Below, in pieces: positions 1 through 64,000 of a stretch of DNA of 64,000 nucleotides. The DNA is from Anaerovorax odorimutans (GTDB taxonomy: Bacteria > Bacillota > Clostridia > Peptostreptococcales > JAAYPU01). How positions within the stretch are numbered: the first letter of the stretch is position 1; each line of letters opens with the position of its first letter. A program made the translations under genes and the position numbers. The notes under the pieces were generated by a model, which searched no databases, was not told the origin of the DNA, and saw only the letters and a list, made by a program, of their open reading frames with translations. Where the stretch lies: positions 10,364-74,363 of the forward strand of contig JAENZQ010000001.1 in NCBI GenBank assembly GCA_016841185.1. Reading direction: 5' to 3'.

Positions 1-263
1 ACAATCCTGCCGTTTTCCTTTTTCTGAGTCCGGATGCTCCCGTCGCTCATGAATTTCCATATCCGTCCATCCGGTGCAATAACCTTTTGGGTATCGTAAT
101 AATCTCCGCTGGATTCAACCCTCCCTCCAAGAAAAGCTGCTGCAGTTTTTGCCGCTTGTTTTCTTGTAATCCCCGTCAATTCTACCTCGATTCCAAATCT
201 CGTTGTAAGCATTGCGCTTTTTCCTCGCTTTCTCTGTGTTTTTTGCCCTTTGGCAGTGTACAT
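1..263 (-). CDS. Amidoligase-like protein, N-terminal part only (gene runs off the left edge)
   Basis: My own minus-strand translation from ATG at 263 (alternative ATG at 212): MYTAKGQKTQRKRGKSAMLTTRFGIEVELTGITRKQAAKTAAAFLGGRVESSGDYYDTQKVIAPDGRIWKFMSDGSI. The FGIEVE..G motif and following pattern resemble the Amidoligase_2 family common in Firmicutes mobile elements. Not in the ORF track because it is incomplete. Confidence 0.45.
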   Translation of the reverse strand, partial: MYTAKGQKTQRKRGKSAMLTTRFGIEVELTGITRKQAAKTAAAFLGGRVESSGDYYDTQKVIAPDGRIWKFMSDGSIRTQKKENGRI

Positions 264-353
264 TAGGCCATTGAAAACACAGGATAGCAAGGCAATTCTG
301 CGTGAGTTTTCACTGGATTTTGAACAATTTTACACATCTTGAATTGTGTACAT

Positions 354-584
354 TTACAGCTTTCTGATCACATCTATACCATAGGCTACACCCAAAGAAG
401 AACCGCAGTCCCAGTTGATATGAACAGTTCCGATATCATCCACGAAAGATACTGTTCCTTGGTCTCCCGGTTTCAGCTTAGAATACGGATCATCCATGCA
501 GATAAGCTCAACACGTGTTCCCGGCGGATACTGCTCTTTAATGCGAAGGACTGTTTCTTTTGAAGGGAAGCCTCTTGCACTCAT
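354..584 (-). CDS. DUF4314-like small protein
   Basis: 76-aa ORF (..PPGTRVELICMDDPYSKLKPGDQGTVSFVDDIGTVHINWDCGSSLGV..) matches my memory of the DUF4314 family seen in Clostridial ICEs/phages. Its ATG overlaps the upstream stop (ATGA). Confidence 0.55.
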   Translation of the reverse strand: MSARGFPSKETVLRIKEQYPPGTRVELICMDDPYSKLKPGDQGTVSFVDDIGTVHINWDCGSSLGVAYGIDVIRKL

Positions 585-916
585 AGTTCGTCCTCCTCTC
601 CAGGATAATATGCGGCATACTTTGGGTAATCTCTACCATCCGGCATTACCAACACTCCATCAGACCGTCCCCGCTGCTTAACCAGCAGGCAACGCCACAC
701 TCCATCCTCATTAACGTGACAAAGCCCTTTATTTTCCTCAATGAAAATGCGATCAACACATAGGTCGGCAACGAAGTTATCATAATCAATCTTTGATAGC
801 TCGATAGTTTTTACAACTACAAATCGTTTCCTCGTCTCATACCGATGCGGCACTTTTAAATCCTCTATTATAAACGGATGCTTGACAAAGAAGGCGGTGC
901 TATGAAAATCATTCAT
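581..916 (-). CDS. Hypothetical protein (111 aa from ATG at 916)
   Basis: ORF 581-1009 trimmed to the internal ATG at 916, which removes the 100-nt overlap with the upstream gene. No family recognised. Confidence 0.4.
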   Translation of the reverse strand: MNDFHSTAFFVKHPFIIEDLKVPHRYETRKRFVVVKTIELSKIDYDNFVADLCVDRIFIEENKGLCHVNEDGVWRCLLVKQRGRSDGVLVMPDGRDYPKYAAYYPGEEDEL

Positions 917-1601
917 TTTCGTCCACCGCCTTTGCTCTGCCTTTCCGATACGCCCCGTTACCGGACAGCCTTGAAAGTAACACCTTGCGTTCAGTTTTGA
1001 AGTTATCACCTATAAACCCCAACCTAAGCAGGAAACAGCGAAAAGCATATTTTTCATTATCTGTTGGTTTTTCTTTTCGTAGTACTCGCTTCTGTAATTT
1101 TGCCTGTTCTGCCATCTGCTTTGCCAGCGTTATATAGGTCTGCACTTCATCAGCATTTAAAGTCGCGTTCCAGAAAGGGAAGGAAATCTCATCATTTTCA
1201 GCTAAGACTACAAGTTCCCCCTCAATCAACATTGCCTTCTTTATCAATGTCTCTTTGCTGGCCAGCATATTATTTAGGTTTTCAAGGCTAATCGCGCTAA
1301 AGCCCTCCAACGAAAGAGTAATTGTCATGGTCCCCTCTGCTGAAAAGCCCTCCACATTCAACGTGTCAATAACTGAACGGATGGTTTTTATTTCATTGAG
1401 ACTGATTTTCGGTGAGTGAACCACACTGTCCCTGTCAATCGTCCAACTGCCAGCAGATTTTTCGTCTTTAATCTCATACAAAAACTCCGGTGCTCCGGCA
1501 TAGCGCACCTGGCCTTCAAGGGCTTCAGCTATGACCGAGGCAATGGCTTTTCTCTCCTGACCGACAATCTTCTGTGAAAAGCGAAAGCTGTTATTGCTCA
1601 T
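909..1601 (-). CDS. Hypothetical mobile-element protein (230 aa)
   Basis: ORF 909-1610 trimmed to ATG at 1601, which has a GGAGG 8 nt upstream. The C-terminal ..FRCFLLRLGFIGDNFKTERKVLL.. looks familiar from ICE/phage accessory proteins, but I cannot name a family. Confidence 0.5.
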   Translation of the reverse strand: MSNNSFRFSQKIVGQERKAIASVIAEALEGQVRYAGAPEFLYEIKDEKSAGSWTIDRDSVVHSPKISLNEIKTIRSVIDTLNVEGFSAEGTMTITLSLEGFSAISLENLNNMLASKETLIKKAMLIEGELVVLAENDEISFPFWNATLNADEVQTYITLAKQMAEQAKLQKRVLRKEKPTDNEKYAFRCFLLRLGFIGDNFKTERKVLLSRLSGNGAYRKGRAKAVDENE

Positions 1602-1717
1602 GCCATACACCTCCCCTCAAATAAGCTAAAACATTTTTGATTCCCATAAAAAATCCCACCTTTCCTTTTTGGTGGAGTACATTAACGCTCTGTTTTGAGG
1701 GGAAAGCAAGGACATTT

Positions 1718-2971
1718 TTAATCAATCTGTGTTTCCGCGTAAGGTATTTTTTCACTACCTGTTACCAAGAATACTGAATCTGCGCCAAATTGTGAAACAT
1801 AGCGCTTTACAATCACATCGCAGTATTTCGAGTCAAGCTCCATCATAAAACAAACCCGCCCGGTCTGCTGTGCCGCAATCATTGTCGTACCAGAACCACC
1901 GAACAGGTCAAGAGTTAAATCTCCAATATGGGAACTATTGAGCATTGCCTTTGCTACAAGCGATACCGGCTTCATGGTAGGGTGTTCCTCCGATACTTTA
2001 GGACGGGGTATCTCCCAAACATCTGACTGTTTACGGTCTTTAAGCGGGCAAAGTCGTGTTCCTTCAAGCCAACCATACCAGATCGGCTCGTACTGGGTAT
2101 GATAGTCCTTTCTTGATAGTACCAAGCTGTCTTTTTTCCATATAATTGTACTCGACCAGTGATACCCTACCTCCCGCATGACGTTCATCAAACTGCCCCA
2201 TTCCTGAGCACTCATTACTACATAGGTCATGCATCCGGCTTCGGAAACCTCTTTCATGCATTTAAAAGCGCGCAATAAAAAAGCGCCGAATTCTTCGGTG
2301 CTCATATTGTCATTTAGAATTTGTCTTGGCTTCCAGCTTGGATGCCTGGTATCTGAACCGTAATCAACATTCCAGGGTGGGTCGGTGAAAGCAAATCTCG
2401 CCTTTTGTCCGTTCATCAGCTTTTGCACATCTGAAAGCATGGTGCTATCACCGCACATCAGACGGTGGCTGCCAAGTACCCATATGTCGCCCTTTTTGGT
2501 AACCGGAATTTTAATCTCTGCAATTGCCTTTTCTGTATCGAAATTATCCTCTTTGACATTAGCGGTTGATTTATCACGGAACAACTCATCAATTTCCGCA
2601 GCATCAAACCCGGTAAGAGAAACGTCAAAACCATCTTCATTTAAATCCATAAGCAGATCGGTCAAAAGCGGAATATCAAACTCGCCACTGATTTTATTCA
2701 GTGCAACATTGAGCGCCTTTTCCCGCTGTTCATCCAAATCAACTACAACACAGTCGATCTCCTTATACCCCAAAGCTGTAAGTACTTTATAACGCTGATG
2801 TCCGCCGACAATATTCCCGGTGCGTTTATTCCATATGACCGGCTCTACATATCCAAACTCTTCAATGGATCGGCGGAGTTTCTCGTATTCAGGATCGCCC
2901 GGTTTTAAGTCCTTCCGCGGGTTATATTTCGAAGGTTTTAATTTTTCTGCTGGTATTTTCAGTATATCCAT
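1718..2971 (-). CDS. ParB-like N-terminal domain fused to beta-class DNA methyltransferase (DPPW motif, probably N6-adenine)
   Basis: N-terminal ParB/Srx-like region with GGHQR. Catalytic motif IV FTDPPW and C-terminal motif I LDLFGGSGTT (order IV then I = beta class). Confidence 0.85.
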   Translation of the reverse strand: MDILKIPAEKLKPSKYNPRKDLKPGDPEYEKLRRSIEEFGYVEPVIWNKRTGNIVGGHQRYKVLTALGYKEIDCVVVDLDEQREKALNVALNKISGEFDIPLLTDLLMDLNEDGFDVSLTGFDAAEIDELFRDKSTANVKEDNFDTEKAIAEIKIPVTKKGDIWVLGSHRLMCGDSTMLSDVQKLMNGQKARFAFTDPPWNVDYGSDTRHPSWKPRQILNDNMSTEEFGAFLLRAFKCMKEVSEAGCMTYVVMSAQEWGSLMNVMREVGYHWSSTIIWKKDSLVLSRKDYHTQYEPIWYGWLEGTRLCPLKDRKQSDVWEIPRPKVSEEHPTMKPVSLVAKAMLNSSHIGDLTLDLFGGSGTTMIAAQQTGRVCFMMELDSKYCDVIVKRYVSQFGADSVFLVTGSEKIPYAETQID

Positions 2972-2976
2972 AAATC

Positions 2977-4275
2977 TTAACCCTCCAGTTTGACGGCTTT
3001 TTCGCCGGTGAATTCCTCCCAGCGCTTAACAGCTAAATCACAGTAAACAGGGGATAACTCCATTGCGTAGCATTTACGCTCGGTCTGTTCAGCCGCAATT
3101 ATAGTGGTGCCGCTGCCTGAAAACGGCTCAAGCACAATGCCGCCTTTGTCGCTGTGCATTTTGATGCACCGCCATGGAAGCTCTACAGGGAACATTGCAG
3201 GATGCTCCTTGTTTGCCCGGACAGTGGTCATCTCCCATATCCCAGCATAGCCCCATTTCTTGCGTTCTTCCTTTGTAAGCCGTTTCACAAATTTATAACT
3301 GTGTCCCGCAAAGGCTGAAAGCCATACATATTCCTGATCGTTATATTCCTCAGTCTCTCCTTTATTGCTGAAGGCTGAAATATACTCATATTGCTGAACC
3401 GGCTTGTTTGAAACAAGATGATAAGGTCCTACGCCGAAATTTTGCCCTTGTTTCTTCCAAATGCGGATCCAGATAGGGCGGTAACCGTTGGCCAAAAACA
3501 TATTCACACTGTAAACACTGGTGGGTTCAATAAACTGAGAGCCGGTGGCATAGAGATCACCTAAGTTCCAGCAGACAATATCTACATACCTGCACAAGTT
3601 TCTAATCACTGGGCGTACTGTCTCGAACCATGGTTCAATCCCGGCCTTTTCATATTCTTTGCCTACCCCATATGGAGGGGAAGTCACTGCCATCTGTGCG
3701 TGACACCCTTCCATCAACTTCTCAAAATCCTCATCCTTAGTAGAGTCGCCGCACATCAAGCGATGATTCCCGAGAAGCCAGATATCGCCCCGCTTTGATA
3801 TTGGTTCGCGCTGAATAATTTCATCATGCGCCTTGTCTATGTCAAAGCTGTCCTGCACCGCTTCCTTGGAGTACCAGCGGTTGAGCAGCTCGTCAATTTC
3901 AGAAGCGTCAAACCCTGTAAGCGAAACATCAAATGCACCTGCGTCCAACTCAGCCATCAGTTCAGCCAGTTTATTCTCGTCCCACTCTCCCTGAATCTTA
4001 TTAAGAGCAAGATTAAGCGCTTTTTCTCTCTGCGGGTCAAGATCCACTACAACGCAGTCTATCTCAGTCTGTCCCAAGTCCAGCAAAACCTTTAAGCGTT
4101 GATGCCCGCCTACCACATTACCTGTTTTTTGGTTCCAGATAACAGGCTCCACATAGCCAAATTCCTCTATTGACCGTTTTAGCTTTTCATATTCCTTATC
4201 GCCAGGTTTTAAATTCTTGCGTGGGTTGTATGCTGCTGGATTAAGTTTTTCAACAGATATTTTTTGTATGTTCAT
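2977..4275 (-). CDS. ParB-like N-terminal domain fused to beta-class DNA methyltransferase (SPPY motif, N4-C or N6-A)
   Basis: N-terminal region highly similar to the neighbouring paralogue (GGHQR). Motif IV TSPPYG and motif I LEPFSGSGTT. Confidence 0.85.
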   Translation of the reverse strand: MNIQKISVEKLNPAAYNPRKNLKPGDKEYEKLKRSIEEFGYVEPVIWNQKTGNVVGGHQRLKVLLDLGQTEIDCVVVDLDPQREKALNLALNKIQGEWDENKLAELMAELDAGAFDVSLTGFDASEIDELLNRWYSKEAVQDSFDIDKAHDEIIQREPISKRGDIWLLGNHRLMCGDSTKDEDFEKLMEGCHAQMAVTSPPYGVGKEYEKAGIEPWFETVRPVIRNLCRYVDIVCWNLGDLYATGSQFIEPTSVYSVNMFLANGYRPIWIRIWKKQGQNFGVGPYHLVSNKPVQQYEYISAFSNKGETEEYNDQEYVWLSAFAGHSYKFVKRLTKEERKKWGYAGIWEMTTVRANKEHPAMFPVELPWRCIKMHSDKGGIVLEPFSGSGTTIIAAEQTERKCYAMELSPVYCDLAVKRWEEFTGEKAVKLEG

Positions 4276-4432
4276 CTTGCATTCTCCTGTTCAATATTTT
4301 CTTAAGACCCTTTTTAGCACCCTCACAATCTCCGTTTATTACTTGTCCCCGCAGAGTCTTAAACTGCTGCTTCGTTAAATGGTCTTCATATTTTCTTAGT
4401 TCCCTAAGAAAGATTGAATTTGCTTTATGCAT
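4250..4432 (-). CDS. Small hypothetical protein (60 aa)
   Basis: Internal ATG at 4432 of ORF 4250-4543, preceded by AGGAGG and overlapping the terminase stop (TGATG). The longer 97-aa version would overlap the terminase gene by about 110 nt. Confidence 0.35.
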   Translation of the reverse strand: MHKANSIFLRELRKYEDHLTKQQFKTLRGQVINGDCEGAKKGLKKILNRRMQDEHTKNIC

Positions 4433-4983
4433 CAGCCACCCCTCCTGGCTGTCAGTAGTTTTTCCATCACATCGTCGTGGGGAGTGGCCCCCTTGTATTC
4501 GGTAGCACAGTTTTCCCGCACGACTTGATAAATTTGATACCACAGGTTATTGGCCTGTTTCATGAAGCTTTGACTCATAGCCACATAAGGTGACGGGATG
4601 GCATTGCCAGTTGTCGGATGCTTAGCAAGAAAGCCAAATTCAGTGATACATTCCTCGCACTGGATCCACCGCGCCACACTCTGGGCATATTGCTCTATAA
4701 GCTGCGCAGGGATAAGGTGAACACACCTGCGTTCCTTAAGCCACTGCCATGTTTTTTCGTATATTTCCACCGCCAGTGTTGTTTTTCCGTTCTTCTGCTT
4801 TGCAGCAAGATAATCCCTCGGTAGCGGCATGCTCTCGCCTTCCAGTTCCTCAGCATCCGTAAACTCCATTACCATGAGCTTTCGTCTGCCGGGATTTCCT
4901 TCCAAAATCTTATCCGCCAGAGGCTTTTTCTTCTGTCCTGCACCGATACGTGCCCCGCCGCGGTTGGTACCGTCCTTTGCCAT
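4432..4983 (-). CDS. Phage terminase small subunit, P27 family
   Basis: N-terminus ..GGARIGAGQKKKPLADKILEGNPGRRKL.. is typical of P27-family small terminases. It lies directly downstream of an HNH gene. Start set to ATG at 4983 (GAGGTG 6 nt upstream); 4989 or 4992 are also possible. Confidence 0.75.
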   Translation of the reverse strand: MAKDGTNRGGARIGAGQKKKPLADKILEGNPGRRKLMVMEFTDAEELEGESMPLPRDYLAAKQKNGKTTLAVEIYEKTWQWLKERRCVHLIPAQLIEQYAQSVARWIQCEECITEFGFLAKHPTTGNAIPSPYVAMSQSFMKQANNLWYQIYQVVRENCATEYKGATPHDDVMEKLLTARRGG

Positions 4984-5103
4984 ACACATCACCTCGATTC
5001 ATGTAAAAATAAACAGGGGATATACCCCGTTTGAAACTGCGATTTTTCGCGCGTGACCCCCCGCCCGTTGCACGAAACATATCCACCGGAGATTTTGACC
5101 CCC

Positions 5104-5463
5104 CTACCGTCTTGCCCATCGCTCTCCTTCACGAGCAGTGATCGAAGAGTGGCATCTCGTACACAGGCTCATGAGGTTGCCGTCCTCGTTGGTTCCGCCT
5201 TTGGATAAAGGGATAATATGATGCACCTCTTCGGCCGGAGTGAGCCTTCCGGCCTTTTGACATTCCTCGCAAAGCGGATGCTCTGAGATATATCTGTCCC
5301 TGATGCGTTTCCATCTCCGGCCATAGCGTTTTCTTGTTTGGGGATCTCGTTCGTATTTGTTGTAATAAGCATCCATTTGCCTTTGATGCATGTCACAGTA
5401 CCTTCCGTCCGTCAGTTCAGGACAGCCAGGAAAGGAGCAAGTCCTTTTTGGTTTTCTTGGCAT
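5104..5463 (-). CDS. Phage HNH endonuclease (terminase-associated type)
   Basis: Cys-rich N-terminus (CSFPGCP..YCDMH) and HNH core (CEECQK..EVHHIIPLSKGG..NLMSLCTRCH). RBS GGAGG upstream. Confidence 0.85.
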   Translation of the reverse strand: MPRKPKRTCSFPGCPELTDGRYCDMHQRQMDAYYNKYERDPQTRKRYGRRWKRIRDRYISEHPLCEECQKAGRLTPAEEVHHIIPLSKGGTNEDGNLMSLCTRCHSSITAREGERWARR

Positions 5464-5486
5464 CTGGCCACCTCCTTTACAGGTAT

Positions 5487-5522
5487 AAAAAAAGCCCTCA
5501 CAGGTTCATCCCATGAAGGCTT
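5487..5522 (-). terminator. Intrinsic terminator-like hairpin plus U-run located between a promoter-like element and the HNH RBS
   Basis: Minus-strand RNA: AAGCCUUCA-13 nt loop-UGAGGGCUU followed by UUUUUUU. The single non-Watson-Crick position is a U-G wobble on the minus strand but a C-A mismatch on the plus strand. Confidence 0.5.
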
Positions 5523-5544
5523 ATCCATAACTTTTCACAATACC

Positions 5545-5589
5545 ATTATATTTGGTTTTTTACTGAATTTCATCTCATAAAAATCTCAT
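5545..5589 (-). promoter_or_regulatory. Promoter-like TATAAT with a conserved 19-nt direct-repeat element (ATGAGAT-TTTT-ATGAGAT-G) exactly 20 nt upstream
   Basis: Minus-strand TATAAT = plus 5545-5550. 19-mer = plus 5571-5589. An identical 19-mer with identical spacing recurs at 5932-5950/5906-5911. Confidence 0.45.
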
Positions 5590-5597
5590 CTGGAATA

Positions 5598-5828
5598 CTA
5601 AACAGAACATTTACTTTTTGCCCATGGCATCCTGCCGTTATAATACTTATCGGAGATATACCGCTGCATATCGGGTGGTAAAGCTGCAAGCAAAAGATAA
5701 GCCTTTTTTCTATCTTCCTCTAACTCTTGGGTGCTTTTATAGAAGGAACATTTATCTTGCTGACACTTGTGTACAGTCAGGATATTACAGCCATTCCTTC
5801 CGTTACTGCCAAAACAATTATCGTACAT
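5598..5828 (-). CDS. Small cysteine-rich protein (possibly Cys-rich VLP-like)
   Basis: 76-aa ORF with several Cys (CFGSNGRNGCN..HKCQQDKCSFYKS) and RBS GGAGTGAGG. The family assignment is from memory only. Confidence 0.5.
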   Translation of the reverse strand: MYDNCFGSNGRNGCNILTVHKCQQDKCSFYKSTQELEEDRKKAYLLLAALPPDMQRYISDKYYNGRMPWAKSKCSV

Positions 5829-5854
5829 CTTTCCTCACTCCTGTTTTATTGCAT

Positions 5855-5874
5855 AAAAAAGCCCCGAAGGGCTT
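5855..5874 (-). terminator. Intrinsic terminator-like hairpin (AAGCCC-UUCG-GGGCUU + U-run) between a promoter-like element and the RBS of the 76-aa gene
   Basis: Perfect 6-bp GC-rich stem with a UUCG loop, followed on the minus strand by UUUUUU. Confidence 0.55.
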
Positions 5875-5905
5875 ATGCGTTTTAATGTCATTTTTTCACG
5901 ATATC

Positions 5906-5950
5906 ATTATATATGGGATACCTGTGTTTTACATCTCATAAAAATCTCAT
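5906..5950 (-). promoter_or_regulatory. Second copy of TATAAT plus the 19-nt ATGAGAT direct-repeat element (same 20-nt spacing)
   Basis: Minus-strand TATAAT = plus 5906-5911. 19-mer = plus 5932-5950, identical to 5571-5589. Confidence 0.45.
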
Positions 5951-6025
5951 GCATAATTGACTTCTTTCTATGCACACTATAAAATATTTATATAATCAAA
6001 TTCTTTGAAAGCATTTCGCAAAGTA

Positions 6026-6057
6026 TTGACAAATCATGTGCCATGGTGTAATATAAT
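6026..6057 (+). promoter_or_regulatory. Sigma-70-type promoter for the Abi gene
   Basis: TTGACA at 6026-6031, 17-nt spacer, TAATAT at 6049-6054 (overlapping TATAAT at 6052-6057), about 75 nt upstream of the ATG. Confidence 0.5.
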
Positions 6058-6129
6058 ACTAACAAATCCCACAGGCCTCTGTCGTTGACATGCACACTTA
6101 GTGGGCTTTTTGCATTTAAGGAGAAAAAT

Positions 6130-7047
6130 ATGGATACCGTAAAACCATTCTTATCAATTGATGATCAGATAAAGTTATTGAAAAAGAGGAAACTGACTAT
6201 TAACGATGATCAATATGAAAAAGCGAAAGAGTTTCTGTTAAACAACAACTATTATCGAATAAGCGGATACTCTTTAACGCTACGTCAAAACGATACTTTT
6301 TTTGAGAGTGCTTCATTAGAAACATTGATACAAATATATGAAGCCGATCGACGTATGCGACATATAATGTTATCGGTTATTGAAGCAGTTGAAGTTCGAA
6401 TAAAATCAATGATTGCTTACTTCCATAGCGAAAAATATGGCCCTTTAGGTTATCTAGATATAAATAATTTCTGCTGTACTAATAACGGTAAAATCGATCT
6501 ACCGATAATTGAAAATTACCTTTACATAGCGAGAAAAGCTGATAATCAAAAAAATGCAATGACTGAATCAGAATTGTTTCTAAAACATCATAAAGAAAAT
6601 AAAAATGATATTCTACCATTTTGGGTTTATGTCGAGGTTCTCACTATATCTGATGCCTCTAAACTATATACGATTTTAGACGAAGAATTGCGAAAAACTA
6701 TAGCTCTCCATTTGGGCTTTACATCGAATAATAGACATAAGATAGTTGAAAATTTATTACATTGTATTACCATTCTGAGAAATATTTGTGCGCACGGTGG
6801 ACGCTTGTACAACCGTCTATTTACTAGAAAACCTTGGCTTTCAAAAAAGGAAAAAAACCTTCTCCGAGTCGAAAACGGTCATAAAGTTTACGATAAATTG
6901 TTTTCATACATATTAGTACTTAAATCAATCACTCTTCCTCAAGACTTTAAGCTTGTTGTTGAACACATAACTCAGATAAAAGAACAATATCCTTTGGTTG
7001 ACTTTAAGCATTATGGATTCCCCGAAAATTGGCAAGAAATACTGTAA
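6130..7047 (+). CDS. Abi_2 family abortive-infection protein (AbiD/AbiF-like)
   Basis: ATG at 6130 with AAGGAG 7 nt upstream; the track start at 6085 is a TTG. Sequence features typical of Abi_2: ..LNNNYYRISGY.., ..LRNICAHGGRLYNR... Opposite strand and visibly lower GC than the flanking phage genes. Confidence 0.8.
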   Translation: MDTVKPFLSIDDQIKLLKKRKLTINDDQYEKAKEFLLNNNYYRISGYSLTLRQNDTFFESASLETLIQIYEADRRMRHIMLSVIEAVEVRIKSMIAYFHSEKYGPLGYLDINNFCCTNNGKIDLPIIENYLYIARKADNQKNAMTESELFLKHHKENKNDILPFWVYVEVLTISDASKLYTILDEELRKTIALHLGFTSNNRHKIVENLLHCITILRNICAHGGRLYNRLFTRKPWLSKKEKNLLRVENGHKVYDKLFSYILVLKSITLPQDFKLVVEHITQIKEQYPLVDFKHYGFPENWQEIL

Positions 7048-7130
7048 TAAATTCATACTAACAAAGCATATTAATAAATAATAGATCCTACGAGCTTATT
7101 TTAAGCGCAATACAGTAGGCCATTAAAAAT

Positions 7131-7164
7131 ACCCACTTAGGTAGTTCGTTCTATCTAAGTGGGT
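7131..7164. terminator. Bidirectional terminator-like hairpin between the convergent Abi and regulator genes
   Basis: ACCCACTTAG-14 nt-CTAAGTGGGT (10-bp perfect stem), A-rich on the left and T-rich on the right. Confidence 0.5.
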
Positions 7165-7198
7165 TTCCTATTTAACATGCAGCTAATGTTATCTTAAA

Positions 7199-7654
7199 CT
7201 ACTTCCCGTATAAAAGCAGTGCCAGATGATTAAGTGCCTTGTCCTTCCTGCGGTACACCTGTGCTCTTTCAAGAAACAGCTTCTCTCCGATGTTTGCTAC
7301 AGCTTCTGTCTTGCTCACATCATTAACAAAAAATTCTGTCAGTATAAACTGTTCTTCCTCCGACAGGGCTTCCCAAGCAGGCTTGAACCACTCCATATAT
7401 TCTAATGCCCGTCTGTAACGTTCTTTCAACACATCAATCTCGTCAAGGCAAGCAGCAAGGCGTTCTTCGCCGCTTTTGGGATTGTGTTTGCCCGGAACTC
7501 CGGTATTCTTTGCACTATGAGGGCTTGTCATACGGGTTTCAATTTCATATATATCCTCATCACTGTGTTCGATAATGTACTGCATGCTGCTGTAATCTTT
7601 CAAAGCTTCAACAGCAGCCGCTTTTTTATCTAAATACTGCCATGCAATCAGCAT
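7199..7654 (-). CDS. Phage transcriptional regulator, sigma-70 region-4-like / RinA-ArpU-like
   Basis: Start set to ATG at 7654 (GGAGG upstream). The C-terminus ..LSEEEQFILTEFFVNDVSKTEAVANIGEKLFLERAQVYRRKDKALNHL.. has the pattern of a sigma region-4 HTH. Its position just upstream of the HNH/terminase genes is typical for late activators. Confidence 0.6.
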   Translation of the reverse strand: MLIAWQYLDKKAAAVEALKDYSSMQYIIEHSDEDIYEIETRMTSPHSAKNTGVPGKHNPKSGEERLAACLDEIDVLKERYRRALEYMEWFKPAWEALSEEEQFILTEFFVNDVSKTEAVANIGEKLFLERAQVYRRKDKALNHLALLLYGK

Positions 7655-7760
7655 ATCGCACCTCCAAAAAATCAAGATAAAAAACCTTGATCTTTGAAGC
7701 AGTGTGCTTTTTTGCGTTGCTTTGCAGTGCTTGTTTCCTTGTTCGTTATGTCTTCGTTCT

Positions 7761-8048
7761 TTATAGAAGGCCATGCTTTTCCAGAATAACCTTCACCTCA
7801 TCTACCGAATGGACAACCGCTGCCACTCCTCCTGCATTGAGGATTTTCCTTATAGTTGCTTCCTGCAGTTTTGTTGTCTTTCCCGATGGGGTTTTTATTT
7901 CAAAAGCTATAAACCGTCCATTTACACAGGCAATAATGTCTGGTATCCCCGCTGTCCCGTACATACCACCATGTTCCTTCCAACAGAAACACCCCGGTAC
8001 TGTCTTTAAGTACCGCAGTACTTTAGTCACAATACTTCTTTCAGACAT
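7761..8048 (-). CDS. VRR-NUC domain nuclease
   Basis: 95 aa. ..GIPDIIACVNGRFIAFEIKTPSGK..Q.. matches the PD..ExK core of VRR-NUC proteins. Confidence 0.8.
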   Translation of the reverse strand: MSERSIVTKVLRYLKTVPGCFCWKEHGGMYGTAGIPDIIACVNGRFIAFEIKTPSGKTTKLQEATIRKILNAGGVAAVVHSVDEVKVILEKHGLL

Positions 8049-8151
8049 AACCGCTCATCCTCCAAAAATGTTACCTTTTTCCCTTTTATAACCTCGTAAT
8101 ATCCAAGAAGGGCATCTCATAAATCCGCTTTCCAAGCGCTTTTCAGGATTC

Positions 8152-8338
8152 TGTTACCTTGTTACCTCTTTTTGGGGTAGGTGTATACACAAATATTTTT
8201 ATTTTTATATTTTTTAGTCTTAAAAAAGCAATGGTACTTTCGCGCGTATATATAAAGTTTAGGTAACAAAGGTAACATCGGTAACAAGTGGCTATTCATC
8301 AGCGTTTCTAGCGTTACCTTTTTGTTACCTTGTTACCT
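8152..8338. repeat. Iteron-like array: eight GTTACC/GGTAAC hexamers (2 + 3 inverted + 3) flanking an AT-rich core
   Basis: GTTACC at 8153, 8161, 8313, 8324, 8332. GGTAAC at 8262, 8271, 8280. Perfect 16-nt direct repeat TGTTACCTTGTTACCT at 8152-8167 and 8323-8338. AT-rich stretch at about 8191-8228. Confidence 0.6.
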
Positions 8339-8347
8339 TTTTCAATA

Positions 8348-10903
8348 CTAAAGAGGCTCAATATCTGTGATTTCAAAGCCGCTCACATCGCATCGCTCTT
8401 TCAGTATCGAGAAATCAAGAGCCCACGCTTTTTTTGTTTCATTCTCGAAACGCATCGTTTTATTGCTCTCTATAAAAAAGTCACTTTGCCTCAATTGCTT
8501 CAAAAACTGGTTATATGGAAGACATTCACCAGTGATTGCATAATCGCGTCTGTACTTGGTATAGCGGTCATATACATCACAGAAACGAATCCCGATAACC
8601 TTGCCATCTTTATCAAAAGTGTAGTCTTGATTCGGAGCCAGTTTCATCCGGGCCATGATTTCCAGGGTCTGTTCTACAATGCTCTTGTTATTGCTGCCGC
8701 CATCCAGCAAGTACTCCTGCACACCGTTTTGAAGATATCGAATACATGTCCCTTTGTTAATGGGAAATACTTCAGCCCACGTTACATTAAGGAATTCACA
8801 CAGTTTGTTTACTAGGCTCAGTCCGGCATAGCAACAGGCGAGATTATTGACGATACGAGATGGAAACTCATCAGATATCTCTGACTTTGCTTCCTCATAC
8901 CACTTCTCTGCCTCAGCAACCGATACTCTGAGTGCTATATCCAGCAGGCTCCGACCGAAGCTGCCAAGCAGATCCGCTTTTGCACACAGCTTATAAAATG
9001 CTTGTCTGTGGCTGGCTGGTTTTAAGTCCTTCTTGCTGAATAGCAATTCTATGCTCCGTTCTCTGATGGCCGCTTCATCCGGCGATTCCTCACCAGCTAC
9101 AATAATAGGTGCCAACAGTTCATAAGTAACAGCACTTTGATCCGCCCTACCGCGGACACCTTCATGGCCGTCATATGCATCTCGAAGATGGTTGTATAAG
9201 GCATTTAGCCTTAACTTATCTATCTTTGAAGGCTTGAACTCATCCATCAACTGCGGTATCAGATTCGATGATGCAGATTCCTTCATCAGCGTAAATGCAG
9301 TAACCTGTGTAGCCGCGCGGATTTTACTGCATGAAAATACCGGCAGAATAACCCGCTCCAATGTATTACTTTTTCCGCTGCCTTGTTCTCCGACAAGCAA
9401 TAAATGAGGAAACTTGATACCTGATTTTTTTAGATGCGGTTTGATAAAGCACCCGGCCACCCAGGCCATTACTGATACCGTTTTTATGGGTTCGTTATAG
9501 CTGAGAAGCCATTCACCAAGCATAATAAGCTGTTCCTTTGTCAATGGTTCATAGGTTAGGATATCGGTTGTTATGCTTTTATACTTATCAAGCTGCACGA
9601 TATCTTCGACAATGTTGCCTCCGGCTTCAATGGCACCATCCGTTGAAACATATACCATCCGCCCGCCATGCTCATAAATTCCAAGAGCCTTGACCCCTGT
9701 TTTCCTTACCCACTCCATTTCAGATATATAACCTTTCAGCAGTTCCAAATCTCCTTCTGAGCCAAAATAGCCTAAGGATATTGTCCGGCGGTTCAAGATA
9801 TTTTTAAACTTTTGGATGTTATTGAAGTCGGTAGTCATAAATGTCTGGCGGTATATTTCATCGCGGATTGTAATAAGATCAGCAGTCATCTGCGTTTCAT
9901 CTTCTGATACAATCATCTCCACCGGCTGAATGATAAAGTTTGTTATAGGATACACACTTTCGCCTCTGGTGCGGTAATACCTGCCCTCATGTTCAAAGAT
10001 AACTGACTCGCTTTCGCGGCTGTATACGTTCTCTGTGACTTCAATGGCCTTATCCAGTGTCTCCTGCCCATATGTTGCGCCGCTAGCATGATGTACCGTA
10101 TCCCACTTTTCCCGGAATAACCCGGAATTTCTAAACAGCCTGTCCATCTGCTCTTTGTTTTTGCCTGACCAGAAAGCCAGCATACAGCAAAGAGCAAGGT
10201 CGGCTTCGGACTGGCTCGGATACCCTGCTTCCTGCCATTTTCCTTCCCATAGCAGATTAAATTCCTTATGGTTTTCGGCTGTCTGGGCTTTCTCCAGAAT
10301 TTCTTCATCTGTAAGCGGCTCTAGCTTAACCCCCTTACGGTCTTTCTTGCTTTTCCCTCTCCGCTTTTTACTTTTGATATAATTCTCATGTATCCAGGCC
10401 AGTGCCCCGTTATCTTCAGTAATGTAATCAGGAGTCCTTGGCAGTCGCTCGCCAGTCATTGTGAAGTATCTGCTGTGGGCATACATTTCAACACCGGTTT
10501 TAGTGTTTTTATTGCCCTTGGCAGGCATCTCCCCTTTATAGAAAATATGAAGCCCAGTTCCTGAAGGGCTGATTTCCGTATATGACGGAAACCGCTCAAG
10601 GATATCCTTGGCGGTATCGTTTAATTCCCCAGTGTATTTGTCGCGGCAGTGATCTATGTCTATCCCTACTAAGCCTCCGCTTTTTGCGAATACAAAACCC
10701 AATCCGGTATAGAGATATTGTTCTTTTGCCGCAATCGCATCGTCAAGGGTCGACCAGTCGTTTGGGTTAGTGCTTGAGGCTTTTCTTCCGGTTAAGGGAT
10801 TGTATGGGATTTTACTGTCTTTCCCGTCCTTTGTGTTTGGTTCCAGGCGCCAGCAGATCCATTGCTTCTGGTCAGCCAGTTCTTTAGGAAATGAGATGCT
10901 CAT
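8348..10903 (-). CDS. Phage/plasmid primase-helicase (N-terminal Prim-Pol domain plus P-loop NTPase)
   Basis: N-terminal ..GLGFVFAKSGGLVGIDIDHC..SPSGTGLHIFY.. (bifunctional primase-polymerase motifs). Walker A ..LLLVGEQGSGKSN... 851 aa. Confidence 0.85.
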   Translation of the reverse strand: MSISFPKELADQKQWICWRLEPNTKDGKDSKIPYNPLTGRKASSTNPNDWSTLDDAIAAKEQYLYTGLGFVFAKSGGLVGIDIDHCRDKYTGELNDTAKDILERFPSYTEISPSGTGLHIFYKGEMPAKGNKNTKTGVEMYAHSRYFTMTGERLPRTPDYITEDNGALAWIHENYIKSKKRRGKSKKDRKGVKLEPLTDEEILEKAQTAENHKEFNLLWEGKWQEAGYPSQSEADLALCCMLAFWSGKNKEQMDRLFRNSGLFREKWDTVHHASGATYGQETLDKAIEVTENVYSRESESVIFEHEGRYYRTRGESVYPITNFIIQPVEMIVSEDETQMTADLITIRDEIYRQTFMTTDFNNIQKFKNILNRRTISLGYFGSEGDLELLKGYISEMEWVRKTGVKALGIYEHGGRMVYVSTDGAIEAGGNIVEDIVQLDKYKSITTDILTYEPLTKEQLIMLGEWLLSYNEPIKTVSVMAWVAGCFIKPHLKKSGIKFPHLLLVGEQGSGKSNTLERVILPVFSCSKIRAATQVTAFTLMKESASSNLIPQLMDEFKPSKIDKLRLNALYNHLRDAYDGHEGVRGRADQSAVTYELLAPIIVAGEESPDEAAIRERSIELLFSKKDLKPASHRQAFYKLCAKADLLGSFGRSLLDIALRVSVAEAEKWYEEAKSEISDEFPSRIVNNLACCYAGLSLVNKLCEFLNVTWAEVFPINKGTCIRYLQNGVQEYLLDGGSNNKSIVEQTLEIMARMKLAPNQDYTFDKDGKVIGIRFCDVYDRYTKYRRDYAITGECLPYNQFLKQLRQSDFFIESNKTMRFENETKKAWALDFSILKERCDVSGFEITDIEPL

Positions 10904-11325
10904 TTACACCGCACCTCCTCGCATCGTTCATTAAAATACCGGATCGGAATGCTGCGCTGCTTTGCCTTTTCAATCTCAATGGACATCCCTTTAGTAATTT
11001 TTCTGCCAAATACCCACACTTCTGAGCACTTTGACATCAATACCATGCCAAAGAACAAGCCCAGATTTCGCATTTGTTCATCATCGTCGTCCATAAACTG
11101 CGGAAACAAGAGGTGCGGAGCAATAGGTATGCAATTCCTGCTCACTGCAAATCGGCAGTACCCCTGAGCCTTACGGATATTACGTTCTATATCACCAGCA
11201 TATGGGCTGCAGATAAATACCATTGGTCTGTAAGGCGCTTTCCTGGCCTCCCGTTCAATCCGGAGCAGTGCTTCATAAGGTGTGGGGTCGTAATATCCTT
11301 CCGCGTTAAACTTGCTGATACTCAT
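10900..11325 (-). CDS. DUF4406 / nucleoside 2-deoxyribosyltransferase-like protein
   Basis: 141 aa. The pattern ..VFICSPYAG..(helix)..IAPHLLF..CSEVWVFG..ITKGMSIEIEKA.. resembles the DUF4406/NDT-like fold family. Assignment from memory. Confidence 0.4.
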   Translation of the reverse strand: MSISKFNAEGYYDPTPYEALLRIEREARKAPYRPMVFICSPYAGDIERNIRKAQGYCRFAVSRNCIPIAPHLLFPQFMDDDDEQMRNLGLFFGMVLMSKCSEVWVFGRKITKGMSIEIEKAKQRSIPIRYFNERCEEVRCK

Positions 11326-11340
11326 GGTATTACCCCCTGC

Positions 11341-12162
11341 CTATGCACTTTTTTGTTCACGTTCGATTACAGGCAATATACCTTTCTTGTTTTTAAGAAG
11401 GTCATAGATAAATAGCCTTCCTTTTTGTGTCCAATATGTGTGCATTACGCTTCTTTCTGCATCAATAGCATGGGTCTTGGACTGCGTGTATCCTTGATCG
11501 GCGTACTCCTGATATAAAAGCCAGCAATTTCCCATTTTGTACTGTACTCCGAGCTCATGAAGCAGCTTATTGAAAGCGCGGCCAGACATTCCGTAATCCT
11601 TGGCAATCTTGCTGATCGGCACAAGGCTTTTATTTTGCAATATGAGATCATAATAGCTCGCTTTGGGCTTCAACTCACTGATAATCTGTTTATTCTTTGC
11701 ATTCTCTATTTCTAAAGCTTTCCGTCTGTCGCGTTCTGCCTTCAGTTCAGAGAAAATCCTGATACCATACTCCGGATTGGAAATCATCTCTTCGATAACT
11801 TTATCTGTAGCATAAACTCCATATTTTCTGATCGTGGGCAGCACTTCATCAAAGACCCATCTTTCAAAGCGTTCAGCAGCAGGAAGTTTGCTACGTATAA
11901 TGAGACGATATAGATTTCCTTCTGTAATATAAGTCCGTTCAACATGCTGTTCAGTCGAGACACCATATTGATTTGTAGTTAAGGTGACCCCGTCGTGTTT
12001 CACGACCCCGTCTGGTTTGCAATGGCGTTGTATCGCATCACGAGGGTTACTATATCCAAGCATCCTCGCACAATCTGTCGCAGGAAAGTATTCCTTTCCA
12101 TCAATAACGAGTACTTTAAGTTCTCCAAATTCTGTATTCTTAAAAACCTGTAAGTTATTCAT
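11341..12162 (-). CDS. Phage antirepressor (Bro-N domain plus KilAC domain)
   Basis: N-terminus MNNLQVFKNTEFGELKVLVIDGKEYFPATDCARMLGY (Bro-N). C-terminus ..ISKIAKDYGMSGRAFNKLLHELGVQY.. (KilAC/ANT-like). Confidence 0.8.
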   Translation of the reverse strand: MNNLQVFKNTEFGELKVLVIDGKEYFPATDCARMLGYSNPRDAIQRHCKPDGVVKHDGVTLTTNQYGVSTEQHVERTYITEGNLYRLIIRSKLPAAERFERWVFDEVLPTIRKYGVYATDKVIEEMISNPEYGIRIFSELKAERDRRKALEIENAKNKQIISELKPKASYYDLILQNKSLVPISKIAKDYGMSGRAFNKLLHELGVQYKMGNCWLLYQEYADQGYTQSKTHAIDAERSVMHTYWTQKGRLFIYDLLKNKKGILPVIEREQKSA

Positions 12163-12166
12163 AACA

Positions 12167-14089
12167 TCAATCCTCCATTTCTTTCATTTCTCCAAAATTT
12201 CTTCCTACCGAGGCTTCTGCCACGATAGGTACATCAAATTCAGGGAAGGGTTGTGTTTCCATACACTCTTTTATAAAGGCAACTGCTTCGTCCACCTTGT
12301 CTTCCGGTAATTCAAAAACCAGCTCGTCATGTATCTGCAGTATAGGTTTCACCCAAAGCCTTTCGGAAAGTCCACTGATGATGCGCCCACAGGCAAGCTT
12401 TAGAATATCTGCCGCTGTACCTTGAATAGGTGTATTTAATGCGCACCGCTCGGCAAACGACTTCTTGCCCCAATCTGATGACCGAATTCCCAGAAGGTAT
12501 CTTCGCCTGCCCAGCCATGTTTCTGTATAGCAGCTTACAGCAGCCCGCTTTTTAACCTCATCCTGCCATTTGGCAAGACCGGGGTATCCGGCCTTCAAGT
12601 TTTGAATGATGGTCTCACATTCGGACAAAGTTGGGTTCAGGCCTGCTTTAAATTTAAGTGTCCTCTGTAAGCCAGTAGGAAACAGACCATAGAACACACC
12701 GAAATTGCAGTTCTTTGCAATGGTCCTGCGCTCTTTATAATGCGGAGCATTTTTGTCTGCTGCCTCTTCAAAAGGAATGCAGTAAATAACAGAAGTGGTC
12801 TGAGCATGGATATCACCGCCAGTACGATAGGTTTCCAGCATACGTTTGTCCCTGCAATAAAATGCTCCGACACGTAGTTCTATCTGTGAAAAGTCAAGGG
12901 ATAAAATAACCTTTCCGTCCGGTGCAATGATAAATTTCCGTACGCCTATTGGGTCATTGTCTTTCTGCGGGCAATTCTGCATATTCGGGTTTCTTGACGC
13001 AAATCTGCCTGTCTCTGTCCCCAGCGGTATAAGGTCCGGATGAATCCTGCCGGTATCCTTATCAATAAATCGAAGATACCCGTCTATATAGGTGGATTTG
13101 AGTTTTCCCCACTTGCGGTATTCCTGCACCAGTTCAAATAAGCGAACAAGTTCAGGCCTGTTGGATTTACACCATTCTTTTAACAGAATCATGGTTTCAT
13201 CATCGGCCGCTTCCTGATGTTTTGCGGTCGTTTTCATAACCGGAAGACCGAGATCAGTAAAAAGATATTTTTTAAATGCTGAAGTTGAAGCATTTGCCCC
13301 TATTTCTATGTTGCCGATAATTACGGCAATCTCTTTTCTGATACTGACAATCTTTTCTGCGGCTTCCGCTTGTTTCTTCAGCATGGCTGACTTGTCCACC
13401 AATATGCCGTTATACTTCATTATCCCGACATACACTGATGTATGCGATTCTACCTCTTCCACAATAGTTCTGTGTTTGGATAAGAATCTATCAAACCACT
13501 GATTGAAAACATGATACAAGCGAAGAGTGTAGTCGCTGTCTGCACAAGCGTAGCGGATAGTCTTCTCATCCTGAGGGTTCAATTCATCGAAAAACCGACC
13601 GTCAGTAACCGTTGAGAATTCTATCATTTCCGCCTTGCATAGTGCGGGTGCAAGTGTTTTAAGTCCGCTGTCAGCAAGGCTTCTGAACTCCCACTTGCTT
13701 TTTAATGTAAGCTGTGATGCTGCAATAGTGTCATAACAAGGCTTTTGAAGGACGATACCTCTTGCGTAAAGGAACATAGACTCAAAAGCCAGGTTATGAG
13801 CAACCTTTATTACATCTTTTGATTCGAATAGTAATTTCAGATAATCCCATATAGCCGCCTGGTTATCTGCATTTTGCCCGCTGCGATGTTTAAGTGGAAC
13901 ATATATAGCAGTCCCTTCTGATACTGAAAAACTGATCCCTGTAATATCTGCTCTATGAGCATCCAGAGCCGCACTTTTATCGTTCCTCCATTTATCGCGG
14001 GGTGACGTTTCAAAGTCGAAAGCAAATAAGACAGTGTTTTTCAGATACTCTTTTATTTCAGACAGCTTATAAACACATTTGTATCCCAT
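12167..14089 (-). CDS. Family A DNA polymerase (Pol I-like, with 3'-5' exonuclease-like N-terminus)
   Basis: Motif A ..LSLDFSQIELR.., motif B ..RRTIAKNCNFGVFYG.., motif C ..QIHDELVFE... 640 aa. Confidence 0.9.
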   Translation of the reverse strand: MGYKCVYKLSEIKEYLKNTVLFAFDFETSPRDKWRNDKSAALDAHRADITGISFSVSEGTAIYVPLKHRSGQNADNQAAIWDYLKLLFESKDVIKVAHNLAFESMFLYARGIVLQKPCYDTIAASQLTLKSKWEFRSLADSGLKTLAPALCKAEMIEFSTVTDGRFFDELNPQDEKTIRYACADSDYTLRLYHVFNQWFDRFLSKHRTIVEEVESHTSVYVGIMKYNGILVDKSAMLKKQAEAAEKIVSIRKEIAVIIGNIEIGANASTSAFKKYLFTDLGLPVMKTTAKHQEAADDETMILLKEWCKSNRPELVRLFELVQEYRKWGKLKSTYIDGYLRFIDKDTGRIHPDLIPLGTETGRFASRNPNMQNCPQKDNDPIGVRKFIIAPDGKVILSLDFSQIELRVGAFYCRDKRMLETYRTGGDIHAQTTSVIYCIPFEEAADKNAPHYKERRTIAKNCNFGVFYGLFPTGLQRTLKFKAGLNPTLSECETIIQNLKAGYPGLAKWQDEVKKRAAVSCYTETWLGRRRYLLGIRSSDWGKKSFAERCALNTPIQGTAADILKLACGRIISGLSERLWVKPILQIHDELVFELPEDKVDEAVAFIKECMETQPFPEFDVPIVAEASVGRNFGEMKEMED

Positions 14090-14147
14090 GCGGTTCTCCT
14101 TTCCGCCCTATCGGAGATAGATAATCCATCACCGATAGGGCATTTGA

Positions 14148-14900
14148 TCACTTAAGCGGCTCAGTAATTTCACCTGATTCAGGGTCTACATTTATTACCT
14201 CTTCACCGGCAGGTTCAGTATCATGGCCGACTCGGGTACTGAATGCTTTGACCTGCTCAGAAAGCTTGGATATCAACACATATTCGTCAGCGGTCAGATC
14301 CCGATCTACAGCAAACTGAGCCTGTGAATAGGTGATACCGCTTGAATTGGTCGCCTTTTTCAATGAAAAGCGGGTAACTACGCTGTTCGATTTTTTACCT
14401 TTAGAAAGCAGCCTTTTGATGTAGCGGGAAAACTCTTTCAACGATCCTGTTGGCAATGAGAGTATCAACGGGAAAATCTCCCCTTCACGCAGTACATATA
14501 TCCTGCGGCGGTTCTTGCAAGCTTTGCTGCCGTTTTCCCCCGAACCGAACTGATTATATGGGCATTTGGCACAGCTTCCTCCGGGGTCTCCTTCGCCGGT
14601 TATACCATCAAAGCTTCCGCAATCCGGTGGGTTACTGCCTCCGGTATACTTGTCCTTGTAGTATGCATAAAGTGGATGATGATAAAGAATTACCGCTGAG
14701 AATTCCTTGACAGTATCAGGTTCTCCGGGATTTTCCCCGGGCACTTCGAATACTGTGCTGCCTGCGGACGGGATTTTTATGCGTTCAAAAGTCATGTCAA
14801 GACCGTCAAGTTCTGATGCCATTGCCTCGTCAAGATTGAAATTAGCGAGCTGAAGAAAACCTGTATTTTCGTTAATAGTTACGAGTTCATTGTTTTTCAT
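14148..14900 (-). CDS. Hypothetical replication-module protein with Cys cluster
   Basis: 250 aa, GGAGG RBS, ..PPDCGSFDG..GGSCAKCPYNQFG..SKACKNRRR.. (possible zinc-binding). No family named. Confidence 0.5.
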   Translation of the reverse strand: MKNNELVTINENTGFLQLANFNLDEAMASELDGLDMTFERIKIPSAGSTVFEVPGENPGEPDTVKEFSAVILYHHPLYAYYKDKYTGGSNPPDCGSFDGITGEGDPGGSCAKCPYNQFGSGENGSKACKNRRRIYVLREGEIFPLILSLPTGSLKEFSRYIKRLLSKGKKSNSVVTRFSLKKATNSSGITYSQAQFAVDRDLTADEYVLISKLSEQVKAFSTRVGHDTEPAGEEVINVDPESGEITEPLK

Positions 14901-15006
14901 GCTTTTATACCTCCGTAATTATGAATTTGGAATGTAATCTATATCATTGTTCTTTGAAACTTTGATCTTAGAACCGTATTTCGTGTACATTGCACTCTGA
15001 ACTTAT

Positions 15007-15423
15007 TTACCTTGCTGCTTTCCGCACAGTTACTGTTGTTTTTTCGAAGACATTCACAAGGCCTTTCAACCAGTCCGGAAGCTCGTCCCCATTCTCCGCA
15101 ATCTGTTCTTTAACAAATGCCGACAGAGAGTTTGCATTGACTGTTTCATAGATGAGTTCTCCGAAGCCTTTACTGCGCAGAGTATCAAACAGTTCTTCCT
15201 TCATGCCTGCGGCAGCACTGGCTCTTGTTGTCGTTGAAAGGCAGAACATTGTTCCTGCTCTTGTGAAGTTTTGCGTCTCACTGCTGATCATCAGCTCAGA
15301 CAGGCGGTATTCAACATCGTCAATCTCCGCATTTATGCTTTTCAGTTCCTCTTCAACAGCCTTCTTTGCCTCGCGCAGCTCCTTAAGGTGGTCAGCAAGT
15401 TCAAACATCGCATTATTGCTCAT
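15007..15423 (-). CDS. Coiled-coil phage protein (possibly Sipho_Gp157-like)
   Basis: Start set to ATG at 15423 (GGAGG 7 nt upstream). N-terminal coiled-coil ..LKELREAKKAVEEELKSINAEIDDVEYRL... Weak family guess. Confidence 0.4.
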   Translation of the reverse strand: MSNNAMFELADHLKELREAKKAVEEELKSINAEIDDVEYRLSELMISSETQNFTRAGTMFCLSTTTRASAAAGMKEELFDTLRSKGFGELIYETVNANSLSAFVKEQIAENGDELPDWLKGLVNVFEKTTVTVRKAAR

Positions 15424-16920
15424 AGCTTTCACCTCCTTCTGGAGCAAAGGGGTTTGTTCCTTTGCGGTAGTCGTCTATTAGCATTTTTGCAAGATCTGCC
15501 TTATTGCGCAGAGCTGTCAGAATTTTTGAGTCTACGGTACCCTTGGCGATAAGGTAGATATATGTGCAGCCGTTCTTCTGTCCAACTCTATGGATGCGGG
15601 CTTTTGTCTGCTCAAAATTCGACATGGAGTAATCAAGGGAGTAAAATACCATTGTGCTTGCAGCGGTTAGTGTAATACCAAGTCCAGCAGTTGCAATCTG
15701 GCCTACAAACACCATGCAGTCAGTATCATATTGAAACCGGTGGATTTGCTCTTGGCGGTCCTTAGTTGCACCATAAATACACGCATAGCCGATGTCCTTC
15801 TTCTCCAGCATCCTGCATATGGCATGGATTTCAGGAATAAACCTTGCTATGACAACCAGCTTATGTCCTTCTTGAATACTGCTTTCAAGGATATCTTCAA
15901 GAGCATTTAACTTGGCATCACTGACTTGCTCGATTTTCCCACCGTCATCGCTTCCGATGAAGCCCCCGGTTAATTGCGAAAGGCGAAGCAAGCGTGTTAG
16001 TATGTTTGTTGCTGTTACTTCTCCTGCTGACAGCTCAGTATAGCTTTGTTTGACAAGCTCTTTATATTTTTTCAAAGTTACAGGTTCAAGCTCAATATAG
16101 CGAATAATATCGGTGGTTTCCGGCAAATCCAGGCACTCCGCTTTGGTCGCCCGAAACGCAATGCTGTGAATCCTTTTCATCAAATCCTGTTCCATTGATT
16201 TTTTCAGCACCGGTGTATGGTTGCCATAGCCAACCATGTTGAAATACCGGTTTCGGAATGCATAAAAACTGTTACCAAAGACACGAGGATCAAGAAACTT
16301 ATACTGGCTGAATACATCTATGGCTTTGTTAGTTATAACCGTTCCTGTCAGTAGGAGCCGATACCGTGCAAGCAAGCCCAATCGGTGCATTGCTTTTGAA
16401 ACCGCCGTATTATGAGTTTTAATTTTGTGTCCTTCATCGGCAACGATAATGTCAGGATGCCAGTTTGCCAGTTCCTTTTCCATTCGCCATGCAGATTCGT
16501 AGTTGATTACCACTACATGGACACCTTCGCCAGTTAAAAATCTTAGTTGTTGGATTTTCTTTTGAATCGTGCCATTAAGGACTATAAGCTGATATGGGAA
16601 ATTTGCGAACCGTTTAAACTCGTCTTCCCACACTCCCAGAATGGAAAGCGGCGCAACTATTAGCACACGTTTTATTCTTCCTGCAGCAAGCAATGCTCCT
16701 ATAATGGCGATTGAGACAAGAGTTTTCCCAGTGCTGGTCAGCCCATTTCCATCAGGAGCGCTGCACCCCATCCGGAAATGGCAGAAACACCACCACCCTT
16801 CAGAAGTTCGAATAGACTGCAGATGAAATTGAAAGCACGAATCTGATGCTTGTATGGTCTGCCCTTTATGGGCATTGGAATTATTTGCTGCACTTTTGCA
16901 TTGCTCATTGAGGCTTGCAT
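15413..16920 (-). pseudogene. SNF2-family helicase interrupted by a 1-nt frameshift inside motif I
   Basis: Upstream ORF (start ATG at 16920, GGAGG RBS) reads ..RPYKHQIRAFNF..GAALLMEMG then stops (16738). The downstream ORF in the -1 frame continues LTSTGKTLV..., and joining them restores the SNF2 motif I (xLLxxEMGLGKT-like). Later motifs are present: DEGH (..IVADEGHKIK..) and the helicase C-terminal motif (..QTKARIHRVGQ..). Confidence 0.75.
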
Positions 16921-17023
16921 CTTATATCCTCCATCCTTCAATTTTGAGGGTTGGCCAACTCTCTGACTCAATGCTACTCGAATTGTTAAAGCCTGTCTGG
17001 ACATCTAAAGTCCATGTTTTGGG

Positions 17024-17092
17024 CAAAAAAATAGCCATTATGCAGTAAGGTTTTTGCGCCTTTTTTGCATAATGGCTTAAAATCTCATTATA
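17024..17092 (-). promoter_or_regulatory. TATAAT element followed by a long terminator-like hairpin plus U-run, upstream of the SNF2 operon
   Basis: Minus-strand TATAAT = plus 17087-17092, immediately followed by ATGAGATTTT (half of the 19-mer seen at 5571/5932). Hairpin GCCATTATGCA (17034-17044) / TGCATAATGGC (17067-17077), followed on the minus strand by UAUUUUUUU. Confidence 0.4.
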
Positions 17093-17110
17093 ATAGCCGG
17101 TTTAAAATAT

Positions 17111-17136
17111 AAAAAGTTGGACTTCCGAAGTCCAAC
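17111..17136 (-). terminator. Intrinsic terminator of the ImmA-like gene
   Basis: GTTGGACTT-CCG-AAGTCCAAC perfect 9-bp stem immediately after the stop codon, followed on the minus strand by UUUUU. T-run on the other side as well (bidirectional). Confidence 0.7.
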
Positions 17137-17142
17137 AATTTT

Positions 17143-19062
17143 TTAACTTATCATTTCTTTATATGCCTTCGCACAAAGAGGGGAAAGTCCCAAGGCTTCC
17201 AAAACTTCATTGCATTCATATATTGAATGCCCTCTATACGAATGGATAAGCTTTTTATACGCCAATTGCTGTGGAGTGTTATTGAGAGTATATCCGGCAA
17301 GCTTTAATATCTCTTCACTGTATGTAGGGCTTAGCTCCAATCCTATGCAGATTGCCACAACGGTTTCTAAAGTTGGATTGTTAAGTTCATTATTTTTTAT
17401 TCTGTCATATGTTTTTCCTGAAAGCAAAGTCTTTTCTATAAAAACAACCTTATTGTAGCCTTTTCTTTTGATATGTCCACATACCGCTTGGGAAAATGTC
17501 TGGGTTGTGCGGCTCAAATGCTGACCTTCTTCGACGAATTCTTCGTGAAATTTCTTTAGCTCTTCTGAACGATTAAATACCTCCATATTATGCTTGTCCG
17601 GATTAAATGTCGGCACTCTGTTATAATCCGGTGTAGCTTTACGGAACATTATAGAATCGAGGTATACTACAATGTCCATTTTGGAGGCTTTATTTAACTT
17701 TAAATCAAACAGAAGGCAACATTCATCTACATGCAGTTTTGCATAGTCTGTAAGATCAAGGCTTCCATTTTCTAATCTTTTAATATACTTGGAGTCATTA
17801 ATTACATAATGACCGTCAACATAAATAAAATTGCCGCTGTCTATGATCTTTGCAAATTCCGGATTTGCATAGTATTCAAAAAAGGAATCGCTTAGGCTAA
17901 TACTGTATGTTTGGTTATTTTGCAATGAGTCTGCCTTAAATGAATAATTGCTGATAAAGTGGTCATTAACGTATGTATATACGCCTTCAGCTTCCTTATA
18001 TCCAAGGTCAAGCATCCTTATTTTGGCTGCTATCCTTGACACCTGGAAGAAGTCAGCTAATTCATACAAGACATTTTCCATTATATTTAACCTGTCGTGA
18101 GTACCAAAAAGGAGCTCATTCTTTTTAATTAGCTCCTCAATCTTTTTGATAGTCGTTGATTTAGGCATAAGGATGCGAGGTGCGATTCCGTTAGCATGCC
18201 ATTCCATCCAGTCTTCTGGCGTCCATTGCTTTTTGTATTTAGTTGTTTCGTTTACTCTACAGCTTATGAGCAAAGCATCGCTGTTATATGTCTTAACTAA
18301 CTCATGGTATTTTCTATGCTTATACCAGTGAACACATTCATGAATAATGGTATTGTTCATGCACCCTACGTTTCGCATGAAATAAACATTAGGATCCACG
18401 AGAATAGTTCCTCTTGAAACTTCCAAAGGCTTATATGTTCTTTCATTTCTGTCGTAATATTCTATCGTACAATCTCCAAAAACTATTTGACCAAATATAG
18501 TGAAATGCTTTGTTAACTGGATTTCCTTAACCTTAAGCCCCATTCTTTTCGCTACTTCATCTACCGGAATAGGCACAGGAGTACTTAATGCTTCTGGGAA
18601 AAATTCACTTAGAAACTCGGTAGCAACATCGTCAAACTGTTCCTTTTCTATAATTGGCACTAAATACTCAGACAGTCGGCCTAATTTGCTTTCTCTGTAC
18701 TTGTTGTATATTGAAACAGAGTTGATTTGAAAATTCTGAATTCCGTCATCAAGATCAGCCTTACAGGAGATACGGAACCATTGTTCTATACCGTCATTTT
18801 CGCGATTCCTTCGCACTGTTTCTGCTATTTCAACTTCGGCTGAAACAATTACATCAAATAAAATACTATTGCCTGGTGAATCGGTTATGTCAATCGTTAT
18901 AATGTCAAAATCGGATAAAGCCGCTTCATCCGGTGATTGCACGCGGTATGAGTTGGATTCCAGCTTATCCGGGTTGTCCTCAATATACTCGGACAATTCG
19001 TCAAAGAGTTCATTGTAATACATATTTGCAATAACATCTCTGAACGAGCTGACGCTTGCCAT
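17143..19062 (-). CDS. Large ImmA/IrrE-family (M78-like) zinc metallopeptidase domain protein, 639 aa
   Basis: Start set to ATG at 19062 (GGGAGG 6 nt upstream; the track start is a TTG). HExxH motif ..NTIIHECVHWYKH.. in the middle of the protein, with about 230 aa N-terminal and about 340 aa C-terminal regions that I cannot assign. Divergent from an XRE HTH gene. Confidence 0.7.
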   Translation of the reverse strand: MASVSSFRDVIANMYYNELFDELSEYIEDNPDKLESNSYRVQSPDEAALSDFDIITIDITDSPGNSILFDVIVSAEVEIAETVRRNRENDGIEQWFRISCKADLDDGIQNFQINSVSIYNKYRESKLGRLSEYLVPIIEKEQFDDVATEFLSEFFPEALSTPVPIPVDEVAKRMGLKVKEIQLTKHFTIFGQIVFGDCTIEYYDRNERTYKPLEVSRGTILVDPNVYFMRNVGCMNNTIIHECVHWYKHRKYHELVKTYNSDALLISCRVNETTKYKKQWTPEDWMEWHANGIAPRILMPKSTTIKKIEELIKKNELLFGTHDRLNIMENVLYELADFFQVSRIAAKIRMLDLGYKEAEGVYTYVNDHFISNYSFKADSLQNNQTYSISLSDSFFEYYANPEFAKIIDSGNFIYVDGHYVINDSKYIKRLENGSLDLTDYAKLHVDECCLLFDLKLNKASKMDIVVYLDSIMFRKATPDYNRVPTFNPDKHNMEVFNRSEELKKFHEEFVEEGQHLSRTTQTFSQAVCGHIKRKGYNKVVFIEKTLLSGKTYDRIKNNELNNPTLETVVAICIGLELSPTYSEEILKLAGYTLNNTPQQLAYKKLIHSYRGHSIYECNEVLEALGLSPLCAKAYKEMIS

Positions 19063-19226
19063 ACCGTACCTCCCTAATAACATTTCATCATGCAGACCAG
19101 ATATTTCCTTATGTAAATTATAGCATAAATTGCGAAAAACACAATAATTAATTTGCGAACTCAAATTTTTGTTGTGTTTTAACCAGCTTTATGATATTCT
19201 TTATATTACAAGGCGAGGTGACAATT

Positions 19227-19442
19227 ATGGCCGTTAGCTATAAAAAACTATGGAAACTCTTAATTGATAAAGATATGAAAAAGAAAGATTTAAGAGAAGC
19301 GGCTGGTATTAGTACATCTTCTATGGCAAAACTCGGCAAAAACGAAAACGTAACTACTGATGTGCTTGTGAAGATTTGTAAGGCCTTAAAGTGTGATATT
19401 TCAGATATTATGGAGATTGAGCCGGATGACAAAGATAAATAG
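19227..19442 (+). CDS. Small XRE-family helix-turn-helix protein (71 aa)
   Basis: ATG at 19227 with GAGGTG 6 nt upstream. MAVSYKKLWKLLIDKDMKKKDLREAAGISTSSMAKLGKNENVTTDVLVKICKALKCDISDIMEI is a canonical Cro/C1-type HTH. Confidence 0.85.
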   Translation: MAVSYKKLWKLLIDKDMKKKDLREAAGISTSSMAKLGKNENVTTDVLVKICKALKCDISDIMEIEPDDKDK

Positions 19443-19479
19443 AGCTATGCTTATGTAAATACATAAAGGAGTGCGTATT

Positions 19480-22400
19480 ATGACTGCAAATCAGAAAAAA
19501 CTAATTAACCTGTTAAAAGAAATGTTCCAGTTCGATCAGGCTGACCTCGATTTTGGAATTTACCGCATCATGCGGATGAAACGGGAAGAGATCAGTCGTT
19601 TTATTGAAGAAGACCTTCCCGCGCAAATAACCAATGAGCTACGCGAACTTGTTTCGGTATCCGCCGAAGTTGATATGGCAGAAATTGACAAGCAGGTAAC
19701 AGACGCAAAATCTTTGAATATAAGCGAGACTGCAAAAGCTTCCATTATTGCTGAGCTTGAAGCAAAGAAAAAAGCTCTTGCAGAAAAGATTGACATATCA
19801 TCAGTAGAGGCAGATGTATACAACCATCTGACAAATTTCTTTTCCCGTTATTATGATGAAGGCGATTTTATCTCCCAGCGCCGCTACAAGGACGGTGCTT
19901 ATGCCATCCCTTATGAGGGCGAGGAAGTAAAGCTATACTGGGCAAACGCTGACCAGTATTATATAAAAACAAGCGAGTATTTCAAGGATTATACATTTAA
20001 GACCGCTTATGGGGATACTGTGCGCTTTAAACTGGTTGAAGCCGAAACTGAACAGGACAACAACAAGGCGAATGAAAAAAGGTTCTTTCAGCTCCATACA
20101 GAAAAACCGTTTGAATTAGTCGACGGAATTTTTACGATTTACATGGAATATAAAAACGGTGGAAAGAAAAATCAAGATGAATGCATCGGCGAAATCGTCA
20201 AGGCTTTTTCCGAGGCACAGGCTCGATATACACAGTTCTCCGCATTGTTAGCGACAAGTGATGGCAAAACGCTGCTTGAGCGGCAACTCAAACGGTATAC
20301 TGCGCGCAACACATTTGATTATTTCATCCATAAGGATTTGGGTAAATTCCTGCGTCGAGAACTGGACTTTTATATAAAAAACGATGTTATTTTCCTTGAC
20401 GATATTGATGAACAAGACGAAGCTAAGACAAAAGAGTATCTGACCAAGGCTAAAGTTATCCGCAAGATTGCTCACAAGATAATAGCTTTCCTTGCCCAGA
20501 TTGAGAATTTTCAAAAGAAGCTGTACCTGAAAAAGAAATTTGTGGTTGAAACAAATTACTGCATTACGCTTGACCGCATCCCGGAGGAATTGTATCCCGA
20601 AATTGCCGCAAACGACGATCAGCGTGAGGAATGGGTGCGCCTTTTTGCCATTGACGAAATCGAAGGCGATTTAACCCAGCCCACATACTCTGTGCCGCTG
20701 ACCGTAGAATTTTTAAAGGCAAACCCTTACCTTGTGCTGGATACGGCATTTTTCAGTGCGGAGTTTAAAGATAAACTTATCGCAGGCGTAGACAATTTGG
20801 ATGAAAACCTTGATGGGTTATTAATACATAGTGAGAATTTTCAAGCCCTTCAATTATTACAGACAAGGTATAAAGGACAAATCAAATGCATTTATATCGA
20901 TCCGCCTTATAACGCAAAATCAAGTGAGATATTATATAAAAATAATTATAAGCATTCCTCTTGGTTAAGTCTTATGTCAGACAGAATAAAAGCCTCTCAA
21001 ACACTTTTTAACGATAAACCTGTTTTTATTTGTGCAATTGATGAGGTTGAACAAGAACGTTTAGGTATATTACTTTCCCAATTATTCAATGAAAATTATT
21101 TTGGCAAAACCGCTGTAAGCATAGTTCATAATCCATCAGGACAGCAGGGAGATAATTTTTCTTATACCCACGAATTTGCATACTTCATTTATAATATTCC
21201 AGGAAGAAGCATTGCTGAGCAACTTAGGGAAGATCCAAATGAATGGGATAAGAGAAATTTTAGAGACGTTACGGGCGACGAATCCTTGCGAACAGCAGCT
21301 AAAACCTGTTTTTATCCTATCTTAATCAAAGATGGGACTATCATCGGTTTTGGGGATGTTTGTAATGATGATTATCATCCAGAAGTTAATGTATTTAGAG
21401 ATGATGGAGTTATCGAAGTATATCCGATTGATCCTCAAGGTATAGAAAGGAAATGGAGATTTGGAAGAGATACCGTAGAAACAATTAAAGATCAACTATT
21501 AGTCAACTATATAAACAATCGTAAAGTTTATGATATCCAGCGTTTAAAGAAGACGTTTAATTATAAATCATGTTGGCATGCCTCCATCTATTCGGCTAAC
21601 AATTATGGAACTCAACCATTAAATCAAATGTTTGGATATCAACCATTTTCATATCCAAAGTCAATATTCACTGTTAAAGATTGTATTTACGCTGGCCTTA
21701 ACGAGCAAAAAGCAGCCACAGTTTTAGATTTTTTCGCCGGCTCCGGCACCACTGCTCATGCAGTTATCAATCTTAACCGAGAAGATGGCGGAAGACGTAA
21801 ATATCTCCTTGTAGAAATGGGTGAATACTTTGACACCGTAACAAAACCACGTATTCAAAAAGTAATTTATTCTATGGATACCGAAACACAAAAAGGCTGG
21901 CGTGATGGTAAACCTGTTTCCCGCAAAGGTTCATCCCACGCATTCAAGTACCTGCGTCTCGAGTCTTATGAGGATACATTGAACAATATCGTACTCAGAG
22001 GCGGACAATACGATATGCTGGGCAGTGCCCGGGAGGGTTATCTCCTTTCCTATATGCTTGACGCTGAAGCTGAAGGAAGCAGCTGCCTGCTAAATATTGA
22101 CAAACTGGACAAGCCCTTTGACTATAAAATGAACATTACTCGTAATCTGGAGAGCCGCGAGCAGCCAGTCGACCTTGTTGAGACCTTTAACTACCTGATA
22201 GGGCTTACTGTTGCACGCAGCTATGCTCTCACAACCTTTGACGCCGAATTCATCATAGGCGAGTACGGTTCAGTTTCCGCTACCCTTAAAAATGGCAACA
22301 CCTATAAATTCAAGTCGGTTGAGGGCACTCTTCCGAACGGTGACAAAGCGCTTGTTATATGGCGCGAAATGACCGGCGATACTGTTAAAGACAACGCAGT

Positions 22401-22566
22401 TTTAGACGCATACTTCCGGCAGACGTTTGCCGATGCGCGTAGTTACAAGAAAATCTTTGTTAATTGCGACAATAACCTTCAGAACCTGCGCACAGAAAAC
22501 GAAAATTGGCGTGTTATCCTCATCGATGAGGAAATGAAAAAGCGCATATTTGAATACAGTGAGTAA
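19480..22566 (+). CDS. Type III Mod-like beta-class N6/N4 DNA methyltransferase with a long N-terminal extension (1028 aa)
   Basis: ATG at 19480 (AAAGGAG upstream). Motif IV IYIDPPYN (DPPY at 20899-20910) preceded by ..LLIHSENFQALQLL.., as in EcoP1I-type Mod. Motif I FAGSGTT at 21733-21753. About 470 residues precede DPPY. Confidence 0.85.
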   Translation: MTANQKKLINLLKEMFQFDQADLDFGIYRIMRMKREEISRFIEEDLPAQITNELRELVSVSAEVDMAEIDKQVTDAKSLNISETAKASIIAELEAKKKALAEKIDISSVEADVYNHLTNFFSRYYDEGDFISQRRYKDGAYAIPYEGEEVKLYWANADQYYIKTSEYFKDYTFKTAYGDTVRFKLVEAETEQDNNKANEKRFFQLHTEKPFELVDGIFTIYMEYKNGGKKNQDECIGEIVKAFSEAQARYTQFSALLATSDGKTLLERQLKRYTARNTFDYFIHKDLGKFLRRELDFYIKNDVIFLDDIDEQDEAKTKEYLTKAKVIRKIAHKIIAFLAQIENFQKKLYLKKKFVVETNYCITLDRIPEELYPEIAANDDQREEWVRLFAIDEIEGDLTQPTYSVPLTVEFLKANPYLVLDTAFFSAEFKDKLIAGVDNLDENLDGLLIHSENFQALQLLQTRYKGQIKCIYIDPPYNAKSSEILYKNNYKHSSWLSLMSDRIKASQTLFNDKPVFICAIDEVEQERLGILLSQLFNENYFGKTAVSIVHNPSGQQGDNFSYTHEFAYFIYNIPGRSIAEQLREDPNEWDKRNFRDVTGDESLRTAAKTCFYPILIKDGTIIGFGDVCNDDYHPEVNVFRDDGVIEVYPIDPQGIERKWRFGRDTVETIKDQLLVNYINNRKVYDIQRLKKTFNYKSCWHASIYSANNYGTQPLNQMFGYQPFSYPKSIFTVKDCIYAGLNEQKAATVLDFFAGSGTTAHAVINLNREDGGRRKYLLVEMGEYFDTVTKPRIQKVIYSMDTETQKGWRDGKPVSRKGSSHAFKYLRLESYEDTLNNIVLRGGQYDMLGSAREGYLLSYMLDAEAEGSSCLLNIDKLDKPFDYKMNITRNLESREQPVDLVETFNYLIGLTVARSYALTTFDAEFIIGEYGSVSATLKNGNTYKFKSVEGTLPNGDKALVIWREMTGDTVKDNAVLDAYFRQTFADARSYKKIFVNCDNNLQNLRTENENWRVILIDEEMKKRIFEYSE

Positions 22567-22578
22567 GGAGGCAGCATT

Positions 22579-25500
22579 ATGGCAAGAAGAAATAGGCAAC
22601 GTGCTAATGAGCCGCAATTAAAATTTTATCAAAAACTTCTGCTGAACCGCTACCTGCTCAGTCAGTTTAGTGTATCAAGTTTTAAAGAATTGGCTGCAGA
22701 ACTTAAGAAACCTGCCTTTGAAGAAATTGATAACGAAAGCGTTACCGGTTTTTACAAACAAATCGTTTCTCAACTCGGCACGAAATGCAAAATCCCTCAG
22801 GAAAAGCTGGCGGAATATGATTTGAATATAGTGGCCCATTTAAAGAAGATTAATGAAAGGCGGGATGAACCGCTTTCCCTCAAATACTTTCAATACCTCT
22901 CGCTGCTTTTTGTTGAGTACTACCTTGACAACTACTTCAATAACCGGCAAGGCTTACTTGACGGTCTAAATGAGCTTGTTGCCGATTTCAACGAGCAGTA
23001 CCTCAATGATGCAGTTGAGTTGTATGAAGAAAGTGACTTGAACAAAATTGCAATCTGGAACGCCACCGGTAGCGGCAAAACCCTGATAATGCACATTAAC
23101 TACCATCAGTACATTCATTATTCAAACTGTAAATTGCCGGACGGCGCTACATATATCCTTCTAACGCCAAAGGAAGGCTTATCCCTCCAGCATATTGAGG
23201 AATTTGAGGTATCTGGAATACCAGCTAAAATATATGATAAGTCAGCAAGCCGCTGGATGCGTTATGAAGGCGAAATTAGCGTTCTCGAGAATACAAAACT
23301 GGGAGAAAAGGATCAAGATACAATTGTATCTGTTAAGCGGTTTGGAAACCAGAATGTTGTTTTTGTGGATGAAGGCCACAGGGGGTCATCATCCGGTAAG
23401 GAAGGAAAATGGCAGAAATTTCGCGATGAGCTTTGCTCAGACGGTTTTTCGTTCGAATATTCCGCAACCTTTGGGCAGGCTATAGCTGCTTCCTCAGACA
23501 AATCACTTGCCAAACGTTACCAGAAGTGCATTATTTTTGATTATTCATACAAATACTTTTATCAAGACGGATATGGCAAAGACTATAACATCCTTAACCT
23601 TGCCAACGACAGCGATGAAGCAAAACGAAAGCTTTATCTGACAGCTTGCCTAATTGCGTTTTATCAACAAAAAAAGATATATTTGACATGCAAAAACGAA
23701 TTTGAACGCTTCAATATTGAAAATCCGCTGTTTGTTTTTGTCGGAGCTAGTGTAAATGCCGTCCGTACTGAGCGTGGACGCAAAGTTTCCGACGTTGTGG
23801 ATATCCTGCTGTTTTTCAAGGATTTTATTTCTAATACCAGTGAATCGGTTGCAAATATACAACAGTTACTATCCGGAAACACAGGATTGCTTGACAATCA
23901 TAATCGCGACATTTTTAGAAATGCTTTCCCATACTTGGAAAGCGAAGGGTTGTCCGCCGCTGATCTTTATAATGATGTTTTGAAAACAGTATTTAACTGT
24001 ACTTCCATTGGATCCATGCTCCATGTTGAGAATCTGCGCGGAATTAGCGGTGAAATTAGTTTACGTCTTGGCGAGAACGAACCCTTTGGTGTTATTAATG
24101 TCGGGGATGACAGTGCTTTATTAAAGCTATGTTCAGAAAACGGCTTCCATACAGATACCATATCATTCTCAGAGTCGCTGTTTCATAAAATCACAAAGCC
24201 GGATTCCACAATCAATATATTGATTGGCTCAAAAAAATTCACCGAGGGCTGGAACTGCTGGCGTGTATCGACAATGGGGCTTATGAATGTTGGCCGTAGC
24301 GAGGGAAGCGAAATTATTCAGCTTTTTGGACGAGGCGTACGTCTGAAAGGCTATTCACTGTCGCTGAAACGCAGCGCTTTTTATAAAAAGGAAAATCCAG
24401 AAATTTCTGTACCGAAGTATATAAGCATTTTGGAAACACTGAATATTTTCGGCGTCCGCGCTGATTATATGCATCAGTTTAAGGAATTCCTTGAAGCCGA
24501 AGGTGTTCCGCCCGAAAAAGGCCAACCGATAGTATTAACAATGCCGGTTATCCGGAACAAACTCTATAAAAAAGATAACCTGTACACATTGCGTGTCAAG
24601 GGCGGGCTTGATTATAGAAAGCATGCTAAAAAACCTTTTTTGAGATATGTTGAGGGTATCGTTGTTACGCTGGATTGTTATGCAAAGGTGCAGTTTGAAA
24701 CATCAAAAACACATTCATCAAGTGAGGTGACAAAAAATCAAACGACACTCAAACCCGAACATTTAGCTTTCCTAAACTATAATCGCATCTATTTCGAAAT
24801 ACTGCAGTATAAGAATAAAAAAGCGAGATACAATTTTAATATTAATAAAAATGATATATATGATTTGCTGAACAATCCTGAATATAACACCTCATGGTAC
24901 AAATTGCTCATTCCTGAAGATGAGCTGAAAATACGTAACTATGAAGACTACAGACGGTTTGAAAAGATAGCTGTTGCCTTGCTAATAAAATATTTCGACA
25001 GGCTCTATTACTTGGAGCGCAATCGCTGGGAATCGATGGTTGTTGGTTATGAGCTTGTCGCTATGAGTGATGAGGGTGATAATTTCCTGAACGAAGAAAA
25101 GGACGAATATACCATAAGCATCAGCAATACTGATGAAAATGAAGCCATGATTACCTGGCTTAAACGAATAATAGAAAAAGTAAATGAGGCGAAAGCGAAA
25201 AAACAAATCCTGGACTTTATTGAACAACGTGCTGACATGGAAGTTATCGGATTTCCAGCTCACTTATATGATCCTCTGCTTTATCTGGCAAAGAATAATG
25301 TGGAAATCGTTGTATCACCGGTGGCTTTAAACGAAAGCGAAGCAAAATTCATAAAAGATTTACGCCAACACCTTAAAGACAATGAAGCATTGTTTTCAGA
25401 TAAAGAACTTTACATTATCCGAAACAGGAGCAAAAAAGGAATTGGATTTTTTGAAGATAGCGGTTTTTATCCGGATTTCATTATGTGGCTTATTGTCAAT

Positions 25501-25779
25501 GGAAAACAATATATAACATTCATTGACCCACATGGTCTTAGGCAAGAAAGCATTACTTCAAGCAAAATCAGGCTGCACAAAAGCATTAAAACCAGTATTC
25601 AAAGCAAGCTTGCAGAACCATCGGTAGTGCTTAATTCCTTTATTTTGTCACCTACAAAATATGCAGAACTTCCGGACAGAAGTACCCCTAAAGCAGAGTG
25701 GATAGAAAATAATGTTCTTTTTATGGAGGACGTCAATTACATTCAGAGACTTTTTGACACAATTAAAAAACAAGCTTAG
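22579..25779 (+). CDS. Res-like SF2 helicase (ResIII/DEAH type) with C-terminal PD-(D/E)xK-like region (1066 aa)
   Basis: GGAGG RBS, 12 nt after the methyltransferase stop. Walker A ..NATGSGKT.. (23068-23082), motif II ..VFVDEGHRGSS.. (23368-23379), motif III SATFG, motif VI ..QLFGRGVRL... C-terminal ..GFYPDFIMW..(17 aa)..FIDPHG... Confidence 0.8.
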   Translation: MARRNRQRANEPQLKFYQKLLLNRYLLSQFSVSSFKELAAELKKPAFEEIDNESVTGFYKQIVSQLGTKCKIPQEKLAEYDLNIVAHLKKINERRDEPLSLKYFQYLSLLFVEYYLDNYFNNRQGLLDGLNELVADFNEQYLNDAVELYEESDLNKIAIWNATGSGKTLIMHINYHQYIHYSNCKLPDGATYILLTPKEGLSLQHIEEFEVSGIPAKIYDKSASRWMRYEGEISVLENTKLGEKDQDTIVSVKRFGNQNVVFVDEGHRGSSSGKEGKWQKFRDELCSDGFSFEYSATFGQAIAASSDKSLAKRYQKCIIFDYSYKYFYQDGYGKDYNILNLANDSDEAKRKLYLTACLIAFYQQKKIYLTCKNEFERFNIENPLFVFVGASVNAVRTERGRKVSDVVDILLFFKDFISNTSESVANIQQLLSGNTGLLDNHNRDIFRNAFPYLESEGLSAADLYNDVLKTVFNCTSIGSMLHVENLRGISGEISLRLGENEPFGVINVGDDSALLKLCSENGFHTDTISFSESLFHKITKPDSTINILIGSKKFTEGWNCWRVSTMGLMNVGRSEGSEIIQLFGRGVRLKGYSLSLKRSAFYKKENPEISVPKYISILETLNIFGVRADYMHQFKEFLEAEGVPPEKGQPIVLTMPVIRNKLYKKDNLYTLRVKGGLDYRKHAKKPFLRYVEGIVVTLDCYAKVQFETSKTHSSSEVTKNQTTLKPEHLAFLNYNRIYFEILQYKNKKARYNFNINKNDIYDLLNNPEYNTSWYKLLIPEDELKIRNYEDYRRFEKIAVALLIKYFDRLYYLERNRWESMVVGYELVAMSDEGDNFLNEEKDEYTISISNTDENEAMITWLKRIIEKVNEAKAKKQILDFIEQRADMEVIGFPAHLYDPLLYLAKNNVEIVVSPVALNESEAKFIKDLRQHLKDNEALFSDKELYIIRNRSKKGIGFFEDSGFYPDFIMWLIVNGKQYITFIDPHGLRQESITSSKIRLHKSIKTSIQSKLAEPSVVLNSFILSPTKYAELPDRSTPKAEWIENNVLFMEDVNYIQRLFDTIKKQA

Positions 25780-25781
25780 AA

Positions 25782-25826
25782 AGGCAGGCTGCTCATATAA
25801 TCATTTAGCTTGTCTTTGTTTTTCTG
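25782..25826 (+). terminator. Weak terminator-like hairpin after the helicase gene
   Basis: AGGCAGGCU-16 nt-AGCUUGUCU (9 bp including two G-U pairs that only work on the plus-strand RNA), followed by UUGUUUUUCUG. The long loop lowers confidence. Confidence 0.35.
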
Positions 25827-25891
25827 TATTAGGCTGTTGTTAATTTTTTTAACGGCTAAGTCTCTGCTAAATGATAGAAGGGGGGGTTATT

Positions 25892-27106
25892 ATGTATCAG
25901 TTAACAATTGAAGACATAGAGCGCAGTAATAGCCTTGCACTTCAACCGGGTCGAACTGCTTTTATTGATGAGTGCGGGAACTTCGGATTTGACTTTGAAG
26001 CTAAGGGAACTTCTGAAGCAGGTGGCCCTTCGCTCTATTATATTGTTTGCGCCGTTGTTGTAAAAAACGAGAATATTAGTGCTCTTGAAATTGAAGCTAA
26101 TAAAATTCGCCAAAATAATGGTTTTCAAACCGGAGAAATGAAATCTAGCTTAATAGGCAATAACCATAAGCGTAGAATAAAGATACTCACTGAATTGCTA
26201 AATCTTGATTTTTCACTGGTTATGCTTATTGCAGATAAACAAAAATTTTATAGGGATTCGCCTCTTACTAATTATAGGGAGTCATTCATAAAGTACCTTC
26301 ATCAAAAACTGTATAATGAAATGTACGCGGCATATCCAAAACTTAAAATCGTTGAGGATGAATATGGATTATCAGAGTTTCAAAAGGGGTATCGTGAATA
26401 TGTTTGTGCTAACAGACCACAACTAAACCTACTTAACGAATATGATTTTGATTATGTCAACAGTAAACATAGTCCGATAGTACAAATTGCAGATATTATT
26501 GCAGGTTCAACCATGCAGCACCTTTTAGACAATAAGGCTCCAAATGTCTTGAAAATATTCCAAGGCAAAATTAGGGGGCTTGTCAATTTTCCAAGCACAT
26601 ATTCTTCCTTCCTTGCAGGAATTAAGGCAGATAAAAGCTTTGACGAAAATATATATGTGTTAGCCGACCATTGTGCAACTCAATATATAGACTCTCATAT
26701 AGATACCGATGAAACAGATACAAGGATGCGTGTTTTGTTCTTAAAGCATTTGCTATGGGTAGTTCGTAATATTAATCCCCGTAAATATATTTCATCGGGC
26801 GAAATTATCAAGGTTCTATCCGACCTTTCTGATAGTAAGGTTCGTCGTGACTATTTATACCGAAGAATAATTGCTCCTTTGCGCGATGCTGGCGTAATTA
26901 TAGCCAGTTGTTCTCATGGCTATAAAATACCTACGTGTATTGATGATATCTATACGTATGTAAACCAAACAAATGGCATTGTTGGCCCTATGCTCAATCG
27001 TGTTGAAAAATGCAGACAACTTATTCTTTCTCAAACTGACGGTTCTCTTGATATTTTTGACGATCCTGCCCTAAAAAAATACAAGCGTTATTTCGGAGAT
27101 TATTAA
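25892..27106 (+). CDS. DUF3800 domain protein with winged-helix-like C-terminal region (404 aa)
   Basis: ATG at 25892 (GGGGGG 7 nt upstream). N-terminal ..TAFIDECGNFGF.. and later ..VQIADIIAGS.. match the two conserved DUF3800 motifs as I remember them. The C-terminus ..SSGEIIKVLSDLSDSKVRRDYLYRRIIAPLRDAGVIIASCSHGYKIP.. looks like a wHTH. Confidence 0.7.
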   Translation: MYQLTIEDIERSNSLALQPGRTAFIDECGNFGFDFEAKGTSEAGGPSLYYIVCAVVVKNENISALEIEANKIRQNNGFQTGEMKSSLIGNNHKRRIKILTELLNLDFSLVMLIADKQKFYRDSPLTNYRESFIKYLHQKLYNEMYAAYPKLKIVEDEYGLSEFQKGYREYVCANRPQLNLLNEYDFDYVNSKHSPIVQIADIIAGSTMQHLLDNKAPNVLKIFQGKIRGLVNFPSTYSSFLAGIKADKSFDENIYVLADHCATQYIDSHIDTDETDTRMRVLFLKHLLWVVRNINPRKYISSGEIIKVLSDLSDSKVRRDYLYRRIIAPLRDAGVIIASCSHGYKIPTCIDDIYTYVNQTNGIVGPMLNRVEKCRQLILSQTDGSLDIFDDPALKKYKRYFGDY

Positions 27107-27414
27107 CGGAACTTGCTGGACAATTTTTCTATTGTTTTTTATCATTTTTGCCTTATAATGAAGGAAAATGTCTAGCCGCTAAAATAAATACTATGAATTT
27201 TTTCTTCCAGGTAACACACATCTATCCTGTATTCTCAACCCCCCGTAAAAAAGGCGGTTATCTAATCTGGTAACTCAACTATAAATTTTCAAGGTTTTTG
27301 ATATGTTCCCACAAACAATAAAATAAAGGCTTCCTGACATTACCACAACTGGTAGATCGATTTTGAGAAAAGTTAAATGTCTGGAAACCCTTTATTTACA
27401 AGCTTTTTAGTTCT

Positions 27415-28779
27415 TCATTTCTTAACCCTTGACATCAATACTACCGTCTCCACGTGCACCGTATACGGAAACATATCCACCGGCTGTACTTCTTTTGTCA
27501 TATATCCATTTGCTTCAAGGTATTTCAGGTCGCGGGCAAGGGTAGAGGGGTTGCAGGAGACATAGACGATCCTTTCCGGCTGCATTTCAGTCATGGTAGT
27601 CAAAAGTTTTTCATCGCAGCCTTTTCGGGGCGGGTCTACTACTACCACGTCTGCTTTATAACCTTTTTTATATAGTTCCGGAACGACTTCTTCAGCTTTT
27701 CCAACGTGAAATTCGGTATTCTCGATATGATTAATCTCTGCATTTCTTTGAGCATCTTCCACTGCCTGCTGCACGGTTTCTACTCCTATGACTTTTTCGG
27801 CCTTCTTGGCAAGAAATAAGGAAATGGTGCCGATGCCGCAGTATAAATCAAATACGGTTTCATTGCCTGAAAGTTGTGCGTATTCCAAGGCTTTGTTATA
27901 AAGCTGTTCCATTTGTACAGGATTCACCTGATAGAATGATAACGGTGATATTTGAAATCGAACATCGGCGATACTGTCTATTATGTAACCTTTGCCGTGT
28001 AGCGTTATGTTTTTATCCCCCAGTATCACATTTGATTTCTTTGTATTGATGTTCTGCACCAATGTTGTGATTTCAGGCAGTTTTTTATTTATATTTTCAA
28101 TCATTTCATCTTTATTAGGTAGATGAGTTCCGTTAACAACAAGGATGAGCATGAATTCTTTGCTGTTTACACCTATTCTTGTGACGATATGTCTTAATAA
28201 TCCTTTTCCTGTCTTTTCGTTATATATAGAGAGCTTGAATTTCTTTATAATATGTTTTATTTCTTTAATAATCTTATCGTTTATCTCATGCTGAATCATA
28301 CAGGTATCGCATTGTATGATGTCGTGGCTTTTCTTCCGATAAAAGCCTATTTCTATTTGTCCATTTTTATCTGTCAGGGGAAATTGGGCTTTATTGCGGT
28401 ATCTTTCAGGAGAGTCCATTCCAATGACATCATGGATTTGTACCTCATGCAGGCCGCCGATTCGCCGGAGGTTGTCCGATACTATTTTTTTCTTTATTTC
28501 CAGTTGTTTTTTATAAGAAATGTTTTGTATCTGGCAACCGCCGCATTGATTGAATATCGTACATTGGGGATTGACTCTGAAAGGAGAATATTCAAGATAT
28601 TCCACTACTTTTCCTATGCCATAATTTTTCTTTAAAGTTATGACTTCAATCTTTACTTTATCGCCGATAACCGTTTCTTCCACAAATATTGTGAATCCGT
28701 CTATTTTTCCGATTCCTTCTCCGCTGTGTCCCATGTCGATGATTTCTATTTCGTATGTTTGATTAAACTTTATGTCCAT
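27415..28779 (-). CDS. rlmD: 23S rRNA (uracil-C5)-methyltransferase, RumA/RlmD (TrmA) family
   Basis: Start set to ATG at 28779 (AGGAG RBS). N-terminal TRAM-like domain, Fe-S Cys cluster ..CTIFNQCGGCQIQN.., SAM motif ..VFDLYCGIGTISL.., C-terminal ..YVSCNPSTLARDL... Confidence 0.9.
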   Translation of the reverse strand: MDIKFNQTYEIEIIDMGHSGEGIGKIDGFTIFVEETVIGDKVKIEVITLKKNYGIGKVVEYLEYSPFRVNPQCTIFNQCGGCQIQNISYKKQLEIKKKIVSDNLRRIGGLHEVQIHDVIGMDSPERYRNKAQFPLTDKNGQIEIGFYRKKSHDIIQCDTCMIQHEINDKIIKEIKHIIKKFKLSIYNEKTGKGLLRHIVTRIGVNSKEFMLILVVNGTHLPNKDEMIENINKKLPEITTLVQNINTKKSNVILGDKNITLHGKGYIIDSIADVRFQISPLSFYQVNPVQMEQLYNKALEYAQLSGNETVFDLYCGIGTISLFLAKKAEKVIGVETVQQAVEDAQRNAEINHIENTEFHVGKAEEVVPELYKKGYKADVVVVDPPRKGCDEKLLTTMTEMQPERIVYVSCNPSTLARDLKYLEANGYMTKEVQPVDMFPYTVHVETVVLMSRVKK

Positions 28780-28955
28780 TTTATTCTCCTGTTCAGTTAT
28801 TGGTTTCCGGTGACTACAGGTTGCTCTGCTGCGCTCATAAAGACAAGAAAACAAATCGCCGCGTCGGGAGGTTTTCGCGATGACAAGCAAATGATTTCTG
28901 CTCTGCGTTCGCAATGGCAACGAAAAAGATCATGGGCAGGCACAGAGACCGCCCC

Positions 28956-29702
28956 CTACAGATCGAATATTTCTCTTAGATTGACGCTTAGCCCTTCAAA
29001 ATAATAAGACTGGAGTGTATCATGCCCCTTGTAGGTAGAAAATTCTTCGATTTTACGATCCTCAAATTTGTAAACGAGCATTATCTTTTTCTGGCGATCG
29101 GCAATCCAGAATTCTTTGACACCTGATAACATATAGGTATTTAATTTGTCCACCATGTCTTTGGATCTTGTACTGGGTGATAGAATCTCTACAACAAGAG
29201 TAGGCGTCCCCATATAACGTCCTTTTTCGTTGACTGTACCCTCTGTATCGCAGGCAATTAGCAAATCAGGCTGCATGACATCCGGATCTTTAAAGTCCGG
29301 CTTAAAAAAATGTACATCGAAGGGGGCATAAAAGACTTTGCACTTTTTGTCTTTCAAATATTCTGCAAAGATTAAGTGGAGCTTTCCAGAAATCTCCTGA
29401 TGGAAAGTACTTGGGGAAGACAAAAGGATAATTTCTCCATTGATGTATTCCATTCTTAACTCGGTTTTTTCATATATTTCCATGAACTCTTCATAGGATA
29501 CCTTTTTGCCTTGGTATTGATAGTCCAGCGCCTCCTCTTTGACTGTTAAATATCGTTCAATATCTGTTATGTATGGCGAAAGTCTTACAGCCTTTTTTCC
29601 GTTCTTTGTTATGACCACTTCATGGTTGTCAATGACGTAGTCCAGGTACTTACCCAAATTTTTCTTGAATTCCGTAGCTGTAATGGTTTTCTTTAAATTC
29701 AT
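28956..29702 (-). CDS. Fusion protein: Phd/YefM-type antitoxin-like N-terminal domain plus Uma2 (DUF820) PD-(D/E)xK endonuclease-like domain
   Basis: N-terminus MNLKKTITATEFKKNLGKYLDYVIDNHEVVITKNGKKAVRLSPY (Phd/YefM pattern). C-terminal part ..EYINGEIILLSSPSTFHQEISG..QPDLLIACD..LVVEILSPSTRSKD..EFWIAD.. (Uma2 pattern). Confidence 0.65.
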   Translation of the reverse strand: MNLKKTITATEFKKNLGKYLDYVIDNHEVVITKNGKKAVRLSPYITDIERYLTVKEEALDYQYQGKKVSYEEFMEIYEKTELRMEYINGEIILLSSPSTFHQEISGKLHLIFAEYLKDKKCKVFYAPFDVHFFKPDFKDPDVMQPDLLIACDTEGTVNEKGRYMGTPTLVVEILSPSTRSKDMVDKLNTYMLSGVKEFWIADRQKKIMLVYKFEDRKIEEFSTYKGHDTLQSYYFEGLSVNLREIFDL

Positions 29703-29820
29703 TATTCATCACCTCGTACGATCATTGTACCATATCGAACGATATTTTACCAAAAAAATATTTTCGTACGATTGAATTGAAAAACTTCTTGTGATGATAT
29801 AGAACCTCTGACCCCGCTTA

Positions 29821-32577
29821 CTAACCTTCCGTTCCTACTCTTCTTTTTTGTCTTTTAAAATACTTAATGGTTTCATGGGAAATCAAGAATATGAATGCAG
29901 CGCCCAAAACATAAAGCCAGTCCGTTGCATCAAGGGGACCGAAGCCAATAAAAGCATTAAAAAACGGAACATATATAACCAATAGTATCATGATAATCGA
30001 CAGTAATATGGAAAGCAAAAGTTTCTTATTGGTCATAATAGTTCTGCTGAAGAAAGTCTCATAAGTATAACGCCTCGATAAGATGTTGATAAACTGACAA
30101 ACAGCAATAGTCGCATAAGTGACGGTGGTCGCGCGAGGGTATAAAGGATGAATATCGGTCAAATCTATACCAACTCTTGTTTCAAAAAGACCAAAATTCA
30201 CAAATGCCAAAAGACCCATGAAAAATCCTAAAAAGAGGATTTCTATGGTTCTGCTCTTATTCAATATGTGATCTTCCCGTTTTCTTGGCGGCGATGTCAT
30301 GATGTCTTTAGTACTCGGGTCATATGTCAATGCGGTAAGGGGCAGTATTTCCGCCAGCAAATCTATTGACAGGATCTGAATCGCTAAAATCGGGATGGGC
30401 CATTGAAATAATGCCACTCCCAAAAGACCAAGCAACACGACGCTTAATTCTGCCCCATTAGTAGTCATTGAAGCTAATATGGTCTTTTTGAGATTATTAT
30501 ATATGACCCTTCCTTCCCTAATGGCAAAAACCAATGTTGAATAACTGTCATCCAGTATAATCAGCTCCGCGGCTTCTTTTGACACATCTGTTCCGATGCC
30601 GCCCATGGCCACACCGATATGAGCGCTTTTCAGAGCCGGTGCATCATTGACACCGTCTCCGGTAACCGAAACGATCTTATCCTGTTCCTTCAGATTCTTT
30701 ACGATACGCAGTTTATTTTCAGGCGAAACCCTTGAAAAAATCAATGATTCACTTTTATCCATGATCTCTTTAAGTTTTTCATCCGGCATTTTGTCCAGTT
30801 CTTTTCCGGTGATGACTTCCACCGGATCTCCACCCTTTGACAGGGATATCTGCTCACCTATTGCCTGAGCGGTAATAGCATGGTCGCCGGTCATGATGAA
30901 AGTGCGTATATGTGCTTCATGGGCTTTCTCTATAGCCTCCCGCACACCCTCCTTCGGCGGATCGCTCATGACCATAAGCCCTAAAAAGATGACATCTCTT
31001 TCAATGTCCTCCATGACATAATCGGTTTCATCTTCTCTTAATTCTCTGTAAGCAAAGGACAGGACCCTCATGGCTTTCTTTGAATACTGAAGGTTCAACT
31101 CCTCCAGCTGCTTTTTATCTTCTTCGGTTATTTCTGCAGGGCGGCCATCTCTATATATATGTTTACTGATGGACAAAACACTATCCATAGCACCCTTCAT
31201 GGTCAGGAATTTTCGATTGTCAAATTGACGGATGGAGCTCATTCTTTTACGGACTGAATCAAAACTGAATTCATGGAGCTCAGGATTTTCTTTGTCCTCA
31301 TTTGGAGAATGAGTGCCCAGTTTTCTGGATGCTGTTATCAGGGCTGCTTCCGTAGGATCTCCGATAGCATACCAGCCGGAATGATTCTCATCCGGCTCAT
31401 GGATTTTTGCATTGGATGCCATAGTGGCAGCATCTAACATGATCTCGATTTTTTTGATCTGCTCCTCTGAAAGCTCTTTTTTATTTTTATCCAATATGCT
31501 TCCTTCAGGTTCATATCCGATACCGGTCAGTTCATATTCTTCTCCGTCAAACCAGAGGTATTTTACAGTCATTTCATTCTTTGTCAATGTTCCTGTTTTA
31601 TCGGTTGCAATGACATTTGTGGACCCAAGAGTTTCAACGGAAGACAATTTTTTGATAACGGCATTCTTCTTTGCAAGTCTGCCCACACCATTGGATAAGG
31701 CAACGGTCACCTGCATGGGCAGCGCCTGCGGAACAACTGCTACTGCTATTCCCAATCCGTATAGCAATGCAAAATTAACCCCAAGACCCTGCTTGACACT
31801 TATCACAAATAGCGCAGCACCTATCAGAACTGCAAAAATTGCTATTCGGTTTGCAAATACCTGCATTTCCTGCTGGAGGGGTGATTTTGATGTTTTCTCT
31901 TCTTCAGTCATATCTGCGATTCGGCCTAATTCTGTTTCCATGCCGGTTGCTACCACTATCCCTTTCGCATTACCGGTTGCCACAGTCGTTCCCAAATAAG
32001 CCATATTGGTCCTATCTGCCAAGGTCACTTCTTCCTGTATGGCTTTGGATTGCTTCTCCTGAGGCATGGATTCTCCTGTCAGAGAAAAATCATTTGTTCT
32101 GAAATTGAAAGCTTCTATGATGCGTATATCTGCCGGGACTTTGTCGCCTTCCTCCAGATAGATTACATCTCCCGGGACCAGGTCAAATTGACTGACTTCC
32201 TGCAATTCTTTATTTCTGAATGCCTTAGATGGTGATTGTACCAGTTTTTTCAGAGAATCCATAATGTTCTCGGCCTTATTCTCCTGCAGGTATCCAATGA
32301 CAGCATTTATAATAACAATTATCATCATAATAATGGCATCATTGATATTTCCAATCAATAAAGACATGCCTGCCGCTACGATGAGAAGGATGACCAGTAC
32401 ATCTTTTAATTGTGCTAAAAACCTCAGCCATTTCGGCGTCCTCAATTTGGTTTTCAACTCATTTTTTCCATACTGACCAATTCTTCTTTGCGCCTCATCC
32501 TGGCTTAGCCCTGTCTCATCAATTTTCAAGTCCTGCATAACTTCATTGATATTCATCCGATAGTATTGAACCGGCAT
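29821..32577 (-). CDS. Cation-transporting P-type ATPase (Ca2+/P2-type-like)
   Basis: Phosphorylation motif ..ATDKTGTLTKNEM.., TGES (..LTGESMPQEK..), hinge ..VTGDGVNDAPALK... Start uncertain; ATG at 32577 was chosen to avoid overlapping the upstream gene (the ORF extends to 32733). Confidence 0.9.
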   Translation of the reverse strand: MPVQYYRMNINEVMQDLKIDETGLSQDEAQRRIGQYGKNELKTKLRTPKWLRFLAQLKDVLVILLIVAAGMSLLIGNINDAIIMMIIVIINAVIGYLQENKAENIMDSLKKLVQSPSKAFRNKELQEVSQFDLVPGDVIYLEEGDKVPADIRIIEAFNFRTNDFSLTGESMPQEKQSKAIQEEVTLADRTNMAYLGTTVATGNAKGIVVATGMETELGRIADMTEEEKTSKSPLQQEMQVFANRIAIFAVLIGAALFVISVKQGLGVNFALLYGLGIAVAVVPQALPMQVTVALSNGVGRLAKKNAVIKKLSSVETLGSTNVIATDKTGTLTKNEMTVKYLWFDGEEYELTGIGYEPEGSILDKNKKELSEEQIKKIEIMLDAATMASNAKIHEPDENHSGWYAIGDPTEAALITASRKLGTHSPNEDKENPELHEFSFDSVRKRMSSIRQFDNRKFLTMKGAMDSVLSISKHIYRDGRPAEITEEDKKQLEELNLQYSKKAMRVLSFAYRELREDETDYVMEDIERDVIFLGLMVMSDPPKEGVREAIEKAHEAHIRTFIMTGDHAITAQAIGEQISLSKGGDPVEVITGKELDKMPDEKLKEIMDKSESLIFSRVSPENKLRIVKNLKEQDKIVSVTGDGVNDAPALKSAHIGVAMGGIGTDVSKEAAELIILDDSYSTLVFAIREGRVIYNNLKKTILASMTTNGAELSVVLLGLLGVALFQWPIPILAIQILSIDLLAEILPLTALTYDPSTKDIMTSPPRKREDHILNKSRTIEILFLGFFMGLLAFVNFGLFETRVGIDLTDIHPLYPRATTVTYATIAVCQFINILSRRYTYETFFSRTIMTNKKLLLSILLSIIMILLVIYVPFFNAFIGFGPLDATDWLYVLGAAFIFLISHETIKYFKRQKRRVGTEG

Positions 32578-32686
32578 CTGTTCTTTCATCTCCTTCATTC
32601 TTATAAGAATAAAAACATTTTTTAATATCATTATCTTAAAATCAGTACCACCCCATAACAGGTGGCACTGAATTCTGTAATATTTT

Positions 32687-33073
32687 TTATATTCGTCTCT
32701 TATTTTTAAATTCTTTTTCGAACTCTTCAACACATTCTTTCAGCAGAGTCACCATATAAGTCCATGCCATCTCCCCTCCACAGGCAACGGCAACAAATCC
32801 TGCCTCCATTATTTCCTCCTTAGTCGCATCTGCTTCAAATGCTTTGTAAGTATGATAGGCAACGCCATATTCGCTTCTCGCATATGTTGAAATGGCGACA
32901 CAAATCAGTGCTTTTGTCTTGATATCCAATTGCTTTTTTTTATATATTCCTTCCAGCATGTTCACAAAGCCGGTGGTCTCTTTATTATATACCCTTGCTA
33001 AATCATCCTTCCCTTCGGAAAAAGATTTCAGCATATCTCTTATAACTGTATTCAATTGATAACCTCCTTGCAT
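32687..33073 (-). CDS. Carboxymuconolactone decarboxylase (AhpD-like) family protein
   Basis: 128 aa. ..LDIKTKALICVAISTYARSEYGVAYHTYKAFEADATKEEIMEA.. fits the CMD-family pattern. Confidence 0.7.
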   Translation of the reverse strand: MQGGYQLNTVIRDMLKSFSEGKDDLARVYNKETTGFVNMLEGIYKKKQLDIKTKALICVAISTYARSEYGVAYHTYKAFEADATKEEIMEAGFVAVACGGEMAWTYMVTLLKECVEEFEKEFKNKRRI

Positions 33074-33112
33074 CTTGTCTTAGTTTTGACGTAAGGAGAC
33101 AGTTTTATGTAA

Positions 33113-33526
33113 TCAAATACAGTCCTGAAGCGCGGCCCACAGCTCAGGATTTTCTTTTTTCAACTTTACCGGTTTTAGCTTTTTATCCGTTATGGCATGT
33201 TTTGTAAAACCTGTTACCAAAAGCTCTTCCGTTTCTTTTCGAATGACTTCATAACACATGGTGACACTTGCACCTTTCAATTCGCTGACAGATGTTTGAA
33301 CGATAATTTCATCATCATATTGAGCACCCTTTTTATATTTAGCACTGCATTCCACTACCGGCAACATGATTCCTTCTTTTTCCAATCTTGAATAAGGATA
33401 CCCCAGTGCCCGCAAATATTCTGTTCTTCCGGTTTCAAACCACACAAAGTAGTTGGAATGATAAACAACACCCATCTTATCAGTTTCTGCATATCTGACT
33501 CTTAATTCCGTATTCGTTATATACAT
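33113..33526 (-). CDS. Acyl-CoA thioesterase, YbgC/4HBT hotdog family
   Basis: ..RVRYAETDKMGVVYHSNYFVWFETGRTEYLR.. is the canonical 4HBT N-terminal motif. Confidence 0.8.
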   Translation of the reverse strand: MYITNTELRVRYAETDKMGVVYHSNYFVWFETGRTEYLRALGYPYSRLEKEGIMLPVVECSAKYKKGAQYDDEIIVQTSVSELKGASVTMCYEVIRKETEELLVTGFTKHAITDKKLKPVKLKKENPELWAALQDCI

Positions 33527-33636
33527 TTATATACCCCCATTATTAAAAGTTATATATTACTATCAAGTGATATTATACCAGAAAAACTCTTCAAGATATT
33601 CTCCGCAATTACATATCACCTTTTTCTTTAGATTTC

Positions 33637-33663
33637 AAAAGAAGCACCGGCTTTCGGTGCTTC
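33637..33663 (-). terminator. Intrinsic (bidirectional) terminator after the acyl-CoA ligase gene
   Basis: GAAGCACCG-GCTTT-CGGTGCTTC perfect 9-bp stem, flanked by AAAA on the left and TTTT on the right. Confidence 0.75.
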
Positions 33664-33665
33664 TT

Positions 33666-35159
33666 TTAAGCGGTTACAGTTTGCTGTTCTCTAAGTATTC
33701 TTTTGAGTATTTTTCCGGTACTGTTTTTAGGAAGTTCCGAAATAAATTCTACTTTGCGTGGTATTTTATAACCGGCAATGTGTTTTTTCAGGTAATCAAA
33801 TATTTCCTTGGATGTACATTCCTCACCATCTTTGATGACAATAAACGCTTTAGCATATTCCCCTCTCAACTTATCGTCTATCCCTACGACTGCAGCTTCT
33901 TTTACTTTGGGGTGGCGATATATGGCTTCCTCGACTTCCCTTGGATATACATTAAGGCCTCCTACAATAATCAGGTCTTTCTTCCTGTCAACAATATATA
34001 GGTATCCGTCTTCGTCCTTTTTTGCCAAATCACCGGTATACAACCATCCGTTCTTTAATGTTTCTTTTGTCGCTTTCTCCGACTTGAAATATCCTAACAT
34101 AACATTCTCACCACGTACGATAAGTTCTCCTACTTCTCCAACAGGCAATTCTACACCATTTTCATTGACAATTTTACAGTCAACATTTGAAACCGGAAGC
34201 CCGATAGAACCTTCTTTCTTTACTCCGTCTAAAGGGTTAAAGGAAACTATTGGAGATGCTTCCGTCAAGCCGTATCCTTCAACTATGGAGAGGTTTAAAT
34301 TGTTTTTAGCTTTCCGTAGTATTTCTACAGGAAGTGCAGCCCCACCTGAAACAGCCAACCGTAGCTTAGGAAATTTTATGTCGTTCTTGCATGCTTCTAA
34401 TAATATTACATACATAGTCGGAACACCCATAAAAACCGTAATGCCGTCCTGTATTAAAGATTCTATCACTTCTTTAGGCTGAAATTTTTCTAATATTGTG
34501 ATTGTAGCACCGCTTAGAAGCGGGGCCAGAACACAAGTTGTAAATGCAAAAACATGAAACATTGGAAGTACACACATAACATTGTCACTTGCAGTCATTT
34601 GGAATGCAATCCTGCCCTGTTCAGCATTAACAACAAGATTTTTATGCGTCAACATGGCAGCTTTTTGTTTTCCTGTAGTTCCTGAAGTATATAAAAATGT
34701 AGATATTCCATTCTCATCTTTAAATTCTTCAGATACTTCTATCGGCATATTCGAAATAGCTTTCCGGAACTCATCTTCAAGAACAATAACCTTAATGCCT
34801 GTAAGTTCTTGAATTGATTCTCTTGAAAGTTCCATTTTCTGAATAATTGCAGGGTGAATAATCATATGGCTTGCTTCTGAATCCTTTACCAGATAGATAA
34901 TCTCTTCCATCGTAAGCTGCAAATTGATTGGTATTATCACCGCAGCATTTTTCACCACGCCCAGATAGGAATAAATAAACTCAGGAGAATTTGGGCAGCT
35001 TAATATCACTCGTTTACCTGTCTTAATCCCTAATTTTTTTAAATACTTCGCATATCGGTTGACATTTTCATCAAACTGTTGATAAGTAATGCTGTCTTTC
35101 TTAAACTTTATTGCAATAGAATCTGCATCAAAAGACTTTTTGTAAATATTGCCTACCAT
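33666..35159 (-). CDS. AMP-dependent acyl-CoA synthetase/ligase (long-chain-fatty-acid-CoA ligase-like)
   Basis: ATG at 35159 (GGAGG 5 nt upstream). AMP-binding motif ..LYTSGTTGKQKAAMLTH.., ..YGLTEAS.., ..GDLAKKDEDGYLYIVDRKKD... Confidence 0.85.
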   Translation of the reverse strand: MVGNIYKKSFDADSIAIKFKKDSITYQQFDENVNRYAKYLKKLGIKTGKRVILSCPNSPEFIYSYLGVVKNAAVIIPINLQLTMEEIIYLVKDSEASHMIIHPAIIQKMELSRESIQELTGIKVIVLEDEFRKAISNMPIEVSEEFKDENGISTFLYTSGTTGKQKAAMLTHKNLVVNAEQGRIAFQMTASDNVMCVLPMFHVFAFTTCVLAPLLSGATITILEKFQPKEVIESLIQDGITVFMGVPTMYVILLEACKNDIKFPKLRLAVSGGAALPVEILRKAKNNLNLSIVEGYGLTEASPIVSFNPLDGVKKEGSIGLPVSNVDCKIVNENGVELPVGEVGELIVRGENVMLGYFKSEKATKETLKNGWLYTGDLAKKDEDGYLYIVDRKKDLIIVGGLNVYPREVEEAIYRHPKVKEAAVVGIDDKLRGEYAKAFIVIKDGEECTSKEIFDYLKKHIAGYKIPRKVEFISELPKNSTGKILKRILREQQTVTA

Positions 35160-35374
35160 ATTTACCTCCAAAATCATCCATATTTATTTGTTTTAGGTTT
35201 GATTTGCTTTTTCTTCTTTGATTGTACCATAATTTGTATATATTGGTACAAAAAAATAACTGTATATCCAAAAATACACAGCTATTTTCATATTAACAAT
35301 ATATTATTTACCATACTCTTTAATAAATACTTTGATGTAAGCAGTTTGCCTAATGCTTAATCCTTATATTCAAA

Positions 35375-37228
35375 CTATCTAACCAAAAACGATTTTATTC
35401 TAACAATCCTTTTTACAATATCTTCAATGGGATTTATTTTAACAAAATTAAAAATGGCATCTCCATCTGCTCTATTCTTACAAGACAATAAAACTGATAA
35501 TTTATCACTTTTTGCTTCTTTCTTGTATCTCATAAAATCATCCGAATAATATCTTTTATACCGCCAGGAAACAACTATTTTATTTTCAGGTTGTATATAT
35601 ATATTATTGGATAACTCTAAATTCTCAAATCCATTCCATCTGGGTGATAAGTAAAAACTCATTTCCTCAGCATTTAAAAAAATATTATTTCTAATTACTA
35701 TTTTTGATGATATTTCCGACGTGCTGTCAAAAAGACATAAGTGTATTCCTCCTGTATCGTCTGTTCTCTGCTCACTTCCCCATCCAAATCCTGCATTTTT
35801 ACAGGTATTACCTTCAAAATATATTTTGCCCATAATAGAAGTTTCGTTATGCAGCCAAAATTCAAAGGACCACTGTGAATTCCATATCTGGTTATTCCTG
35901 AAGGAAATATTATATTGTTTGTTATTATTTCCAATGCCTTGTATGGTTACTGCACTGTCATATATTTGCCATATATAGCAACCTTCCACCAAGTTATCAT
36001 GTGCATTATTCCAAAACTCTATGCCATTTCCATATCTTGTTTGCTCTCTAAGTTTTCCCCCTCCAATAAAACTTATATCACAGTTAAGAATATTTATGTG
36101 GTGTGTATTCCCTCCGCCTATTCCATGAGCACTGCCATATTTCAATGCCAATCCATCGTAAGTAATATAGGCTCTGTCTATTTGCTGGATAATATTTTTA
36201 GTTAAGGCACATTCGATTGTAGAATACAGTTTTCCCGGATTGTCTAAAGAATACATTCGAACATTATGACTTTCTTCATCATAATAAAACTCATTCTGCT
36301 CATCCAATTCTTCGGGACTAAAAATCTTAGTTCCAAATATTTCTCCGTCGTTAAATATTATGTTCCCAACATCCTCATATACCTCCAGAGGATCCGCTTC
36401 AAAAAAACGTATGTGATCTATGTATAATTCTGCCCCTGATGGTAGATCCTTGCCTAAATACATTGTAACCCGAGCATTATCATCACTGACATTTGCTTGA
36501 TATGACACCCTGTAATAAGACCATTCCGTTGAAATTACAGGAAATGCATCCGTATAAGTTGAAGAACAGTCAGTCCATGGAAAATTGTCCTTCATCAAAA
36601 TAACAAAAGGGATTTTAAAAGTTATGTTGGATTTCGCTCTGAAAGAAAAAGTATAATTTTTCCCGTTTTTGATTTTAAGTCCTTTCAAAGACACCATAAT
36701 ATCATAGATAGATTCACCTGCATTATCACATTTTATCCTGATACATTTTTTTCCCTGTTCATTATTTAACACATTATAACTTGAATCAACACCTTCTTCT
36801 TTCCAAAAAGAAACATTATCCGCCGGAATGGTTGGAATGCTCCATAAATCATATTCTTTAGTGGAAAATGACCATATGTTATGGCCGACTTCTTTCCAAT
36901 GATCAACATAACTTCGATCAACAGACCCCAAAAAAAGTGGTTTATTGCCAAAACCATATGATGTATAGGTAATGCTTCCATTTTCATTCCCACTCCTTGG
37001 AACCAGCTGCTCTCTCCATACATCTCCTTTTTTAAAGTGAATAACATCACCTGGTTTAAAATTAAAATTATTTACCTTGGATATTGTCCGCCAAGGTGAA
37101 TATTCAGATAGGCCCGAATTATTATCATCTCCTGAATTGCTTACATAATAATCCTGAGCATATATGACCATTGTGTTTATTAAAAGGAATAGAAATACTG
37201 CTAGAAAAGAGAAAAAGAATTTTTTCAT
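35375..37228 (-). CDS. Secreted right-handed beta-helix (pectate-lyase-fold) protein with inserted carbohydrate-binding-like module (617 aa)
   Basis: ATG at 37228 (AAGGAG upstream) gives a signal peptide MKKFFFSFLAVFLFLLINTMVIYA. YYVSNSGDDNNSG..PW..PGDVIHFKKGDVW is typical of beta-helix proteins. Paralogous to 38514-39845 but with an extra roughly 170-aa segment (..FSFRAKSN..VTMYLGKDLPSGAELYIDHIRFFEA..) resembling a CBM4/9-type module. Confidence 0.6.
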   Translation of the reverse strand: MKKFFFSFLAVFLFLLINTMVIYAQDYYVSNSGDDNNSGLSEYSPWRTISKVNNFNFKPGDVIHFKKGDVWREQLVPRSGNENGSITYTSYGFGNKPLFLGSVDRSYVDHWKEVGHNIWSFSTKEYDLWSIPTIPADNVSFWKEEGVDSSYNVLNNEQGKKCIRIKCDNAGESIYDIMVSLKGLKIKNGKNYTFSFRAKSNITFKIPFVILMKDNFPWTDCSSTYTDAFPVISTEWSYYRVSYQANVSDDNARVTMYLGKDLPSGAELYIDHIRFFEADPLEVYEDVGNIIFNDGEIFGTKIFSPEELDEQNEFYYDEESHNVRMYSLDNPGKLYSTIECALTKNIIQQIDRAYITYDGLALKYGSAHGIGGGNTHHINILNCDISFIGGGKLREQTRYGNGIEFWNNAHDNLVEGCYIWQIYDSAVTIQGIGNNNKQYNISFRNNQIWNSQWSFEFWLHNETSIMGKIYFEGNTCKNAGFGWGSEQRTDDTGGIHLCLFDSTSEISSKIVIRNNIFLNAEEMSFYLSPRWNGFENLELSNNIYIQPENKIVVSWRYKRYYSDDFMRYKKEAKSDKLSVLLSCKNRADGDAIFNFVKINPIEDIVKRIVRIKSFLVR

Positions 37229-37403
37229 CAATAATTTCTCCTTATTGTAAAAATAACAGAAAAATAACTGGGCTATTAGTTTGATTCTATCAGTTCTTAT
37301 TGATCTTATCAACTATAGGTATTAAAAGAAGCTTGATAAGTTATAAACTTATTGATACCATAATGGTAGTATAAATTTCAATGTGATTAAAGGAAAAACA
37401 AGT

Positions 37404-38453
37404 ATGTCAATTAATAAAAAGATTTTAAAATTTTTAATTTTGAAAATTATTGGCTCTTTATTATTTTTCTCTGGCTTATATTTTATCCTAAACAAATTAT
37501 TTACGAATAAAGGAATATATATTTTAATGTATCACAGAATACAGGATAAAGGTGATGATTTTTATTATCAGGATATTGCTGTTAAACGAAAGGAATTCGA
37601 GAAGCAGCTTTCTTATTTTACAAATAATTATTGTTGCATTACTATGTCCGAAGCTTTATCTATCCTTTCAAAAAATACTGAACTCGATAAGGATTATATC
37701 GTTTTTACCTTTGACGACGGTTATAAAGATAATTTGGACTATGGTCAATATTTTTTCAGAAAATACCACATATGTCCTGTTTTATATCTAACTGCGGGAA
37801 AAATAGACAGCCGTCTGCCCATCTGGACAGAAATTTTTGATGAAATTATTGCGAATTCCAACAGTTTACAATTGGAAATAGCTATAAAAGACAGCATGAT
37901 CAAATGCCACTCCAACAGTATTAGAAAAAGAACAGAATTCGCAGAAGAAGTTAAATCTGCTTTAAAAGAAATGCCTCAACAATATATAATGAATTGCCTC
38001 AATGATTTTGCAAAAAAATATCATATCGATACCAATAAAATCAATACAACGTTGCTATCCTGGTCCGATATTATGGAACTCAGTAAATCCGGCTGCGAAT
38101 TAGGAAGCCATACAATGAATCATGTCAATCTTGCCGCCGAACCAATGTCAACTGTAGCAGAAGAACTTGAAAAATCATGTGCTCTTATAGAAGAAAAAAC
38201 CTATTATAAATCAGTACATTTCGCTTATCCTTTTGGAAAACCAAATCATTATAATGATTTGGCAGTAAAAAAAGTTCAGGATTATTACAAATCAGCAGTA
38301 ACTACAACAGAAGGCTTAAACAAATGCAAAGACAATGTATATCTTCTTCGTAGGATTATGATAGCAAATCACCATAGTCTGATCGATATCAGAATAAAGC
38401 TTCTACGTATAAAGATACTGGACTTCTTAAATGGAAATAACAAGCATGCATAA
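37404..38453 (+). CDS. Polysaccharide deacetylase (NodB homology domain) with N-terminal membrane anchor
   Basis: ..YIVFTFDDGYKDN.. (NodB motif 1) and ..GSHTMNHVNL.. (His motif). Start at ATG 37404, or the GTG at 37383 given in the track. Confidence 0.8.
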   Translation: MSINKKILKFLILKIIGSLLFFSGLYFILNKLFTNKGIYILMYHRIQDKGDDFYYQDIAVKRKEFEKQLSYFTNNYCCITMSEALSILSKNTELDKDYIVFTFDDGYKDNLDYGQYFFRKYHICPVLYLTAGKIDSRLPIWTEIFDEIIANSNSLQLEIAIKDSMIKCHSNSIRKRTEFAEEVKSALKEMPQQYIMNCLNDFAKKYHIDTNKINTTLLSWSDIMELSKSGCELGSHTMNHVNLAAEPMSTVAEELEKSCALIEEKTYYKSVHFAYPFGKPNHYNDLAVKKVQDYYKSAVTTTEGLNKCKDNVYLLRRIMIANHHSLIDIRIKLLRIKILDFLNGNNKHA

Positions 38454-38457
38454 AAAA

Positions 38458-38485
38458 CGCATAAACTGAATTAACAGTTTATGCG
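38458..38485 (-). terminator. Intrinsic terminator of the riboswitch-controlled beta-helix gene
   Basis: CGCATAAACTG-AATTAA-CAGTTTATGCG 11-bp stem. A-run on the plus side (38452-57) gives a U-run on the minus transcript. Confidence 0.6.
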
Positions 38486-38513
38486 CTATCTCTCTATAAA
38501 AATGTCTAAAAAA

Positions 38514-39845
38514 TTATTTCATGGCCACAACAACATCTGAACTTCTGTATTGCATTTCCGAATCACTATCTTTTCCTGTTTCGCTTTTATATTTATCAAA
38601 TTCATAAGAAAAATACAATTCACCATCGACATAACTGAAAAACTTATCTTTTTGCTGTACATATGTATTATTTTCAAGAATCAAATTTTCCGAGTCATTC
38701 CAGTTATCGGATAAAAAGAATATTCCTTCTGTTGCATTATCGAAAGTATTATTGGAAATATATATATCGGATGCCTTTGCCAAACTGCTGAAAAAACTCA
38801 AATGTCTTCCGCCAACTTGATCTGTCCTTTGATTGCTTCCCCATCCCAAGCCGGCATTTCTGCAAACATTGTTTTCAAAATATATATCTCTTAAAGCCGC
38901 ATTTTCATTTTGATACCAGAGCTCGAAAGACCATTGTGCATTCCATATTTTATTGTTTCTATAGACAATATTATATTGATCAAACCCGGAGCGTGCACCT
39001 TGATTCGTTAAAGCCGTATCGTATATTTCCCAAATGTTGCAACCTTCTACTAAAATATCATGAGCATCACTCCAAAATTCTATGCCATTGCCATATCGGT
39101 CAATTTCACCATTAAAGATGAATTTTCCTCCTCCTATGTAATTTACATCACAATTCAATACTTTTATATGATGTGTGCTGTCACCGCCGATACCATGTGC
39201 TCCGCCATATTTTATTTCCAATCCGTCATAAATAACGTAAGATTTATCATTTTGATTGATTATATGTTGAGACAATGCACATTCAATTTCATCATATATT
39301 TCAGCCGGATTTTTTAAGGAATATATCTTCAGAATTTTGTTACTTTCGTCATACCAAAAATCATTCTGCTTTCTGAGTTCAGATTCATTAAATACTTTAA
39401 CACCGCAGATATCTCCATCAAATATGATATTTCCTACATCCTCTGGAAATTTAAACGGTTTATTAATTTCGGCTTCATAGACCATCCAAATATTTTTTTC
39501 CTGCTGCACCCAATTATTTACATTATTCATACTGACCGAACCCAGTATTTGAGGTTTTCTTCCCTCTCCATAAGAAGTATATGTAACAAACCCGCTTTCA
39601 TCTCCACTTGACGGAATTAACTGCCCTCTCCAAAGATCGCCTTTATTAAAATGGATCGTATCGCCTGGTTCAAAATCTTTACTGTTTACTTTTTCAAGAG
39701 TCTTCCAGGGGCTATCCGGAGATGTTCCTGAATTTAGATCATCACCTGCATTACTGACATAATATTGGTCAGCATATGAATAATTAAAAGCTAAAATCAA
39801 AAAAAATGCAGATAATATTAAAGAAAACAAAAAAGTCCTTTTCAT
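38514..39845 (-). CDS. Secreted right-handed beta-helix (pectate-lyase-fold) protein, 443 aa
   Basis: Signal peptide MKRTFLFSLILSAFFLILAFNYSYA. ..YYVSNAGDDLNSG..PW..PGDTIHFNKGDLW.. and repeated N/G-rich beta-helix turns. Preceded by riboswitch-like aptamers. Confidence 0.6.
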   Translation of the reverse strand: MKRTFLFSLILSAFFLILAFNYSYADQYYVSNAGDDLNSGTSPDSPWKTLEKVNSKDFEPGDTIHFNKGDLWRGQLIPSSGDESGFVTYTSYGEGRKPQILGSVSMNNVNNWVQQEKNIWMVYEAEINKPFKFPEDVGNIIFDGDICGVKVFNESELRKQNDFWYDESNKILKIYSLKNPAEIYDEIECALSQHIINQNDKSYVIYDGLEIKYGGAHGIGGDSTHHIKVLNCDVNYIGGGKFIFNGEIDRYGNGIEFWSDAHDILVEGCNIWEIYDTALTNQGARSGFDQYNIVYRNNKIWNAQWSFELWYQNENAALRDIYFENNVCRNAGLGWGSNQRTDQVGGRHLSFFSSLAKASDIYISNNTFDNATEGIFFLSDNWNDSENLILENNTYVQQKDKFFSYVDGELYFSYEFDKYKSETGKDSDSEMQYRSSDVVVAMK

Positions 39846-39859
39846 TTTAATTTACTCTC

Positions 39860-39945
39860 CTTCGATGGCTGGCTACCTTAGCTGATCGCCTTAGGCCCTT
39901 TAGCTTTGCGCCCTTACCTTTCGGCAAGTTTGCCTTTATCGTGAG
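39860..39945 (-). promoter_or_regulatory. c-di-GMP-I (GEMM-I) riboswitch-like aptamer, copy A (its 3' end abuts the RBS of the 443-aa gene)
   Basis: Minus-strand RNA: CGAUAAAGGCAAACUUGCCGAAAGGUAAGGGCGCAAAGCUAAAGGGCCUAAGGCGAUCAGCUAAGGUAGCCAGCCAUCGAAGGAGAG. It shares the GGCAAAC / GNRA-capped hairpin / G(A/G)CGCAAAGC / GGCCUAA / GGUAGCC signature with the Vc2 and Clostridial GEMM-I aptamers I remember. Confidence 0.8.
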
Positions 39946-39981
39946 ATATTAATTGAAAGACTTTCTACAAATAAACTTTCC

Positions 39982-40071
39982 CTTCGGTTACTGGCTGCCT
40001 TAGCTTATCGCCTTAGGCCCTTTAGTTTTGCGCCCTTACCTTTCGATAAGTTTGCCTTTATCGGTAAAAAG
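39982..40071 (-). promoter_or_regulatory. c-di-GMP-I (GEMM-I) riboswitch-like aptamer, copy B
   Basis: Minus-strand RNA: ..ACCGAUAAAGGCAAACUUAUCGAAAGGUAAGGGCGCAAAACUAAAGGGCCUAAGGCGAUAAGCUAAGGCAGCCAGUAACCGAAG. The P1a hairpin is kept by changes relative to copy A (UUGCC/GGUAA versus UUAUC/GGUAA). Confidence 0.8.
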
Positions 40072-40129
40072 TTCTTACAATAATATCTACATATATCCTT
40101 GGTTGTCCTACAATCATTTATTACTTAAA

Positions 40130-40210
40130 TCAATGTGCATGTACAACAGTAAAGCTGAGTAATACAATAAATAGAAATAAGACACCAGATAATATTAAAT
40201 TTCTTTTCAT
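40130..40210 (-). CDS. 26-codon sORF encoding a signal-peptide-like peptide (MKRNLILSGVLFLFIVLLSFTVVHAH)
   Basis: My own translation. ATG at 40210 with GGAGG 8 nt upstream, TGA at 40130-40132. It lies between the two riboswitch pairs and resembles the signal peptides of the two beta-helix paralogues. Confidence 0.35.
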   Translation of the reverse strand: MKRNLILSGVLFLFIVLLSFTVVHAH

Positions 40211-40301
40211 TACAGATATCCTCCATATCCTTAATTGCTTATATTATCTATTTCTGCCTTATATTTTATGCTTTTGTTCATGTAAATATAAAAAATCTTT
40301 T

Positions 40302-40388
40302 CTTCAGCAACCGGCTGCCTTAGCATATGCTTTAGGCCCTTAGCTTTGCGTCCTTACTTTTCAGTAAGTTTGCCTTTATTGGTAAAAG
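40302..40388 (-). promoter_or_regulatory. c-di-GMP-I (GEMM-I) riboswitch-like aptamer, copy C
   Basis: Minus-strand RNA: CUUUUACCAAUAAAGGCAAACUUACUGAAAAGUAAGGACGCAAAGCUAAGGGCCUAAAGCAUAUGCUAAGGCAGCCGGUUGCUGAAG. Contains the GGACGCAAAGC core identical to the canonical consensus. Confidence 0.8.
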
Positions 40389-40413
40389 ATTTTAAGGATA
40401 AAAAAAACTTTTT

Positions 40414-40500
40414 CTTCGGTAGCCGGCTGCCCTGGCTTATGCTTTAGGCCCTTAGCTTTGCGCCCTTACTTTTCAGTAAGTTTGCCTTTATCGGTAAAAG
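40414..40500 (-). promoter_or_regulatory. c-di-GMP-I (GEMM-I) riboswitch-like aptamer, copy D (promoter-proximal)
   Basis: Minus-strand RNA: CUUUUACCGAUAAAGGCAAACUUACUGAAAAGUAAGGGCGCAAAGCUAAGGGCCUAAAGCAUAAGCCAGGGCAGCCGGCUACCGAAG. It starts about 10-20 nt downstream of the predicted promoter. Confidence 0.8.
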
Positions 40501-40518
40501 TATAGTATGTGTAGTAAT

Positions 40519-40547
40519 ATTATAGTACAAGTATACATCAATGACAA
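40519..40547 (-). promoter_or_regulatory. Strong sigma-70-type promoter driving the riboswitch array
   Basis: Minus strand: TTGTCA (plus 40542-40547), 17-nt spacer, TATAAT (plus 40519-40524). Confidence 0.6.
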
Positions 40548-40577
40548 GGGTTTTTTACATTTTTTTCATTTATTCTC

Positions 40578-41177
40578 TTATTTTTTTAGAAAATTAATAT
40601 CTACCAGTTGGGCTCCGGGGATAATAAACCCTTCGGAGCCTTCTGAACTGATTTTTTTTGCAGGATTACCAGCAATCGTAATGTTTTCTTCAATAAAAGA
40701 TTTAGTCACTATTGCACCTGTTCCGACTGCCGTTCCATCAGCAATCTTAATTGAGCCAAATAGTTTTGCCCCCGGCCCAATGTACACATTATCACCTATT
40801 ACAGGAGATTCATACGGGGGTTTTTTATCCGGTGCGATACTTACACATGAATGAATCCTGCAGTTTCTGCCGATCCGCACTTTCGGACCTATTATTATAG
40901 GTCCTCTGTGCGCAATGCTCAGGCCGGGACCGCATACATTAAAAGGTATTTCAAAGCCGAGCATAAGTGCATATTTATGAAATATAAAACGATATAAAAA
41001 ATATAATATCTTTGAACACAAACTCTTTTTACAGTTCATATAGTATTCTATTTTTCTTAATAATCTCTGATACTTCCATATTTCATCACCAAAAAATAAA
41101 GGTCTTTTCTTTTCTTTGCCAAGCGCAATTCTATCTGCTTCTAAATAAAACAAATAATCTTTATAGGATTTTATCAT
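40578..41177 (-). CDS. Hexapeptide-repeat O-acetyltransferase (serine acetyltransferase-like, EPS-modifying)
   Basis: 199 aa. Left-handed beta-helix repeats ..IGRNCRIHSCVSI..IGDNVYIGPGAKLFGSIKIADGTAVGTGAIV... Confidence 0.75.
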   Translation of the reverse strand: MIKSYKDYLFYLEADRIALGKEKKRPLFFGDEIWKYQRLLRKIEYYMNCKKSLCSKILYFLYRFIFHKYALMLGFEIPFNVCGPGLSIAHRGPIIIGPKVRIGRNCRIHSCVSIAPDKKPPYESPVIGDNVYIGPGAKLFGSIKIADGTAVGTGAIVTKSFIEENITIAGNPAKKISSEGSEGFIIPGAQLVDINFLKK

Positions 41178-41187
41178 ACAAACACCC

Positions 41188-42357
41188 TCACTTCATATGT
41201 TCATTGTGCTGCATATCTAAAAATAAGCTTTCATACTCTTTTGATACTTTTTCCCATCCATACTGTTCTTCTATTCTTTTTTTGCAGTTTGTTGAAAGCA
41301 TCATTATCTCTTCAGAATCAAGCTTCTCGGCTTTTTCTATTATTTCTCTGAGAGATCCTTCTTTTTTATTGAAATACAGAACTGCCTTTTTCCCAACTTC
41401 TTTATTAAAAACAACATCTAATAATATATTTATCTTTGTAGCCGCCATGGCTTCCAGTAAAGATGGGTTCGTACCGCCCACCTCATGCCCGTGAATATAG
41501 GCATAAGCTTCTTGTCTAATTTGCTTTAACAACGCTTTATCATATACTGTCCCTACAAATTTTATTCTCTTATCTTGTTTGAAATTTGTATGATCATATA
41601 AAAGTTTGTAAAAATTGTTTTTTTCTAAATTACATATAATCACCAGGTCTCTTTGTGTATCGGAAGCCATAAATTCTCGTATCATTATTTCATAATTATT
41701 TTCAGGAACAAAACGGCCAACTATAAGATAATAACTGTTTGGTAAAACAGAATGTGCTTCACACCATTTTCTATAATCAGCGGAAATACTCATATTATCA
41801 ATGTCTGCACCATAAGGAATAAATATCGTCTCAGGAGAATAGTAAAAATATTCTTCCTTTATATATGCCTCTATAGCATTTGAATCACAAATAAGAAGAT
41901 CTGAATGTTTGACCATTAACTTCTCAGAATATTTCCAATATCTTTGTATCCATTTATTCCATTTACTTCTTAGCCATTCATGTCCGTCCGGATTAACATA
42001 TACTTTTATATTTAGTGCTTTGATTTTATGACTGAATAAAAACATAAATGGCCCAATTCGGCAAGCCAGAACATAAATAATACTATTCTGCAATTTATGT
42101 TTTTCAATATATTTAATACATCTGCTTAAACTTTTAAGATCATAGAAAACAGCACGGGCACTTCCAATTTGGGGCACCTTTACATTAAAGCATCTATCAT
42201 TTTTATACCGAAATTCTGTGTTGTCATCTCCCAGACAAGCAATATGATATCTTATCATAGAGCTTTTCTTTTTTCTTACTAAACAGTCAACAAAAGTTTC
42301 AAATCCTCCATAGTTTGCAGGTATCCCTTTTGAACCAATAATAAAAATATCTACCAT
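41188..42357 (-). CDS. Glycosyltransferase with DUF1972-type N-terminus (Cps2T/WchF-like, possibly a rhamnosyltransferase)
   Basis: N-terminus MVDIFIIGSKGIPANYGGFETFVDCLV is characteristic of DUF1972 GT4 enzymes. C-terminus ..HGHEVGGTNPSLLEAMA... Confidence 0.7.
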   Translation of the reverse strand: MVDIFIIGSKGIPANYGGFETFVDCLVRKKKSSMIRYHIACLGDDNTEFRYKNDRCFNVKVPQIGSARAVFYDLKSLSRCIKYIEKHKLQNSIIYVLACRIGPFMFLFSHKIKALNIKVYVNPDGHEWLRSKWNKWIQRYWKYSEKLMVKHSDLLICDSNAIEAYIKEEYFYYSPETIFIPYGADIDNMSISADYRKWCEAHSVLPNSYYLIVGRFVPENNYEIMIREFMASDTQRDLVIICNLEKNNFYKLLYDHTNFKQDKRIKFVGTVYDKALLKQIRQEAYAYIHGHEVGGTNPSLLEAMAATKINILLDVVFNKEVGKKAVLYFNKKEGSLREIIEKAEKLDSEEIMMLSTNCKKRIEEQYGWEKVSKEYESLFLDMQHNEHMK

Positions 42358-42373
42358 ATTTATTCCTCTTCCG

Positions 42374-43606
42374 CTATTGTTTAACTAAACTTTTATATAT
42401 ATGATTTAATTTTTCGTAATGAACAGATGCATCGAATTCCGTTTCTAATTTTTTTCTTCCATTCATCCCATATTCAATCATGAGATCTTTATTGCCAAGT
42501 AGACCATTGATTTTTTGAGATAAGTCTTTGGAATTCCCCATCTCATAAGTCATTCCTGTTCGTAAATCATCAATTAATTCCGGTATGCCTCCGGTCCTTG
42601 CCCCTATAACAGGCTTACCATATGCCATCATCTCTAATACCGAATATGGTGCATTTTCATAACATTCAGAGGGCATTATCCCAAACATGGCATTTTTTAT
42701 ACACTCACTTAATTCCAATCCCCTTTTATGCCCTACCATTTCTATTCTATTATCCAGCTTATTCCTTTTAATCAATTGTTTTATTTCATTTTCCAAAGGA
42801 CCAGTTCCAACAATTCGTAATTCTGCAGAACCTTTTACATATTGCATCGCATCAATCAATGTAAGTATTCCCTTTTCTTCTGACAGTCGGCCTAAATAAA
42901 CAAAATAGTTTTCATGGTTGTAATTCGGCTCATAATCCGATGTATTTAAAAAATTTGCATTATAAATGATTTTTTTTGAGTCGAACCCATATTCAATAAG
43001 CTTTTTCATAAAAAATCGGCTCGGTACTATGAAGCAATCAATTAAATCATACACTTTCAGCCAGCTATGAATATACATTTCCAGAGTACTTACAAAACTT
43101 TTTAAAAAGGACTCTTTAACACATTTGTTCAATAAACAATTATAATATTTTGATTCCCTGCACGCTTCGCATATTTTACCATCATGGAGCATTTTATAAT
43201 TTGGGCACATCGATTTTAAATCGTGAACTGTATAGACAATAGGGATATTGTATTTCTTCAACTCATGCAAAATCGAAGGAGAAAGTTGATGCTGAAATAT
43301 ATTTAAATGTGCAATATCCGGCTTATAGTTCCTGATAAGCCTTCCGATCTTTTTTTTTGCTTCAACTGAATATATGATTTTACAAGACAATTTCACCTTT
43401 TTATACAGGTTAAGCCTTGTATTGTAATCAATATGATCAACAAAATATTCCTCATAAGGTGACTCATTATTCAAATCATGCTTCATTGAAAAATCGATTA
43501 CTTCATGCCCATTTTGGTTTAGCAGATCTCTTAATGAAAAATAATAAGTTTCCGATCCGCCTTTTATATAAAAAAACTTATTGACATTTAATACTTTAAT
43601 GTCCAT
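42374..43606 (-). CDS. Glycosyltransferase family 4 (GT-B, group 1)
   Basis: ..YLGRLSEEKG.. and the E-x7-E region ..PSECYENAPYSVLEMMAYGKPVIGARTGGIPELI... Confidence 0.8.
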   Translation of the reverse strand: MDIKVLNVNKFFYIKGGSETYYFSLRDLLNQNGHEVIDFSMKHDLNNESPYEEYFVDHIDYNTRLNLYKKVKLSCKIIYSVEAKKKIGRLIRNYKPDIAHLNIFQHQLSPSILHELKKYNIPIVYTVHDLKSMCPNYKMLHDGKICEACRESKYYNCLLNKCVKESFLKSFVSTLEMYIHSWLKVYDLIDCFIVPSRFFMKKLIEYGFDSKKIIYNANFLNTSDYEPNYNHENYFVYLGRLSEEKGILTLIDAMQYVKGSAELRIVGTGPLENEIKQLIKRNKLDNRIEMVGHKRGLELSECIKNAMFGIMPSECYENAPYSVLEMMAYGKPVIGARTGGIPELIDDLRTGMTYEMGNSKDLSQKINGLLGNKDLMIEYGMNGRKKLETEFDASVHYEKLNHIYKSLVKQ

Positions 43607-43615
43607 TCACCCCAC

Positions 43616-44782
43616 TCATTCACATTTCATCAGTTGTTGATACAGTCTCTGATAATTTCCAGCTATTACTTTTGTATCTAAAACTGTTTTAGCAAATTCA
43701 ATACATTTTTCTCTTTTTACTTGCTTTAGCTGTTGAAAATTACGGCTTTTATTTTTATAGATAATACCCTTTTCATTAATGATTTCACAGATGCCTTTCA
43801 TACTGTCATTAATGATAACCGGCAATCCACATGCCATATATTCTGAAAATTTGACCGGAAATGAAACCCTGTTGACAATATCATCTTTTCTGACTAATAA
43901 ACCTACATCACTTGCAGATAAATATTTATCCACATCCTTATTCGCCACATTCTTTACGATAATATCTTCGGGCTTCAGACCATAAGCCGAAAAATCCACC
44001 TCATTGTCCCTGGTCAGAATAATAAATAAAGTATTTTTAAAATGATTTTTTAGATCGGTATACATCTGAGAAATCTGATCAAAACTTTGCCATTTATCAA
44101 GAATGCTTCCATTGAACACCACGACATACTTTTCCTTGCAATTAAATTCTTCTCTTATACTTTGTCTCCATTTTTCAGAATAACCGAAATTATTCATATC
44201 CACACAATTATAAACTACTTTAACTTTCTCATGCATACATTGGTATTTGCTAATAACATATTCCTTGAAATATTTTGTAACGGTTACAATTGCATGGGAA
44301 TTTTTAACATTGTATGACTCAATAATACTCCATATAAAATATTCTATATAATTAATCGGCTTTTTCTTATTAATTTTACATTCATTTGGGTATACTCCCC
44401 GCATATCAAAAATAACTTTTTCTTTTTTACTACTCAAATTTGCTGCCAATGTCATTGCATACCCGCGGCAATGTATTATATCAGTCGGATTTTCTGACAA
44501 ATACTTTTTTACCCAATAATAGACCCTATTGAAACCCGTATATATGTTTTTTTCTTTTAAAGATAACGGAATAAAACGAATACCAAAACTCTGCAAATCT
44601 TTTTTATACAGTTCTATTTCCTCATGGGAGATATTCATTTGACTGTTATACACCATAATCCAAGTTATACTATTTTTATCTGACAATACTTTCAGCAGCT
44701 GTTCAACTTGAGTGATTATAATTGCCTTATTCCCTCTAAAAGGATTTTCTTGATATGTAAGATATAAAATATTATGCATCAT
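43616..44782 (-). CDS. Glycosyltransferase (group 1-like)
   Basis: 388 aa. C-terminal ..PVKFSEYMACGLPVIIND.. resembles the GT-B E-x7-E region. Lies within the EPS operon. Confidence 0.6.
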   Translation of the reverse strand: MMHNILYLTYQENPFRGNKAIIITQVEQLLKVLSDKNSITWIMVYNSQMNISHEEIELYKKDLQSFGIRFIPLSLKEKNIYTGFNRVYYWVKKYLSENPTDIIHCRGYAMTLAANLSSKKEKVIFDMRGVYPNECKINKKKPINYIEYFIWSIIESYNVKNSHAIVTVTKYFKEYVISKYQCMHEKVKVVYNCVDMNNFGYSEKWRQSIREEFNCKEKYVVVFNGSILDKWQSFDQISQMYTDLKNHFKNTLFIILTRDNEVDFSAYGLKPEDIIVKNVANKDVDKYLSASDVGLLVRKDDIVNRVSFPVKFSEYMACGLPVIINDSMKGICEIINEKGIIYKNKSRNFQQLKQVKREKCIEFAKTVLDTKVIAGNYQRLYQQLMKCE

Positions 44783-46249
44783 TTACTTCACCTTCTCCGA
44801 AACTTCTTCACTTTCCATAGGTATACGAAATATATTTTTTTTATATAAAACAGAATAATATTTTATTACCAATCCAGCAATAATCCAAAACACAGGTCCC
44901 ATATTTAAATTAAATAATACATGAGCAGAATTAAATAAGTAGAATATATAATAGACCAATAAATAGAAAAATGTTTTGTACCTTTGATCAATCTTCATAA
45001 TCCTTATTGATTTCATGAGTAAAATAATGTAGAAAACAATTAAAAGAATTGTGCCGAATACACCAAACTCAGGTAATATCTTTGCAATAAAGCTATCTGT
45101 AGTTGATAACCTTTCAAATTGTTTGATTCCGTACTTATTAAAAAGGTGATAGTTTTCGAGTTCATTGATCCACTGAGTTCCATAACGGTCAAATCCAATG
45201 CCGAAAAACGGATGATCTCTAAAAATATCAATACCATGAATAACATAGTAAATTCTGGGGGCCTTTTCAGGCATACTGTATTCTTCTATTGAATTTATGA
45301 TGTACTCGTTGATATTGATGCCCATTCCAAAGTTTATAAAAACATAAATTAATACCAATATCAGTGAATATCTCATAAGTTTTAATATTTTTTTAATGTT
45401 ATCAATGAATAATATTATTATTACTAATAAAAGCGCAAGTCTGGATTGTGAGAGTAATATATTAAGTATGCAGAAAAAACTGATCAAATAAAAAAAATTG
45501 TATTTTAAATGTTTTCCGGAAAAGTAATAAATAATAAAAAATAGACCACTGAATGCTCCAAGTTCCGTAGGCCAAGGAAATACACCAATACATCTGATCA
45601 AATCATTTCTAAAACTGTAAAAATATCCGCCCACAAACGGAGATAAGAAAGGGTCTCCAAAAATAAATTGCAAAATACAGATAACTGTATTAGATATAAT
45701 AAAAATAGAGAATAATTTAAGAATCTTAATAAAAACTTCATAATCGATTTTAGAAAAATAAATGATTAAGGAAATAACAAAATATCGCAAATAGAAATTT
45801 GTAGATAACAAATACACCTTGAATTCGTATTGGAATTGAAAATATGTTATTAAATTACCAATACATAGCATTATTATAATAACAGTTTCCGGAAGGATCC
45901 CTTTAATCTCTTTCTTCCGTTTAAGTAAAAAAACATTCATAATGAATAAGAGTGCTAAAAAGGCATTTTCCACATAAATCAACCGTGAGCCAAGGTTTTG
46001 TACAGCGACAAATTGGTTCTCTAAAATATAAATGATAATCGGTACAAATAAAAGATATCCAAGTGTAATATATTTTAAATCCAACAGAATTACTAATATG
46101 AATGCACATAATAGTACCATTAACACTACAGGAAATAAAAGTAATCTGTCTTTAAGCATAAAAAATGTTACAGCTGCGATTTCCAATATTATACCTGAAA
46201 TCACTACCATAAATACTTTAAATTTGTAGCTTCTAATCAACGCGCCCAT
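44783..46249 (-). CDS. Wzy-type polysaccharide polymerase / O-antigen ligase-like membrane protein
   Basis: 488 aa, highly hydrophobic with many predicted TM segments, in an EPS locus that also has Wzx, Wzz and CpsD. Confidence 0.65.
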   Translation of the reverse strand: MGALIRSYKFKVFMVVISGIILEIAAVTFFMLKDRLLLFPVVLMVLLCAFILVILLDLKYITLGYLLFVPIIIYILENQFVAVQNLGSRLIYVENAFLALLFIMNVFLLKRKKEIKGILPETVIIIMLCIGNLITYFQFQYEFKVYLLSTNFYLRYFVISLIIYFSKIDYEVFIKILKLFSIFIISNTVICILQFIFGDPFLSPFVGGYFYSFRNDLIRCIGVFPWPTELGAFSGLFFIIYYFSGKHLKYNFFYLISFFCILNILLSQSRLALLLVIIILFIDNIKKILKLMRYSLILVLIYVFINFGMGININEYIINSIEEYSMPEKAPRIYYVIHGIDIFRDHPFFGIGFDRYGTQWINELENYHLFNKYGIKQFERLSTTDSFIAKILPEFGVFGTILLIVFYIILLMKSIRIMKIDQRYKTFFYLLVYYIFYLFNSAHVLFNLNMGPVFWIIAGLVIKYYSVLYKKNIFRIPMESEEVSEKVK

Positions 46250-46280
46250 TTTCTTATCCCCTTAGAAACAATACTATTTC

Positions 46281-47438
46281 TCAATCCAGAAACTGATCAT
46301 AAATTTTTTCCTGAATAAGAATTTGATTTTTAATATTATAATTTTCCTCTATATGCCTTCTTCCTGCCTCACCCATTTTATTCCATATATCAGGGTTGTC
46401 TATTAAATATTTCATTCTTTCTGCTAACTCAGAAATATTCCGCTCTTCTGTCAGCAAGCCGGTTTCCCCTTCAATTAATACACTGGGAATATCACAATGC
46501 CAAGTAGAAATCACCGGCATGCCTGCAGCGCTCATTTCAATAATACTTACAGGGGCTCCTCCTTCATTATCGCCATCAAAAGCCTGTACACTGGGAGAAA
46601 CGAAAATATGATGATTTTCTGCTTCTTTTAACATGTCTTCATAAGACAGATACCCCATCATCCTTACAAAAGATTCTATTTTGTAATGCTTAATAATATC
46701 AATAATCTGTTGTTTAACAACTTTTTCTTTCTCTAAATTAGCGTCTCCAATAATCGTAAGTCTGTATTTGCAATAACTGCTATCACATAGTTTGGCAAAT
46801 GCTTCAACTGCATATGGAATTCCTTTCTTTTCTCTGAAAGTGCCGCAAATCAAAAATTTAATCAGGCCATCTTCATTAATATTCCTAGGAATATATCTTA
46901 CCTTTTCTAAATCAATTCCAAGATGATGCACTTGGATTTTTTCTTCCTTGCACCCTAAGTCCACCAAAGATTGCTTCATGTATTCTCCTTCCACAGTAAA
47001 TAAATCGCTTTTTTCAAATAGTACTTTATACTTTTTCCTCCAGCTCTTCTCTTTTGGCAACAGCGATATATCATATCCATAAAACGTTGTGATTTGAGGA
47101 ATATTCATCTTAGTTTTTGCAGGAATATCCTTCCATCCTATATTTCCAAAATGAGAATGGATCAAAGATACATTTTTTTCTCTTATTTTAGAAATTACAA
47201 AAGGAGAATAGTTATCATATATCTTATTATATACCTTTATACAAAACTTCTTAAGATCATTCAAATCATTAATGCAATATATATTTTCAAAAGGAAAAAT
47301 ATCCAAATTTTCTATGTTATCCGTAACAACAATTGAATCGTACTTCTTTATTCCCCTCAGTTGTGAATACAACCAGCTTCCGGTAATAAACAAATAAGGG
47401 TATATCGAATGCGCTATCACTTTCTTCATTTTCATCAC
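46281..47438 (-). CDS. Glycosyltransferase family 4 (WcaL-like)
   Basis: ..GTFREKKGIPYAVEAF.. and ..GDNEGGAPVSIIEMSAAGMPVISTWHCDIPSVLIEG.. (E-x7-E region). Confidence 0.75.
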   Translation of the reverse strand: MMKMKKVIAHSIYPYLFITGSWLYSQLRGIKKYDSIVVTDNIENLDIFPFENIYCINDLNDLKKFCIKVYNKIYDNYSPFVISKIREKNVSLIHSHFGNIGWKDIPAKTKMNIPQITTFYGYDISLLPKEKSWRKKYKVLFEKSDLFTVEGEYMKQSLVDLGCKEEKIQVHHLGIDLEKVRYIPRNINEDGLIKFLICGTFREKKGIPYAVEAFAKLCDSSYCKYRLTIIGDANLEKEKVVKQQIIDIIKHYKIESFVRMMGYLSYEDMLKEAENHHIFVSPSVQAFDGDNEGGAPVSIIEMSAAGMPVISTWHCDIPSVLIEGETGLLTEERNISELAERMKYLIDNPDIWNKMGEAGRRHIEENYNIKNQILIQEKIYDQFLD

Positions 47439-47447
47439 CCTGCTTAT

Positions 47448-49253
47448 TTATGCATCCTCCCACTTTTTATATTGATTATTGAAAACTTGCTGGAGCCATA
47501 TTTCAAAGGTAAGGTAGCGGCAAAGCATATCTGAACGATCTGTTCTATTCATTAACTGATTCCAATCATTTACCACCATTTCCTCATCTATATAATGTTT
47601 ATATAATGCCGACGGATTAAACAATAGCTTCTGATAAAACCTTCCGGCCGGTTCCTGTTTTATTAATTCAGGATAATTACAAATCCCTATTCCCAATGGA
47701 TGCTTATATCCAAAGCGGCACATTGTTTGATTTAATTTACGCTTTACCTTCTTCTGCATCTGAATACTGAATGCTAAAAATCCAGAACAACTTATCGGCA
47801 TCCCTGTATGGCTCCAAGCAATACGATCAAAATAATCCGGATATGTTTTCAAGAGAACTTTAAAATAAAAACTCCAATTATATTTCATTGCTTCAGGTAA
47901 TGCTAAAACAAACTCGACAAAATCATTATCAAAAAAAGGCATTCGATTGTGTACGAATGTTGAAGACAACCTTATACCTTCATTGGAAAATCTTCTGCTT
48001 TCATTCTCCAGAAAAAAATAATTATATTTGTTCAAATTTTCAAACTCACTGATATCACCCAATAGATCTTCGTCAACATGATAACATCTTGCTAAAAAAT
48101 TTTTCTTTATAGGTTTATCAAATTCTTTTCTTTTTTCTCCTAAATTGAATTCTGAAATATATGCATCTGATATCGTCGCACTTCCAATACCATTAAGCGC
48201 AATGTCAAATAACCCTTGCATTGCACTTTGTGCATCTATCAGATGCATATGATACATATTTTTAAGACCGTCTGTTCGCCATATTCCCTCTAAACGATTC
48301 TGAAGCCAATTCTCACTGTCAATGTAATATTCGTGGTGCTTTACGCCTTTAATTTTTGCCGCCTTTCTTGCAAGTAAAATATCGACACTGTCTCTTTGTC
48401 CAAAAGTTATTGTTTCTAACGGATACCCGCAATCCGGCATAGCAGCAAGAACAAATCTGGAATCCAGCCCTCCGCTCAACGGAATGCCGACCTTTCCCGG
48501 TCCTTTACATCTTTTTTTTACGGCATTTATAAAAAGTCTTCCGGCTTCTTCGGACAGTTCATTTTCATTTTCTTTTCCCGTATAAGGTGTGATTTTGTCC
48601 CACCACCAATACCGGAATACATCCTTCTTCTTTTCACGGATATCCCATGATAAAACTGTTCCTGTAGGTAGCAGCTCTACACCCTTAAACCATGTCCGAT
48701 TTCTAAGAATAAACCCTATATGAATAAATTCTTTTACGGCCTGCTCATCAATTTGGGGTTTGAAAAATGGCATTTCCAGCATGATCTTTAATTCCGATCC
48801 CCATACAAGACAGCCATTCTGAACAGACCAGAACAGATATCGATATCCATATCTGTCAGTTATCAAATGTACTTTCTTATTTATCGAATCATAAATCACA
48901 GCACTGTAAATACCGTCGATATCTTGTAAAAAATTGAAGTTTGAATTATTACAATAGCATTTAATAAGTATTTCCATATCTGTGTCTGCTTCTATTTTTT
49001 CTTTTGATATAATCTGTTCCTGATTATATAACTCGCCATCCAGCCATATATACAACCCATTATGAAGGAAAGGCTGCACTTCTTCGTTTATTACATTGCC
49101 GCATATTCTGCCGCAGGATACTTTTTCATCCAGAAACACGCCATTACTTGTATGTCGATCATTATAAGTTATTTGATCCATCATTTTTGATATAATTGAA
49201 TTTCTTGCCTCCGAATTGTATTCTAATCCTGCAAAACCAATAAGTCCGGGCAT
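47448..49253 (-). CDS. Asparagine synthetase B-like amidotransferase lacking the N-terminal Cys nucleophile
   Basis: ATG at 49253 (GGGGGAGG RBS; TAATG overlap with the wzx stop). The protein starts MPGLIGFAG (Pro where class II amidotransferases have Cys2). PP-loop ..GIPLSGGLDSR.. is present. Confidence 0.8.
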   Translation of the reverse strand: MPGLIGFAGLEYNSEARNSIISKMMDQITYNDRHTSNGVFLDEKVSCGRICGNVINEEVQPFLHNGLYIWLDGELYNQEQIISKEKIEADTDMEILIKCYCNNSNFNFLQDIDGIYSAVIYDSINKKVHLITDRYGYRYLFWSVQNGCLVWGSELKIMLEMPFFKPQIDEQAVKEFIHIGFILRNRTWFKGVELLPTGTVLSWDIREKKKDVFRYWWWDKITPYTGKENENELSEEAGRLFINAVKKRCKGPGKVGIPLSGGLDSRFVLAAMPDCGYPLETITFGQRDSVDILLARKAAKIKGVKHHEYYIDSENWLQNRLEGIWRTDGLKNMYHMHLIDAQSAMQGLFDIALNGIGSATISDAYISEFNLGEKRKEFDKPIKKNFLARCYHVDEDLLGDISEFENLNKYNYFFLENESRRFSNEGIRLSSTFVHNRMPFFDNDFVEFVLALPEAMKYNWSFYFKVLLKTYPDYFDRIAWSHTGMPISCSGFLAFSIQMQKKVKRKLNQTMCRFGYKHPLGIGICNYPELIKQEPAGRFYQKLLFNPSALYKHYIDEEMVVNDWNQLMNRTDRSDMLCRYLTFEIWLQQVFNNQYKKWEDA

Positions 49254-50725
49254 TAAATCCTCCCCCTTTTCGTAGTGATAATTCCCCACAATTCTTTACA
49301 ATATGATTTTTCAAACATAAAAATCAGGAGAAAATAGCAAACTCCTCCGGATATTATTAAGACAGTAAACATAAAAATACTGTTTATGTCTGATAATTCC
49401 AATAAGATATAAAGTATAAACGTCACGATACCCATGACAATGCTGTATTCCGCAGGCTTTATAATAGCCTTCAAATATTGCATTATTTTAAGGCCTGTTA
49501 AATATCTGATAATAAAAAGACCTATAACAAAGTTTGTAATACTCAATACGGTATATGATACGACTAATAAAATAACACCTGACTGAACTGCCAGATATAA
49601 AACAATAGCACTTATTACAAAAACGGTCATATTCCAGTAAAATCCAATATCTGCTCTGCCTTTTGCCAGCTCAATGGTTCCTACAGGGTTACAAAGCGCT
49701 TTAAAAATACCTAAAATTACCATGATCTGTATCAAAATGATCGTATTGGACCATTTCCCTCCAAATAACAGAGGTACTGCTACAGGCGATACTACTGCTA
49801 TACCTACTAAAGCAGGGATTATAATATGTGCTATCAACCTGCTTAACTCAATATAGCCTTTATTCAATACATGGTTCTCTGTCTGTTTTTTTGAAAACAC
49901 AGGAAAAGCAACTTTGGTCAATATTGGATTTATTTTTGTCAGAGGCATAAGAACCAGCTGATATGCAAAAAAATATTCTCCAAGAATCTTTGCCCCTAAA
50001 AATCTGCCAATTAGTATATAGTCGAGATTCCCGGCAAAATAATCAATACTTCTTTCTCCCATTTGAAACAGCCCAAATCTTAATATTTCTTTTAGATTAT
50101 TAAAACTCAGATATAATTTCGGTTTATATATATTCAACCCAATTACCAGAACAATGATCATTCTCACTGTTGTATTAATGATTTGCCCAATAATTAATGA
50201 AAACACGCCATAGCCTTGAAATGCAAAAATAATTGAACTTGCTGTCCCTATGATTACAGATATAATTTCGGCAAATGATAGTTTGTCGAAGATTAGCTCT
50301 TTTTCCAGAATCACTTGGAACTGCTGCCCGATAGCAGTGATTGGAAAAATAACACTGGTATATACCAGCAATTTAACTAATCGGCTTTCATTATAAAAAG
50401 AAGCCACTAAAGGAGCTATCCCTATTACAATTCCCATCATGATAATACTAACCAAAATATTGATCCAATACAGGCTTGAAAGCTGCTCACGACTGATATC
50501 CTGTTTATAAATAATGGCCTTGGAAATACCAATATCGGAAAAAACTAAAGCAAAATTAATGGCTACCATTATCATGCTCATTAATCCAAAATCAGAAGGC
50601 TCTAAAAGCCTGCCCAGAACGGTAATCCTGAGAAACAATAAAAAAGTAACAATTACATTTGATACTCCGACCCACTTAGCACCTGAAATTGCTTGCTGTT
50701 TTAAGTTTGGCGGCTGATTTTCCAT
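49253..50725 (-). CDS. Wzx-type polysaccharide flippase (MOP/PST family)
   Basis: 490 aa polytopic membrane protein. N-terminus ..QQAISGAKWVGVSNVIVTFLLFLRITVLGRLLEPSDFGL.. is typical of PST-family flippases. Confidence 0.8.
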   Translation of the reverse strand: MENQPPNLKQQAISGAKWVGVSNVIVTFLLFLRITVLGRLLEPSDFGLMSMIMVAINFALVFSDIGISKAIIYKQDISREQLSSLYWINILVSIIMMGIVIGIAPLVASFYNESRLVKLLVYTSVIFPITAIGQQFQVILEKELIFDKLSFAEIISVIIGTASSIIFAFQGYGVFSLIIGQIINTTVRMIIVLVIGLNIYKPKLYLSFNNLKEILRFGLFQMGERSIDYFAGNLDYILIGRFLGAKILGEYFFAYQLVLMPLTKINPILTKVAFPVFSKKQTENHVLNKGYIELSRLIAHIIIPALVGIAVVSPVAVPLLFGGKWSNTIILIQIMVILGIFKALCNPVGTIELAKGRADIGFYWNMTVFVISAIVLYLAVQSGVILLVVSYTVLSITNFVIGLFIIRYLTGLKIMQYLKAIIKPAEYSIVMGIVTFILYILLELSDINSIFMFTVLIISGGVCYFLLIFMFEKSYCKELWGIITTKRGRI

Positions 50726-50773
50726 AGAAAGATACTCCTTTTACCCGTACTATTCCAATTCTAATGATAGTTC

Positions 50774-51499
50774 TTATTCATGTTGAGAAGTCCTTTCCTT
50801 TTGTTCTACTTTAAATCTATTTCCAATTCTTTTCCCCGGATAGCCTTCAATAAGTGAATTCTCTTCATAAATCCCGGAAGCAACAGAATTAATCTTCAAC
50901 ATGGAATTTTTCCGTATTAGAGTACCGGGCAATACCATAGCATTTGTTGCAAGACTCGCATTATCTTCAAGGACCACAGCCCCTTCGATGATACACTGCT
51001 TTTCCTGAGGAACCATAGTCCCACCGGCAAAACCGGTATCTTTGCGATCCTTCATTGAACGATAGTGATGAGAAAAAGCATAGATTTTGCATCCTGATCC
51101 CATGCCATGATTATTTCCTATATAAACACCTGAAGAAATACCGCTGATTATGGATCCTACTCCAATATGCGCATTATCCCCAATAATAACTTCTGCTTTT
51201 TTAACCAAATCGCTCTTAAACCTTTGCACAAAGTGCTTTTCTCTGTTGGAATTATCTTCACCGGCCATTATAATTACATTTCTGTCAATCCAGCAGTGAT
51301 TCCCTATTGAAATAAATTCAGGGTTTTTGAACAGCACGCCTACATCAATCAATACATCTTTACCCAGATATTTTAATTTAGGGCGGTAATAATAATATCG
51401 AAGTTTGTATCCTAATTCTCCAGGCCAATATGTGATTATCATCAAATATAAATCACCAAATGCTTTAAAAAAATATTTTATTATTTTCAATATTTTCAT
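50774..51499 (-). CDS. Left-handed beta-helix acyl/acetyltransferase
   Basis: ATG at 51499 overlaps the upstream stop (ATGA). Hexapeptide-like repeats ..IGDNAHIGVGSIISG..VYIGNNHGMGSGCKIY... Confidence 0.65.
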   Translation of the reverse strand: MKILKIIKYFFKAFGDLYLMIITYWPGELGYKLRYYYYRPKLKYLGKDVLIDVGVLFKNPEFISIGNHCWIDRNVIIMAGEDNSNREKHFVQRFKSDLVKKAEVIIGDNAHIGVGSIISGISSGVYIGNNHGMGSGCKIYAFSHHYRSMKDRKDTGFAGGTMVPQEKQCIIEGAVVLEDNASLATNAMVLPGTLIRKNSMLKINSVASGIYEENSLIEGYPGKRIGNRFKVEQKERTSQHE

Positions 51500-52761
51500 C
51501 TGTATTTCCTCCTTAAAGTTGGAAAATTCACACAGCATTTTATTGCTTCAGAAGCATTTAAATAGTCACATGGAACCTTTTTGGGGTGCTCCATTGAAAC
51601 GAACCATACACCTAATTCAACACCCATTTTCCTTGCCCATAAATGATTTTGTTTCATTTCAGGTTTTACCAAAACCGGATATCTTAAATATGTCGGTTCA
51701 GAATAAGGAATGATCTTTAAAGTTCTATATCCGCTTTTTTTAATCCATTTTTCCCACTTCTCTGCTTCTTTTCTTCTTTCCCGTATAAGTGTTCCTAACT
51801 TATTTAATTGATTAATGCCGACTGTTGATAGGGCATTAGGCATCCTTTTAAAATAGCCTGCCGGCATTGATCCATCCATTTCCTGTTTCGTTGTTGATTC
51901 TCTGCTGAACTTACTGCTGTATTCTCTGATCCATGGATTTATCCACCAGCTGTACCGACTTCTATATTTTCTGTAATCCCACAGCAGCTCATTTAAAAAA
52001 AGGTTGATTTCACCGAGATTCGGAAAAGGTGCAGATAACTGTATCTGCTCTATTCTTTCTGTAATATAATCGTGTTTTGAAACAGCAAACCCACCCATTC
52101 TTGTTGAAATCACCTTGGATTGTTCCGTACTAAAAAAAGCGGCATCTCCGTAAGTGCCTACTTGTTTTCCTTTATACTTAGTCCCTAAAGCATGCGCACA
52201 ATCCTCTATAATAGCAATGTTCTTTTCGATTCCTAACTGAATAATCTTTTCATAGTCCCTGCAGACAATCCCAAATAAATGATGAATAATAATAGCTTTC
52301 GTTTTTTCTGTAATTGCTTTTCTGGTTTGTTCATAGTCCAGCCCTAAGGTATCCGTTTCAATATCAGCAAAAACAGGCTTGGCATGTCTGTATCTGACAG
52401 CATTAGGCACAACTACACAAGTATAAGCAGGTAAAATGACTTCGTCTTCTGAACCTATATCGAATGCTTCCAGAATTGAAGATAATGCAACTCTTCCGCC
52501 CAAAAAGCTAACAGCTCTGTCCACTCCGATATATTGGGCAAAAGCATTTTCATATTCTCGTATACTGTCTCCCTCAACCCAATCATTGGGATTCTTGAGT
52601 ATCTCTTTTATCAGTGAAGAATCATCCGCTTGTATTGTAGCCGCATTAAACCCTTCTACTCTTATGGGCATCCTGTAAACAGTTGATTTAACAATAGAGG
52701 CAGCCCATCTCAAAATATTATATATTGTTCTATAAAGTATTTTAAAAACATCAGTATTCAC
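51496..52761 (-). CDS. DegT/DnrJ/EryC1/StrS-family PLP-dependent sugar aminotransferase (second copy)
   Basis: ..FLGGRVALSSILEA..EVILPAYTCVVVPNAV..IIHHLFG..IIEDCAHALG..FFSTEQSKVIS... GTG start overlapping the upstream stop; start uncertain. Confidence 0.75.
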   Translation of the reverse strand: MNTDVFKILYRTIYNILRWAASIVKSTVYRMPIRVEGFNAATIQADDSSLIKEILKNPNDWVEGDSIREYENAFAQYIGVDRAVSFLGGRVALSSILEAFDIGSEDEVILPAYTCVVVPNAVRYRHAKPVFADIETDTLGLDYEQTRKAITEKTKAIIIHHLFGIVCRDYEKIIQLGIEKNIAIIEDCAHALGTKYKGKQVGTYGDAAFFSTEQSKVISTRMGGFAVSKHDYITERIEQIQLSAPFPNLGEINLFLNELLWDYRKYRSRYSWWINPWIREYSSKFSRESTTKQEMDGSMPAGYFKRMPNALSTVGINQLNKLGTLIRERRKEAEKWEKWIKKSGYRTLKIIPYSEPTYLRYPVLVKPEMKQNHLWARKMGVELGVWFVSMEHPKKVPCDYLNASEAIKCCVNFPTLRRKYR

Positions 52762-53921
52762 TTCAATACCTTCTTTACTGCTCTAATAACATCCTGAACA
52801 TCGCTGTCTGTGAGTTTGGGAGACAGAGGAAGCGATACCGTTCTGTCAGAAATATATTCTGCATTGGGAAAATCTCCTCTTTTATAACCATATCTGCTTC
52901 TATAATAAGGATGAAGATGAAGAGCAATATAATGGACACCTGTCCCTATATTTTCCTTATGCAATGCCATCAAAAACTCATCTCTTGACATATTTGCCTT
53001 TTCAATGTCAACAAACAAAGTATATAAATGCAGTGCATGCCTTGTGTTTTCTTCTTCTTCTGCCGGTATAGTAACCGGTAGATTTAAAAAAGCCTGGTTA
53101 TATTGATCCCAAATCTCTTTTCTCCTCTTTGAATATTTTTCGACTAGAGGAAATTGCTTTAGTCCAATTGCAGCCTGCAAATCCGTCATGTTATATTTGT
53201 ATCCGGGATATATAACCTGATAATGCTTATATCCGTCATCCGAAAATCTCTTCCATGCATCCTTACTCATTCCATGAAGACCTAATATTTTGATCTTTGT
53301 TGCATATTCGTCATTATCCGTAATAGCCATACCGCCTTCACCAGTAATGATATTCTTAGTAACATAAAAGCTGAAACAGCCAATGTCTCCAAATGTTCCT
53401 GCTTTTTTACCTTTGTAGGTCGTTTCTATCGCATGTGCACAATCCTCTATTACTTTCAACCTATGTCGTTCGGCTATTTTCATGATTGCATCCATATTAC
53501 AGGGACGGCCTGCAAAATGAACAGGAATAATTACCTTTGTTTTGTTAGTGATCTTTTTCTCAATCTCTTCAGGATCGATGTTCATAGTATCTTTTTCAAC
53601 ATCTGCAAAAACAGGGACACCACCGGCATGTACAATCGAATTTGCCGTCGCACAAAATGTCATGGGAGTTGTTATAACTTCATCACCTGGGTTGATTCCA
53701 ATAGCAAGTAACGCCAAATGCAATCCTGCAGTACAAGAATTAAGCGCCATGGCATGTTTTATATCTTTATATTCAGAAATCATATTTTCAAACTGATTGA
53801 CTCGCGGGCCCGTTCCTATCCAACAGGATTTGATTGTATCAACAACTTCCTCAATTACTTCATCTTCAATCAACGGACTGCCAAATACCAGATAATTCTC
53901 CCGTATTGGTTTCTTCTTCAT
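52758..53921 (-). CDS. DegT/DnrJ/EryC1/StrS-family PLP-dependent sugar aminotransferase
   Basis: ..NSCTAGLHLALLA..EVITTPMTFCATANS..VIPVHFAGRPC..VIEDCAHAIET..CFSFYVTKNIITGEGG.. (PLP lysine context). Confidence 0.85.
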   Translation of the reverse strand: MKKKPIRENYLVFGSPLIEDEVIEEVVDTIKSCWIGTGPRVNQFENMISEYKDIKHAMALNSCTAGLHLALLAIGINPGDEVITTPMTFCATANSIVHAGGVPVFADVEKDTMNIDPEEIEKKITNKTKVIIPVHFAGRPCNMDAIMKIAERHRLKVIEDCAHAIETTYKGKKAGTFGDIGCFSFYVTKNIITGEGGMAITDNDEYATKIKILGLHGMSKDAWKRFSDDGYKHYQVIYPGYKYNMTDLQAAIGLKQFPLVEKYSKRRKEIWDQYNQAFLNLPVTIPAEEEENTRHALHLYTLFVDIEKANMSRDEFLMALHKENIGTGVHYIALHLHPYYRSRYGYKRGDFPNAEYISDRTVSLPLSPKLTDSDVQDVIRAVKKVLK

Positions 53922-53935
53922 AATCTGAACTCCTT

Positions 53936-55198
53936 CTAATTCCCTAAAAGATAATATTTAAAACCAATTTTTTCCACATGATTTCTGTCGACAAAATTAC
54001 GTGTATCAAAAATATTCCTGTTTCTCATAAGTTTATATATCAAATCGAAATCTATTTCTTCAAACTCTTTATGATTGACACCCAATAATAGTAAATCGCT
54101 CTCTTTTACGGCAGATTCCAAATCATGAACAGGATAGGAATATTTCTTTGCTTGTGAATCAACTATCTTAAAATCATATTGAGGGTCTTTTTTTATCAAT
54201 TCAATCAAATGAACAATTGGGCTTTCTCTGATATCGTCGACATCCGGTTTATATGTCATCCCCAGAATCGTAACAGCTTTCTTTCCTTTTATATCCTTGA
54301 GTATATCTTTTATTGTTTCAAAAACATGCTGCGGCATGTCATTGTTTATTTCTCTGGCGTCCCGAATCAGTTTGGAGTCTTCATAAAACTTTTCTATGAT
54401 AAACCACGGATCCACTGCAATACAATGACCGCCTACCCCAGGCCCAGGCTGATGAATATTAACTCTTGGATGTTTATTGCATAATGCAATAACTTCCCAG
54501 GCATTCACACCACTTTTTTCACATATCATGGCCAACTCATTTGCAAGTGCAATATTAACATCTCTAAAGGTATTTTCCATCAATTTGCACATCTCAGCTG
54601 TCATGGCATCTGTAAGAAATATTTCTCCCCGGACAAAGGTCTTATATAAATCACTTACAATCTCTGCGGATTTTTTATTGATTCCCCCGACGATTCGATT
54701 ATTCTCTACCAACTCAATAAGTATTTTACCGGGTAATACACGTTCCGGAGAATGCGCAATAAAAATCTGTTCTCCTATAGTTAATCCGGATTTACTTAAT
54801 ATTGGGGCTATTACATTTTCAACTGTACCCGGAGGTGAAGTAGATTCAAGAATAACAACATTTCCTTCTTTAAGATAAGGCACAATTGCTTGAGTTGAAG
54901 AAATGACATAAGACAAATCTGCTTTTTTTTCCATAGTAATAGGTGTTGGTACCGCAATAATAAAAACATCGGCATTTTCCGGTTCTTTTTTTCCTATCAA
55001 ATTTCCTGATGAAACTGCAGCTTGAACAAGAATATCAAGATAGGGTTCATTAATTGTTATTTTCCCTTGGTTTAGAGCCGATAAAATCTCTTCTTTTACA
55101 TCTACTCCAATAATTTGATGTCCGTGGGTGGCAAACATTGCTGCAGTTGGCAGCCCAATGTATCCCAATCCAAAAATACATATTTTTTTTCTATTCAA
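53936..55198 (-). CDS. Nucleotide-sugar 6-dehydrogenase (UDP-N-acetyl-hexosamine dehydrogenase, WecC/Cap5O/WbpA family)
   Basis: Rossmann N-terminus ..KICIFGLGYIGLPTAAMFATHGHQIIGVDV.. and catalytic region ..PGPGVGGHCIAVDP... Confidence 0.85.
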   Translation of the reverse strand: MNRKKICIFGLGYIGLPTAAMFATHGHQIIGVDVKEEILSALNQGKITINEPYLDILVQAAVSSGNLIGKKEPENADVFIIAVPTPITMEKKADLSYVISSTQAIVPYLKEGNVVILESTSPPGTVENVIAPILSKSGLTIGEQIFIAHSPERVLPGKILIELVENNRIVGGINKKSAEIVSDLYKTFVRGEIFLTDAMTAEMCKLMENTFRDVNIALANELAMICEKSGVNAWEVIALCNKHPRVNIHQPGPGVGGHCIAVDPWFIIEKFYEDSKLIRDAREINNDMPQHVFETIKDILKDIKGKKAVTILGMTYKPDVDDIRESPIVHLIELIKKDPQYDFKIVDSQAKKYSYPVHDLESAVKESDLLLLGVNHKEFEEIDFDLIYKLMRNRNIFDTRNFVDRNHVEKIGFKYYLLGN

Positions 55199-55292
55199 CT
55201 CAAAACCCCCATATTATTTCAATTCAAACCAATTTGATTCTAAATATTTTTACGCAAGATATTATTCTTATTTTTTTCTTTGTATTTTCGAA

Positions 55293-56036
55293 TTAGTCAT
55301 TGCTTTTTACTTTTCCGCTGGTAATCCTGATTCCGGAATTCTTATATTCAAAAGAAGTTTTAAGACGGTCGTAATTATAATTCATAATATAATAGTCTTT
55401 ATACTCCGATTTTTCGACCTTATTTAGAATGATTCCGAGTACCTTAGCATTCAATTTATCCAATTGTGTTCTCACCCTCGATATGGCACGATAATGTGTA
55501 GATTTCCATTTTGCAAGTAAGATTACGCCATCTGCCTTTGATGCAATAACGCCTCCGTCAATGTAGCTTCCCATTGCCGGTGTATCAATAATGATAAAAT
55601 CAAATTCTTCTTTTGCCCGTTTAAGTATTTTGTCAAAAATGGGAGATGACAGGAATTCTGTCGGATATGGCGGCTTTGTTCCAGATGTAAGAATAAATAA
55701 ATTATCAATGTTTGTTCTTGATATTCCATCATCAAACTCTGCATGTCCGGCAATTATATCCGATAGGCCGATAACATCTTGATGGGCTAAATGCTTATAT
55801 TTCATCGGCTTTCTTAAATCTCCATCAATCAAAAGCACTTTTAGTCCTGAGTTTATCATGGATATTGCAAGATTAATACTTGTGGTGGTCTTGCCATCCA
55901 TATGATCCGTACTTACAATTGTAACGGTTTTTACATCTTTATCAAATGAACAATATTGAATATTAGTTTTTAATACTCTGTAAGCTTCTTTGGCAGGTTC
56001 ATTTAATTTCTCTTTTACATTAAACGCACTTGGCAT
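55293..56036 (-). CDS. BY-kinase catalytic subunit (CpsD/CapB/YwqD-type tyrosine kinase)
   Basis: Walker A-like ..VSTDHMDGKTTTSINLA.., Walker A'/B (..LLIDGDLRKP.., ..FIIIDTPA..), Tyr-rich C-terminus ..EYKDYYIMNYNYD..FEYKN... Confidence 0.85.
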   Translation of the reverse strand: MPSAFNVKEKLNEPAKEAYRVLKTNIQYCSFDKDVKTVTIVSTDHMDGKTTTSINLAISMINSGLKVLLIDGDLRKPMKYKHLAHQDVIGLSDIIAGHAEFDDGISRTNIDNLFILTSGTKPPYPTEFLSSPIFDKILKRAKEEFDFIIIDTPAMGSYIDGGVIASKADGVILLAKWKSTHYRAISRVRTQLDKLNAKVLGIILNKVEKSEYKDYYIMNYNYDRLKTSFEYKNSGIRITSGKVKSND

Positions 56037-56049
56037 TGTATATTACTCC

Positions 56050-56739
56050 TTACTTTATTTTTAAGTCCGGGATAATACCCAGGACCGAAAGTCCAAGTTT
56101 TCTTTCTAATTCCTCGGTGGATTTTATAGAATCATCTAAGTATTCAACAGCAAGTAAAGTAATAAAGGCTATTAAAAGTCCTCCAAAAGCAGCAAGAAAA
56201 ATATTCATTTTCACTCTTGGAAAAATGAAATCGTTGGGAAGGTTAGCAGAATCAATAATTTTTACGTTTCTGTCATTAAATAATTGAAATACCTTTTCCT
56301 CAAAAACTTCACTGACTTTATCCGCGATTTTTTGGGCTTCTTCCGGAGTTCTGCCTTTAACCCTTATTTCTATGATACTTGTTTCATTTTTAGATTCTAC
56401 AGTAATTTTTTTTGCTAATTCTGATGCTGTCATATCCGTCATCTTCAGCTCATTGATTACTTTATCGGTAACAGTTCTGCTTTTGATTATTTCTTCATAA
56501 TCCTTTACCAATTGTTTTCCTACTAATAAGTTATAATATTCCAATGCAGAATTATTCTCATCATCACTGGAAGGATCATTGACAACCATCAGGCTGACAT
56601 TGGATTCATATACAGGCACTAAAAAATATTCACTTAAATACCATGCAACTGTTATTGCAATGGAAGGAATAAGTATGATTATCCAAATCCTTTTCCAGAA
56701 TATTTTTATATACTTACGAAGTTCAGTTCTCATCATCAT
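56050..56739 (-). CDS. Wzz/CpsC/YwqC-type chain-length determinant (BY-kinase transmembrane modulator)
   Basis: Two TM segments flanking an extracytoplasmic domain, directly upstream of the kinase gene. Confidence 0.8.
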   Translation of the reverse strand: MMMRTELRKYIKIFWKRIWIIILIPSIAITVAWYLSEYFLVPVYESNVSLMVVNDPSSDDENNSALEYYNLLVGKQLVKDYEEIIKSRTVTDKVINELKMTDMTASELAKKITVESKNETSIIEIRVKGRTPEEAQKIADKVSEVFEEKVFQLFNDRNVKIIDSANLPNDFIFPRVKMNIFLAAFGGLLIAFITLLAVEYLDDSIKSTEELERKLGLSVLGIIPDLKIK

Positions 56740-56947
56740 TCCCCCGGTTTTTTAATATAAAGTAATAAAATAATTATATCCAACCAAATTCCCTTTGTAA
56801 AGGTAATTTCAATTTACTTCCATTCCATACTTCTATATACTTTTCTTCTTAAAGATTAATAAAATATGATATAATATTAAAGTTAACTTAAATATTTCAT
56901 TAAATTTTACGATAATATATATTACCTTATATTATAGGGGGAATACC

Positions 56948-58303
56948 ATGTATCGATCGAATAGACAAGTCAATTTAAATATATCGCAGTATATATATGA
57001 TATTGCCTGCATCATTATTTCCTATTATATTGCATATTATGTTGCCAAAAGGCTTACAACACTTTATGACATTCATTTTTATATGTGGATTTTGATCGTT
57101 GACATTCCCATATGGGTTTTTACTATGAGTGATCTGGGAATGTACGATACAACTACATTTAAATACAAAGACCGTTTATTGAAAAATATACTCTTTTCTT
57201 CTTTGGTAGCCGGAATAATTGTTGCTGCTATGATATTTTTTATTAAAGAAACACTATTCAGCAGAATTATGTATGCAAGTTTTATGATCATAAGCGTTAC
57301 AATACTGGTTATTGAACGCTTTCTGCTTACATATTATATTCAAAGACATGGAAGCAACGGATATAAGAAAATAATCATCGTCGGGGAAGAAAAAATAGCT
57401 GAAAAATTTATATACTATTTAGATAAGACCAATCTAAAGATCAAAGTAGTTGAATATATACCTGTAAGCAAAGTTAAAGAAGTTCTTGACTTGAAAGATA
57501 AGGTTGTAGATGAAATCATATTCGCCGTATCAAAAGAATATCTGAGCATGGTAGAAGAATATGCTTTGGATTGTGAAGAAATGGGAATCTCGGTAAGTAT
57601 GGTTTTAGAGCTTTATGATTTTAAAGTTGCTAAAACATGTCTGACAAGCATTGGCACACTTCCCATGCTTACATTTCATACTGTTAGTTTTAATAAATTG
57701 CAGTTGTCTATAAAAAGATTTATTGATATTATAGGGGCATTATCAGGTCTCTTTATTACCGCAGTTATTTCTGTTTTTATTATTCCTGCAATCAAATTGG
57801 ACTCTCCTGGACCCATTCTATTCTCGCAAGATAGGGTAGGAGTCAATGGACGTATCTTTAAGCTGTATAAATTCCGTTCAATGACAGTTGATGCAGAGTC
57901 TATGAAAAAGCAATTATTATCCTATAATGAAGTCAATAGTGAACTCATGTTTAAAATCAAAAATGATCCACGGATTACTAAAGTAGGAAAGTTCTTAAGG
58001 ACAACAAGCTTAGATGAATTTCCACAATTCATAAATGTATTAAAAGGAGAAATGAGTCTGGTAGGTACACGGCCTCCTACTATAGAAGAAGTAAATAAAT
58101 ATGAAAAGCATCATCGAAGGAGAATCAGCATAAAACCCGGTATAACAGGAATGTGGCAGGTTCATGGAAGAAGCCAGATTACCGATTTTAATGAAGTCGT
58201 CAAATTAGATACTCAATATATTGATAATTGGTCTGTTTTTCTGGATATCAAAATTATATTTCAAACTTTTATGGTATTGATTACAAGAAAAGGTGCCATG
58301 TAA
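56948..58303 (+). CDS. Polyprenyl-phosphate glycosyl-1-phosphate transferase (WbaP/CpsE/EpsL-type priming sugar transferase)
   Basis: C-terminal bacterial sugar transferase domain ..KRFIDIIGA..PGPILFSQDRVG..GRIFKLYKFRSM..DEFPQFINVLKGEMSLVGTRP... Confidence 0.85.
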   Translation: MYRSNRQVNLNISQYIYDIACIIISYYIAYYVAKRLTTLYDIHFYMWILIVDIPIWVFTMSDLGMYDTTTFKYKDRLLKNILFSSLVAGIIVAAMIFFIKETLFSRIMYASFMIISVTILVIERFLLTYYIQRHGSNGYKKIIIVGEEKIAEKFIYYLDKTNLKIKVVEYIPVSKVKEVLDLKDKVVDEIIFAVSKEYLSMVEEYALDCEEMGISVSMVLELYDFKVAKTCLTSIGTLPMLTFHTVSFNKLQLSIKRFIDIIGALSGLFITAVISVFIIPAIKLDSPGPILFSQDRVGVNGRIFKLYKFRSMTVDAESMKKQLLSYNEVNSELMFKIKNDPRITKVGKFLRTTSLDEFPQFINVLKGEMSLVGTRPPTIEEVNKYEKHHRRRISIKPGITGMWQVHGRSQITDFNEVVKLDTQYIDNWSVFLDIKIIFQTFMVLITRKGAM

Positions 58304-58356
58304 CAGTACGACACTTTGAAAAGTGTATAATTGATGAATAAGAATGGGGATCTGAA

Positions 58357-59349
58357 ATGAAAAATAAAATGTCTAAATTAGCTAAAACAGGTATCGTTTT
58401 GGGTATATTATTAATAGGTGGGTTTATATTTTTTAAATCCACATCCGGAATTATAGATTACAGCTCAATATTGTTTAATTTTTTTACTGATTCTACGGAC
58501 TACAAAGAAGAACTTGCCGTTGAAAAGGAAGAGATAATGCAGGAGCAAAAAACAGAAGAAACAGAAGATAACCTGGATTTCGATAAATCCTATATTATTA
58601 ATTTATTATTCTTAGGAATCGACAGGACAATAGAACGAGATACCGGAAAAGACGGGATATATCGCACTGATACACTATCATTAATAAGAATCGATTTAAA
58701 TACCAAGAGAATTAAAGTATTATCTATTCCAAGGGATACTTATACTTTTATCCCTATAGAAAATAAAAAAGATAAAATCAATCATGCATACGCCTACGGA
58801 CTGATTAATGATAAAGGAATAGAAGCCAGTATAGAAGCTGTTGACAGCCTCTTGAAATATGGAACCGTCGATTACTATTTTGCCCTTGATATCAAGCCTA
58901 TCCCTGAAATTGTTGATGCTGTAGGAGGTATTGAAATTGATGTGGAAATGGACATGAAAAACTGGGAAACCAACCTGTCTAAAGGGCTGCAGGTTTTAGA
59001 CGGTGAGAAAGCTTATCAATACATTCATTGGCGTTATTCAAGCGGCGGTGATATAGATAGAATTAAGCGGCAGCAAAAATTCATCAAAGCTCTTTATCAA
59101 AAACTAAAAGAATCAAACCAATTGGTAGAAATAGCAAAAATAGTTCTATCTTATAAGGAGAACGTAAAGACGGATTTATCCATTAAACAAATATTGGGAT
59201 TAGCTAAATTATCCGGAGAATTATCTGAAGACAATATCAGCTATTATATGATTCCAGGAGCACCTAAAACAATTGACGGTATTTCTTATTGGGTACCGGA
59301 TGAAACAGAATCTGATAAAATCCTGAAAAACTTTTTTTCTTCCGAATAG
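58357..59349 (+). CDS. LytR-CpsA-Psr (LCP) family protein
   Basis: N-terminal TM anchor, ..NLLFLGIDR..RTDTLSLIRID..ISIPRDTY.. and ..GGIEIDV.. motifs. Confidence 0.85.
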   Translation: MKNKMSKLAKTGIVLGILLIGGFIFFKSTSGIIDYSSILFNFFTDSTDYKEELAVEKEEIMQEQKTEETEDNLDFDKSYIINLLFLGIDRTIERDTGKDGIYRTDTLSLIRIDLNTKRIKVLSIPRDTYTFIPIENKKDKINHAYAYGLINDKGIEASIEAVDSLLKYGTVDYYFALDIKPIPEIVDAVGGIEIDVEMDMKNWETNLSKGLQVLDGEKAYQYIHWRYSSGGDIDRIKRQQKFIKALYQKLKESNQLVEIAKIVLSYKENVKTDLSIKQILGLAKLSGELSEDNISYYMIPGAPKTIDGISYWVPDETESDKILKNFFSSE

Positions 59350-59390
59350 CGAGAATTTCGTTCTAACAAATTTATATCTATTATTTAAAA

Positions 59391-59417
59391 AAGAAGCATC
59401 AATTATTGATGCTTCTT
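59391..59417. terminator. Bidirectional intrinsic terminator between the LCP gene and the convergent isomerase gene
   Basis: AAGAAGCATCAA-TTA-TTGATGCTTCTT perfect 12-bp stem, with an A-run on the left and T-rich sequence on the right. Confidence 0.7.
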
Positions 59418-59457
59418 TAATCAAAATATATAAAAATGGGAGAGAGATATCTAATGT

Positions 59458-60246
59458 CTATTTTTCAGGCCAAATCTTAACATCTTTCTCTAACAGCCAC
59501 TTGTGCTGATCCTCGTTATCCCGGCTGGTCCATGGGTTATCATCCAGATGCCGGATCATCCAACAGTAAAACATGGCATACCCCGGTGCCGCGGCCTGAG
59601 GATGAGATGGACCGCCCGGAATGCATAAAATGCTGTTATGATTGATCTTATAGGCTTTTTCTCCAATAAATCCTGCACCGAAACCCTGTTCCTTATTAAA
59701 TTTATAAAGGTAAACTTCCGGTTGGGGATGTCCGTGGGGAATATAGCTGGACCATTTCCCCGGGTAATTGATTACCTCTCCAATTACCAGATTGGAATAA
59801 GGGGCATTAGAGTAATCAATAACAGTCCGAACCACTCTTCTGGCCGTGTCATTCCAGACGTTTTCACCGAATATATCGCTCTGACAGTCTTTTTGTGTAT
59901 AGAACACCGGTTCAAATTTTTTATCATTTGTTGTTTTCTGAATCAGTACTTCCGATTCTGCCTTTGTATCAATAGTCACTTTTATTCCTTTTGGTACATG
60001 AAGTACAATAGGGTTTTCTTCAAATACAGAATCTCTTTTGGCTTCTTTCTCCTGACTATTCCAATTGAATGTAATGTTGCCTGTCAGAAGCAAGAACACC
60101 GTTTCCTTTTCCTGATCCAGAAATTCTTCATGATCACCATGCTTCATTTTTTGTATGCCAATATCCATGAGCATGTTCTCATGCTTGTTTTTCATGTTTG
60201 TTAACTCATTGTATCCATATGAAAAACTTACAAAATTTTCAAGCAT
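59458..60246 (-). CDS. KduI/IolB-family isomerase (5-deoxy-glucuronate isomerase-like)
   Basis: ..GKWSSYIPHGHPQPEVYLY.. resembles the ..NWSSYPPHKH.. core of B. subtilis IolB as I recall it. Confidence 0.65.
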   Translation of the reverse strand: MLENFVSFSYGYNELTNMKNKHENMLMDIGIQKMKHGDHEEFLDQEKETVFLLLTGNITFNWNSQEKEAKRDSVFEENPIVLHVPKGIKVTIDTKAESEVLIQKTTNDKKFEPVFYTQKDCQSDIFGENVWNDTARRVVRTVIDYSNAPYSNLVIGEVINYPGKWSSYIPHGHPQPEVYLYKFNKEQGFGAGFIGEKAYKINHNSILCIPGGPSHPQAAAPGYAMFYCWMIRHLDDNPWTSRDNEDQHKWLLEKDVKIWPEK

Positions 60247-60257
60247 AGATCTTCTCC

Positions 60258-61304
60258 TTAATACTGAATCATGAACTTTCTTATGATTTTTACCAAATCA
60301 TCATATCCGCCTGCAAACTGATCCAGTGTTTTATTGACGGCACCATAAGTATCAAACGCTTCGACAGGCATACCTTCGTATGCTTTCGCAAAATCCGGAA
60401 CCTGAAGGAGCTGATTGATATAGTCAGGATTAACTTCATTGTCCATCCTTGCTTTTACTTCAATATTGGATTCGTTAAACATCTTCTGATATTTATATGG
60501 TATGGTCATTAAAATATCTCCGCCGATAAACTCCGACCAGTGATGATGGTTTCTGTAAGCCGCTGTCAGCAGCTTTGTCTTGTATCCTTTTTCCTTATAT
60601 ATTTTATAAGCTTTCTTAAAACATGCGATTCCTGCAAAATCCAAAGCAGCTGGGTCTAGGACCATCTTATCTCTTGCAACCACATATTTAATCCAGTCAT
60701 CCGTGCGCCCAATCATGATGGTACATACCGGATTGATTTTTGAGTTATCCAATCCTTCGGCTTCTCTTCTCTTCAATCCTTTTTCAACTGCTTCTGCAAC
60801 CGCAAGGGCCTGTGGCACTGTAAATGAAACTGTCGCATTGATACTAACCCCTTGATAGGTTGATTCTTCAAATGCCTTTATCCCGGCGGAAGTTACCGGC
60901 ATTTTTACCTGCATGTTTGGTGCAAGTGTTGAAAAGTGAACAGCTTGTTTCGCCAGTTTTTCCGAATTGTTAAAATACTTTGTATTCGTCTGTATGGAAA
61001 TTCTTCCGGTCCCCTTTGAAGGGTCGAATACAGGCTCCAACAGTTTCGCACCGTCCATCGCCATTTTTTCTATGACCATCCATGCAATCTCATCTTCAGA
61101 AGAGGTAGGATTATCATCTACTAAGCCTTTGATATAATCTTTATAACTGTCCAATTCACTGTCTAAAACATTTTTTACAATAACCGGATTGGTTGTAGCC
61201 CCTGTCGCACCTCTTTCTATGGCATAAGTCAATTCTTTTACAGAACATGAATCATTCCAATATTGTGTCGGGTATTTTTGTGTCATTTCCAATAGTTTAT
61301 CCAT
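60258..61304 (-). CDS. tal: Transaldolase
   Basis: ..YWNDSCSVKELTYAIERGATGATTNPVIV.. and ..ISIQTN.., ..QVKMPVT.. (Schiff-base Lys context). Confidence 0.8.
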   Translation of the reverse strand: MDKLLEMTQKYPTQYWNDSCSVKELTYAIERGATGATTNPVIVKNVLDSELDSYKDYIKGLVDDNPTSSEDEIAWMVIEKMAMDGAKLLEPVFDPSKGTGRISIQTNTKYFNNSEKLAKQAVHFSTLAPNMQVKMPVTSAGIKAFEESTYQGVSINATVSFTVPQALAVAEAVEKGLKRREAEGLDNSKINPVCTIMIGRTDDWIKYVVARDKMVLDPAALDFAGIACFKKAYKIYKEKGYKTKLLTAAYRNHHHWSEFIGGDILMTIPYKYQKMFNESNIEVKARMDNEVNPDYINQLLQVPDFAKAYEGMPVEAFDTYGAVNKTLDQFAGGYDDLVKIIRKFMIQY

Positions 61305-61490
61305 TTTTTTCCTCCTATTCTATCTTCGTAATGAAAGTTAATTTATATAATCACTTTTCTCTCTACTTTTACTTTCATTTACAAAGTGGCTGTTTTATCA
61401 GGCTTGGAGACCTGGTTCTATTTTACAACTTTTTCTGACTCTAACCTCTGCCCTTAACCTTAATCTATCTATAATTTCTATTCTATCTAT

Positions 61491-62522
61491 CTATTTCTTC
61501 TTAGCATTCTTTCTCATATCGATAATAACGGCCACAATAATAATGACGCCTTCTACGATTTGCTGCCAGTAAGCCTGAACACCTAATAATGTCAAGCCAT
61601 TTCTTAGTACGCTTAAGATCAGCGCACCGACAACTGCGCCCCAAACAGTACCGATACCACCTGTATGGCTTGTTCCTCCAATGGTAGTGGCAGCGATGGC
61701 TGTTAATTCATAACCCAGTGCGGCGCCCGGGTGAACACTTCCGACGCGGCCTGCAAAAACCAGTGCCGCTACACCGCAAGTCAAACCTGCAAAGGCATAT
61801 ATCATCACCAGGTTTTTCTTCACATTAACGCCTGATACTTCAGCAGCTTTGATATTTCCGCCGATGGCATAAATATTTTTACCAAAGCTGGTATGATTCA
61901 AAAGTATCCAGGTAATAAAAATCATTAATCCATAAATGATAACCGGAATAGGTATTGGTCCTATTTTATCTCCCAGGAACTTAATTCCAGGGATCAATTG
62001 GCTTACCGGTTTTCCGCCTGTATACATAAGGGTAAAACCTCTTGCAATGGTCATCATACCCAAAGTAGCAATAAACGCAGGAATTCCTGTAAAAGCAATC
62101 AATCCTCCATTGACCGCTCCCAGTAATGCACCGATAATAAGGGCGGCGAGAATAGGAACTAATACAGGCAGTTCTCCAAGGCTCGGAAAATACTTGGTTG
62201 TTGCAGTGGATACCTGACCCAGACTTGCAGCAACGATCCCCGCAAAAGCAAGCAAAGATCCTACTGAAAGGTCGATGCCTTTTGAAATAATAACAAAGGT
62301 CAATCCCAAAGCCATGATACCGTAAATGGCACTCTGTGCCAGAACATTAAACAGATTTTTAGGTGAAAGGAACTTTGGTTCTGCAACAGATATAACAACA
62401 ACAAGCAATATTAAAGCAACGATGATTCCATATTTTTTAAGAAGCTCTATATATCTTTCTATTTTTTCGTCTCTTTCTGATTTTTCTTTATTGTCTTTTA
62501 TTTTTTTTGTATCCTCAGCCAT
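61491..62522 (-). CDS. Sugar ABC transporter permease (ribose/CUT2 family)
   Basis: Polytopic. ..ISKGIDLSVGS.. and ..TGGKPV.. motifs typical of RbsC-like permeases. Confidence 0.85.
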   Translation of the reverse strand: MAEDTKKIKDNKEKSERDEKIERYIELLKKYGIIVALILLVVVISVAEPKFLSPKNLFNVLAQSAIYGIMALGLTFVIISKGIDLSVGSLLAFAGIVAASLGQVSTATTKYFPSLGELPVLVPILAALIIGALLGAVNGGLIAFTGIPAFIATLGMMTIARGFTLMYTGGKPVSQLIPGIKFLGDKIGPIPIPVIIYGLMIFITWILLNHTSFGKNIYAIGGNIKAAEVSGVNVKKNLVMIYAFAGLTCGVAALVFAGRVGSVHPGAALGYELTAIAATTIGGTSHTGGIGTVWGAVVGALILSVLRNGLTLLGVQAYWQQIVEGVIIIVAVIIDMRKNAKKK

Positions 62523-62538
62523 TTATTTCTCACTCCCT

Positions 62539-64000
62539 TCAATTATTAGGCAAGCTTGTAGCTTGACCTGTAGCATAAAGCATTAATTCTTCCTGAGTTA
62601 AATCCTTATGATTATCTATAATACCGGTAACTTTTCCTTCGTGCATCACCATAATTCTATCACTCATGCCCATTATTTCAGGGAGCTCGGAGGAAATCAT
62701 AATAATACTTTTACCCTGACCTGCCAGAGTAGAAATAAGCCTGTGGATTTCAGCTTTTGCACCGACATCAATCCCTCTTGTGGGTTCATCCAGTATCAAA
62801 ATTTCAGGCTCTGTCATCAGCCACCGTGCTACCAAAACCTTCTGCTGATTTCCACCGCTGAGATTTTCTATTTTTTGATAAATGTTAGGTGTCTTTATTT
62901 TGATAATATCTACAAACTTATTGACATCTTCTGTTGCTTTCTTATGATCAAAAAGTTTTGATTTCTTAACATATTTATCGATGTTGGCCATAAAGGCATT
63001 CTGAAAAACCGTAAGCATAGGGAAAATCCCATTTAATCTTCTGTCTTCTGTAAGGAGTGCAATTTTATTCACCTTGGCATCCTGAGGTGAATTAATCATG
63101 ACTTCCTTTCCGTCTATTTTCACCTGTCCGGACATCCTGGTTCTGAGTCCAAACAGGGTTTCTATCACTTCAGTTCGTCCGGCTCCAACCAAGCCGGCTA
63201 CCCCTAATATTTCTCCTTTACGTACATTAAAGGATACATTTTTGAAATGGCTTCTGTCTGAAAGCTTACTAACTTCCAACTTTATGTCTCCAATGGGGCA
63301 TTCTACTTTGGGGAACATTTCATCTATATCTCTGCCAACCATCATTTTGATTAGTTTGGCTGTGTCCATCTTATCCGTATCTTCCGTACCGATATATTTA
63401 CCGTCACGGTAGACACTTACCTTGTCGCTGATTTCAAAGATTTCATCTAACTTGTGGGATATATAAATGATTGACTTGCCTTCTTCTTTCAATTTTCTCA
63501 TGATACTAAAAAGCTGTTTGATTTCTTTATTGGTTAAAGCAGATGTGGGTTCATCCATTATAATCAATTTGGCATTATACGAAATAGCTTTTGCAATTTC
63601 TATCATCTGCATTTTAGCTACTGTTAAATCCACCATTAGTTTTTTGGGATCTTCATTTAAGTCGATCTTTTTAAGTACTTCCTTCGTCATCTCATACATC
63701 TTCTTATGATCCACCAAACCCAGTTTGGTTTTGGGCTCTCTCCCCAGCCAGATATTTTCTGCAATTGACCTGAATTCCACAGGGTTCAATTCCTGATGTA
63801 TCATAGAGATTCCAATTTTAAGGGCTTCTGCAGTATTGTAATTTTCTATAAGTTTTCCTTCAAAATATATCTGTCCTGATGTCTGAGGATGTATTCCAAT
63901 CAAACATTTCATAAGAGTGGATTTTCCGGCACCATTCTCACCCATTACCGCATGAATCTCTCCATAGCCGATATTTAGATCGACACCTTTTAAAGCCTTT
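62539..64000 (-). CDS. Sugar ABC transporter ATP-binding protein (duplicated ATPase, RbsA/CUT2 type), 5' end beyond the window
   Basis: Walker A GENGAGKST. The reading frame stays open upstream to the window edge (..KALKGVDLNIGYGEIHAVMGENGAGKST). Signature ..LSGGNQQKV.. and a second NBD are present. Confidence 0.85.
   Translation of the reverse strand, partial: KALKGVDLNIGYGEIHAVMGENGAGKSTLMKCLIGIHPQTSGQIYFEGKLIENYNTAEALKIGISMIHQELNPVEFRSIAENIWLGREPKTKLGLVDHKKMYEMTKEVLKKIDLNEDPKKLMVDLTVAKMQMIEIAKAISYNAKLIIMDEPTSALTNKEIKQLFSIMRKLKEEGKSIIYISHKLDEIFEISDKVSVYRDGKYIGTEDTDKMDTAKLIKMMVGRDIDEMFPKVECPIGDIKLEVSKLSDRSHFKNVSFNVRKGEILGVAGLVGAGRTEVIETLFGLRTRMSGQVKIDGKEVMINSPQDAKVNKIALLTEDRRLNGIFPMLTVFQNAFMANIDKYVKKSKLFDHKKATEDVNKFVDIIKIKTPNIYQKIENLSGGNQQKVLVARWLMTEPEILILDEPTRGIDVGAKAEIHRLISTLAGQGKSIIMISSELPEIMGMSDRIMVMHEGKVTGIIDNHKDLTQEELMLYATGQATSLPNN

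Follow-up and report, generated by a model that had tools for sequence, protein, structure and literature searches.

The window analysed here, 64,000 nucleotides of Anaerovorax odorimutans DNA, carries on its minus strand the junction between an early and a late operon of a prophage. The early operon runs through VRR-NUC, primase and PolA replication genes to a small regulator gene of 151 codons, which is its last gene, and lacks a terminator of its own. Past an Abi_2 gene on the opposite strand follow a Cys-rich gene of 76 codons, an HNH endonuclease gene and the gene for the terminase small subunit. Two short non-coding segments, before the 76-aa gene and before the HNH gene, each contain a direct-repeat box, a promoter-like element, a hairpin with a T-run and a ribosome binding site (RBS), in that order (Table 1).

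Table 1. Features of the early-late junction (positions within the window; hairpins and elements read on the strand given).
Feature	Position	Strand	Description
Late regulator gene, Ltr-type, 151 aa	7199..7654	-	true start ATG at 7654 behind GGAGG RBS
Abi_2 gene	6128..7047	+	PF07751, 1.9e-45; between regulator stop and cassette 1; context, outside the switch
Box 1	5932..5950	-	ATGAGAT-TTTT-ATGAGAT-G; 7-N4-7 direct repeat, 11-nt phase; predicted binding site (operator) for the regulator
Core promoter 1	5898..5911	-	hex1 TATAAT (5911-5906), GA, hex2 TATCGT (5903-5898); no -35
Leader terminator 1 (predicted)	5855..5874	-	AAGCCC-TTCG-GGGCTT + T6; hairpin 5874-5859 (AAGCCCTTCGGGGCTT); ends 27 nt before ATG of 76-aa gene
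76-aa Cys-rich gene	5598..5828	-	phrog_27214; accessory insertion served by cassette 1
Box 2	5571..5589	-	19-mer identical to box 1; begins 9 nt past stop codon of 76-aa gene
Core promoter 2	5537..5550	-	hex1 TATAAT (5550-5545), GG, hex2 TATTGT (5542-5537)
Leader terminator 2 (predicted)	5485..5522	-	13-bp hairpin 5522-5492 (core -15.8 kcal/mol) + T7; ends 22 nt before HNH ATG
HNH endonuclease gene	5104..5463	-	PF01844, 1.1e-14; phrog_144; first conserved late (packaging) gene
Third terminator-like hairpin	5011..5032	-	between HNH and TerS
Terminase small subunit gene	4432..4992	-	PF05119; phrog_83, 1.2e-36

The box is the 19-mer ATGAGATTTTTATGAGATG. An earlier note on this DNA had claimed that it is duplicated, each copy 20 nt upstream of a TATAAT, and an exact search bore this out: the 19-mer is restricted to the two positions listed, even with three mismatches permitted, and the distance to TATAAT is exactly 20 nt in both copies. 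Shuffled sequence gave a mean of 0.13 matches, and two or more matches occurred in 0/100 shuffles. The 20-nt spacers themselves agree between the copies at only 9/20 positions. The similarity resumes in the promoter, where TATAATGrTATyGTGAAAA is equal at 17/19 positions. The order proposed in that note, with hairpin and U-run ahead of the RBS, also held, while its hairpin distances needed correction: the hairpins begin 31 nt past TATAAT in copy 1 and 22 nt past it in copy 2. At the level of sequence, the arrangement of box, promoter and hairpin is a module, and chance is excluded as its origin.

Each core promoter consists of two -10-like hexamers, hex1 and hex2, separated by 2 nt, in a geometry that is invariant across 77 unique cassettes from relatives. 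Where hex1 is a weak variant (TATACT, TATTAT or TATGAT), a TGn motif stands upstream in 14/15 cassettes, as against 1-2/62 for the other hex1 hexamers. Since TGn thus compensates weak variants, hex1 appears to behave like a sigma-A -10. Transcription would then start about 7 nt past TATAAT, at a conserved purine within hex2; the predicted starts lie near G5899, or as far as ~5890, for promoter 1 and near G5538 for promoter 2. Hex2, itself an invariant -10-like hexamer, straddles this predicted start at about -4..+2, and the box spans about -51 to -33 with its centre near -42, the position of a class-II activator. Because a -35 is absent, the promoter looks activator-dependent rather than constitutive. 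In pho-box and other class-II promoters (PhoB; lambda cI at PRM), 7-bp direct repeats with a 4-bp gap replace the -35 and are centred near -42. The cassette resembles these in that two 7-bp repeats 4 bp apart take the place of the -35 before a good -10, and differs from them in a regulator fold unrelated to response regulators and in a box-to--10 distance of 20 nt instead of ~10 nt.

Several observations suggest that the hairpins are intrinsic terminators. A scan for terminator-like hairpins with T-runs found 9 sites in 3.5 kb where 2.5 +/- 1.7 were expected, and folding z-scores were -2.9 for hairpin 1 and -4.3 for hairpin 2. The GCCTTC...GAGGGC hairpin of terminator 2 is the ancestral hairpin of the cassette family; hairpin 1, with a stem of merely 4-6 bp, is also conserved in relatives. 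In a covariation test of the family hairpin, 95% of cells were paired, a percentage biased upwards by the choice of anchors from RNAfold hairpins, and 8/10 pairs showed compensatory change; none of 500 shuffles scored as high, and slid controls were 32-58% paired. At least three T directly follow the hairpin in 86/93 unique cassettes. With a GC-rich stem-loop, an adjoining U-run and compensatory change, the element has the predicted make-up of an intrinsic terminator, and it is probably a working terminator or attenuator. Its efficiency, like the start site, is a prediction throughout the cassette family. Short promoter-proximal RNAs of ~45-55 nt are a sound prediction. A permissive Rfam 15 scan of positions 4800-7300 gave nothing near threshold, the best match, His_leader, reaching 26.2 bits where the gathering score is 49. 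The gap from U-run to ATG is merely 22-27 nt, RBS included, which leaves no room for an alternative promoter 3' of the hairpin. As a separate observation, there are hints of covariation between the 3' arm of the terminator and a GCCC past the U-run.

The layout recurs past the stop codon of regulator homologues in ~150 loci, as box, 20 nt, TAnnnT-NN-TAnnRT, hairpin with U-run, and RBS. We compared 77 unique regions 3' of regulator homologues (50-99% identical), drawn from IMG/VR and GTDB. They all run from the stop codon through the 19-nt box, a gap of exactly 20 nt, TAnnnT, 2 nt, TAnnRT, (G/C)RAAA, hairpin with U-run, and RBS-HNH; the spacer keeps its length while its sequence differs among relatives. 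The box also recurs in related phages, where the earlier note had suggested looking for it: a pattern scan of IMG/VR found box-spacer-TATAAT in 48 viral contigs, 33 of them with both copies, which are 360-364 nt apart in 30/33. A search of a phage collection with the cassette DNA returned similarity in HNH-coding sequence only and found no cassette among these isolated phages. The conserved layout supports the earlier view that the two copies are one regulatory cassette running from promoter through terminator to RBS.

In the window the Abi_2 insertion displaces the box ~1.25 kb from the regulator stop; relatives read TAG-TA-ATGAGAT... straight past the regulator, and some others share the Abi_2 insertion. 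The 76-aa gene is absent from single-cassette relatives, among them L005/L052 and L044, which carry a single hybrid cassette. Cassettes have been doubled or tripled independently in other subfamilies (loci L154, L155, L157, L159, L172, L190 and L192), in some cases in tandem with no ORF between (L157, L159 and L172). What is copied is the whole cassette unit. We propose that the 76-aa accessory gene was inserted along with a switch copy of its own, and that copy 2 would retain the ancestral leader and terminator before HNH.

The regulator is the factor that the earlier note had suggested for the 19-mer, and the comparison with relatives strengthens this assignment. In most of them the box begins 2 nt past the regulator stop codon, and across the 77 cassettes box class and recognition-helix class correspond one to one. 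Helix ERAQVYRRK goes with box ATGAGAT N4 ATGAGA(T/C)G (28/28 cassettes), ERSSAYN(K/R)K(N/S), with one KNN variant, with GAGTAAnnTnnnGGAyG (33 cassettes), ERSWVYK with AGTGGA N5 GyGGACG (13 cassettes), ERTHVYRRK with AGGGGAT N4 AGGGGACG (2 cassettes) and ERSQVYYRK with ACCGGAT N4 TCCGGACG (1 cassette). We consider it very probable that the cassette is a regulator-dependent promoter module.

The same note called the regulator RinA-like, which stands for fold and superfamily and fails for family score. An AF2 model (pLDDT 82.7) predicts two long N-terminal helices followed by a sigma-region-4-like helix-turn-helix (HTH), and Foldseek matched it to sigma domain 4 structures in the PDB with TM 0.71-0.73. 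Full-length structure matches in BFVD were phage Sigma70_r4, DUF1492 (LtrB-type) and 'transcriptional activator' proteins, and PHROG matches were phrog_8834, phrog_36 and phrog_248. Profile searches gave weak matches to sigma r3-r4 and Pfam gave none, while the TIGR01637 ArpU model scored 24.6 bits, below its cutoff of 43.1 and hence outside the curated family. BLASTP produced no alignment with the ArpU of phiFL2A, and hhalign against 80alpha RinA gave E = 0.0015 with a probability of 17%. Taken together, these comparisons place the regulator, by its modelled fold, in the RinA/ArpU/Ltr late-activator superfamily.

Late transcription requires Ltr proteins, each of which binds to direct repeats that lie just past the gene encoding it (PMC3753634). 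The named systems used for comparison were RinA of 80alpha/phi11, ArpU of phiFL2A, LtrC of phi55/phi13 and Alt of TP901-1. As in these systems, the small regulator gene is the last early gene and lies directly 5' of HNH/terS, and direct repeats in an 11-nt phase begin right past its stop codon. The repeat specificity likewise appears to reside in a C-terminal sigma-70 region-4-like domain, as indicated by the model, BFVD and the helix/box covariation, and the promoter is sigma-A-type. Unlike them, the regulator has marginal sequence similarity and is acidic (computed pI 5.3), in contrast to the basic character described for Ltr proteins, and the module in the window is minimal, with two repeats and a ~50-nt leader. 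A TAnnnT-NN-TAnnRT core, which has a background rate of 0.00024 per nt, lies 18-21 nt past the repeats in 80alpha, phi29-type, phi69-type, PLE2, TP901-1 and phiFL2A; for TP901-1, the choice of the hexamer that serves as -10 is our own inference. With phi13 added to these six, the order promoter, terminator, first late gene is found in 7/7 systems examined.

In 80alpha, read-through from upstream is stopped by a terminator that lies between rinA and terS as long as RinA is lacking, and RinA requires DNA lying >155 bp ahead of the 5' end mapped for terS, with the terminator in between (PMC3152322). The published rinA-dependent 5' end of 80alpha/phi11 maps downstream of the terminator; if this start is real, 80alpha/phi11 needs no read-through. 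A '59-nt block' in 80alpha has been shown experimentally to be necessary and sufficient, and by our own reading it would comprise box, spacer, hex1 and hex2. In phi13, the late transcription start was mapped beside the repeats (PMC13123087). The Ltr papers found in our searches call this element 'the terminator of the ltr gene' and put the 80alpha start after it. Our literature searches on antitermination and terminators in RinA/ArpU/Ltr systems found no description of a promoter-proximal terminator crossed by late transcripts. Box and regulator are thus of a known kind, and what we did not find described is a terminator inside the late transcript that leaves no room for a later promoter.

We propose the following mechanism. 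The 151-aa regulator would bind the 7-N4-7 repeat via its sigma-region-4-like HTH, as suggested by the covariation and by published work on the superfamily. The promoter geometry suggests that it would then draw the sigma-A polymerase of the host to a promoter with a consensus -10 and no -35. The hairpin, whose sequence and covariation are observed, would act as a gate 18-30 nt into the transcript, just before the RBS. This gate would halt polymerases arriving from the early operon and, at copy 2, those transcribing the 76-aa gene as well, and it would cut part of the late-promoter transcripts to the short RNAs predicted above. The hairpin truly lies between promoter and gene and does so across relatives, so that by logic polymerase has to read through it in one way or another. 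Productive late expression would need this read-through, and we favour the view that the regulator confers it on polymerase at the promoter, with hex2 as a candidate hold or loading site; this is the weakest step, and we put the probability of regulator-conferred read-through somewhat below even. The whole chain, from regulator binding through class-II activation and the terminator gate to read-through, is in our judgement nearly as likely to be right as wrong.

The logic of this last step would be that of lambda Q at PR'-tR', without Q homology. The earlier note had drawn this parallel, and the conserved promoter-before-terminator layout sustains it, while the missing Q homologue, the missing -35 and the position of hex2 set limits to it. 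As in lambdoid phages, the regulator gene lies immediately 5' of the late promoter, a regulator site is predicted at that promoter, an intrinsic terminator is predicted between promoter and late genes, a short terminated RNA is expected and a -10-like hexamer stands just past the real -10. In contrast to them, the regulator has no homology to any Q family, and the promoter looks activator-dependent where the lambdoid one is constitutive. The box sits upstream of and over the -35 position instead of between -35 and -10, hex2 falls at -4..+2 where the lambdoid sigma-dependent pause element occupies +1..+15, and the terminator is at about +50 compared with about +200. Scans of the regulator and neighbouring genes against Pfam, NCBIfam and PHROG found no homologue of Q or another antiterminator, and no Q structures were among the Foldseek PDB matches of the regulator. 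Antitermination of the lambda Q kind in the cassette is plausible as a hypothesis.

The main rival to antitermination is a plain activator with a leaky terminator. Here the regulator would only recruit polymerase, without modifying it, and the terminator would be a passive, partly efficient insulator or attenuator that stops read-through from the early operon and reduces late expression by a constant proportion. Class-II geometry without a -35 makes simple activation sufficient for a switch, scans of proteins of the element turned up no antiterminator homologue, and, because the box abuts the regulator stop codon, the early operon has no place for a terminator except 3' of the promoter. U-runs in relatives are often short or interrupted (TTTC, TTTTAC), so that a leaky terminator fits equally well, and the stem of copy 1 is short. 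However, copy 2 looks strong, the analogous 80alpha terminator completely blocked read-through from an induced plasmid promoter without RinA, and serial arrays of two or three units would waste their upstream promoters if the terminators were efficient. We regard this explanation as rather doubtful, though one to be taken seriously. Alternatively, the cassette might primarily be a gene for a late small RNA of ~45-55 nt that carries an A-rich 5' tail together with a terminator hairpin, and the genes downstream would be expressed as a by-product, by read-through. The ORF-free tandem units of promoter, ~50 nt and terminator do resemble a multicopy sRNA array, and a precedent is the short PR'-tR' RNA of Stx phages, which is reported to act as an sRNA (PMC7547250). 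This seems quite unlikely, given that the unpaired 5' part is little conserved, in sequence as in length, past (G/C)RAAA, that Rfam gave no match, and that the cassette always lies directly before an RBS, with essential packaging genes that have no other promoter.

It is equally unlikely that the regulator is a true sigma factor for which the promoter-proximal half-box serves as -35 and the double hexamer as -10 region. Some sources do annotate homologues as 'specialized sigma subunit', the weak profile matches to sigma regions 3-4 are compatible with it, and the double-hexamer core, rare in background sequence, is common to the sequence-unrelated RinA, ArpU and Alt systems. The model, however, has two long helices and a sigma-4-like domain without a sigma-2-like domain, box and hexamer are 20 nt apart instead of 16-18, and compensation by TGn is characteristic of the housekeeping sigma-A. 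Moreover, the TATA box of the phi13 late promoter was read as a sigma-A-type -10, and its mutation abolished activity (PMC13123087). Events in the leader RNA, where translation of a leaderless mini-ORF or an alternative antiterminator fold would mask the 5' arm of the terminator, strike us as barely credible. Positions +1..+3 from the predicted start are GTG or ATG in 77/93 unique cassettes and the 5-codon ORF of copy 2 stops 3 nt before the hairpin, but ATC, ATT or ATA replaces the start codon in the other 16/93 and stops are scattered from 21 nt ahead of the hairpin to 47 nt past the point where it begins. Translation-coupled attenuation was rejected on these grounds. An antiterminator helix was likewise rejected, the 15-25 nt of leader being too short for one and no competing fold being predicted.

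Control of the late operon sets the timing of packaging and lysis in temperate phages of Firmicutes, and hence also the moment at which such phages transduce pathogenicity islands and resistance genes. Ltr activators are known, and their mode of action has stayed unclear, with the RinA site and the mapped start >155 bp apart. The window offers a minimal switch with natural replicates, in which operator, -10, terminator and RBS lie within ~120 nt, and it gives rise to the claim that late transcripts would start beside the repeats and have to cross a terminator. We consider it possible, if on balance unlikely, that Ltr-type late regulators of Gram-positive phages (RinA, ArpU, Alt and this 151-aa family) are more than plain activators, loading onto polymerase and conferring resistance to the leader terminator. 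If true, this would amount to Q-like antitermination built on a sigma-region-4 fold, with a shared TAnnnT-NN-TAnnRT core promoter and a universal leader terminator. It would also resolve the RinA puzzle of 2011, the real start lying inside the 59-nt block beside the repeats. The shared core-promoter signature could make such switches findable in uncultivated phages. Further into the late operon, the third terminator-like hairpin adjoins two GGGGGGTCA repeats, a candidate cos/terminase site.

The window holds two exact copies of the 19-mer ATGAGATTTTTATGAGATG on the minus strand, and a third copy was absent from the 64 kb with up to 3 mismatches allowed. Shuffled sequences yielded 0.13 matches on average, and none of 100 contained two or more. 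Exactly 20 nt separate box and TATAAT in both copies, and the likeness extends beyond the hexamer (TATAATGrTATyGTGAAAA, 17 of 19 positions identical); the spacers are only 45% identical. A hairpin with its T-run follows, and 22-27 nt further on come a ribosome binding site (RBS) and start codon. The two-copy layout of the earlier note (19-mer, 20 nt, TATAAT, hairpin and U-run, RBS) is thus borne out by sequence, scan and folding. The 76-aa protein encoded after the first cassette has four N-terminal cysteines (C5, C14, C22, C27) and a pI of 8.9, and may be a small zinc-binding accessory protein; the family it matches has no annotated function.

Features of the late switch and its surroundings in the window
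Feature	Position	Strand	Remarks
Regulator gene	7199-7654	-	ATG at 7654, GGAGG RBS in front
Terminator beside Abi_2 gene	7131-7164	+	
Abi_2 gene	6128-7047	+	PF07751, E = 1.9e-45; abortive-infection type; between regulator stop and cassette 1
19-mer, copy 1	5950-5932	-	
Predicted start, copy 1	G5899	-	conserved purine, position 5 of second hexamer
Hairpin, copy 1	5874-5859	-	GC-rich, then T6; folding z = -2.9
76-aa Cys-rich ORF	5828-5598	-	phrog_27214; preceded by copy 1
19-mer, copy 2	5589-5571	-	
Predicted start, copy 2	G5538	-	conserved purine, position 5 of second hexamer
Hairpin, copy 2	5522-5492	-	GC-rich, 13 bp, then T7; folding z = -4.3
HNH endonuclease	5463-5104	-	preceded by copy 2; TerS next downstream
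HNH stop to TerS start	5000-5103	-	candidate cos/terminase recognition region
Hairpin AAACGGGGTATATCCCCTGTTT + ATTTTT	5032-5011	-	after the G-runs; candidate third terminator, within late operon
ParB_N + N6_N4 DNA methylase genes	1718-2971, 2977-4275	-	tandem, directly downstream of TerS, in late operon

The earlier note had proposed searching related phages for the box, and a pattern scan of IMG/VR found box, spacer and TATAAT in 48 viral contigs, with both copies in 33 and a copy-to-copy distance of 360-364 nt in 30 of these. Since the first box lies 2 nt past the regulator stop in most of these contigs (LLLYGK-stop, TAG-TA-ATGAGAT), the Abi_2 gene is an insertion in the window's lineage. 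It entered exactly between stop codon and operator, a point at which several relatives carry it or another insertion. The 76-aa gene and one switch copy are an accessory insertion, as shown by two relatives (L005/L052 and L044) that have one hybrid cassette and lack this gene.

Starting from 574 regulator homologues, we collected another 160 loci on viral contigs or in GTDB genomes, and compared 77 unique downstream regions whose regulators are 50-99% identical. All share one layout: the stop codon, a two-part 19-nt box whose last base is G, exactly 20 nt, a first hexamer TAnnnT (hex1), 2 nt, a second hexamer TAnnRT (hex2), (G/C)RAAA, a hairpin, a U-run, and then the RBS and HNH gene. The complete unit, from box to terminator, has been independently duplicated or triplicated in other subfamilies, either on both sides of a small inserted gene (L154, L190, L192) or in direct tandem without an intervening ORF (L155, L157, L159, L172), and the window's two copies are one case of this recurrent whole-module duplication. 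In the tandem loci, two or three complete units of promoter, leader and terminator follow one another at a spacing of ~127-270 nt, several of them free of intervening ORFs; the array of L157 lies at ~3456-3990.

Box class and recognition-helix class correspond one to one, which points to the box as the regulator's site. This agrees with experimental results on RinA, ArpU and LtrC, for which repeat specificity of this kind has been shown (PMC3753634).

Recognition helices and their boxes
Helix	Box	Cassettes
ERAQVYRRK	ATGAGAT N4 ATGAGA(T/C)G	28/28
ERSSAYN(K/R)K(N/S), one KNN variant	GAGTAAnnTnnnGGAyG	33
ERSWVYK	AGTGGA N5 GyGGACG	13
ERTHVYRRK	AGGGGAT N4 AGGGGACG	2
ERSQVYYRK	ACCGGAT N4 TCCGGACG	1

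The description of the regulator as RinA-like holds for position, architecture and fold but not for sequence family: it scored 24.6 bits against TIGR01637 (ArpU; cutoff 43.1), had no Pfam match, and its pI of 5.3 departs from the 'basic protein' description of the Ltr superfamily, the RinA/ArpU/LtrA-C/Alt late activators of Gram-positive siphophages. Profile matches were to phrog_8834, phrog_36 and phrog_248, annotated 'transcriptional regulator/activator', and, weakly, to sigma regions 3-4. The AlphaFold model (pLDDT 82.7) comprises two long helices and a three-helix C-terminal domain that superposes with sigma domain 4 (TM 0.71-0.73, rmsd ~2 Å), and at full length it matches phage proteins annotated Sigma70_r4, DUF1492 or 'transcriptional activator'. 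Sigma70_r4 and DUF1492 mark the LtrA and LtrB families (PMC3753634). The regulator-operator pair is a divergent addition to the known Ltr kind.

The cassette promoters lack a -35 element. If hex1 is the -10, the box falls at about -51 to -33 with its centre near -42, which would be the classical class-II activator position. Of 15 unique cassettes with a weak hex1 (TATACT, TATTAT, TATGAT), 14 have TGn upstream of it, compared with 1-2 of 62 with other versions, and this compensation supports hex1 as the sigma-A -10.

Phages that have been studied by experiment proved to have the same grammar after the regulator's stop when the DNA from regulator to terS was inspected for repeats, core and terminator. 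Tandem hexamers have a background rate of 0.00024 per nt there, so chance does not explain why they lie 18-21 nt past the repeats in all six systems. A terminator-like hairpin and U-run lie between the promoter and the first late gene's RBS in all six and in phi13, whose late start was mapped beside the repeats and needs a sigma-A TATA box (PMC13123087). tRNA-like sequences with T-arm motifs (for example GGTTCGAATC...) occur in the long late leaders of TP901-1 (L215 1600-2000) and phiFL2A (L216 14400-14720), between the Ltr-dependent promoter and the pre-terS terminator.

Repeats and promoter core in studied phages
System	Repeats	Distance to hex1	Core
80alpha	TGGCAGT AAAG TGGCAGT	20 nt	TATTAT GA TAGTGT
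phi29-type	TGACAGT AAAA TGACAGT	20 nt	TATTAT GA TATTGT
phi69-type	TGGAAAAA GTC TGGAAAAA	18 nt	TAATAT GA TAGCGT
Lactobacillus PLE2	TGTCGCAT TCC TGTCGCAT	19 nt	TATCAT GG TAGTAT CGAAAGG
TP901-1	Alt repeats		(TGA) TATACT TG TATTAT GAAG
phiFL2A, ArpU	three TTGGCGG repeats	21 nt	(TGC) TAATAT AG TAATAT CGAAAG

In 80alpha, cognate activation requires a 59-nt block just distal to rinA, and this block suffices for it even if unrelated DNA is joined downstream (PMC3753634); by our count it is exactly the box, spacer, both hexamers and 4 nt. The rinA-dependent 5' end was mapped 23-24 nt upstream of terS in a study whose authors were surprised that RinA requires sequences lying over 155 bp further upstream (PMC3152322). 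In this region (L210 2222-2408 = DQ517338 16221-16407), the mapped end lies past the leader terminator and has no convincing -10 of its own, and a complete promoter is ~130 nt upstream, within the 59-nt block. The shared grammar suggests that transcription really starts beside the repeats, and this long-standing RinA oddity becomes directly testable through the present switch.

A hairpin directly followed by at least three T occurs in 86 of 93 unique cassettes. Over ten stem pairs anchored at the stem base in 28 distinct hairpins, 95% of cells hold standard pairs, a percentage inflated by anchors taken from predicted hairpins; control alignments slid by 1-3 columns gave 32-58%. Both sides have changed in eight of the ten pairs, and none of 500 shuffles attained such values. 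The hairpin begins ~18-28 nt past the predicted start, and the end of the U-run, at about +45 to +55, immediately precedes the RBS. Since the remaining 22-27 nt cannot fit a second promoter, every late transcript must cross the hairpin.

We propose that the regulator would bind the box and activate a promoter of the sigma-A type. The hairpin would terminate transcription and act as a gate that prevents early transcripts from reaching the genes for packaging and lysis. The regulator is the early operon's last gene and the operator adjoins its stop codon, so the early-operon terminator can only sit downstream of the late promoter, and late transcripts must get through it. We tentatively favour the reading that the regulator makes polymerase terminator-resistant at the promoter, by a Q-like logic, because the terminator of copy 2 looks strong, serial promoter-terminator arrays otherwise make little sense, and an invariant -10-like hexamer adjoins the real -10. 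Elements of this type hold sigma-containing polymerase for factor loading. The 80alpha terminator, which stops read-through between rinA and terS without RinA (PMC3152322), is likewise efficient against upstream transcription. However, although a promoter followed by a terminator recalls lambdoid PR'-tR', the Q protein that defines such systems is missing among the proteins scanned, the regulator has no homology to Q, and hex2 does not lie where a lambdoid pause element would. Weak U-runs are also common, and it is quite conceivable that the terminator is simply leaky. A role of the short RNA as a product in its own right seems unlikely, and would be compatible with either the Q-like or the leaky reading.

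An obligatory leader terminator in Ltr systems, a double-hexamer core common to Ltr families and modular whole-unit duplication are all apparently undescribed in the literature found by our search.

Two G-runs, TAGGGGGGTCA and GCGGGGGGTCAC, lie 44 nt apart between HNH and TerS, within the candidate cos/terminase recognition region. Positions 2956-10655 of the window share 92-98% DNA identity over 1-6.4 kb with diverse Bacillota species representatives (L129-L151), among others Thermoanaerobacterium, Thermoanaerobacter, Tepidanaerobacter, Syntrophomonas, Acetivibrio, Thermoclostridium, Fonticella, Ureibacillus, Lacrimispora and a Desulfitobacteriia MAG, which could reflect an unusually broad host range, very recent spread or between-assembly contamination.

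Follow-up and report, generated by a model that had tools for sequence, protein, structure and literature searches.

The window, the whole 64,000-nucleotide stretch of the Anaerovorax odorimutans genome analyzed here, contains a prophage of the Phi-m46.1/Heliusvirales type adjoining the host rumA gene (27415–28920, minus strand), which marks the prophage end. This phage lineage is frequent among gut and digester Firmicutes; its members act as vectors of mef/tet/optrA resistance genes and of restriction–modification (RM) cargo, and in streptococci the resistance genes they carry are clinically important. The prophage houses a divergent gene pair: on the minus strand, the gene of a 639-aa four-domain protein of the phrog_4031 family (17143–19062, stop codon 17143–17145), and on the plus strand, the gene of a 71-aa VanU-type HTH_26 regulator (19227–19442), which has its own RBS and leads an RM operon. 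The cargo behind the small HTH gene spans 19480–27106 and comprises a type III Mod (19480–22566, plus strand; PADLOC E 3.5e-192), whose likely start, ATG 19480, lies 37 nt downstream of the small HTH gene, a type III Res (22579–25779, plus strand; PADLOC E 5e-204) and, as the last gene, a DUF3800 protein (25871–27106, plus strand). The downstream side of the 639-aa gene is occupied by the replication module, with SNF2, PolA and primase as early genes.

A gene of the phrog_4031 type is also carried by rum prophages of S. suis and by Heliusvirales phages. Its conserved companion is the phage replication module, not any defence type; on the other side, a variable RM/defence block is its constant border. 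In S. suis and Aliibacillus relatives, a sigma-70-like gene directly follows the big gene; the window holds no homologue of it. Megablast of window positions 10–30 kb against phage records gave no match, and an Rfam scan of 16600–19500 returned nothing.

Domain architecture of the 639-aa protein

The mechanical open reading frame runs from 17143 to 19164, with a TTG start and 673 aa. An RBS (GGGAGG) stands 7 nt upstream of the ATG at 19062, and the phrog_4031 profile begins at residue 36 of the 673-aa frame, so that 639 aa is the right length. The phrog_4031 match is end to end (positions 2–623 of 626, E 1.4e-183). More than 1864 homologues of ~633 aa each fall into 1096 clusters (50% identity, E<=1e-30), nearly all of 610–650 aa; the motif A[RKL]xH[IVA][DH]ECC served as the family signature. 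The protein thus belongs to a conserved four-domain family, built of an N-terminal alpha+beta domain, an M78 domain, a Cys/His-rich middle domain and a C-terminal HTH_26-like domain.

The M78 (ImmA/IrrE-type) metallopeptidase domain (residues ~130–360; 17983–18675, minus strand) is recognized by its HExxH motif, family profile matches and IrrE fold. The motif reads HECVH (residues 241–245; 18328–18342), and H241, E242 and H245 are invariant among 44 homologues. E272 (18247–18249), 27 residues past the second His and at least 90% conserved in the same set, is the probable third zinc ligand. In IrrE, the zinc and catalytic residues are H82, E83, H86 and E113, the Glu likewise at +27. Against Pfam Peptidase_M78 (PF06114), the window protein scores 18.8–19.0 bits, below the gathering cut-off of 22, and the profile is matched in 41 of the 44 family members (E<=0.05; best E 2e-6). 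A PADLOC capP match (E 7e-9) is limited to the M78 core, positions 63–168 of 242. The top Foldseek match is IrrE (PDB 3dti; E 6.8e-4, probability 1.00, 210 aligned columns), with low TM scores because the query has several domains. Judged from these profile and fold comparisons, the peptidase assignment is real, weak for the single sequence and stronger across the family, and the protein is a divergent M78 member.

The N-terminal domain (residues 1–125; 18688–19062, minus strand) consists, in the AF2 model, of a long helix and four long antiparallel strands. Its pLDDT is 80–97 across residues 10–120, and the arrangement of the domains relative to one another is only moderately confident (pTM 0.62). 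Foldseek of the N-terminal 232 residues against the PDB gave nothing significant, with weak NTF2/VirB8/BPI-like matches (E>=2.7e-3). The middle domain (residues 361–520; 17503–17982, minus strand) is beta-rich with a long helix and carries a conserved H444-x2-E447-C448-C449 motif (17716–17733), whose columns are invariant or near-invariant among the 44 homologues; this motif is a possible second metal or redox site. A fold search of the full model against the PDB and BFVD left both the N-terminal and the middle domain without a significant match. The two may sense a signal. The 44-homologue alignment contains no conserved cleavage motif in the linker.

The C-terminal domain (residues 521–639; 17146–17502, minus strand) is an XRE/HTH_26-like DNA-binding domain with the recognition helix SGKTYDRIKNN. 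It matches HTH_26 in 26 and HTH_3 in 13 of 44 family members and resembles the SinR N-domain (Foldseek TM 0.76); a profile search of PDB sequences returned weak HTH matches only. The sequence-only reading had described an ImmA/IrrE-type metallopeptidase of 639 aa with unassigned N- and C-terminal regions. Its size is borne out by the RBS and the start of the phrog_4031 alignment, and its peptidase by the intact HECVH, the breadth of the M78 matches and the IrrE fold. Of the two regions called unassigned, the N-terminal one, like the middle domain, stays unmatched by Foldseek, and the C-terminal one is an HTH.

The small HTH gene and the divergent control region

The 71-aa product (Pfam HTH_26, E 2.9e-22) aligns with VanU_G (PDB 3TYR) over residues 1–66 at 65% identity (E 1.9e-23). 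It scores 101.1 bits against NCBIfam VanU (NF000090), below the 150-bit equivalog cut-off, and, unlike VanU_G of the vanG operon, it has no van genes nearby; on these comparisons it is a VanU homologue, not an orthologue. A PDB sequence search (E<=1) yielded few hits, including VanU_G and ClgR, and no C protein of the C.AhdI or C.PvuII kind. The gene has the layout of the RM C proteins, being first in its RM operon and having predicted palindromes beside its own -35. By these sequence features, the small HTH resembles RM C proteins in function, not in family. BLASTP between the small HTH and the C-terminal domain of the big protein gave no match, and for that reason neither close paralogy nor a common binding site of the two HTHs is claimed.

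The 164-bp intergenic region (19063–19226) contains two predicted back-to-back promoters. The big-gene promoter (19117–19144, minus strand) has a -35 TTGTGT (19139–19144), a 16-nt spacer and an extended -10 TGcTATAAT (19117–19125). The promoter of the small HTH and RM operon (19172–19200, plus strand) has a -35 TTGTGT, a 17-nt spacer and TGaTATTCT, a pattern that recurs in related loci. Between the two -35 boxes lies a palindrome, O1 (TTTGCGAACTCAAA; 19152–19165), and within the spacer of the big-gene promoter lies a half-site copy, O2 (TAAATTGCGAA; 19126–19136); both are predicted operators of the small HTH. The perfect form of O1, TTTGCGAACGCAAA, occurs in loci L005 and L017, and ATTATAnCA stands at a fixed distance from O1 even where the big protein is 36–42% identical. 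No further copies of O1 or O2 exist in the window, apart from one 1-mismatch match within the primase gene, which is at chance level. VanU_G negatively autoregulates, its footprint covering two 14-bp inverted repeats between -70 and -20 (PMC4405338), and the layout of O1 and the half-site resembles that footprint. The intergenic region is as the sequence-only reading had described it. It contains the predicted operator palindromes, and beside it, on the plus strand, an HTH gene stands at the RM controller position, ahead of type III Mod and Res. Because the predicted operators of the small HTH overlap the big-gene promoter, the two genes are probably linked by transcription, not as protease and substrate.

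Among phages whose big proteins are at least 96% identical, the small HTH is 86–99% identical (at least 95% except in L005 and L017), and the cargo behind it differs in each phage. Homology breaks within the last codons of the small HTH gene, which marks a cargo-swap junction and accounts for the variable residues past DIMEI. The conserved leader HTH serves type I, II, III and McrBC-like cargo, and VanU-type HTHs also head type III and type I RM operons on plasmids, where no large protease is nearby. This distribution suggests that the 71-aa HTH is a VanU-type autoregulator belonging mainly to the RM cargo operon. Exchangeable RM cassettes appear to share the leader gene as their universal docking site and promoter, which would explain the swapping of defence cargo by phages of this lineage. 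In S. sanguinis, a divergent HTH+S24 gene was considered as a phage CI and rejected, since it leads a UmuC/YolD cassette and is itself cargo.

Twin palindromes and a predicted early promoter

Downstream of the big gene, on the same strand, two copies of a 15-bp palindrome form candidate operators. The first, O_A (GGACTTCGGAAGTCC; 17119–17133), is contained in the hairpin T1 (17116–17136), which resembles a bidirectional terminator and begins 7 nt past the stop codon. The second, O_B (GGACTTTAGATGTCC; 16999–17013), follows 120 nt after O_A, and between them lies the hairpin T2 (17024–17077), with a 12-bp stem (AGCCATTATGCA/TGCATAATGGCT) and then a T-run. A hairpin after the stop codon is present in 56 of 74 loci vs 18 of 370 shuffles, and distant loci repeat the long hairpin and T-run between the two palindromes.

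The palindromes are concentrated at this position across the family. In 71 genome loci, GGAC-N7-GTCC occurs at 6.06/kb within 200 nt after the stop codon vs 0.0155/kb elsewhere, with two copies after the stop in 37 loci and one in 12; in an independent viral set, the rates are 3.77/kb vs 0.0153/kb. The enrichment is thus 250- to 390-fold. The first palindrome lies 9–32 nt past the stop codon and the second a median of 120 nt (genome) or 119 nt (viral) further. A recognized palindrome is absent from ~30% of the genome loci and ~55% of the viral loci.

The palindrome also varies with the recognition helix of the big protein, in counts that ignore kinship. With the helix [KR]T[IVYLM][QDRS]R, GGAC-N7-GTCC is found in 59 cases, no palindrome in 12 and another palindrome in none. 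The helix R[MIL][IV]QDYR goes with GGAAGT-N3-ACTTCC in 9 of 9 cases, at the same geometry as in the GGAC-N7-GTCC loci, and KTIQ[NT]MR goes with CGGAA-N7-TTCCG in 4 of 5; in S. suis, helix and palindrome are both different. The twin palindromes, their positional enrichment and the covariation with the helix are new here. From this covariation, the C-terminal HTH of the big protein is quite likely to bind O_A and O_B.

The core of a predicted early promoter (16950–16976, minus strand) follows O_B. Its -10-like TAGCAT (16971–16976) lies 22 nt past O_B and lacks a good -35, and a TAnnAT hexamer recurs at a conserved 22–24 nt past O_B in ~30 diverse loci. A perfect palindrome, GTTGGCCAAC (16950–16959, minus strand), lies near the predicted transcript start and is unique in the window. 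The palindrome carried by the early promoter is another than O1 and O2 of the small HTH. The center of O_B would fall at about -43 of this promoter, which lacks a -35, a predicted geometry that fits an activator better than a repressor. A small RNA that ends at T2 might be driven from O_A; a -10 for it is seen in the window clade and in L010, not in other loci. An invertible promoter between the twin palindromes was considered and rejected, as the segment has an identical orientation in nine of nine near-identical loci.

Tandem terminators thus stand between the big gene and the early genes. In the co-directional loci, the big gene lies 14–55 nt behind the RM genes, with its own RBS and no hairpin between. 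From these two arrangements, the big protein is probably present in lysogens.

A proposed single-chain regulator and its rivals

We propose that the big protein, the product of a backbone gene of Phi-m46.1/Heliusvirales-type temperate phages, would be a regulator with protease and HTH in a single chain, gating the early promoter of the phage; taken as a whole, this model has about an even chance of being right. The C-terminal HTH would occupy O_A and O_B, on either side of T2 and straight after its own gene, with O_B immediately upstream of the promoter of the early and replication genes (SNF2, PolA, primase). Made in the lysogen, the protein would keep the early promoter in one state. Proteolysis would then flip the output, most simply by a cut between the protein's own protease and HTH parts, upon a trigger such as those acting on ImmA, IrrE and CapP, and the lytic program would start. 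The small HTH would autoregulate the RM cargo operon and probably also damp transcription of the big gene. The parts of the model differ in strength. That binding to the palindromes gates the early promoter is fairly likely. The big protein might act there as a repressor, at rather less than even odds, or as an activator, which we consider somewhat less likely still. Self-cleavage as the switching step is a possibility that we lean against. Prophage genes lying beyond the window could include another repressor.

Known systems offer partial likenesses. ImmA, of ~170 aa, cuts a separate ImmR of ~130 aa encoded in the same operon. Besides its protease, IrrE has an HTH-like motif and a GAF domain of sensor-like type. 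With ImmA/ImmR of ICEBs1 and the ImmAR-type regulators of pneumococcal prophages (PMC12637031), the 639-aa protein shares an M78/COG2856 protease, XRE-type DNA binding and a position where the lysogeny or cargo side meets the early genes of the mobile element. Unlike in ImmA/ImmR, however, a single 639-aa chain contains both protease and HTH along with two further domains, the candidate operators lie after the gene, and most relatives can dispense with the small HTH. IrrE (PprI)/DdrO of Deinococcus offers the best structural match (3dti), the same HExxH with Glu at +27 and a multi-domain build; the N-terminal and middle domains are, per fold searches, unrelated to GAF. IrrE is a precedent for a sensing protease, in that zinc and redox conditions activate it (PMC7907104), and its activation by single-stranded DNA is cited in a passage of PMC12637031. 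Its target is a separate repressor, DdrO, cut in the C-terminal dimerization domain (PMC12828697), whereas no conserved DdrO-like partner is found here. LexA and lambda CI are alike in the proposed logic, with a DNA-binding domain and an inactivating protease on one polypeptide and two operators flanking the controlled promoter region, as predicted here. In them the protease is of the S24 serine type and the HTH is N-terminal, whereas here a zinc metalloprotease precedes a C-terminal HTH and self-cleavage is a proposal. We tentatively read the ~630-aa family as a 'one-protein ImmA-ImmR', a master lysis–lysogeny switch with a zinc-protease sensor fused to an HTH. On this reading, operator specificity would have been re-programmed several times together with the recognition helix, giving GGACAT, GGAAGT and CGGAA half-sites.

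Best placed among the alternatives, and still improbable, is a two-protein ImmA/ImmR switch, in which the small HTH silences the big gene and, through it, the lytic genes, the big protein cleaves the HTH upon damage, both divergent promoters are freed with positive feedback, and the big protein's HTH activates the early promoter. The genes are adjacent, share an operator region and have a half-site in the big-gene promoter spacer; the divergent pair is seen again where the big protein is only 36–42% identical, the co-directional loci form an HTH-led operon ending with the big gene, like immR-immA, and O_B at about -43 without a -35 suits an activator. A VanU-type HTH is, however, the big gene's divergent neighbour in no more than ~22 of 79 genome loci and 15 of 66 viral loci; it is co-directional in 9, and more than half of the loci lack it. 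Other loci carry other HTH families or no HTH. The leader HTHs come from unrelated families (HTH_26, HTH_17, HTH_3 and HTH_3+S24) beside a conserved protease. No specific XRE repressor gene is a constant companion of the protease gene in the 79 genome and 66 viral loci, and, conversely, there are the RM operons that have a VanU-type leader and no such protease. Moreover, the bare 71-aa HTH lacks a C-terminal domain with a cleavage site, as found in ImmR, DdrO and CapH; its tail is the variable recombination junction, and its operator has no other copy within the prophage part of the window.

Because a divergent VanU-type HTH is confined to a minority of loci, RM operons exist without the protease, the cargo junction falls in the small gene, the 71-aa HTH is bare, and the big protein's own C-terminal HTH covaries with the palindromes, the big protein looks self-contained. 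It has the look of a regulator serving the phage itself, not of a protein dedicated to the small HTH or to the defence operon. The pairing suggested by sequence alone thus has partial support, in the compact common control region, the peptidase and the RM-controller place of the HTH, and is countered by the scarcity of the HTH, its want of a cleavable domain and the HTH already carried by the big protein.

It is quite improbable, next, that the neighbourhood is positional only, the big protein having another role, for example as a host-takeover or anti-defence protease or as a toxin-like Xre/COG2856 module, and the palindromes being terminators, RNA elements or sites of another factor. In many clades O_A is a good intrinsic terminator, and since it sits in a terminator hairpin there, part of the palindrome conservation could be at the RNA level. 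The N-terminal and middle domains are without known fold relatives, and a literature search found no experimental study of the phrog_4031 family. Yet no T-run follows O_B, nor O_A in the GGAAGT clade; the palindrome tracks the big protein's recognition helix in three specificity classes, and catalytic residues and HTH are both strongly conserved.

A CapP/CapH-like pair, raising RM expression upon DNA damage or phage attack with no role in the prophage life cycle, is very improbable: the M78 similarity, the capP match, an HTH and protease beside a defence operon and the variable RM/defence block that always borders the big gene recall CapP/CapH of CBASS and other defence systems (bioRxiv 10.1101/2022.04.27.489752), but that match covers only the common M78 core, the small HTH has no capH match in PADLOC, the big protein is ~three times as large as the capP model with its 242 positions, its gene tracks the phage backbone and replication module, not any defence type, and also stands beside antibiotic-resistance genes, a UmuC cassette or no cargo, and the twin palindromes face the replication genes, not the cargo.

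If the single-chain switch is true, the protein, its catalytic residues and its operator specificity classes would give a handle to study and manipulate induction, and the family would be a fused, metalloprotease-based counterpart to the self-cleaving repressor design of LexA and CI. In Phi-1207.3, the response to mitomycin C is only ~2-fold (PMC9927172).

The peptidase and its fused DNA-binding domain

The peptidase gene lies on the minus strand, with its 3' end at position 17143. A mechanical ORF call opens it at TTG 19164 (673 aa); a ribosome-binding site (GGGAGG) stands 7 nt upstream of ATG 19062 and the phrog_4031 family profile begins its alignment at that methionine, so the protein is 639 residues long, the length given in the sequence-only reading. 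That reading had also recognized an HExxH peptidase, and this call holds. The HECVH motif is encoded at 18328-18342; H241, E242 and H245 are invariant in a 44-homologue alignment, and E272 (+27) is near-invariant. On its own, the window protein scores 18.8-19 bits against Pfam M78, a weak match below the cut-off of 22. For the family, M78 is matched by 41 of the 44 homologues, and PADLOC capP gives 7e-9. The top structural match of the AF2 model (mean pLDDT 82.8) is IrrE (3dti). Judged by sequence and predicted fold, the peptidase assignment is weak for the window sequence by itself and solid for the family; we class the protein as a divergent member of M78.

The phrog_4031 family, annotated as ‘unknown function’, matches the protein end to end (E 1.4e-183). 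A database search returned more than 1864 homologues of ~633 aa each, and an exhaustive profile search (E<=1e-30) gave 1096 clusters at 50% identity, nearly all 610-650 aa with full-length matches. Their NCBI names are ‘ImmA/IrrE family metallo-endopeptidase’ or ‘helix-turn-helix transcriptional regulator’; a literature search found no experimental paper on the family. The chain is built of an N-terminal domain (residues 1-125; a helix and a four-stranded sheet), the M78 protease domain (residues ~130-360), a β-rich middle domain with a conserved H-x2-ECC motif and a long helix (residues 361-520), and an XRE/HTH_26-like C-terminal domain (residues 521-639). Both flanks of the peptidase had been left unassigned and a fold search proposed for them: residues 1-125 gave no significant match, whereas the C-terminus is a DNA-binding domain with a SinR-like fold; HTH_26 is matched by 26 of 44 members and HTH_3 by 13.

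The peptidase/HTH locus noticed earlier is thus real, but ImmA/ImmR, IrrE/DdrO and CapP/CapH as defined are two-protein systems, of which this protein is not a member; possibly it acts as such a system in fused form. Three relatives (L033, 8593-9804; also L029 and L022) encode a canonical 403-aa HTH_19 + Peptidase_M78 protein directly upstream of the peptidase gene and co-directional with it, giving two tandem M78 proteases per phage.

Twin palindromes downstream of the peptidase gene

Of 74 loci, 56 have a terminator-like hairpin after the stop codon, versus 18 of 370 shuffles. Unusually for a terminator, distant relatives share the sequence of its stem. What is conserved at its centre is a 15-bp palindrome, GGAC-N7-GTCC (consensus cGGACAT-N3-ATGTCCg), occurring twice, the first copy 9-32 nt after the stop and the second a median of 120 nt further on. 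Two copies were found in 37 of 71 genome loci and one copy in 12. In these genome loci the palindrome reaches a density of 6.06 per kb within 200 nt downstream of the stop, versus 0.0155 per kb elsewhere; an independent set of 80 IMG/VR loci gave 3.77 versus 0.0153 per kb, with unchanged offsets. In the window, the first copy, O_A (17119-17133), lies inside hairpin T1, and the second, O_B, spans 16999-17013. Between them is T2 (17024-17077), a second long hairpin with a T-run, and a T2-like hairpin recurs at the same position in distant loci. A conserved TAnnAT hexamer, with no recognizable -35 upstream, stands 22-24 nt after O_B and precedes the first early gene; we refer to it as the predicted early promoter, serving the replication genes (SNF2, PolA, primase).

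Two smaller elements were noted in this region. A perfect 10-bp palindrome at 16950-16959, unique in the window, recurs 11-17 nt after the predicted early-promoter -10 in several clades, as GTTGGCCAAC in relatives L010, L014, L016 and L023 and as GTTAGCTAAC-like sequences in L022, L025, L028 and L029; it could be a further operator for another factor, or a 5' RNA hairpin. Within 17024-17105 (minus strand), a TATAAT or TATACT hexamer 22-26 nt after O_A, just before T2, could yield a ~60-nt RNA consisting solely of the T2 hairpin. It is seen in the window clade and L010, is not conserved in other clades, and the segment has no Rfam match.

At the sequence level, changes in the palindrome go along with changes in the recognition helix of the HTH that the protein itself carries. 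In raw counts of distinct C-terminal sequences, with shared ancestry ignored, the helix [KR]T[IVYLM][QDRS]R accompanies GGAC-N7-GTCC in 59 cases, no palindrome in 12 and another palindrome in 0; R[MIL][IV]QDYR accompanies GGAAGT-N3-ACTTCC at the same two positions in 9 of 9, and KTIQ[NT]MR accompanies CGGAA-N7-TTCCG in 4 of 5. The S. suis helix, LSTIQRFET, goes with a different palindrome beside a TATACT. The gene downstream of the palindromes varies (SNF2 in the window, elsewhere a 105-114-aa ORF or a sigma-like gene) and the small HTH is often absent, so the peptidase gene is their sole constant neighbour. From this constancy and the helix covariation, we infer that the protein's HTH binds the twin palindromes.

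The sigma-like gene, a small sigma-70-like factor, comes first after the twin-operator region in streptococcal and Aliibacillus relatives (L082, 2856-3425; L085, 2985-3581; L081, 12151-12756). The S. suis and phiStag1 factors share 27% identity (E 6e-20), and no homologue is detectable in the window phage; the 14-kb stretch of phiStag1 examined carries the sigma gene and no annotated peptidase gene.

The small HTH and its exchangeable cargo

The divergent small HTH gene (19227-19442, plus strand) encodes 71 residues, matches HTH_26 at 2.9e-22 and lies 37 nt ahead of where Mod probably starts, heading a type III Mod/Res pair (PADLOC). The length and the restriction-modification (RM) controller position proposed for it both stand. 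The control region between the divergent genes is conserved. It holds predicted promoters for the peptidase gene (TTGTGT, 16 nt, TGcTATAAT) and the small HTH (TTGTGT, 17 nt, TGaTATTCT), and the suggested search for operator palindromes yielded O1, a 14-bp palindrome (TTTGCGAACTCAAA) between both -35 boxes that is perfect in relatives L005 and L017, with a half-site copy, O2, inside the spacer of the peptidase gene's promoter. The protein is 65% identical to VanU_G (PDB 3TYR). VanU_G acts as a negative autoregulator, and its footprint on its own promoter covers -70 to -20 via two 14-bp inverted repeats (PMC4405338), matching the O1/O2 layout. We read the small HTH as a C-protein-like autoregulator of the cargo operon, which probably also represses the promoter of the peptidase gene.

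The suggested ImmA/ImmR-type pairing stood in part. A VanU-type HTH (65-99% identical) is divergent and adjacent in ~22 of 79 species-representative genome loci, including some whose peptidase protein is just 36-42% identical. Several observations speak against an obligate pair. In most loci the HTH is absent or different (HTH_17, HTH_3 or HTH_3+S24 leaders), and nine loci place it at the head of a co-directional cargo block with the peptidase gene last. VanU-type HTHs also head RM operons that have no large protease nearby, one of type III on a plasmid of Bacillus badius and one of type I in Monoglobus. The small HTH lacks a C-terminal domain, its tail is variable, and nothing suggests it as a protease substrate.

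Cargo behind the small HTH is always RM or defence-like, of many kinds. Phages whose peptidase proteins are >=96% identical have HTH proteins 86-99% identical (>=95% except L005 and L017) and unrelated cargo; nucleotide homology ends right after the DIMEI codons (19400-19442; the same place in L003-L017), behind which lie unrelated RM systems: type I/IIG, II, III, McrBC-like, UvrD-PDDEXK and Z1. The small HTH gene thus looks like a fixed anchor and promoter for exchangeable cassettes.

Fusions and substitutions of the leader also occur. The Aliibacillus group (L078-L081, 4848-6170) fuses a VanU-type HTH_26 to the N-terminus of a Dcm (C5 cytosine) methyltransferase, and in L028 (4165-8085) the C-terminal end of a type I HsdR ORF matches HTH_26. 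In L074 (6832-9788), a Streptococcus sanguinis relative, an HTH_3+S24 (LexA/HdiR-like) regulator divergent from the peptidase gene heads an SOS mutagenesis cassette that the phage has as cargo, made up of a UmuC-like Y-family polymerase and a YolD-like gene.

A candidate switch at the prophage end

The peptidase protein is probably present in lysogens, because two terminators insulate its gene from the early genes and because, in co-directional loci, it trails RM genes, which must be expressed in the lysogen, after 14-55-nt gaps with a ribosome-binding site and without a hairpin. Invariance of the catalytic residues argues that proteolysis is part of its function. We propose a single-chain sensor-protease/HTH regulator that would gate the early promoter, its output being switched by proteolysis, in the simplest case cleavage of itself. 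The insulation of its gene and the analogy with ImmR and CI speak for a repressor; the position of O_B, centred near -43 of a predicted promoter without a -35, speaks for an activator. For the trigger, no more than leads come from the conserved Cys/His cluster of the middle domain and from two precedents, zinc/redox for IrrE (PMC7907104) and ssDNA for ImmA/PprI (discussed in PMC12637031).

The prophage portion of the window runs from 1 to ~27.3 kb and includes ParB-methyltransferases, a small terminase subunit, an Abi_2 gene, an NrS-1-like primase-polymerase, a Bro/ANT protein, PolA, a Pam3 gp33-like protein and a SNF2 helicase, followed by the peptidase gene and the HTH-Mod-Res-DUF3800 block. 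Just beyond this cargo lies host rumA (27415-28920), the named integration site of S. suis ‘rum’ prophages. Among phage records, the protein (29-37% identity) is encoded by Streptococcus Phi-m46.1-like prophages and by Ca. Heliusvirales gut phages. S. suis phi-SsuSSJ27_rum carries the gene second from the prophage end, with serine recombinases at the opposite end; the peptidase gene is therefore the last backbone gene ahead of a cargo slot adjoining the attachment site.

Peptidase proteins sharing 96-98% identity, accompanied by replication genes of equal similarity (L003-L009, L012, L017, L026; relatives' proteins P0004 and P0010), come from records labelled Tepidanaerobacter, Thermovenabulum, Christensenellales, Caldicoprobacterales, Acetivibrio, Lachnoclostridium, Eubacteriales and Heyndrickxia, which means either that the phage spread recently across a very wide range of hosts or that the metagenome bins are wrong. 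A 1-nt frameshift seems to divide the SNF2 gene (16738-16920 and 15413-16771, minus strand): its 60-aa N-terminal piece (ATG 16920, ribosome-binding site GGAGG) ends in GAALLMEMG*, with the Walker A portion (LTSTGKT) following in another frame. The split may reflect a sequencing error or a pseudogene, or it may be programmed. Three further genes are defence-like: Abi_2 (6085-7047), inside the prophage on the opposite strand; DUF3800 (25871-27106), last in the cargo block; and a Phd/YefM-Uma2 fusion (28956-29702), beyond rumA and just outside the prophage.

Follow-up and report, generated by a model that had tools for sequence, protein, structure and literature searches.

Probable stacking of a long Type III-like restriction-modification cassette and an autonomous DUF3800 gene at a prophage end in Anaerovorax odorimutans

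Four co-oriented genes at positions 19227–27106 (plus strand) of the window – the 64,000-nucleotide stretch of Anaerovorax odorimutans DNA analysed here – raise the question of whether they make up one defence system or more than one. They encode a small HTH regulator, a DNA methyltransferase (Mod), a helicase-nuclease (Res) and a DUF3800 protein with a winged-helix-like region, and the ORF coordinates place them exactly 37, 12 and 112 nt apart. The original prediction had this order and spacing right. It also took the four genes for a single unnamed system, and that claim is not supported: PADLOC classes the Mod and Res pair as Type III, DUF3800 is found with none of 36 viral loci, and it has no constant partner in 39 genome loci.

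Probably the locus is a stack of two cargo modules, independent of each other, that lie where a temperate phage inserted at the 3' end of rumA has its attachment-site end. The best reading of the first module is an HTH-controlled Type III-like restriction-modification (RM) system of a widespread "long" subfamily, and of the second an autonomous RNase HII-like DUF3800 gene. Because the long Type III-like family is common and the DUF3800 gene travels separately, the locus is best taken as defence cargo of an ordinary, stacked kind and not as a single new system of four genes.

Position of the cassette in the prophage

The cassette lies at the end of a mobile element, as originally predicted, with a prophage leftward and a rumA-like gene and terminal repeats rightward. 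The prophage genes to the left include those for a small terminase, DNA polymerase, primase, Ant and an SNF2 protein, the last in the replication module and on the opposite strand to the operon. The first gene of the leftward prophage operon, divergent from the cassette and outside it, encodes an ImmA/M78-like protein (17143–19062, minus strand; phrog_4031), the start of which is placed tentatively at M35 by alignment. A homologue (33% identical) has the same divergent position in loci L058 and L062.

To the right, a host gene for a rumA-like RNA (uracil-5-)-methyltransferase (27415–28782, minus strand; Pfam tRNA_U5-meth_tr and TRAM) begins 308 nt 3' of the DUF3800 gene on the opposite strand, with its 3' end abutting the element. 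There is a rumA homologue in the equivalent position in L001. Between DUF3800 and rumA, at the terminus of the element, a conserved block of ca. 70 nt contains two 20-bp direct repeats, ATCTAnnCTGnnnnCTCAAC (27220–27279, plus strand), which may be an attachment arm or a recombinase-binding site. The block is also found 3' of DUF3800 in L001, L002, L013 and L049, and in L002 there is a third copy of the repeat, followed by a faint serine-recombinase fragment.

The HTH regulator and its promoter

The first gene of the cassette (19227–19442, plus strand) encodes a 71-aa regulator of the XRE/HTH_26 type (Pfam HTH_26, E = 2.9e-22), which is read as a C-protein-like controller. An inverted repeat in the divergent promoter region, AAAACACAATAA-N21-TTGTTGTGTTTT (19136–19180), is a candidate operator for this protein, and there is a promoter-like site at 19179–19207. 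In L001 and L016 the right arm of the repeat and the adjoining TGATAT -10-like element are conserved 5' of the HTH gene. A single promoter 5' of the HTH gene would drive HTH, Mod and Res, and the inverted repeat is the likely binding site of the HTH protein, which would time or limit expression as the controllers of other RM systems do.

Homologues that are 54–75% identical to this regulator head long Mod-Res pairs in L008, L058 and L005b, Type I systems in L001 and L016, and another defence-like cassette in L040; in L026 such a gene stands directly before DUF3800. The SNF2-Mod-Res operon of an E. coli plasmid is also HTH-led.

The Mod and Res subunits

Mod (19480–22566, plus strand; 1028 aa) has an N-terminal domain of ca. 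440 aa followed by a beta-class N6/N4 DNA methyltransferase. Its ATG is preceded by the ribosome-binding site AAAGGAG, and homologues share this Met start. The N6_N4_Mtase domain covers residues 471–786, with DPPY (474) before FxGxG (752) and the target-recognition region in the methyltransferase part. Residues 1–440 have no match in Pfam or PDB. The oversized Mod with an unassigned N-terminal domain is thus real, but it is not the peculiarity of this locus that it was first taken for: the domain is found in 2,756 clusters at 50% identity, nearly always at the N-terminus of proteins of 1000–1130 aa. Judging by its domain and motifs, Mod would methylate adenine (N6) or cytosine (N4) at a target site. 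Our guess is that the N-terminal domain, conserved across the family, serves to assemble Mod with Res, or with the SNF2 protein that most relatives have.

Res (22579–25779, plus strand; 1066 aa) is an SF2 ATPase/translocase with a C-terminal PD-(D/E)xK-like nuclease. The ResIII/DEAD domain covers residues 142–299, with GSGKT at 164, DEGH at 264 and, further on, QxxGRGxR at 581. The C-terminal motif, E921...P965-D966...(D/E)983-P-H985...K996, is of the PD-(D/E)xH type, and the AF2 model has an alpha-beta-beta-beta-alpha-beta topology around it. The original prediction had called this nuclease motif non-canonical, which is correct, but it is the norm in a family of more than 6,516 homologues; helicase and nuclease motifs alike are complete and do not vary. 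The Foldseek matches of Res are SF2 translocases of a generic kind, among them EcoP15I Res (4zcf_C, 790 aligned columns) and also EcoR124I HsdR. There is no detectable sequence similarity between the family and EcoP15I Res or other solved or classical Type III Res proteins. From its motifs and fold topology, Res would be a DNA-translocating SF2 ATPase that cleaves unmodified DNA with its C-terminal domain, in which His takes the place of the usual Lys.

Class, partners and spread of the Mod-Res family

The PADLOC profiles MTase_III (PDLC03646, E = 3.5e-192) and REase_III (PDLC03654, E = 5e-204) match most of the length of Mod and Res, respectively, and current tools would therefore annotate the locus as Type III. 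The same two profiles match the homologues on E. coli and Klebsiella plasmids end to end. The PADLOC and Pfam HMM searches bore out the domain calls made earlier, though not the view of one unnamed four-gene system. The profiles themselves presumably go back to clustered Type III entries of REBASE, many of which are no more than predictions. Since no similarity in sequence to EcoP15I Res or to a classical Res is detectable, the "Type III" label rests on architecture, the PADLOC profiles and a generic fold match. A standard, already characterised Type III pair with an unlinked DUF3800 gene had been named as the alternative to a new system, and this describes the locus in part: the pair is called Type III and DUF3800 is unlinked, but no paper on the long Type III-like subfamily was found in the literature. 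Neither this family nor that of the DUF3800-winged-helix protein appears to have been studied biochemically.

In the genome and viral scans, which used short peptide patterns and sampled relatives mostly from Bacillota, Mod is directly 5' of Res in 33 of 41 IMG/VR loci, and the two genes adjoin wherever the sequence allows; the same is true of L007–L012. Of the 23 viral loci that extend far enough 5' of Mod, 15 have a DrmD-like SNF2 gene directly before it, as do Enterobacterial IncF plasmids, and 3 have a small HTH gene 5' of Mod-Res. HTH-Mod-Res is found without DUF3800 in L007/L008 and L061/L094. It is found without SNF2, with all genes full-length and intact, in the window, L008, L058, L061 and L094. 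Elsewhere Mod-Res has other third genes or none. Mod-Res would thus be a self-sufficient, recognised unit. Against the reading of two modules, most Mod-Res relatives carry the SNF2 gene that is missing here, and the pair by itself might lack a part or act in another way.

The DUF3800-winged-helix protein

The last gene (25892–27106, plus strand) encodes a 404-aa protein with the Pfam domain PF12686 (E = 1.4e-11, residues 30–214 in the numbering of the longer ORF from 25871). Its ATG is preceded by the ribosome-binding site GGGGGGG, and homologues begin MYQ. The protein comprises an RNase HII-like nuclease domain, a helical linker, a winged-helix-like region (ca. 300–345) and a long C-terminal helix. 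The acidic RNase H-type motif is intact, with conserved columns at D26-E27, D115, E155 and Q198/D201. Foldseek matched the AF2 model (mean pLDDT 78) to RNase HII (1eke/2dff/1uax, probability 1.0) and also to a viral DUF3800 protein. The DNA-binding-like tail noted in the original prediction is real: this C-terminal helix-helix-hairpin region is winged-helix-like in the AF2 model, with weak support from Foldseek.

The protein has no match in PADLOC or NCBIfam, and a literature search, in agreement with what had been claimed, turned up no DUF3800 role established by experiment. The family has 348 matches, conserved over the full length, with one copy per genome in 36 genome matches; neither 50,697 phage genomes nor IMG/VR yielded a relative. 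Most likely the DUF3800 protein acts on nucleic acid as the product of a stand-alone anti-invader or element-benefit gene, and it would not be a subunit of the restriction enzyme.

Linkage of DUF3800 to Mod-Res

Outside close relatives, DUF3800 is not linked to Mod-Res. In 36 IMG/VR loci of the Res family with at least 1.3 kb of downstream sequence there is no DUF3800 gene 3' of Res, even with an HMM at E <= 1, and the Mod-helicase-DUF3800 triad, the synteny of which had been put forward as a check, is not conserved beyond those relatives. DUF3800 is also absent from L007–L012 and from the Mod-Res loci of E. coli and Priestia plasmids. In 39 loci, the 116 upstream neighbours of the DUF3800-winged-helix gene match 129 different Pfam families, and all-against-all clustering of the neighbours found no recurrent partner. 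Solitary copies are found in L003, L050 and L052 and on plasmids of Bacteroidota and Leptospira. Elsewhere the gene comes after Type I systems (L001/L002/L013/L016), after classical Type III systems (L005/L018/L045) or directly after the HTH gene (L026), and in L022/L029/L041 it adjoins tyrosine integrases.

DUF3800 is probably transcribed separately from Res. Directly 3' of Res is a terminator-like hairpin with a U-run (25782–25823, plus strand; -12.7 kcal/mol, z = -2.7), and the equivalent hairpin in L058 is more stable (-19.1 kcal/mol, z = -3.3) and has compensatory changes on both sides of the stem. A consensus terminator scan did not call the window hairpin, and its long loop makes read-through possible.

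Two observations argue against separate modules. The four-gene order recurs in L049 (Res 92% and DUF3800 94% identical) and L058 (Res 72%, DUF3800 81%), so the block is stable over some divergence. In ca. 6–7 of the 39 genome loci, RM genes are directly 5' of DUF3800 and co-oriented with it, several with gaps of 39–60 nt or overlaps; this is above the expectation for random gene order, and some functional tie to restriction-modification is therefore possible.

Alternative explanations

An unlikely alternative concerns the first module: the long Mod-Res pair may belong to a DISARM-like pathway that normally needs the DrmD-like SNF2 protein, rather than to a classical cut-and-protect Type III system, with the SNF2-less form partial or different. 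The frequency of the SNF2 gene 5' of Mod, the dissimilarity of Res to classical Res and the extra conserved 440-aa domain of Mod favour this. However, intact SNF2-less HTH-Mod-Res recurs in several lineages, which speaks for a functional core of two genes; the Res motifs are intact and invariant; DrmA, DrmB and DrmC are absent; and the SNF2 protein of the plasmids does not reach the cut-off of NCBIfam DrmD_b (648 vs. 950 bits). That the four genes are one new four-component system, with DUF3800 as an obligate effector or subunit, is the least probable explanation. It would account for the tight, co-oriented spacing and for the same order in L049 and L058, and DUF3800 domains are accessory or effector parts of other systems (see below), but the 36 viral loci, the variable or missing third genes of Mod-Res, the occurrence of DUF3800 alone or beside unrelated cassettes and the conserved hairpin between Res and DUF3800 all stand against it.

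The other two alternatives concern DUF3800 itself. PrrC, embedded in the EcoprrI Type I locus, is the analogue for a second-line "guard" behind RM cassettes of any type, a latent nuclease that would fire when restriction is blocked. For DUF3800 such a role is quite unlikely. In its favour, the gene closely follows or overlaps RM systems of at least three unrelated types (long Type III-like, Type I, classical Type III), the RM cassette is exchanged between close relatives that share the rumA site, with HTH and DUF3800 retained, and the RNase H-type motif is intact. Yet ca. 80% of the sampled DUF3800 loci have no nearby RM gene, solitary and linked copies are equally well conserved, and adjacency is also expected from shared defence islands and element ends (McrBC in L026, RT/DRT matches, integrases). 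Very unlikely, too, is a service to the mobile element in integration or excision control, replication or RNA processing. This would explain why, in the window and four other loci, no gene stands between DUF3800 and the conserved terminal repeats, and why DUF3800 adjoins tyrosine integrases and possibly a serine recombinase (L002), and pairs an RNase H-like fold with a DNA-binding-like region. Many copies, however, lie among ordinary genes of the chromosome and show no signature of an integrase or element (L003, L050), the 36 genome matches have one copy each, no relative was found in the phage genomes or IMG/VR, and the fold is matched best by RNase HII and not by DDE transposases or integrases.

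Comparison with known systems

The first module is most like the Type III systems EcoP15I and EcoP1I. They share the gene order mod then res (12 nt apart in the window), a Res that begins with an SF2 ATPase and ends in a PD-(D/E)xK-type domain, with EcoP15I Res among the best fold matches, and a beta-class N6_N4 core in Mod, alignable to EcoP15I Mod and further Type III Mods of solved structure. The window Mod is ca. 1.6 times longer, with the N-terminal domain that the solved Mods do not have; the Res nuclease motif ends in His, not Lys, in a protein with no detectable sequence similarity to EcoP15I Res or a classical Res; and a small HTH gene heads the operon. The PADLOC match to Type III is a catalogue entry, not a characterisation.

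The small XRE-type HTH gene at the head of the operon and the inverted repeat in its promoter resemble those of controller (C-protein) RM systems, but the window regulator is of the HTH_26 type, and its family also heads Type I, other defence-like and DUF3800-only cassettes. Class 1 DISARM has a DrmD SNF2 protein and a DrmMI methylase, and most Mod-Res relatives are preceded by a DrmD-like SNF2 gene (PADLOC DrmD, 2.5e-196), while the window operon lacks SNF2, DrmA, DrmB and DrmC.

The DUF3800 gene lies between non-coding stretches of 112 and 308 nt, a setting that recalls the DUF3800-associated RNA motifs DUF3800-I to -XI (PMC5737381). There is no Rfam match in 19000–27500, even at E <= 10; the upstream stretch is terminator-like, and the conserved block downstream resembles recombination-site repeats. 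DUF3800 proteins are the effector of type VII retrons (PMC7736814), adjoin Cas12a2/a3 as TPR-DUF3800 (PMC10910872, PMC13594972) and are the Csx32 of Cas13 CASK loci (10.64898/2026.08.25.746378). The window protein has the same Pfam domain, DE and QxxD motifs and RNase H/RNase HII-like fold. Unlike those loci, the window has no associated reverse transcriptase, CRISPR array, TPR domain or kinase, and its DUF3800 family is distinguished by its own fused winged-helix-like C-terminal half and its occurrence as a single gene.

Gene content and order

The four genes are all on the + strand: HTH (19227–19442; 71 aa; Pfam HTH_26, E = 2.9e-22), Mod (19480–22566; 1028 aa; Pfam N6_N4_Mtase at residues 471–786), Res (22579–25779; 1066 aa; Pfam ResIII/DEAD/SWI2_SNF2 at residues 142–299) and DUF3800 (25892–27106; 404 aa; Pfam PF12686, E = 1.4e-11). 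The original prediction had them co-oriented with gaps of 37, 12 and 112 nt, which is exact according to the ORF list and the sequence, and its domain calls of HTH, N6_N4_Mtase, ResIII and DUF3800 are all matched by Pfam. Mod starts with an ATG behind an AAAGGAG ribosome-binding site, a methionine shared by members of its family, and DUF3800 with an ATG behind a G-run ribosome-binding site, its homologues starting with MYQ.

Mod and Res

The core of Mod is beta-class, with DPPY at 474 and FxGxG at 752 separated by the ca. 270 residues of the target-recognition region, and it can be aligned to Type III Mods of solved structure, among them those of EcoP15I and Mbo45V and one from H. pylori. The N-terminal 440 residues had no Pfam or PDB relative in sequence searches. 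This domain matched 2,756 clusters at the 50% identity level, almost always at the N-terminus of proteins of 1000–1130 aa, and the extended Mod is therefore the normal architecture of the family. The N-terminal domain that had been held to set this Mod apart is real, but it is not peculiar to the locus.

Res has the SF2 motifs GSGKT (164), DEGH (264), SAT (295) and QxxGRGxR (581), which are invariant in 30 homologues, and a conserved C-terminal motif, E921...PD966...(D/E)983-P-H985...K996. This putative nuclease motif, pointed out earlier as non-canonical, is indeed present, but it is a property of the whole family: His is found in 29 of the 30 homologues and Lys in the remaining one. The motif residues lie, in the AF2 model (mean pLDDT 78), on a predicted alpha-beta-beta-beta-alpha-beta unit, the core topology of PD-(D/E)xK nucleases. 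Res had no RE_endonuc match in Pfam, no matches in the PDB with either phmmer or the family profile, and an hhalign probability of 0.5% against the classical Res (ResIII + RE_endonuc) of locus L005, described below. Foldseek returned generic SF2 translocases, and the longest alignment, of 790 columns, was to EcoP15I Res (4zcf_C).

Size and partners of the long Mod-Res family

There are more than 6,516 homologues of Res at E ≤ 1e-10, and long Mod and Res occur over a range that runs from Bacillota to the IncF plasmids of Enterobacteria and takes in a plasmid of archaea. Partner genes were counted in 41 loci that the Res profile picked out in IMG/VR, with ORFs labelled by phmmer and DUF3800 sought by HMM as well; the scan drew on short peptide patterns, and its loci come largely from Bacillota. 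Mod is directly upstream of Res in 33 of the 41, which is wherever the sequence reaches. Among the 23 loci whose sequence extends 2.5 kb or more upstream of Mod, the gene immediately 5’ of it encodes a DrmD-like SNF2 protein in 15, a small HTH protein in three and a UvrD-like helicase in one. Most relatives among the viral loci (L063–L098; 15/23) have the trio of DrmD-like SNF2, Mod and Res, and no paper on it was found. The synteny check went against a conserved linkage of DUF3800 to Mod-Res, which the original prediction had placed in a single operon: none of the 36 IMG/VR loci with at least 1.3 kb downstream of Mod-Res has a DUF3800 relative there, even at HMM E ≤ 1.

In the leading region of Enterobacterial IncF plasmids, near psiB, the order is HTH-SNF2-Mod-Res, as in the E. 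coli plasmid NZ_CP018955.1 (29496–39248; loci L053/L055). The plasmid SNF2 protein is like DrmD of DISARM, yet falls under the NCBIfam cut-off. Priestia plasmids have UvrD-like-Mod-Res. What follows Res is not constant in the metagenome loci: it may be a PHP/AAA fragment, an oppositely oriented RES-domain gene, or small ORFs. The third gene after Res in locus L007 was considered as a diverged DUF3800 and rejected, as it is an unrelated PHP/AAA fragment.

The DUF3800-winged-helix protein

The Pfam match of DUF3800 scores 45.7 bits (gathering score 21), and the conserved residues are D26-E27, D115, E155 and Q198-x-x-D201. The family to which it belongs, of ca. 400 aa, is conserved over its full length (348 matches, the best 120 being 55–94% identical). 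According to its AF2 model (mean pLDDT 78), the N-terminal domain is RNase HII-like, and Foldseek found RNase HII structures for it (1eke_B, 2dff and 1uax_A; probability 1.0, target-normalised TM-score ca. 0.5). In the model this domain is followed by a helical linker, a helix-helix-hairpin unit at ca. 300–345 and a long C-terminal helix; the Foldseek winged-helix matches of the 300–345 unit are weak. A transposase or IS element was judged unlikely, given one copy per genome (36 genome matches) and the RNase HII-like fold of the model. Searches with the protein in IMG/VR and in 50,697 phage genomes gave no match.

DUF3800 has been described as an RNase H-like domain of putative function (PMC7736814, PMC10910872, PMC13594972, 10.64898/2026.08.25.746378, PMC5737381). 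It has been seen with retron type VII (PMC7736814), with Cas12a2/a3 loci (PMC10910872, PMC13594972) and with Cas13 CASK loci (10.64898/2026.08.25.746378), and eleven RNA motifs are associated with it (PMC5737381). None of the DUF3800-associated RNA motifs was found at the Rfam gathering score in the whole window, or at E ≤ 10 in 19000–27500.

Genomic contexts of DUF3800

Loci encoding DUF3800-winged-helix proteins, mostly from Bacillota, were scanned with short peptide patterns, and their neighbours were labelled by phmmer with a few references and by pooled Pfam counts. Across 39 loci, the 116 neighbours upstream of DUF3800 gave 129 Pfam families, including ResIII (5 members), Eco57I (4), N6_Mtase (2) and HSDR_N (2). 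Restriction-modification genes are directly upstream of DUF3800 in about 6–7 of the 39 loci; this adjacency, about one locus in six, exceeds chance.

The four-gene order of the window recurs in L049 (Res 92% and DUF3800 94% identical) and L058 (72% and 81%). Elsewhere the genes before DUF3800 differ. A Type I system lies between HTH and DUF3800, with rumA following, in L001 and L016 and partially in L002 and L013; a classical Type III system precedes DUF3800 in L005, L018 and L045; HTH is directly followed by DUF3800, with McrBC downstream, in L026; and L040 has the order HTH, BrxP/PbeC-like, sigma-like, DUF3800. The gene is beside tyrosine integrases in L022, L029 and L041, and it is solitary in L003, L050 and L052 and on Bacteroidota and Leptospira plasmids. 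A constant partner gene was rejected after all-against-all clustering of the neighbours, which gave no broadly recurring family; the recurring ORFs of ca. 540 aa upstream of DUF3800 are mutually non-homologous.

Caproiciproducens CP142860.1 (L005) has SNF2-DUF4391-...-classical Type III Mod/Res-DUF4357-DUF3800 at 1–11200 and, ca. 9 kb further on (20061–21200), a second HTH_26 gene and a long Mod of the window’s family, so that these two groups form a dense defence island in one genome. Sigma-70-like proteins (r2/r4; one also MzaA-like) are encoded within a few genes of DUF3800 in four otherwise different loci: L040 (3110–4231), L005 (12663–14285), L027 (5486–7294) and L032 (3770–5440). A reverse transcriptase (RVT_1; PADLOC RT_UG17/Drt8-like) is found just upstream of DUF3800 in two genome loci among L013–L048, a proximity reminiscent of retron type VII.

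Transcription signals and the HTH gene

Directly after Res, at 25782–25823, there is a terminator-like hairpin with a 12-bp stem followed by a U-run (-12.7 kcal/mol, z = -2.7). In L058 the equivalent position holds a stronger hairpin, with changes in both sides of the stem. Apart from the hairpin, the whole 112-nt gap between Res and DUF3800 folds no better than shuffled sequence (z = -0.98). The consensus terminator scan made no call at 25782–25823, so the hairpin may be leaky. The DUF3800 gene is probably transcribed separately.

Upstream of the HTH gene are a promoter-like site and an inverted repeat (19136–19180), a candidate operator for HTH, which is partly conserved, its right arm being kept in L001 and L016. 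Many cassettes have this HTH conserved as their leading gene. Specific co-evolution of HTH with DUF3800 was considered and rejected: the HTH proteins of L008 (75%) and L005b (63%), loci without DUF3800, are as close to that of the window as those of DUF3800-bearing loci. Because of this equal similarity, the bracket of HTH and DUF3800 around differing cassettes at the rumA site does not resemble a functional HTH-DUF3800 pair; it has the appearance of a cargo hotspot at which cassettes are exchanged.

Prophage surroundings and the attachment end

To the left of the operon is a prophage, with genes on the - strand for a small terminase, DNA polymerase, primase, Ant anti-repressor and SNF2 helicase. 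The same gene set includes two adjacent, paralogous ParB-like/DNA-methyltransferase fusions (1718–2971 and 2977–4275, - strand; phrog_498, phrog_620). A gene of low GC content (32.5%) at 6085–7047 is on the opposite (+) strand to the prophage genes around it; it matches phrog_2158 (‘abortive infection resistance protein’) at 1.7e-61 and probably represents a further moron or defence cargo. The first gene of the leftward prophage operon, divergent from the HTH gene, encodes a 673-aa ImmA/M78-like protein (17143–19164, - strand; phrog_4031, with a weak capP-like PADLOC match); its true start is probably M35, at 19062. ImmA/M78-like proteins of 627–673 aa are kept as divergent neighbours of HTH-Mod-Res in three phage-like loci: the window, L058 (227–2110) and L062.

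To the right, a rumA-like RNA uracil-methyltransferase gene (Pfam) begins 308 nt past DUF3800 on the opposite strand. Between the two is a block of ca. 70 nt that holds two 20-bp direct repeats, ATCTAnnCTGnnnnCTCAAC, at 27220–27239 and 27260–27279 (+ strand). The block is also found downstream of DUF3800 homologues in L001 (repeats at 8520–8577), L002 (7124–7433), L013 (2785–2842) and L049 (5635–5653). In L001 it is again followed by rumA, and in L002 by a third copy of the repeat and a faint serine-recombinase fragment. The repeats probably bind a recombinase or form attachment arms at the rumA integration site; if the block is the element’s attachment-site arm, DUF3800 would be the last gene of the prophage. 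The placement of the cargo at the end of a mobile element, proposed originally, is borne out by the prophage to the left and by the conserved terminal repeats and rumA to the right. No DNA near-identical to the window was found in phage and plasmid collections, and among named relatives the nearest are generically named proteins of Acetivibrio MAGs.

Two other features lie further to the right. A host gene at 28956–29702 (- strand) encodes a Phd/YefM antitoxin N-terminus fused to a Uma2 domain, a putative restriction endonuclease, and matches the PADLOC candidate PDC-S03 (8.6e-58). Four c-di-GMP-I riboswitch aptamers on the - strand, well above the Rfam gathering score, form two tandem pairs within 39861–40496 (39861–39944, 39983–40066, 40303–40384 and 40415–40496), an unusual density.

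Interpretation

The simplest account of the locus is two stacked cargo modules. The first is a restriction-modification system of Type III-like kind, led by HTH, and its domains and motifs as well as the conserved trio are observed; here HTH would control expression, Mod would methylate specific sites, and the PD-(D/E)xH domain of Res would carry out ATP-driven cleavage. The second is an autonomous gene for an RNase HII-like DUF3800-winged-helix protein, which most plausibly serves defence too or benefits the element. A more specific role, which we consider unlikely, would make this protein a self-contained RNase H-like immune nuclease, placed by mobile elements behind unrelated types of restriction-modification system as a back-up that senses the failure or inhibition of restriction. 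In its favor, DUF3800 is repeatedly placed behind long Type III-like, Type I and classical Type III cassettes, and the above-chance adjacency to restriction-modification genes leaves room for a guard-type relationship. If true, DUF3800 would gain its first defined role, and restriction-modification a new partner of the guard type.

Taken singly, the locus carries little weight: a prophage with a Type III system that tools label as such and one more cargo gene, of modest interest. The value is at the level of the families, both of which are large and appear biochemically untouched. Thousands of clusters of long Mod and Res are filed as Type III, and one biochemical study would bear on the annotation of many genomes; the puzzles they pose include a Res with no sequence similarity to characterised Res proteins, the 440-aa Mod domain and the usual SNF2 partner. 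The DUF3800-winged-helix gene, a well-conserved single-gene unit at element edges and in defence islands, offers a simple test case for the role of DUF3800.

Comparison with known systems

The original prediction recognised no named system in this combination. PADLOC assigns both central genes to Type III: Mod matches MTase_III (PDLC03646, 3.5e-192; best stretch residues 246–1008) and Res matches REase_III (PDLC03654, 5e-204), and the homologues on E. coli/Klebsiella IncF plasmids align over the whole length of both profiles (1173 and 1651 bits). With profile matches this near to full length, present tools would label the locus Type III. NCBIfam has no specific model for the pair, and literature searches on the long Mod-Res subfamily, the plasmid accession numbers and a link between DUF3800 and restriction-modification found nothing relevant.

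With Type III systems the locus shares adjacent, co-oriented mod and res genes, here 12 nt apart, a beta-class Mod core with DPPY before FxGxG, and SF2 ATPase motifs in Res. It differs in that the Res of the window has no detectable sequence homology to characterised Type III Res proteins. By definition, Type III systems further show ATP-dependent cleavage that requires two unmethylated sites in inverse orientation, and hemimethylation of an asymmetric site. The grounds for the term ‘Type III-like’ are the architecture, the order of the genes, the core of Mod and the matches in profile libraries; close homology of Res is not among them. Class 1 DISARM, which combines DrmA, DrmB (DUF1998) and DrmC with DrmD and DrmMI, does not fit – DrmA, DrmB and DrmC have no PADLOC match, the operon yields only MTase_III and REase_III, and the neighbouring SNF2 gene is a phage gene on the other strand. 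In retron type VII, DUF3800 is beside or fused to a reverse transcriptase with an ncRNA; in the window there is no RT domain in the four proteins or flanking genes (Pfam) and no Rfam match. The locus may resemble restriction-modification systems controlled by C proteins, in which a small HTH regulator with its own operator precedes the genes; here there is an HTH gene at the head and the partly conserved candidate operator repeat at 19136–19180. What was originally observed is confirmed, and its interpretation stands in part: the locus is a member of a catalogued Type III-like subfamily together with a member of a DUF3800 family, and not a single new four-gene system.
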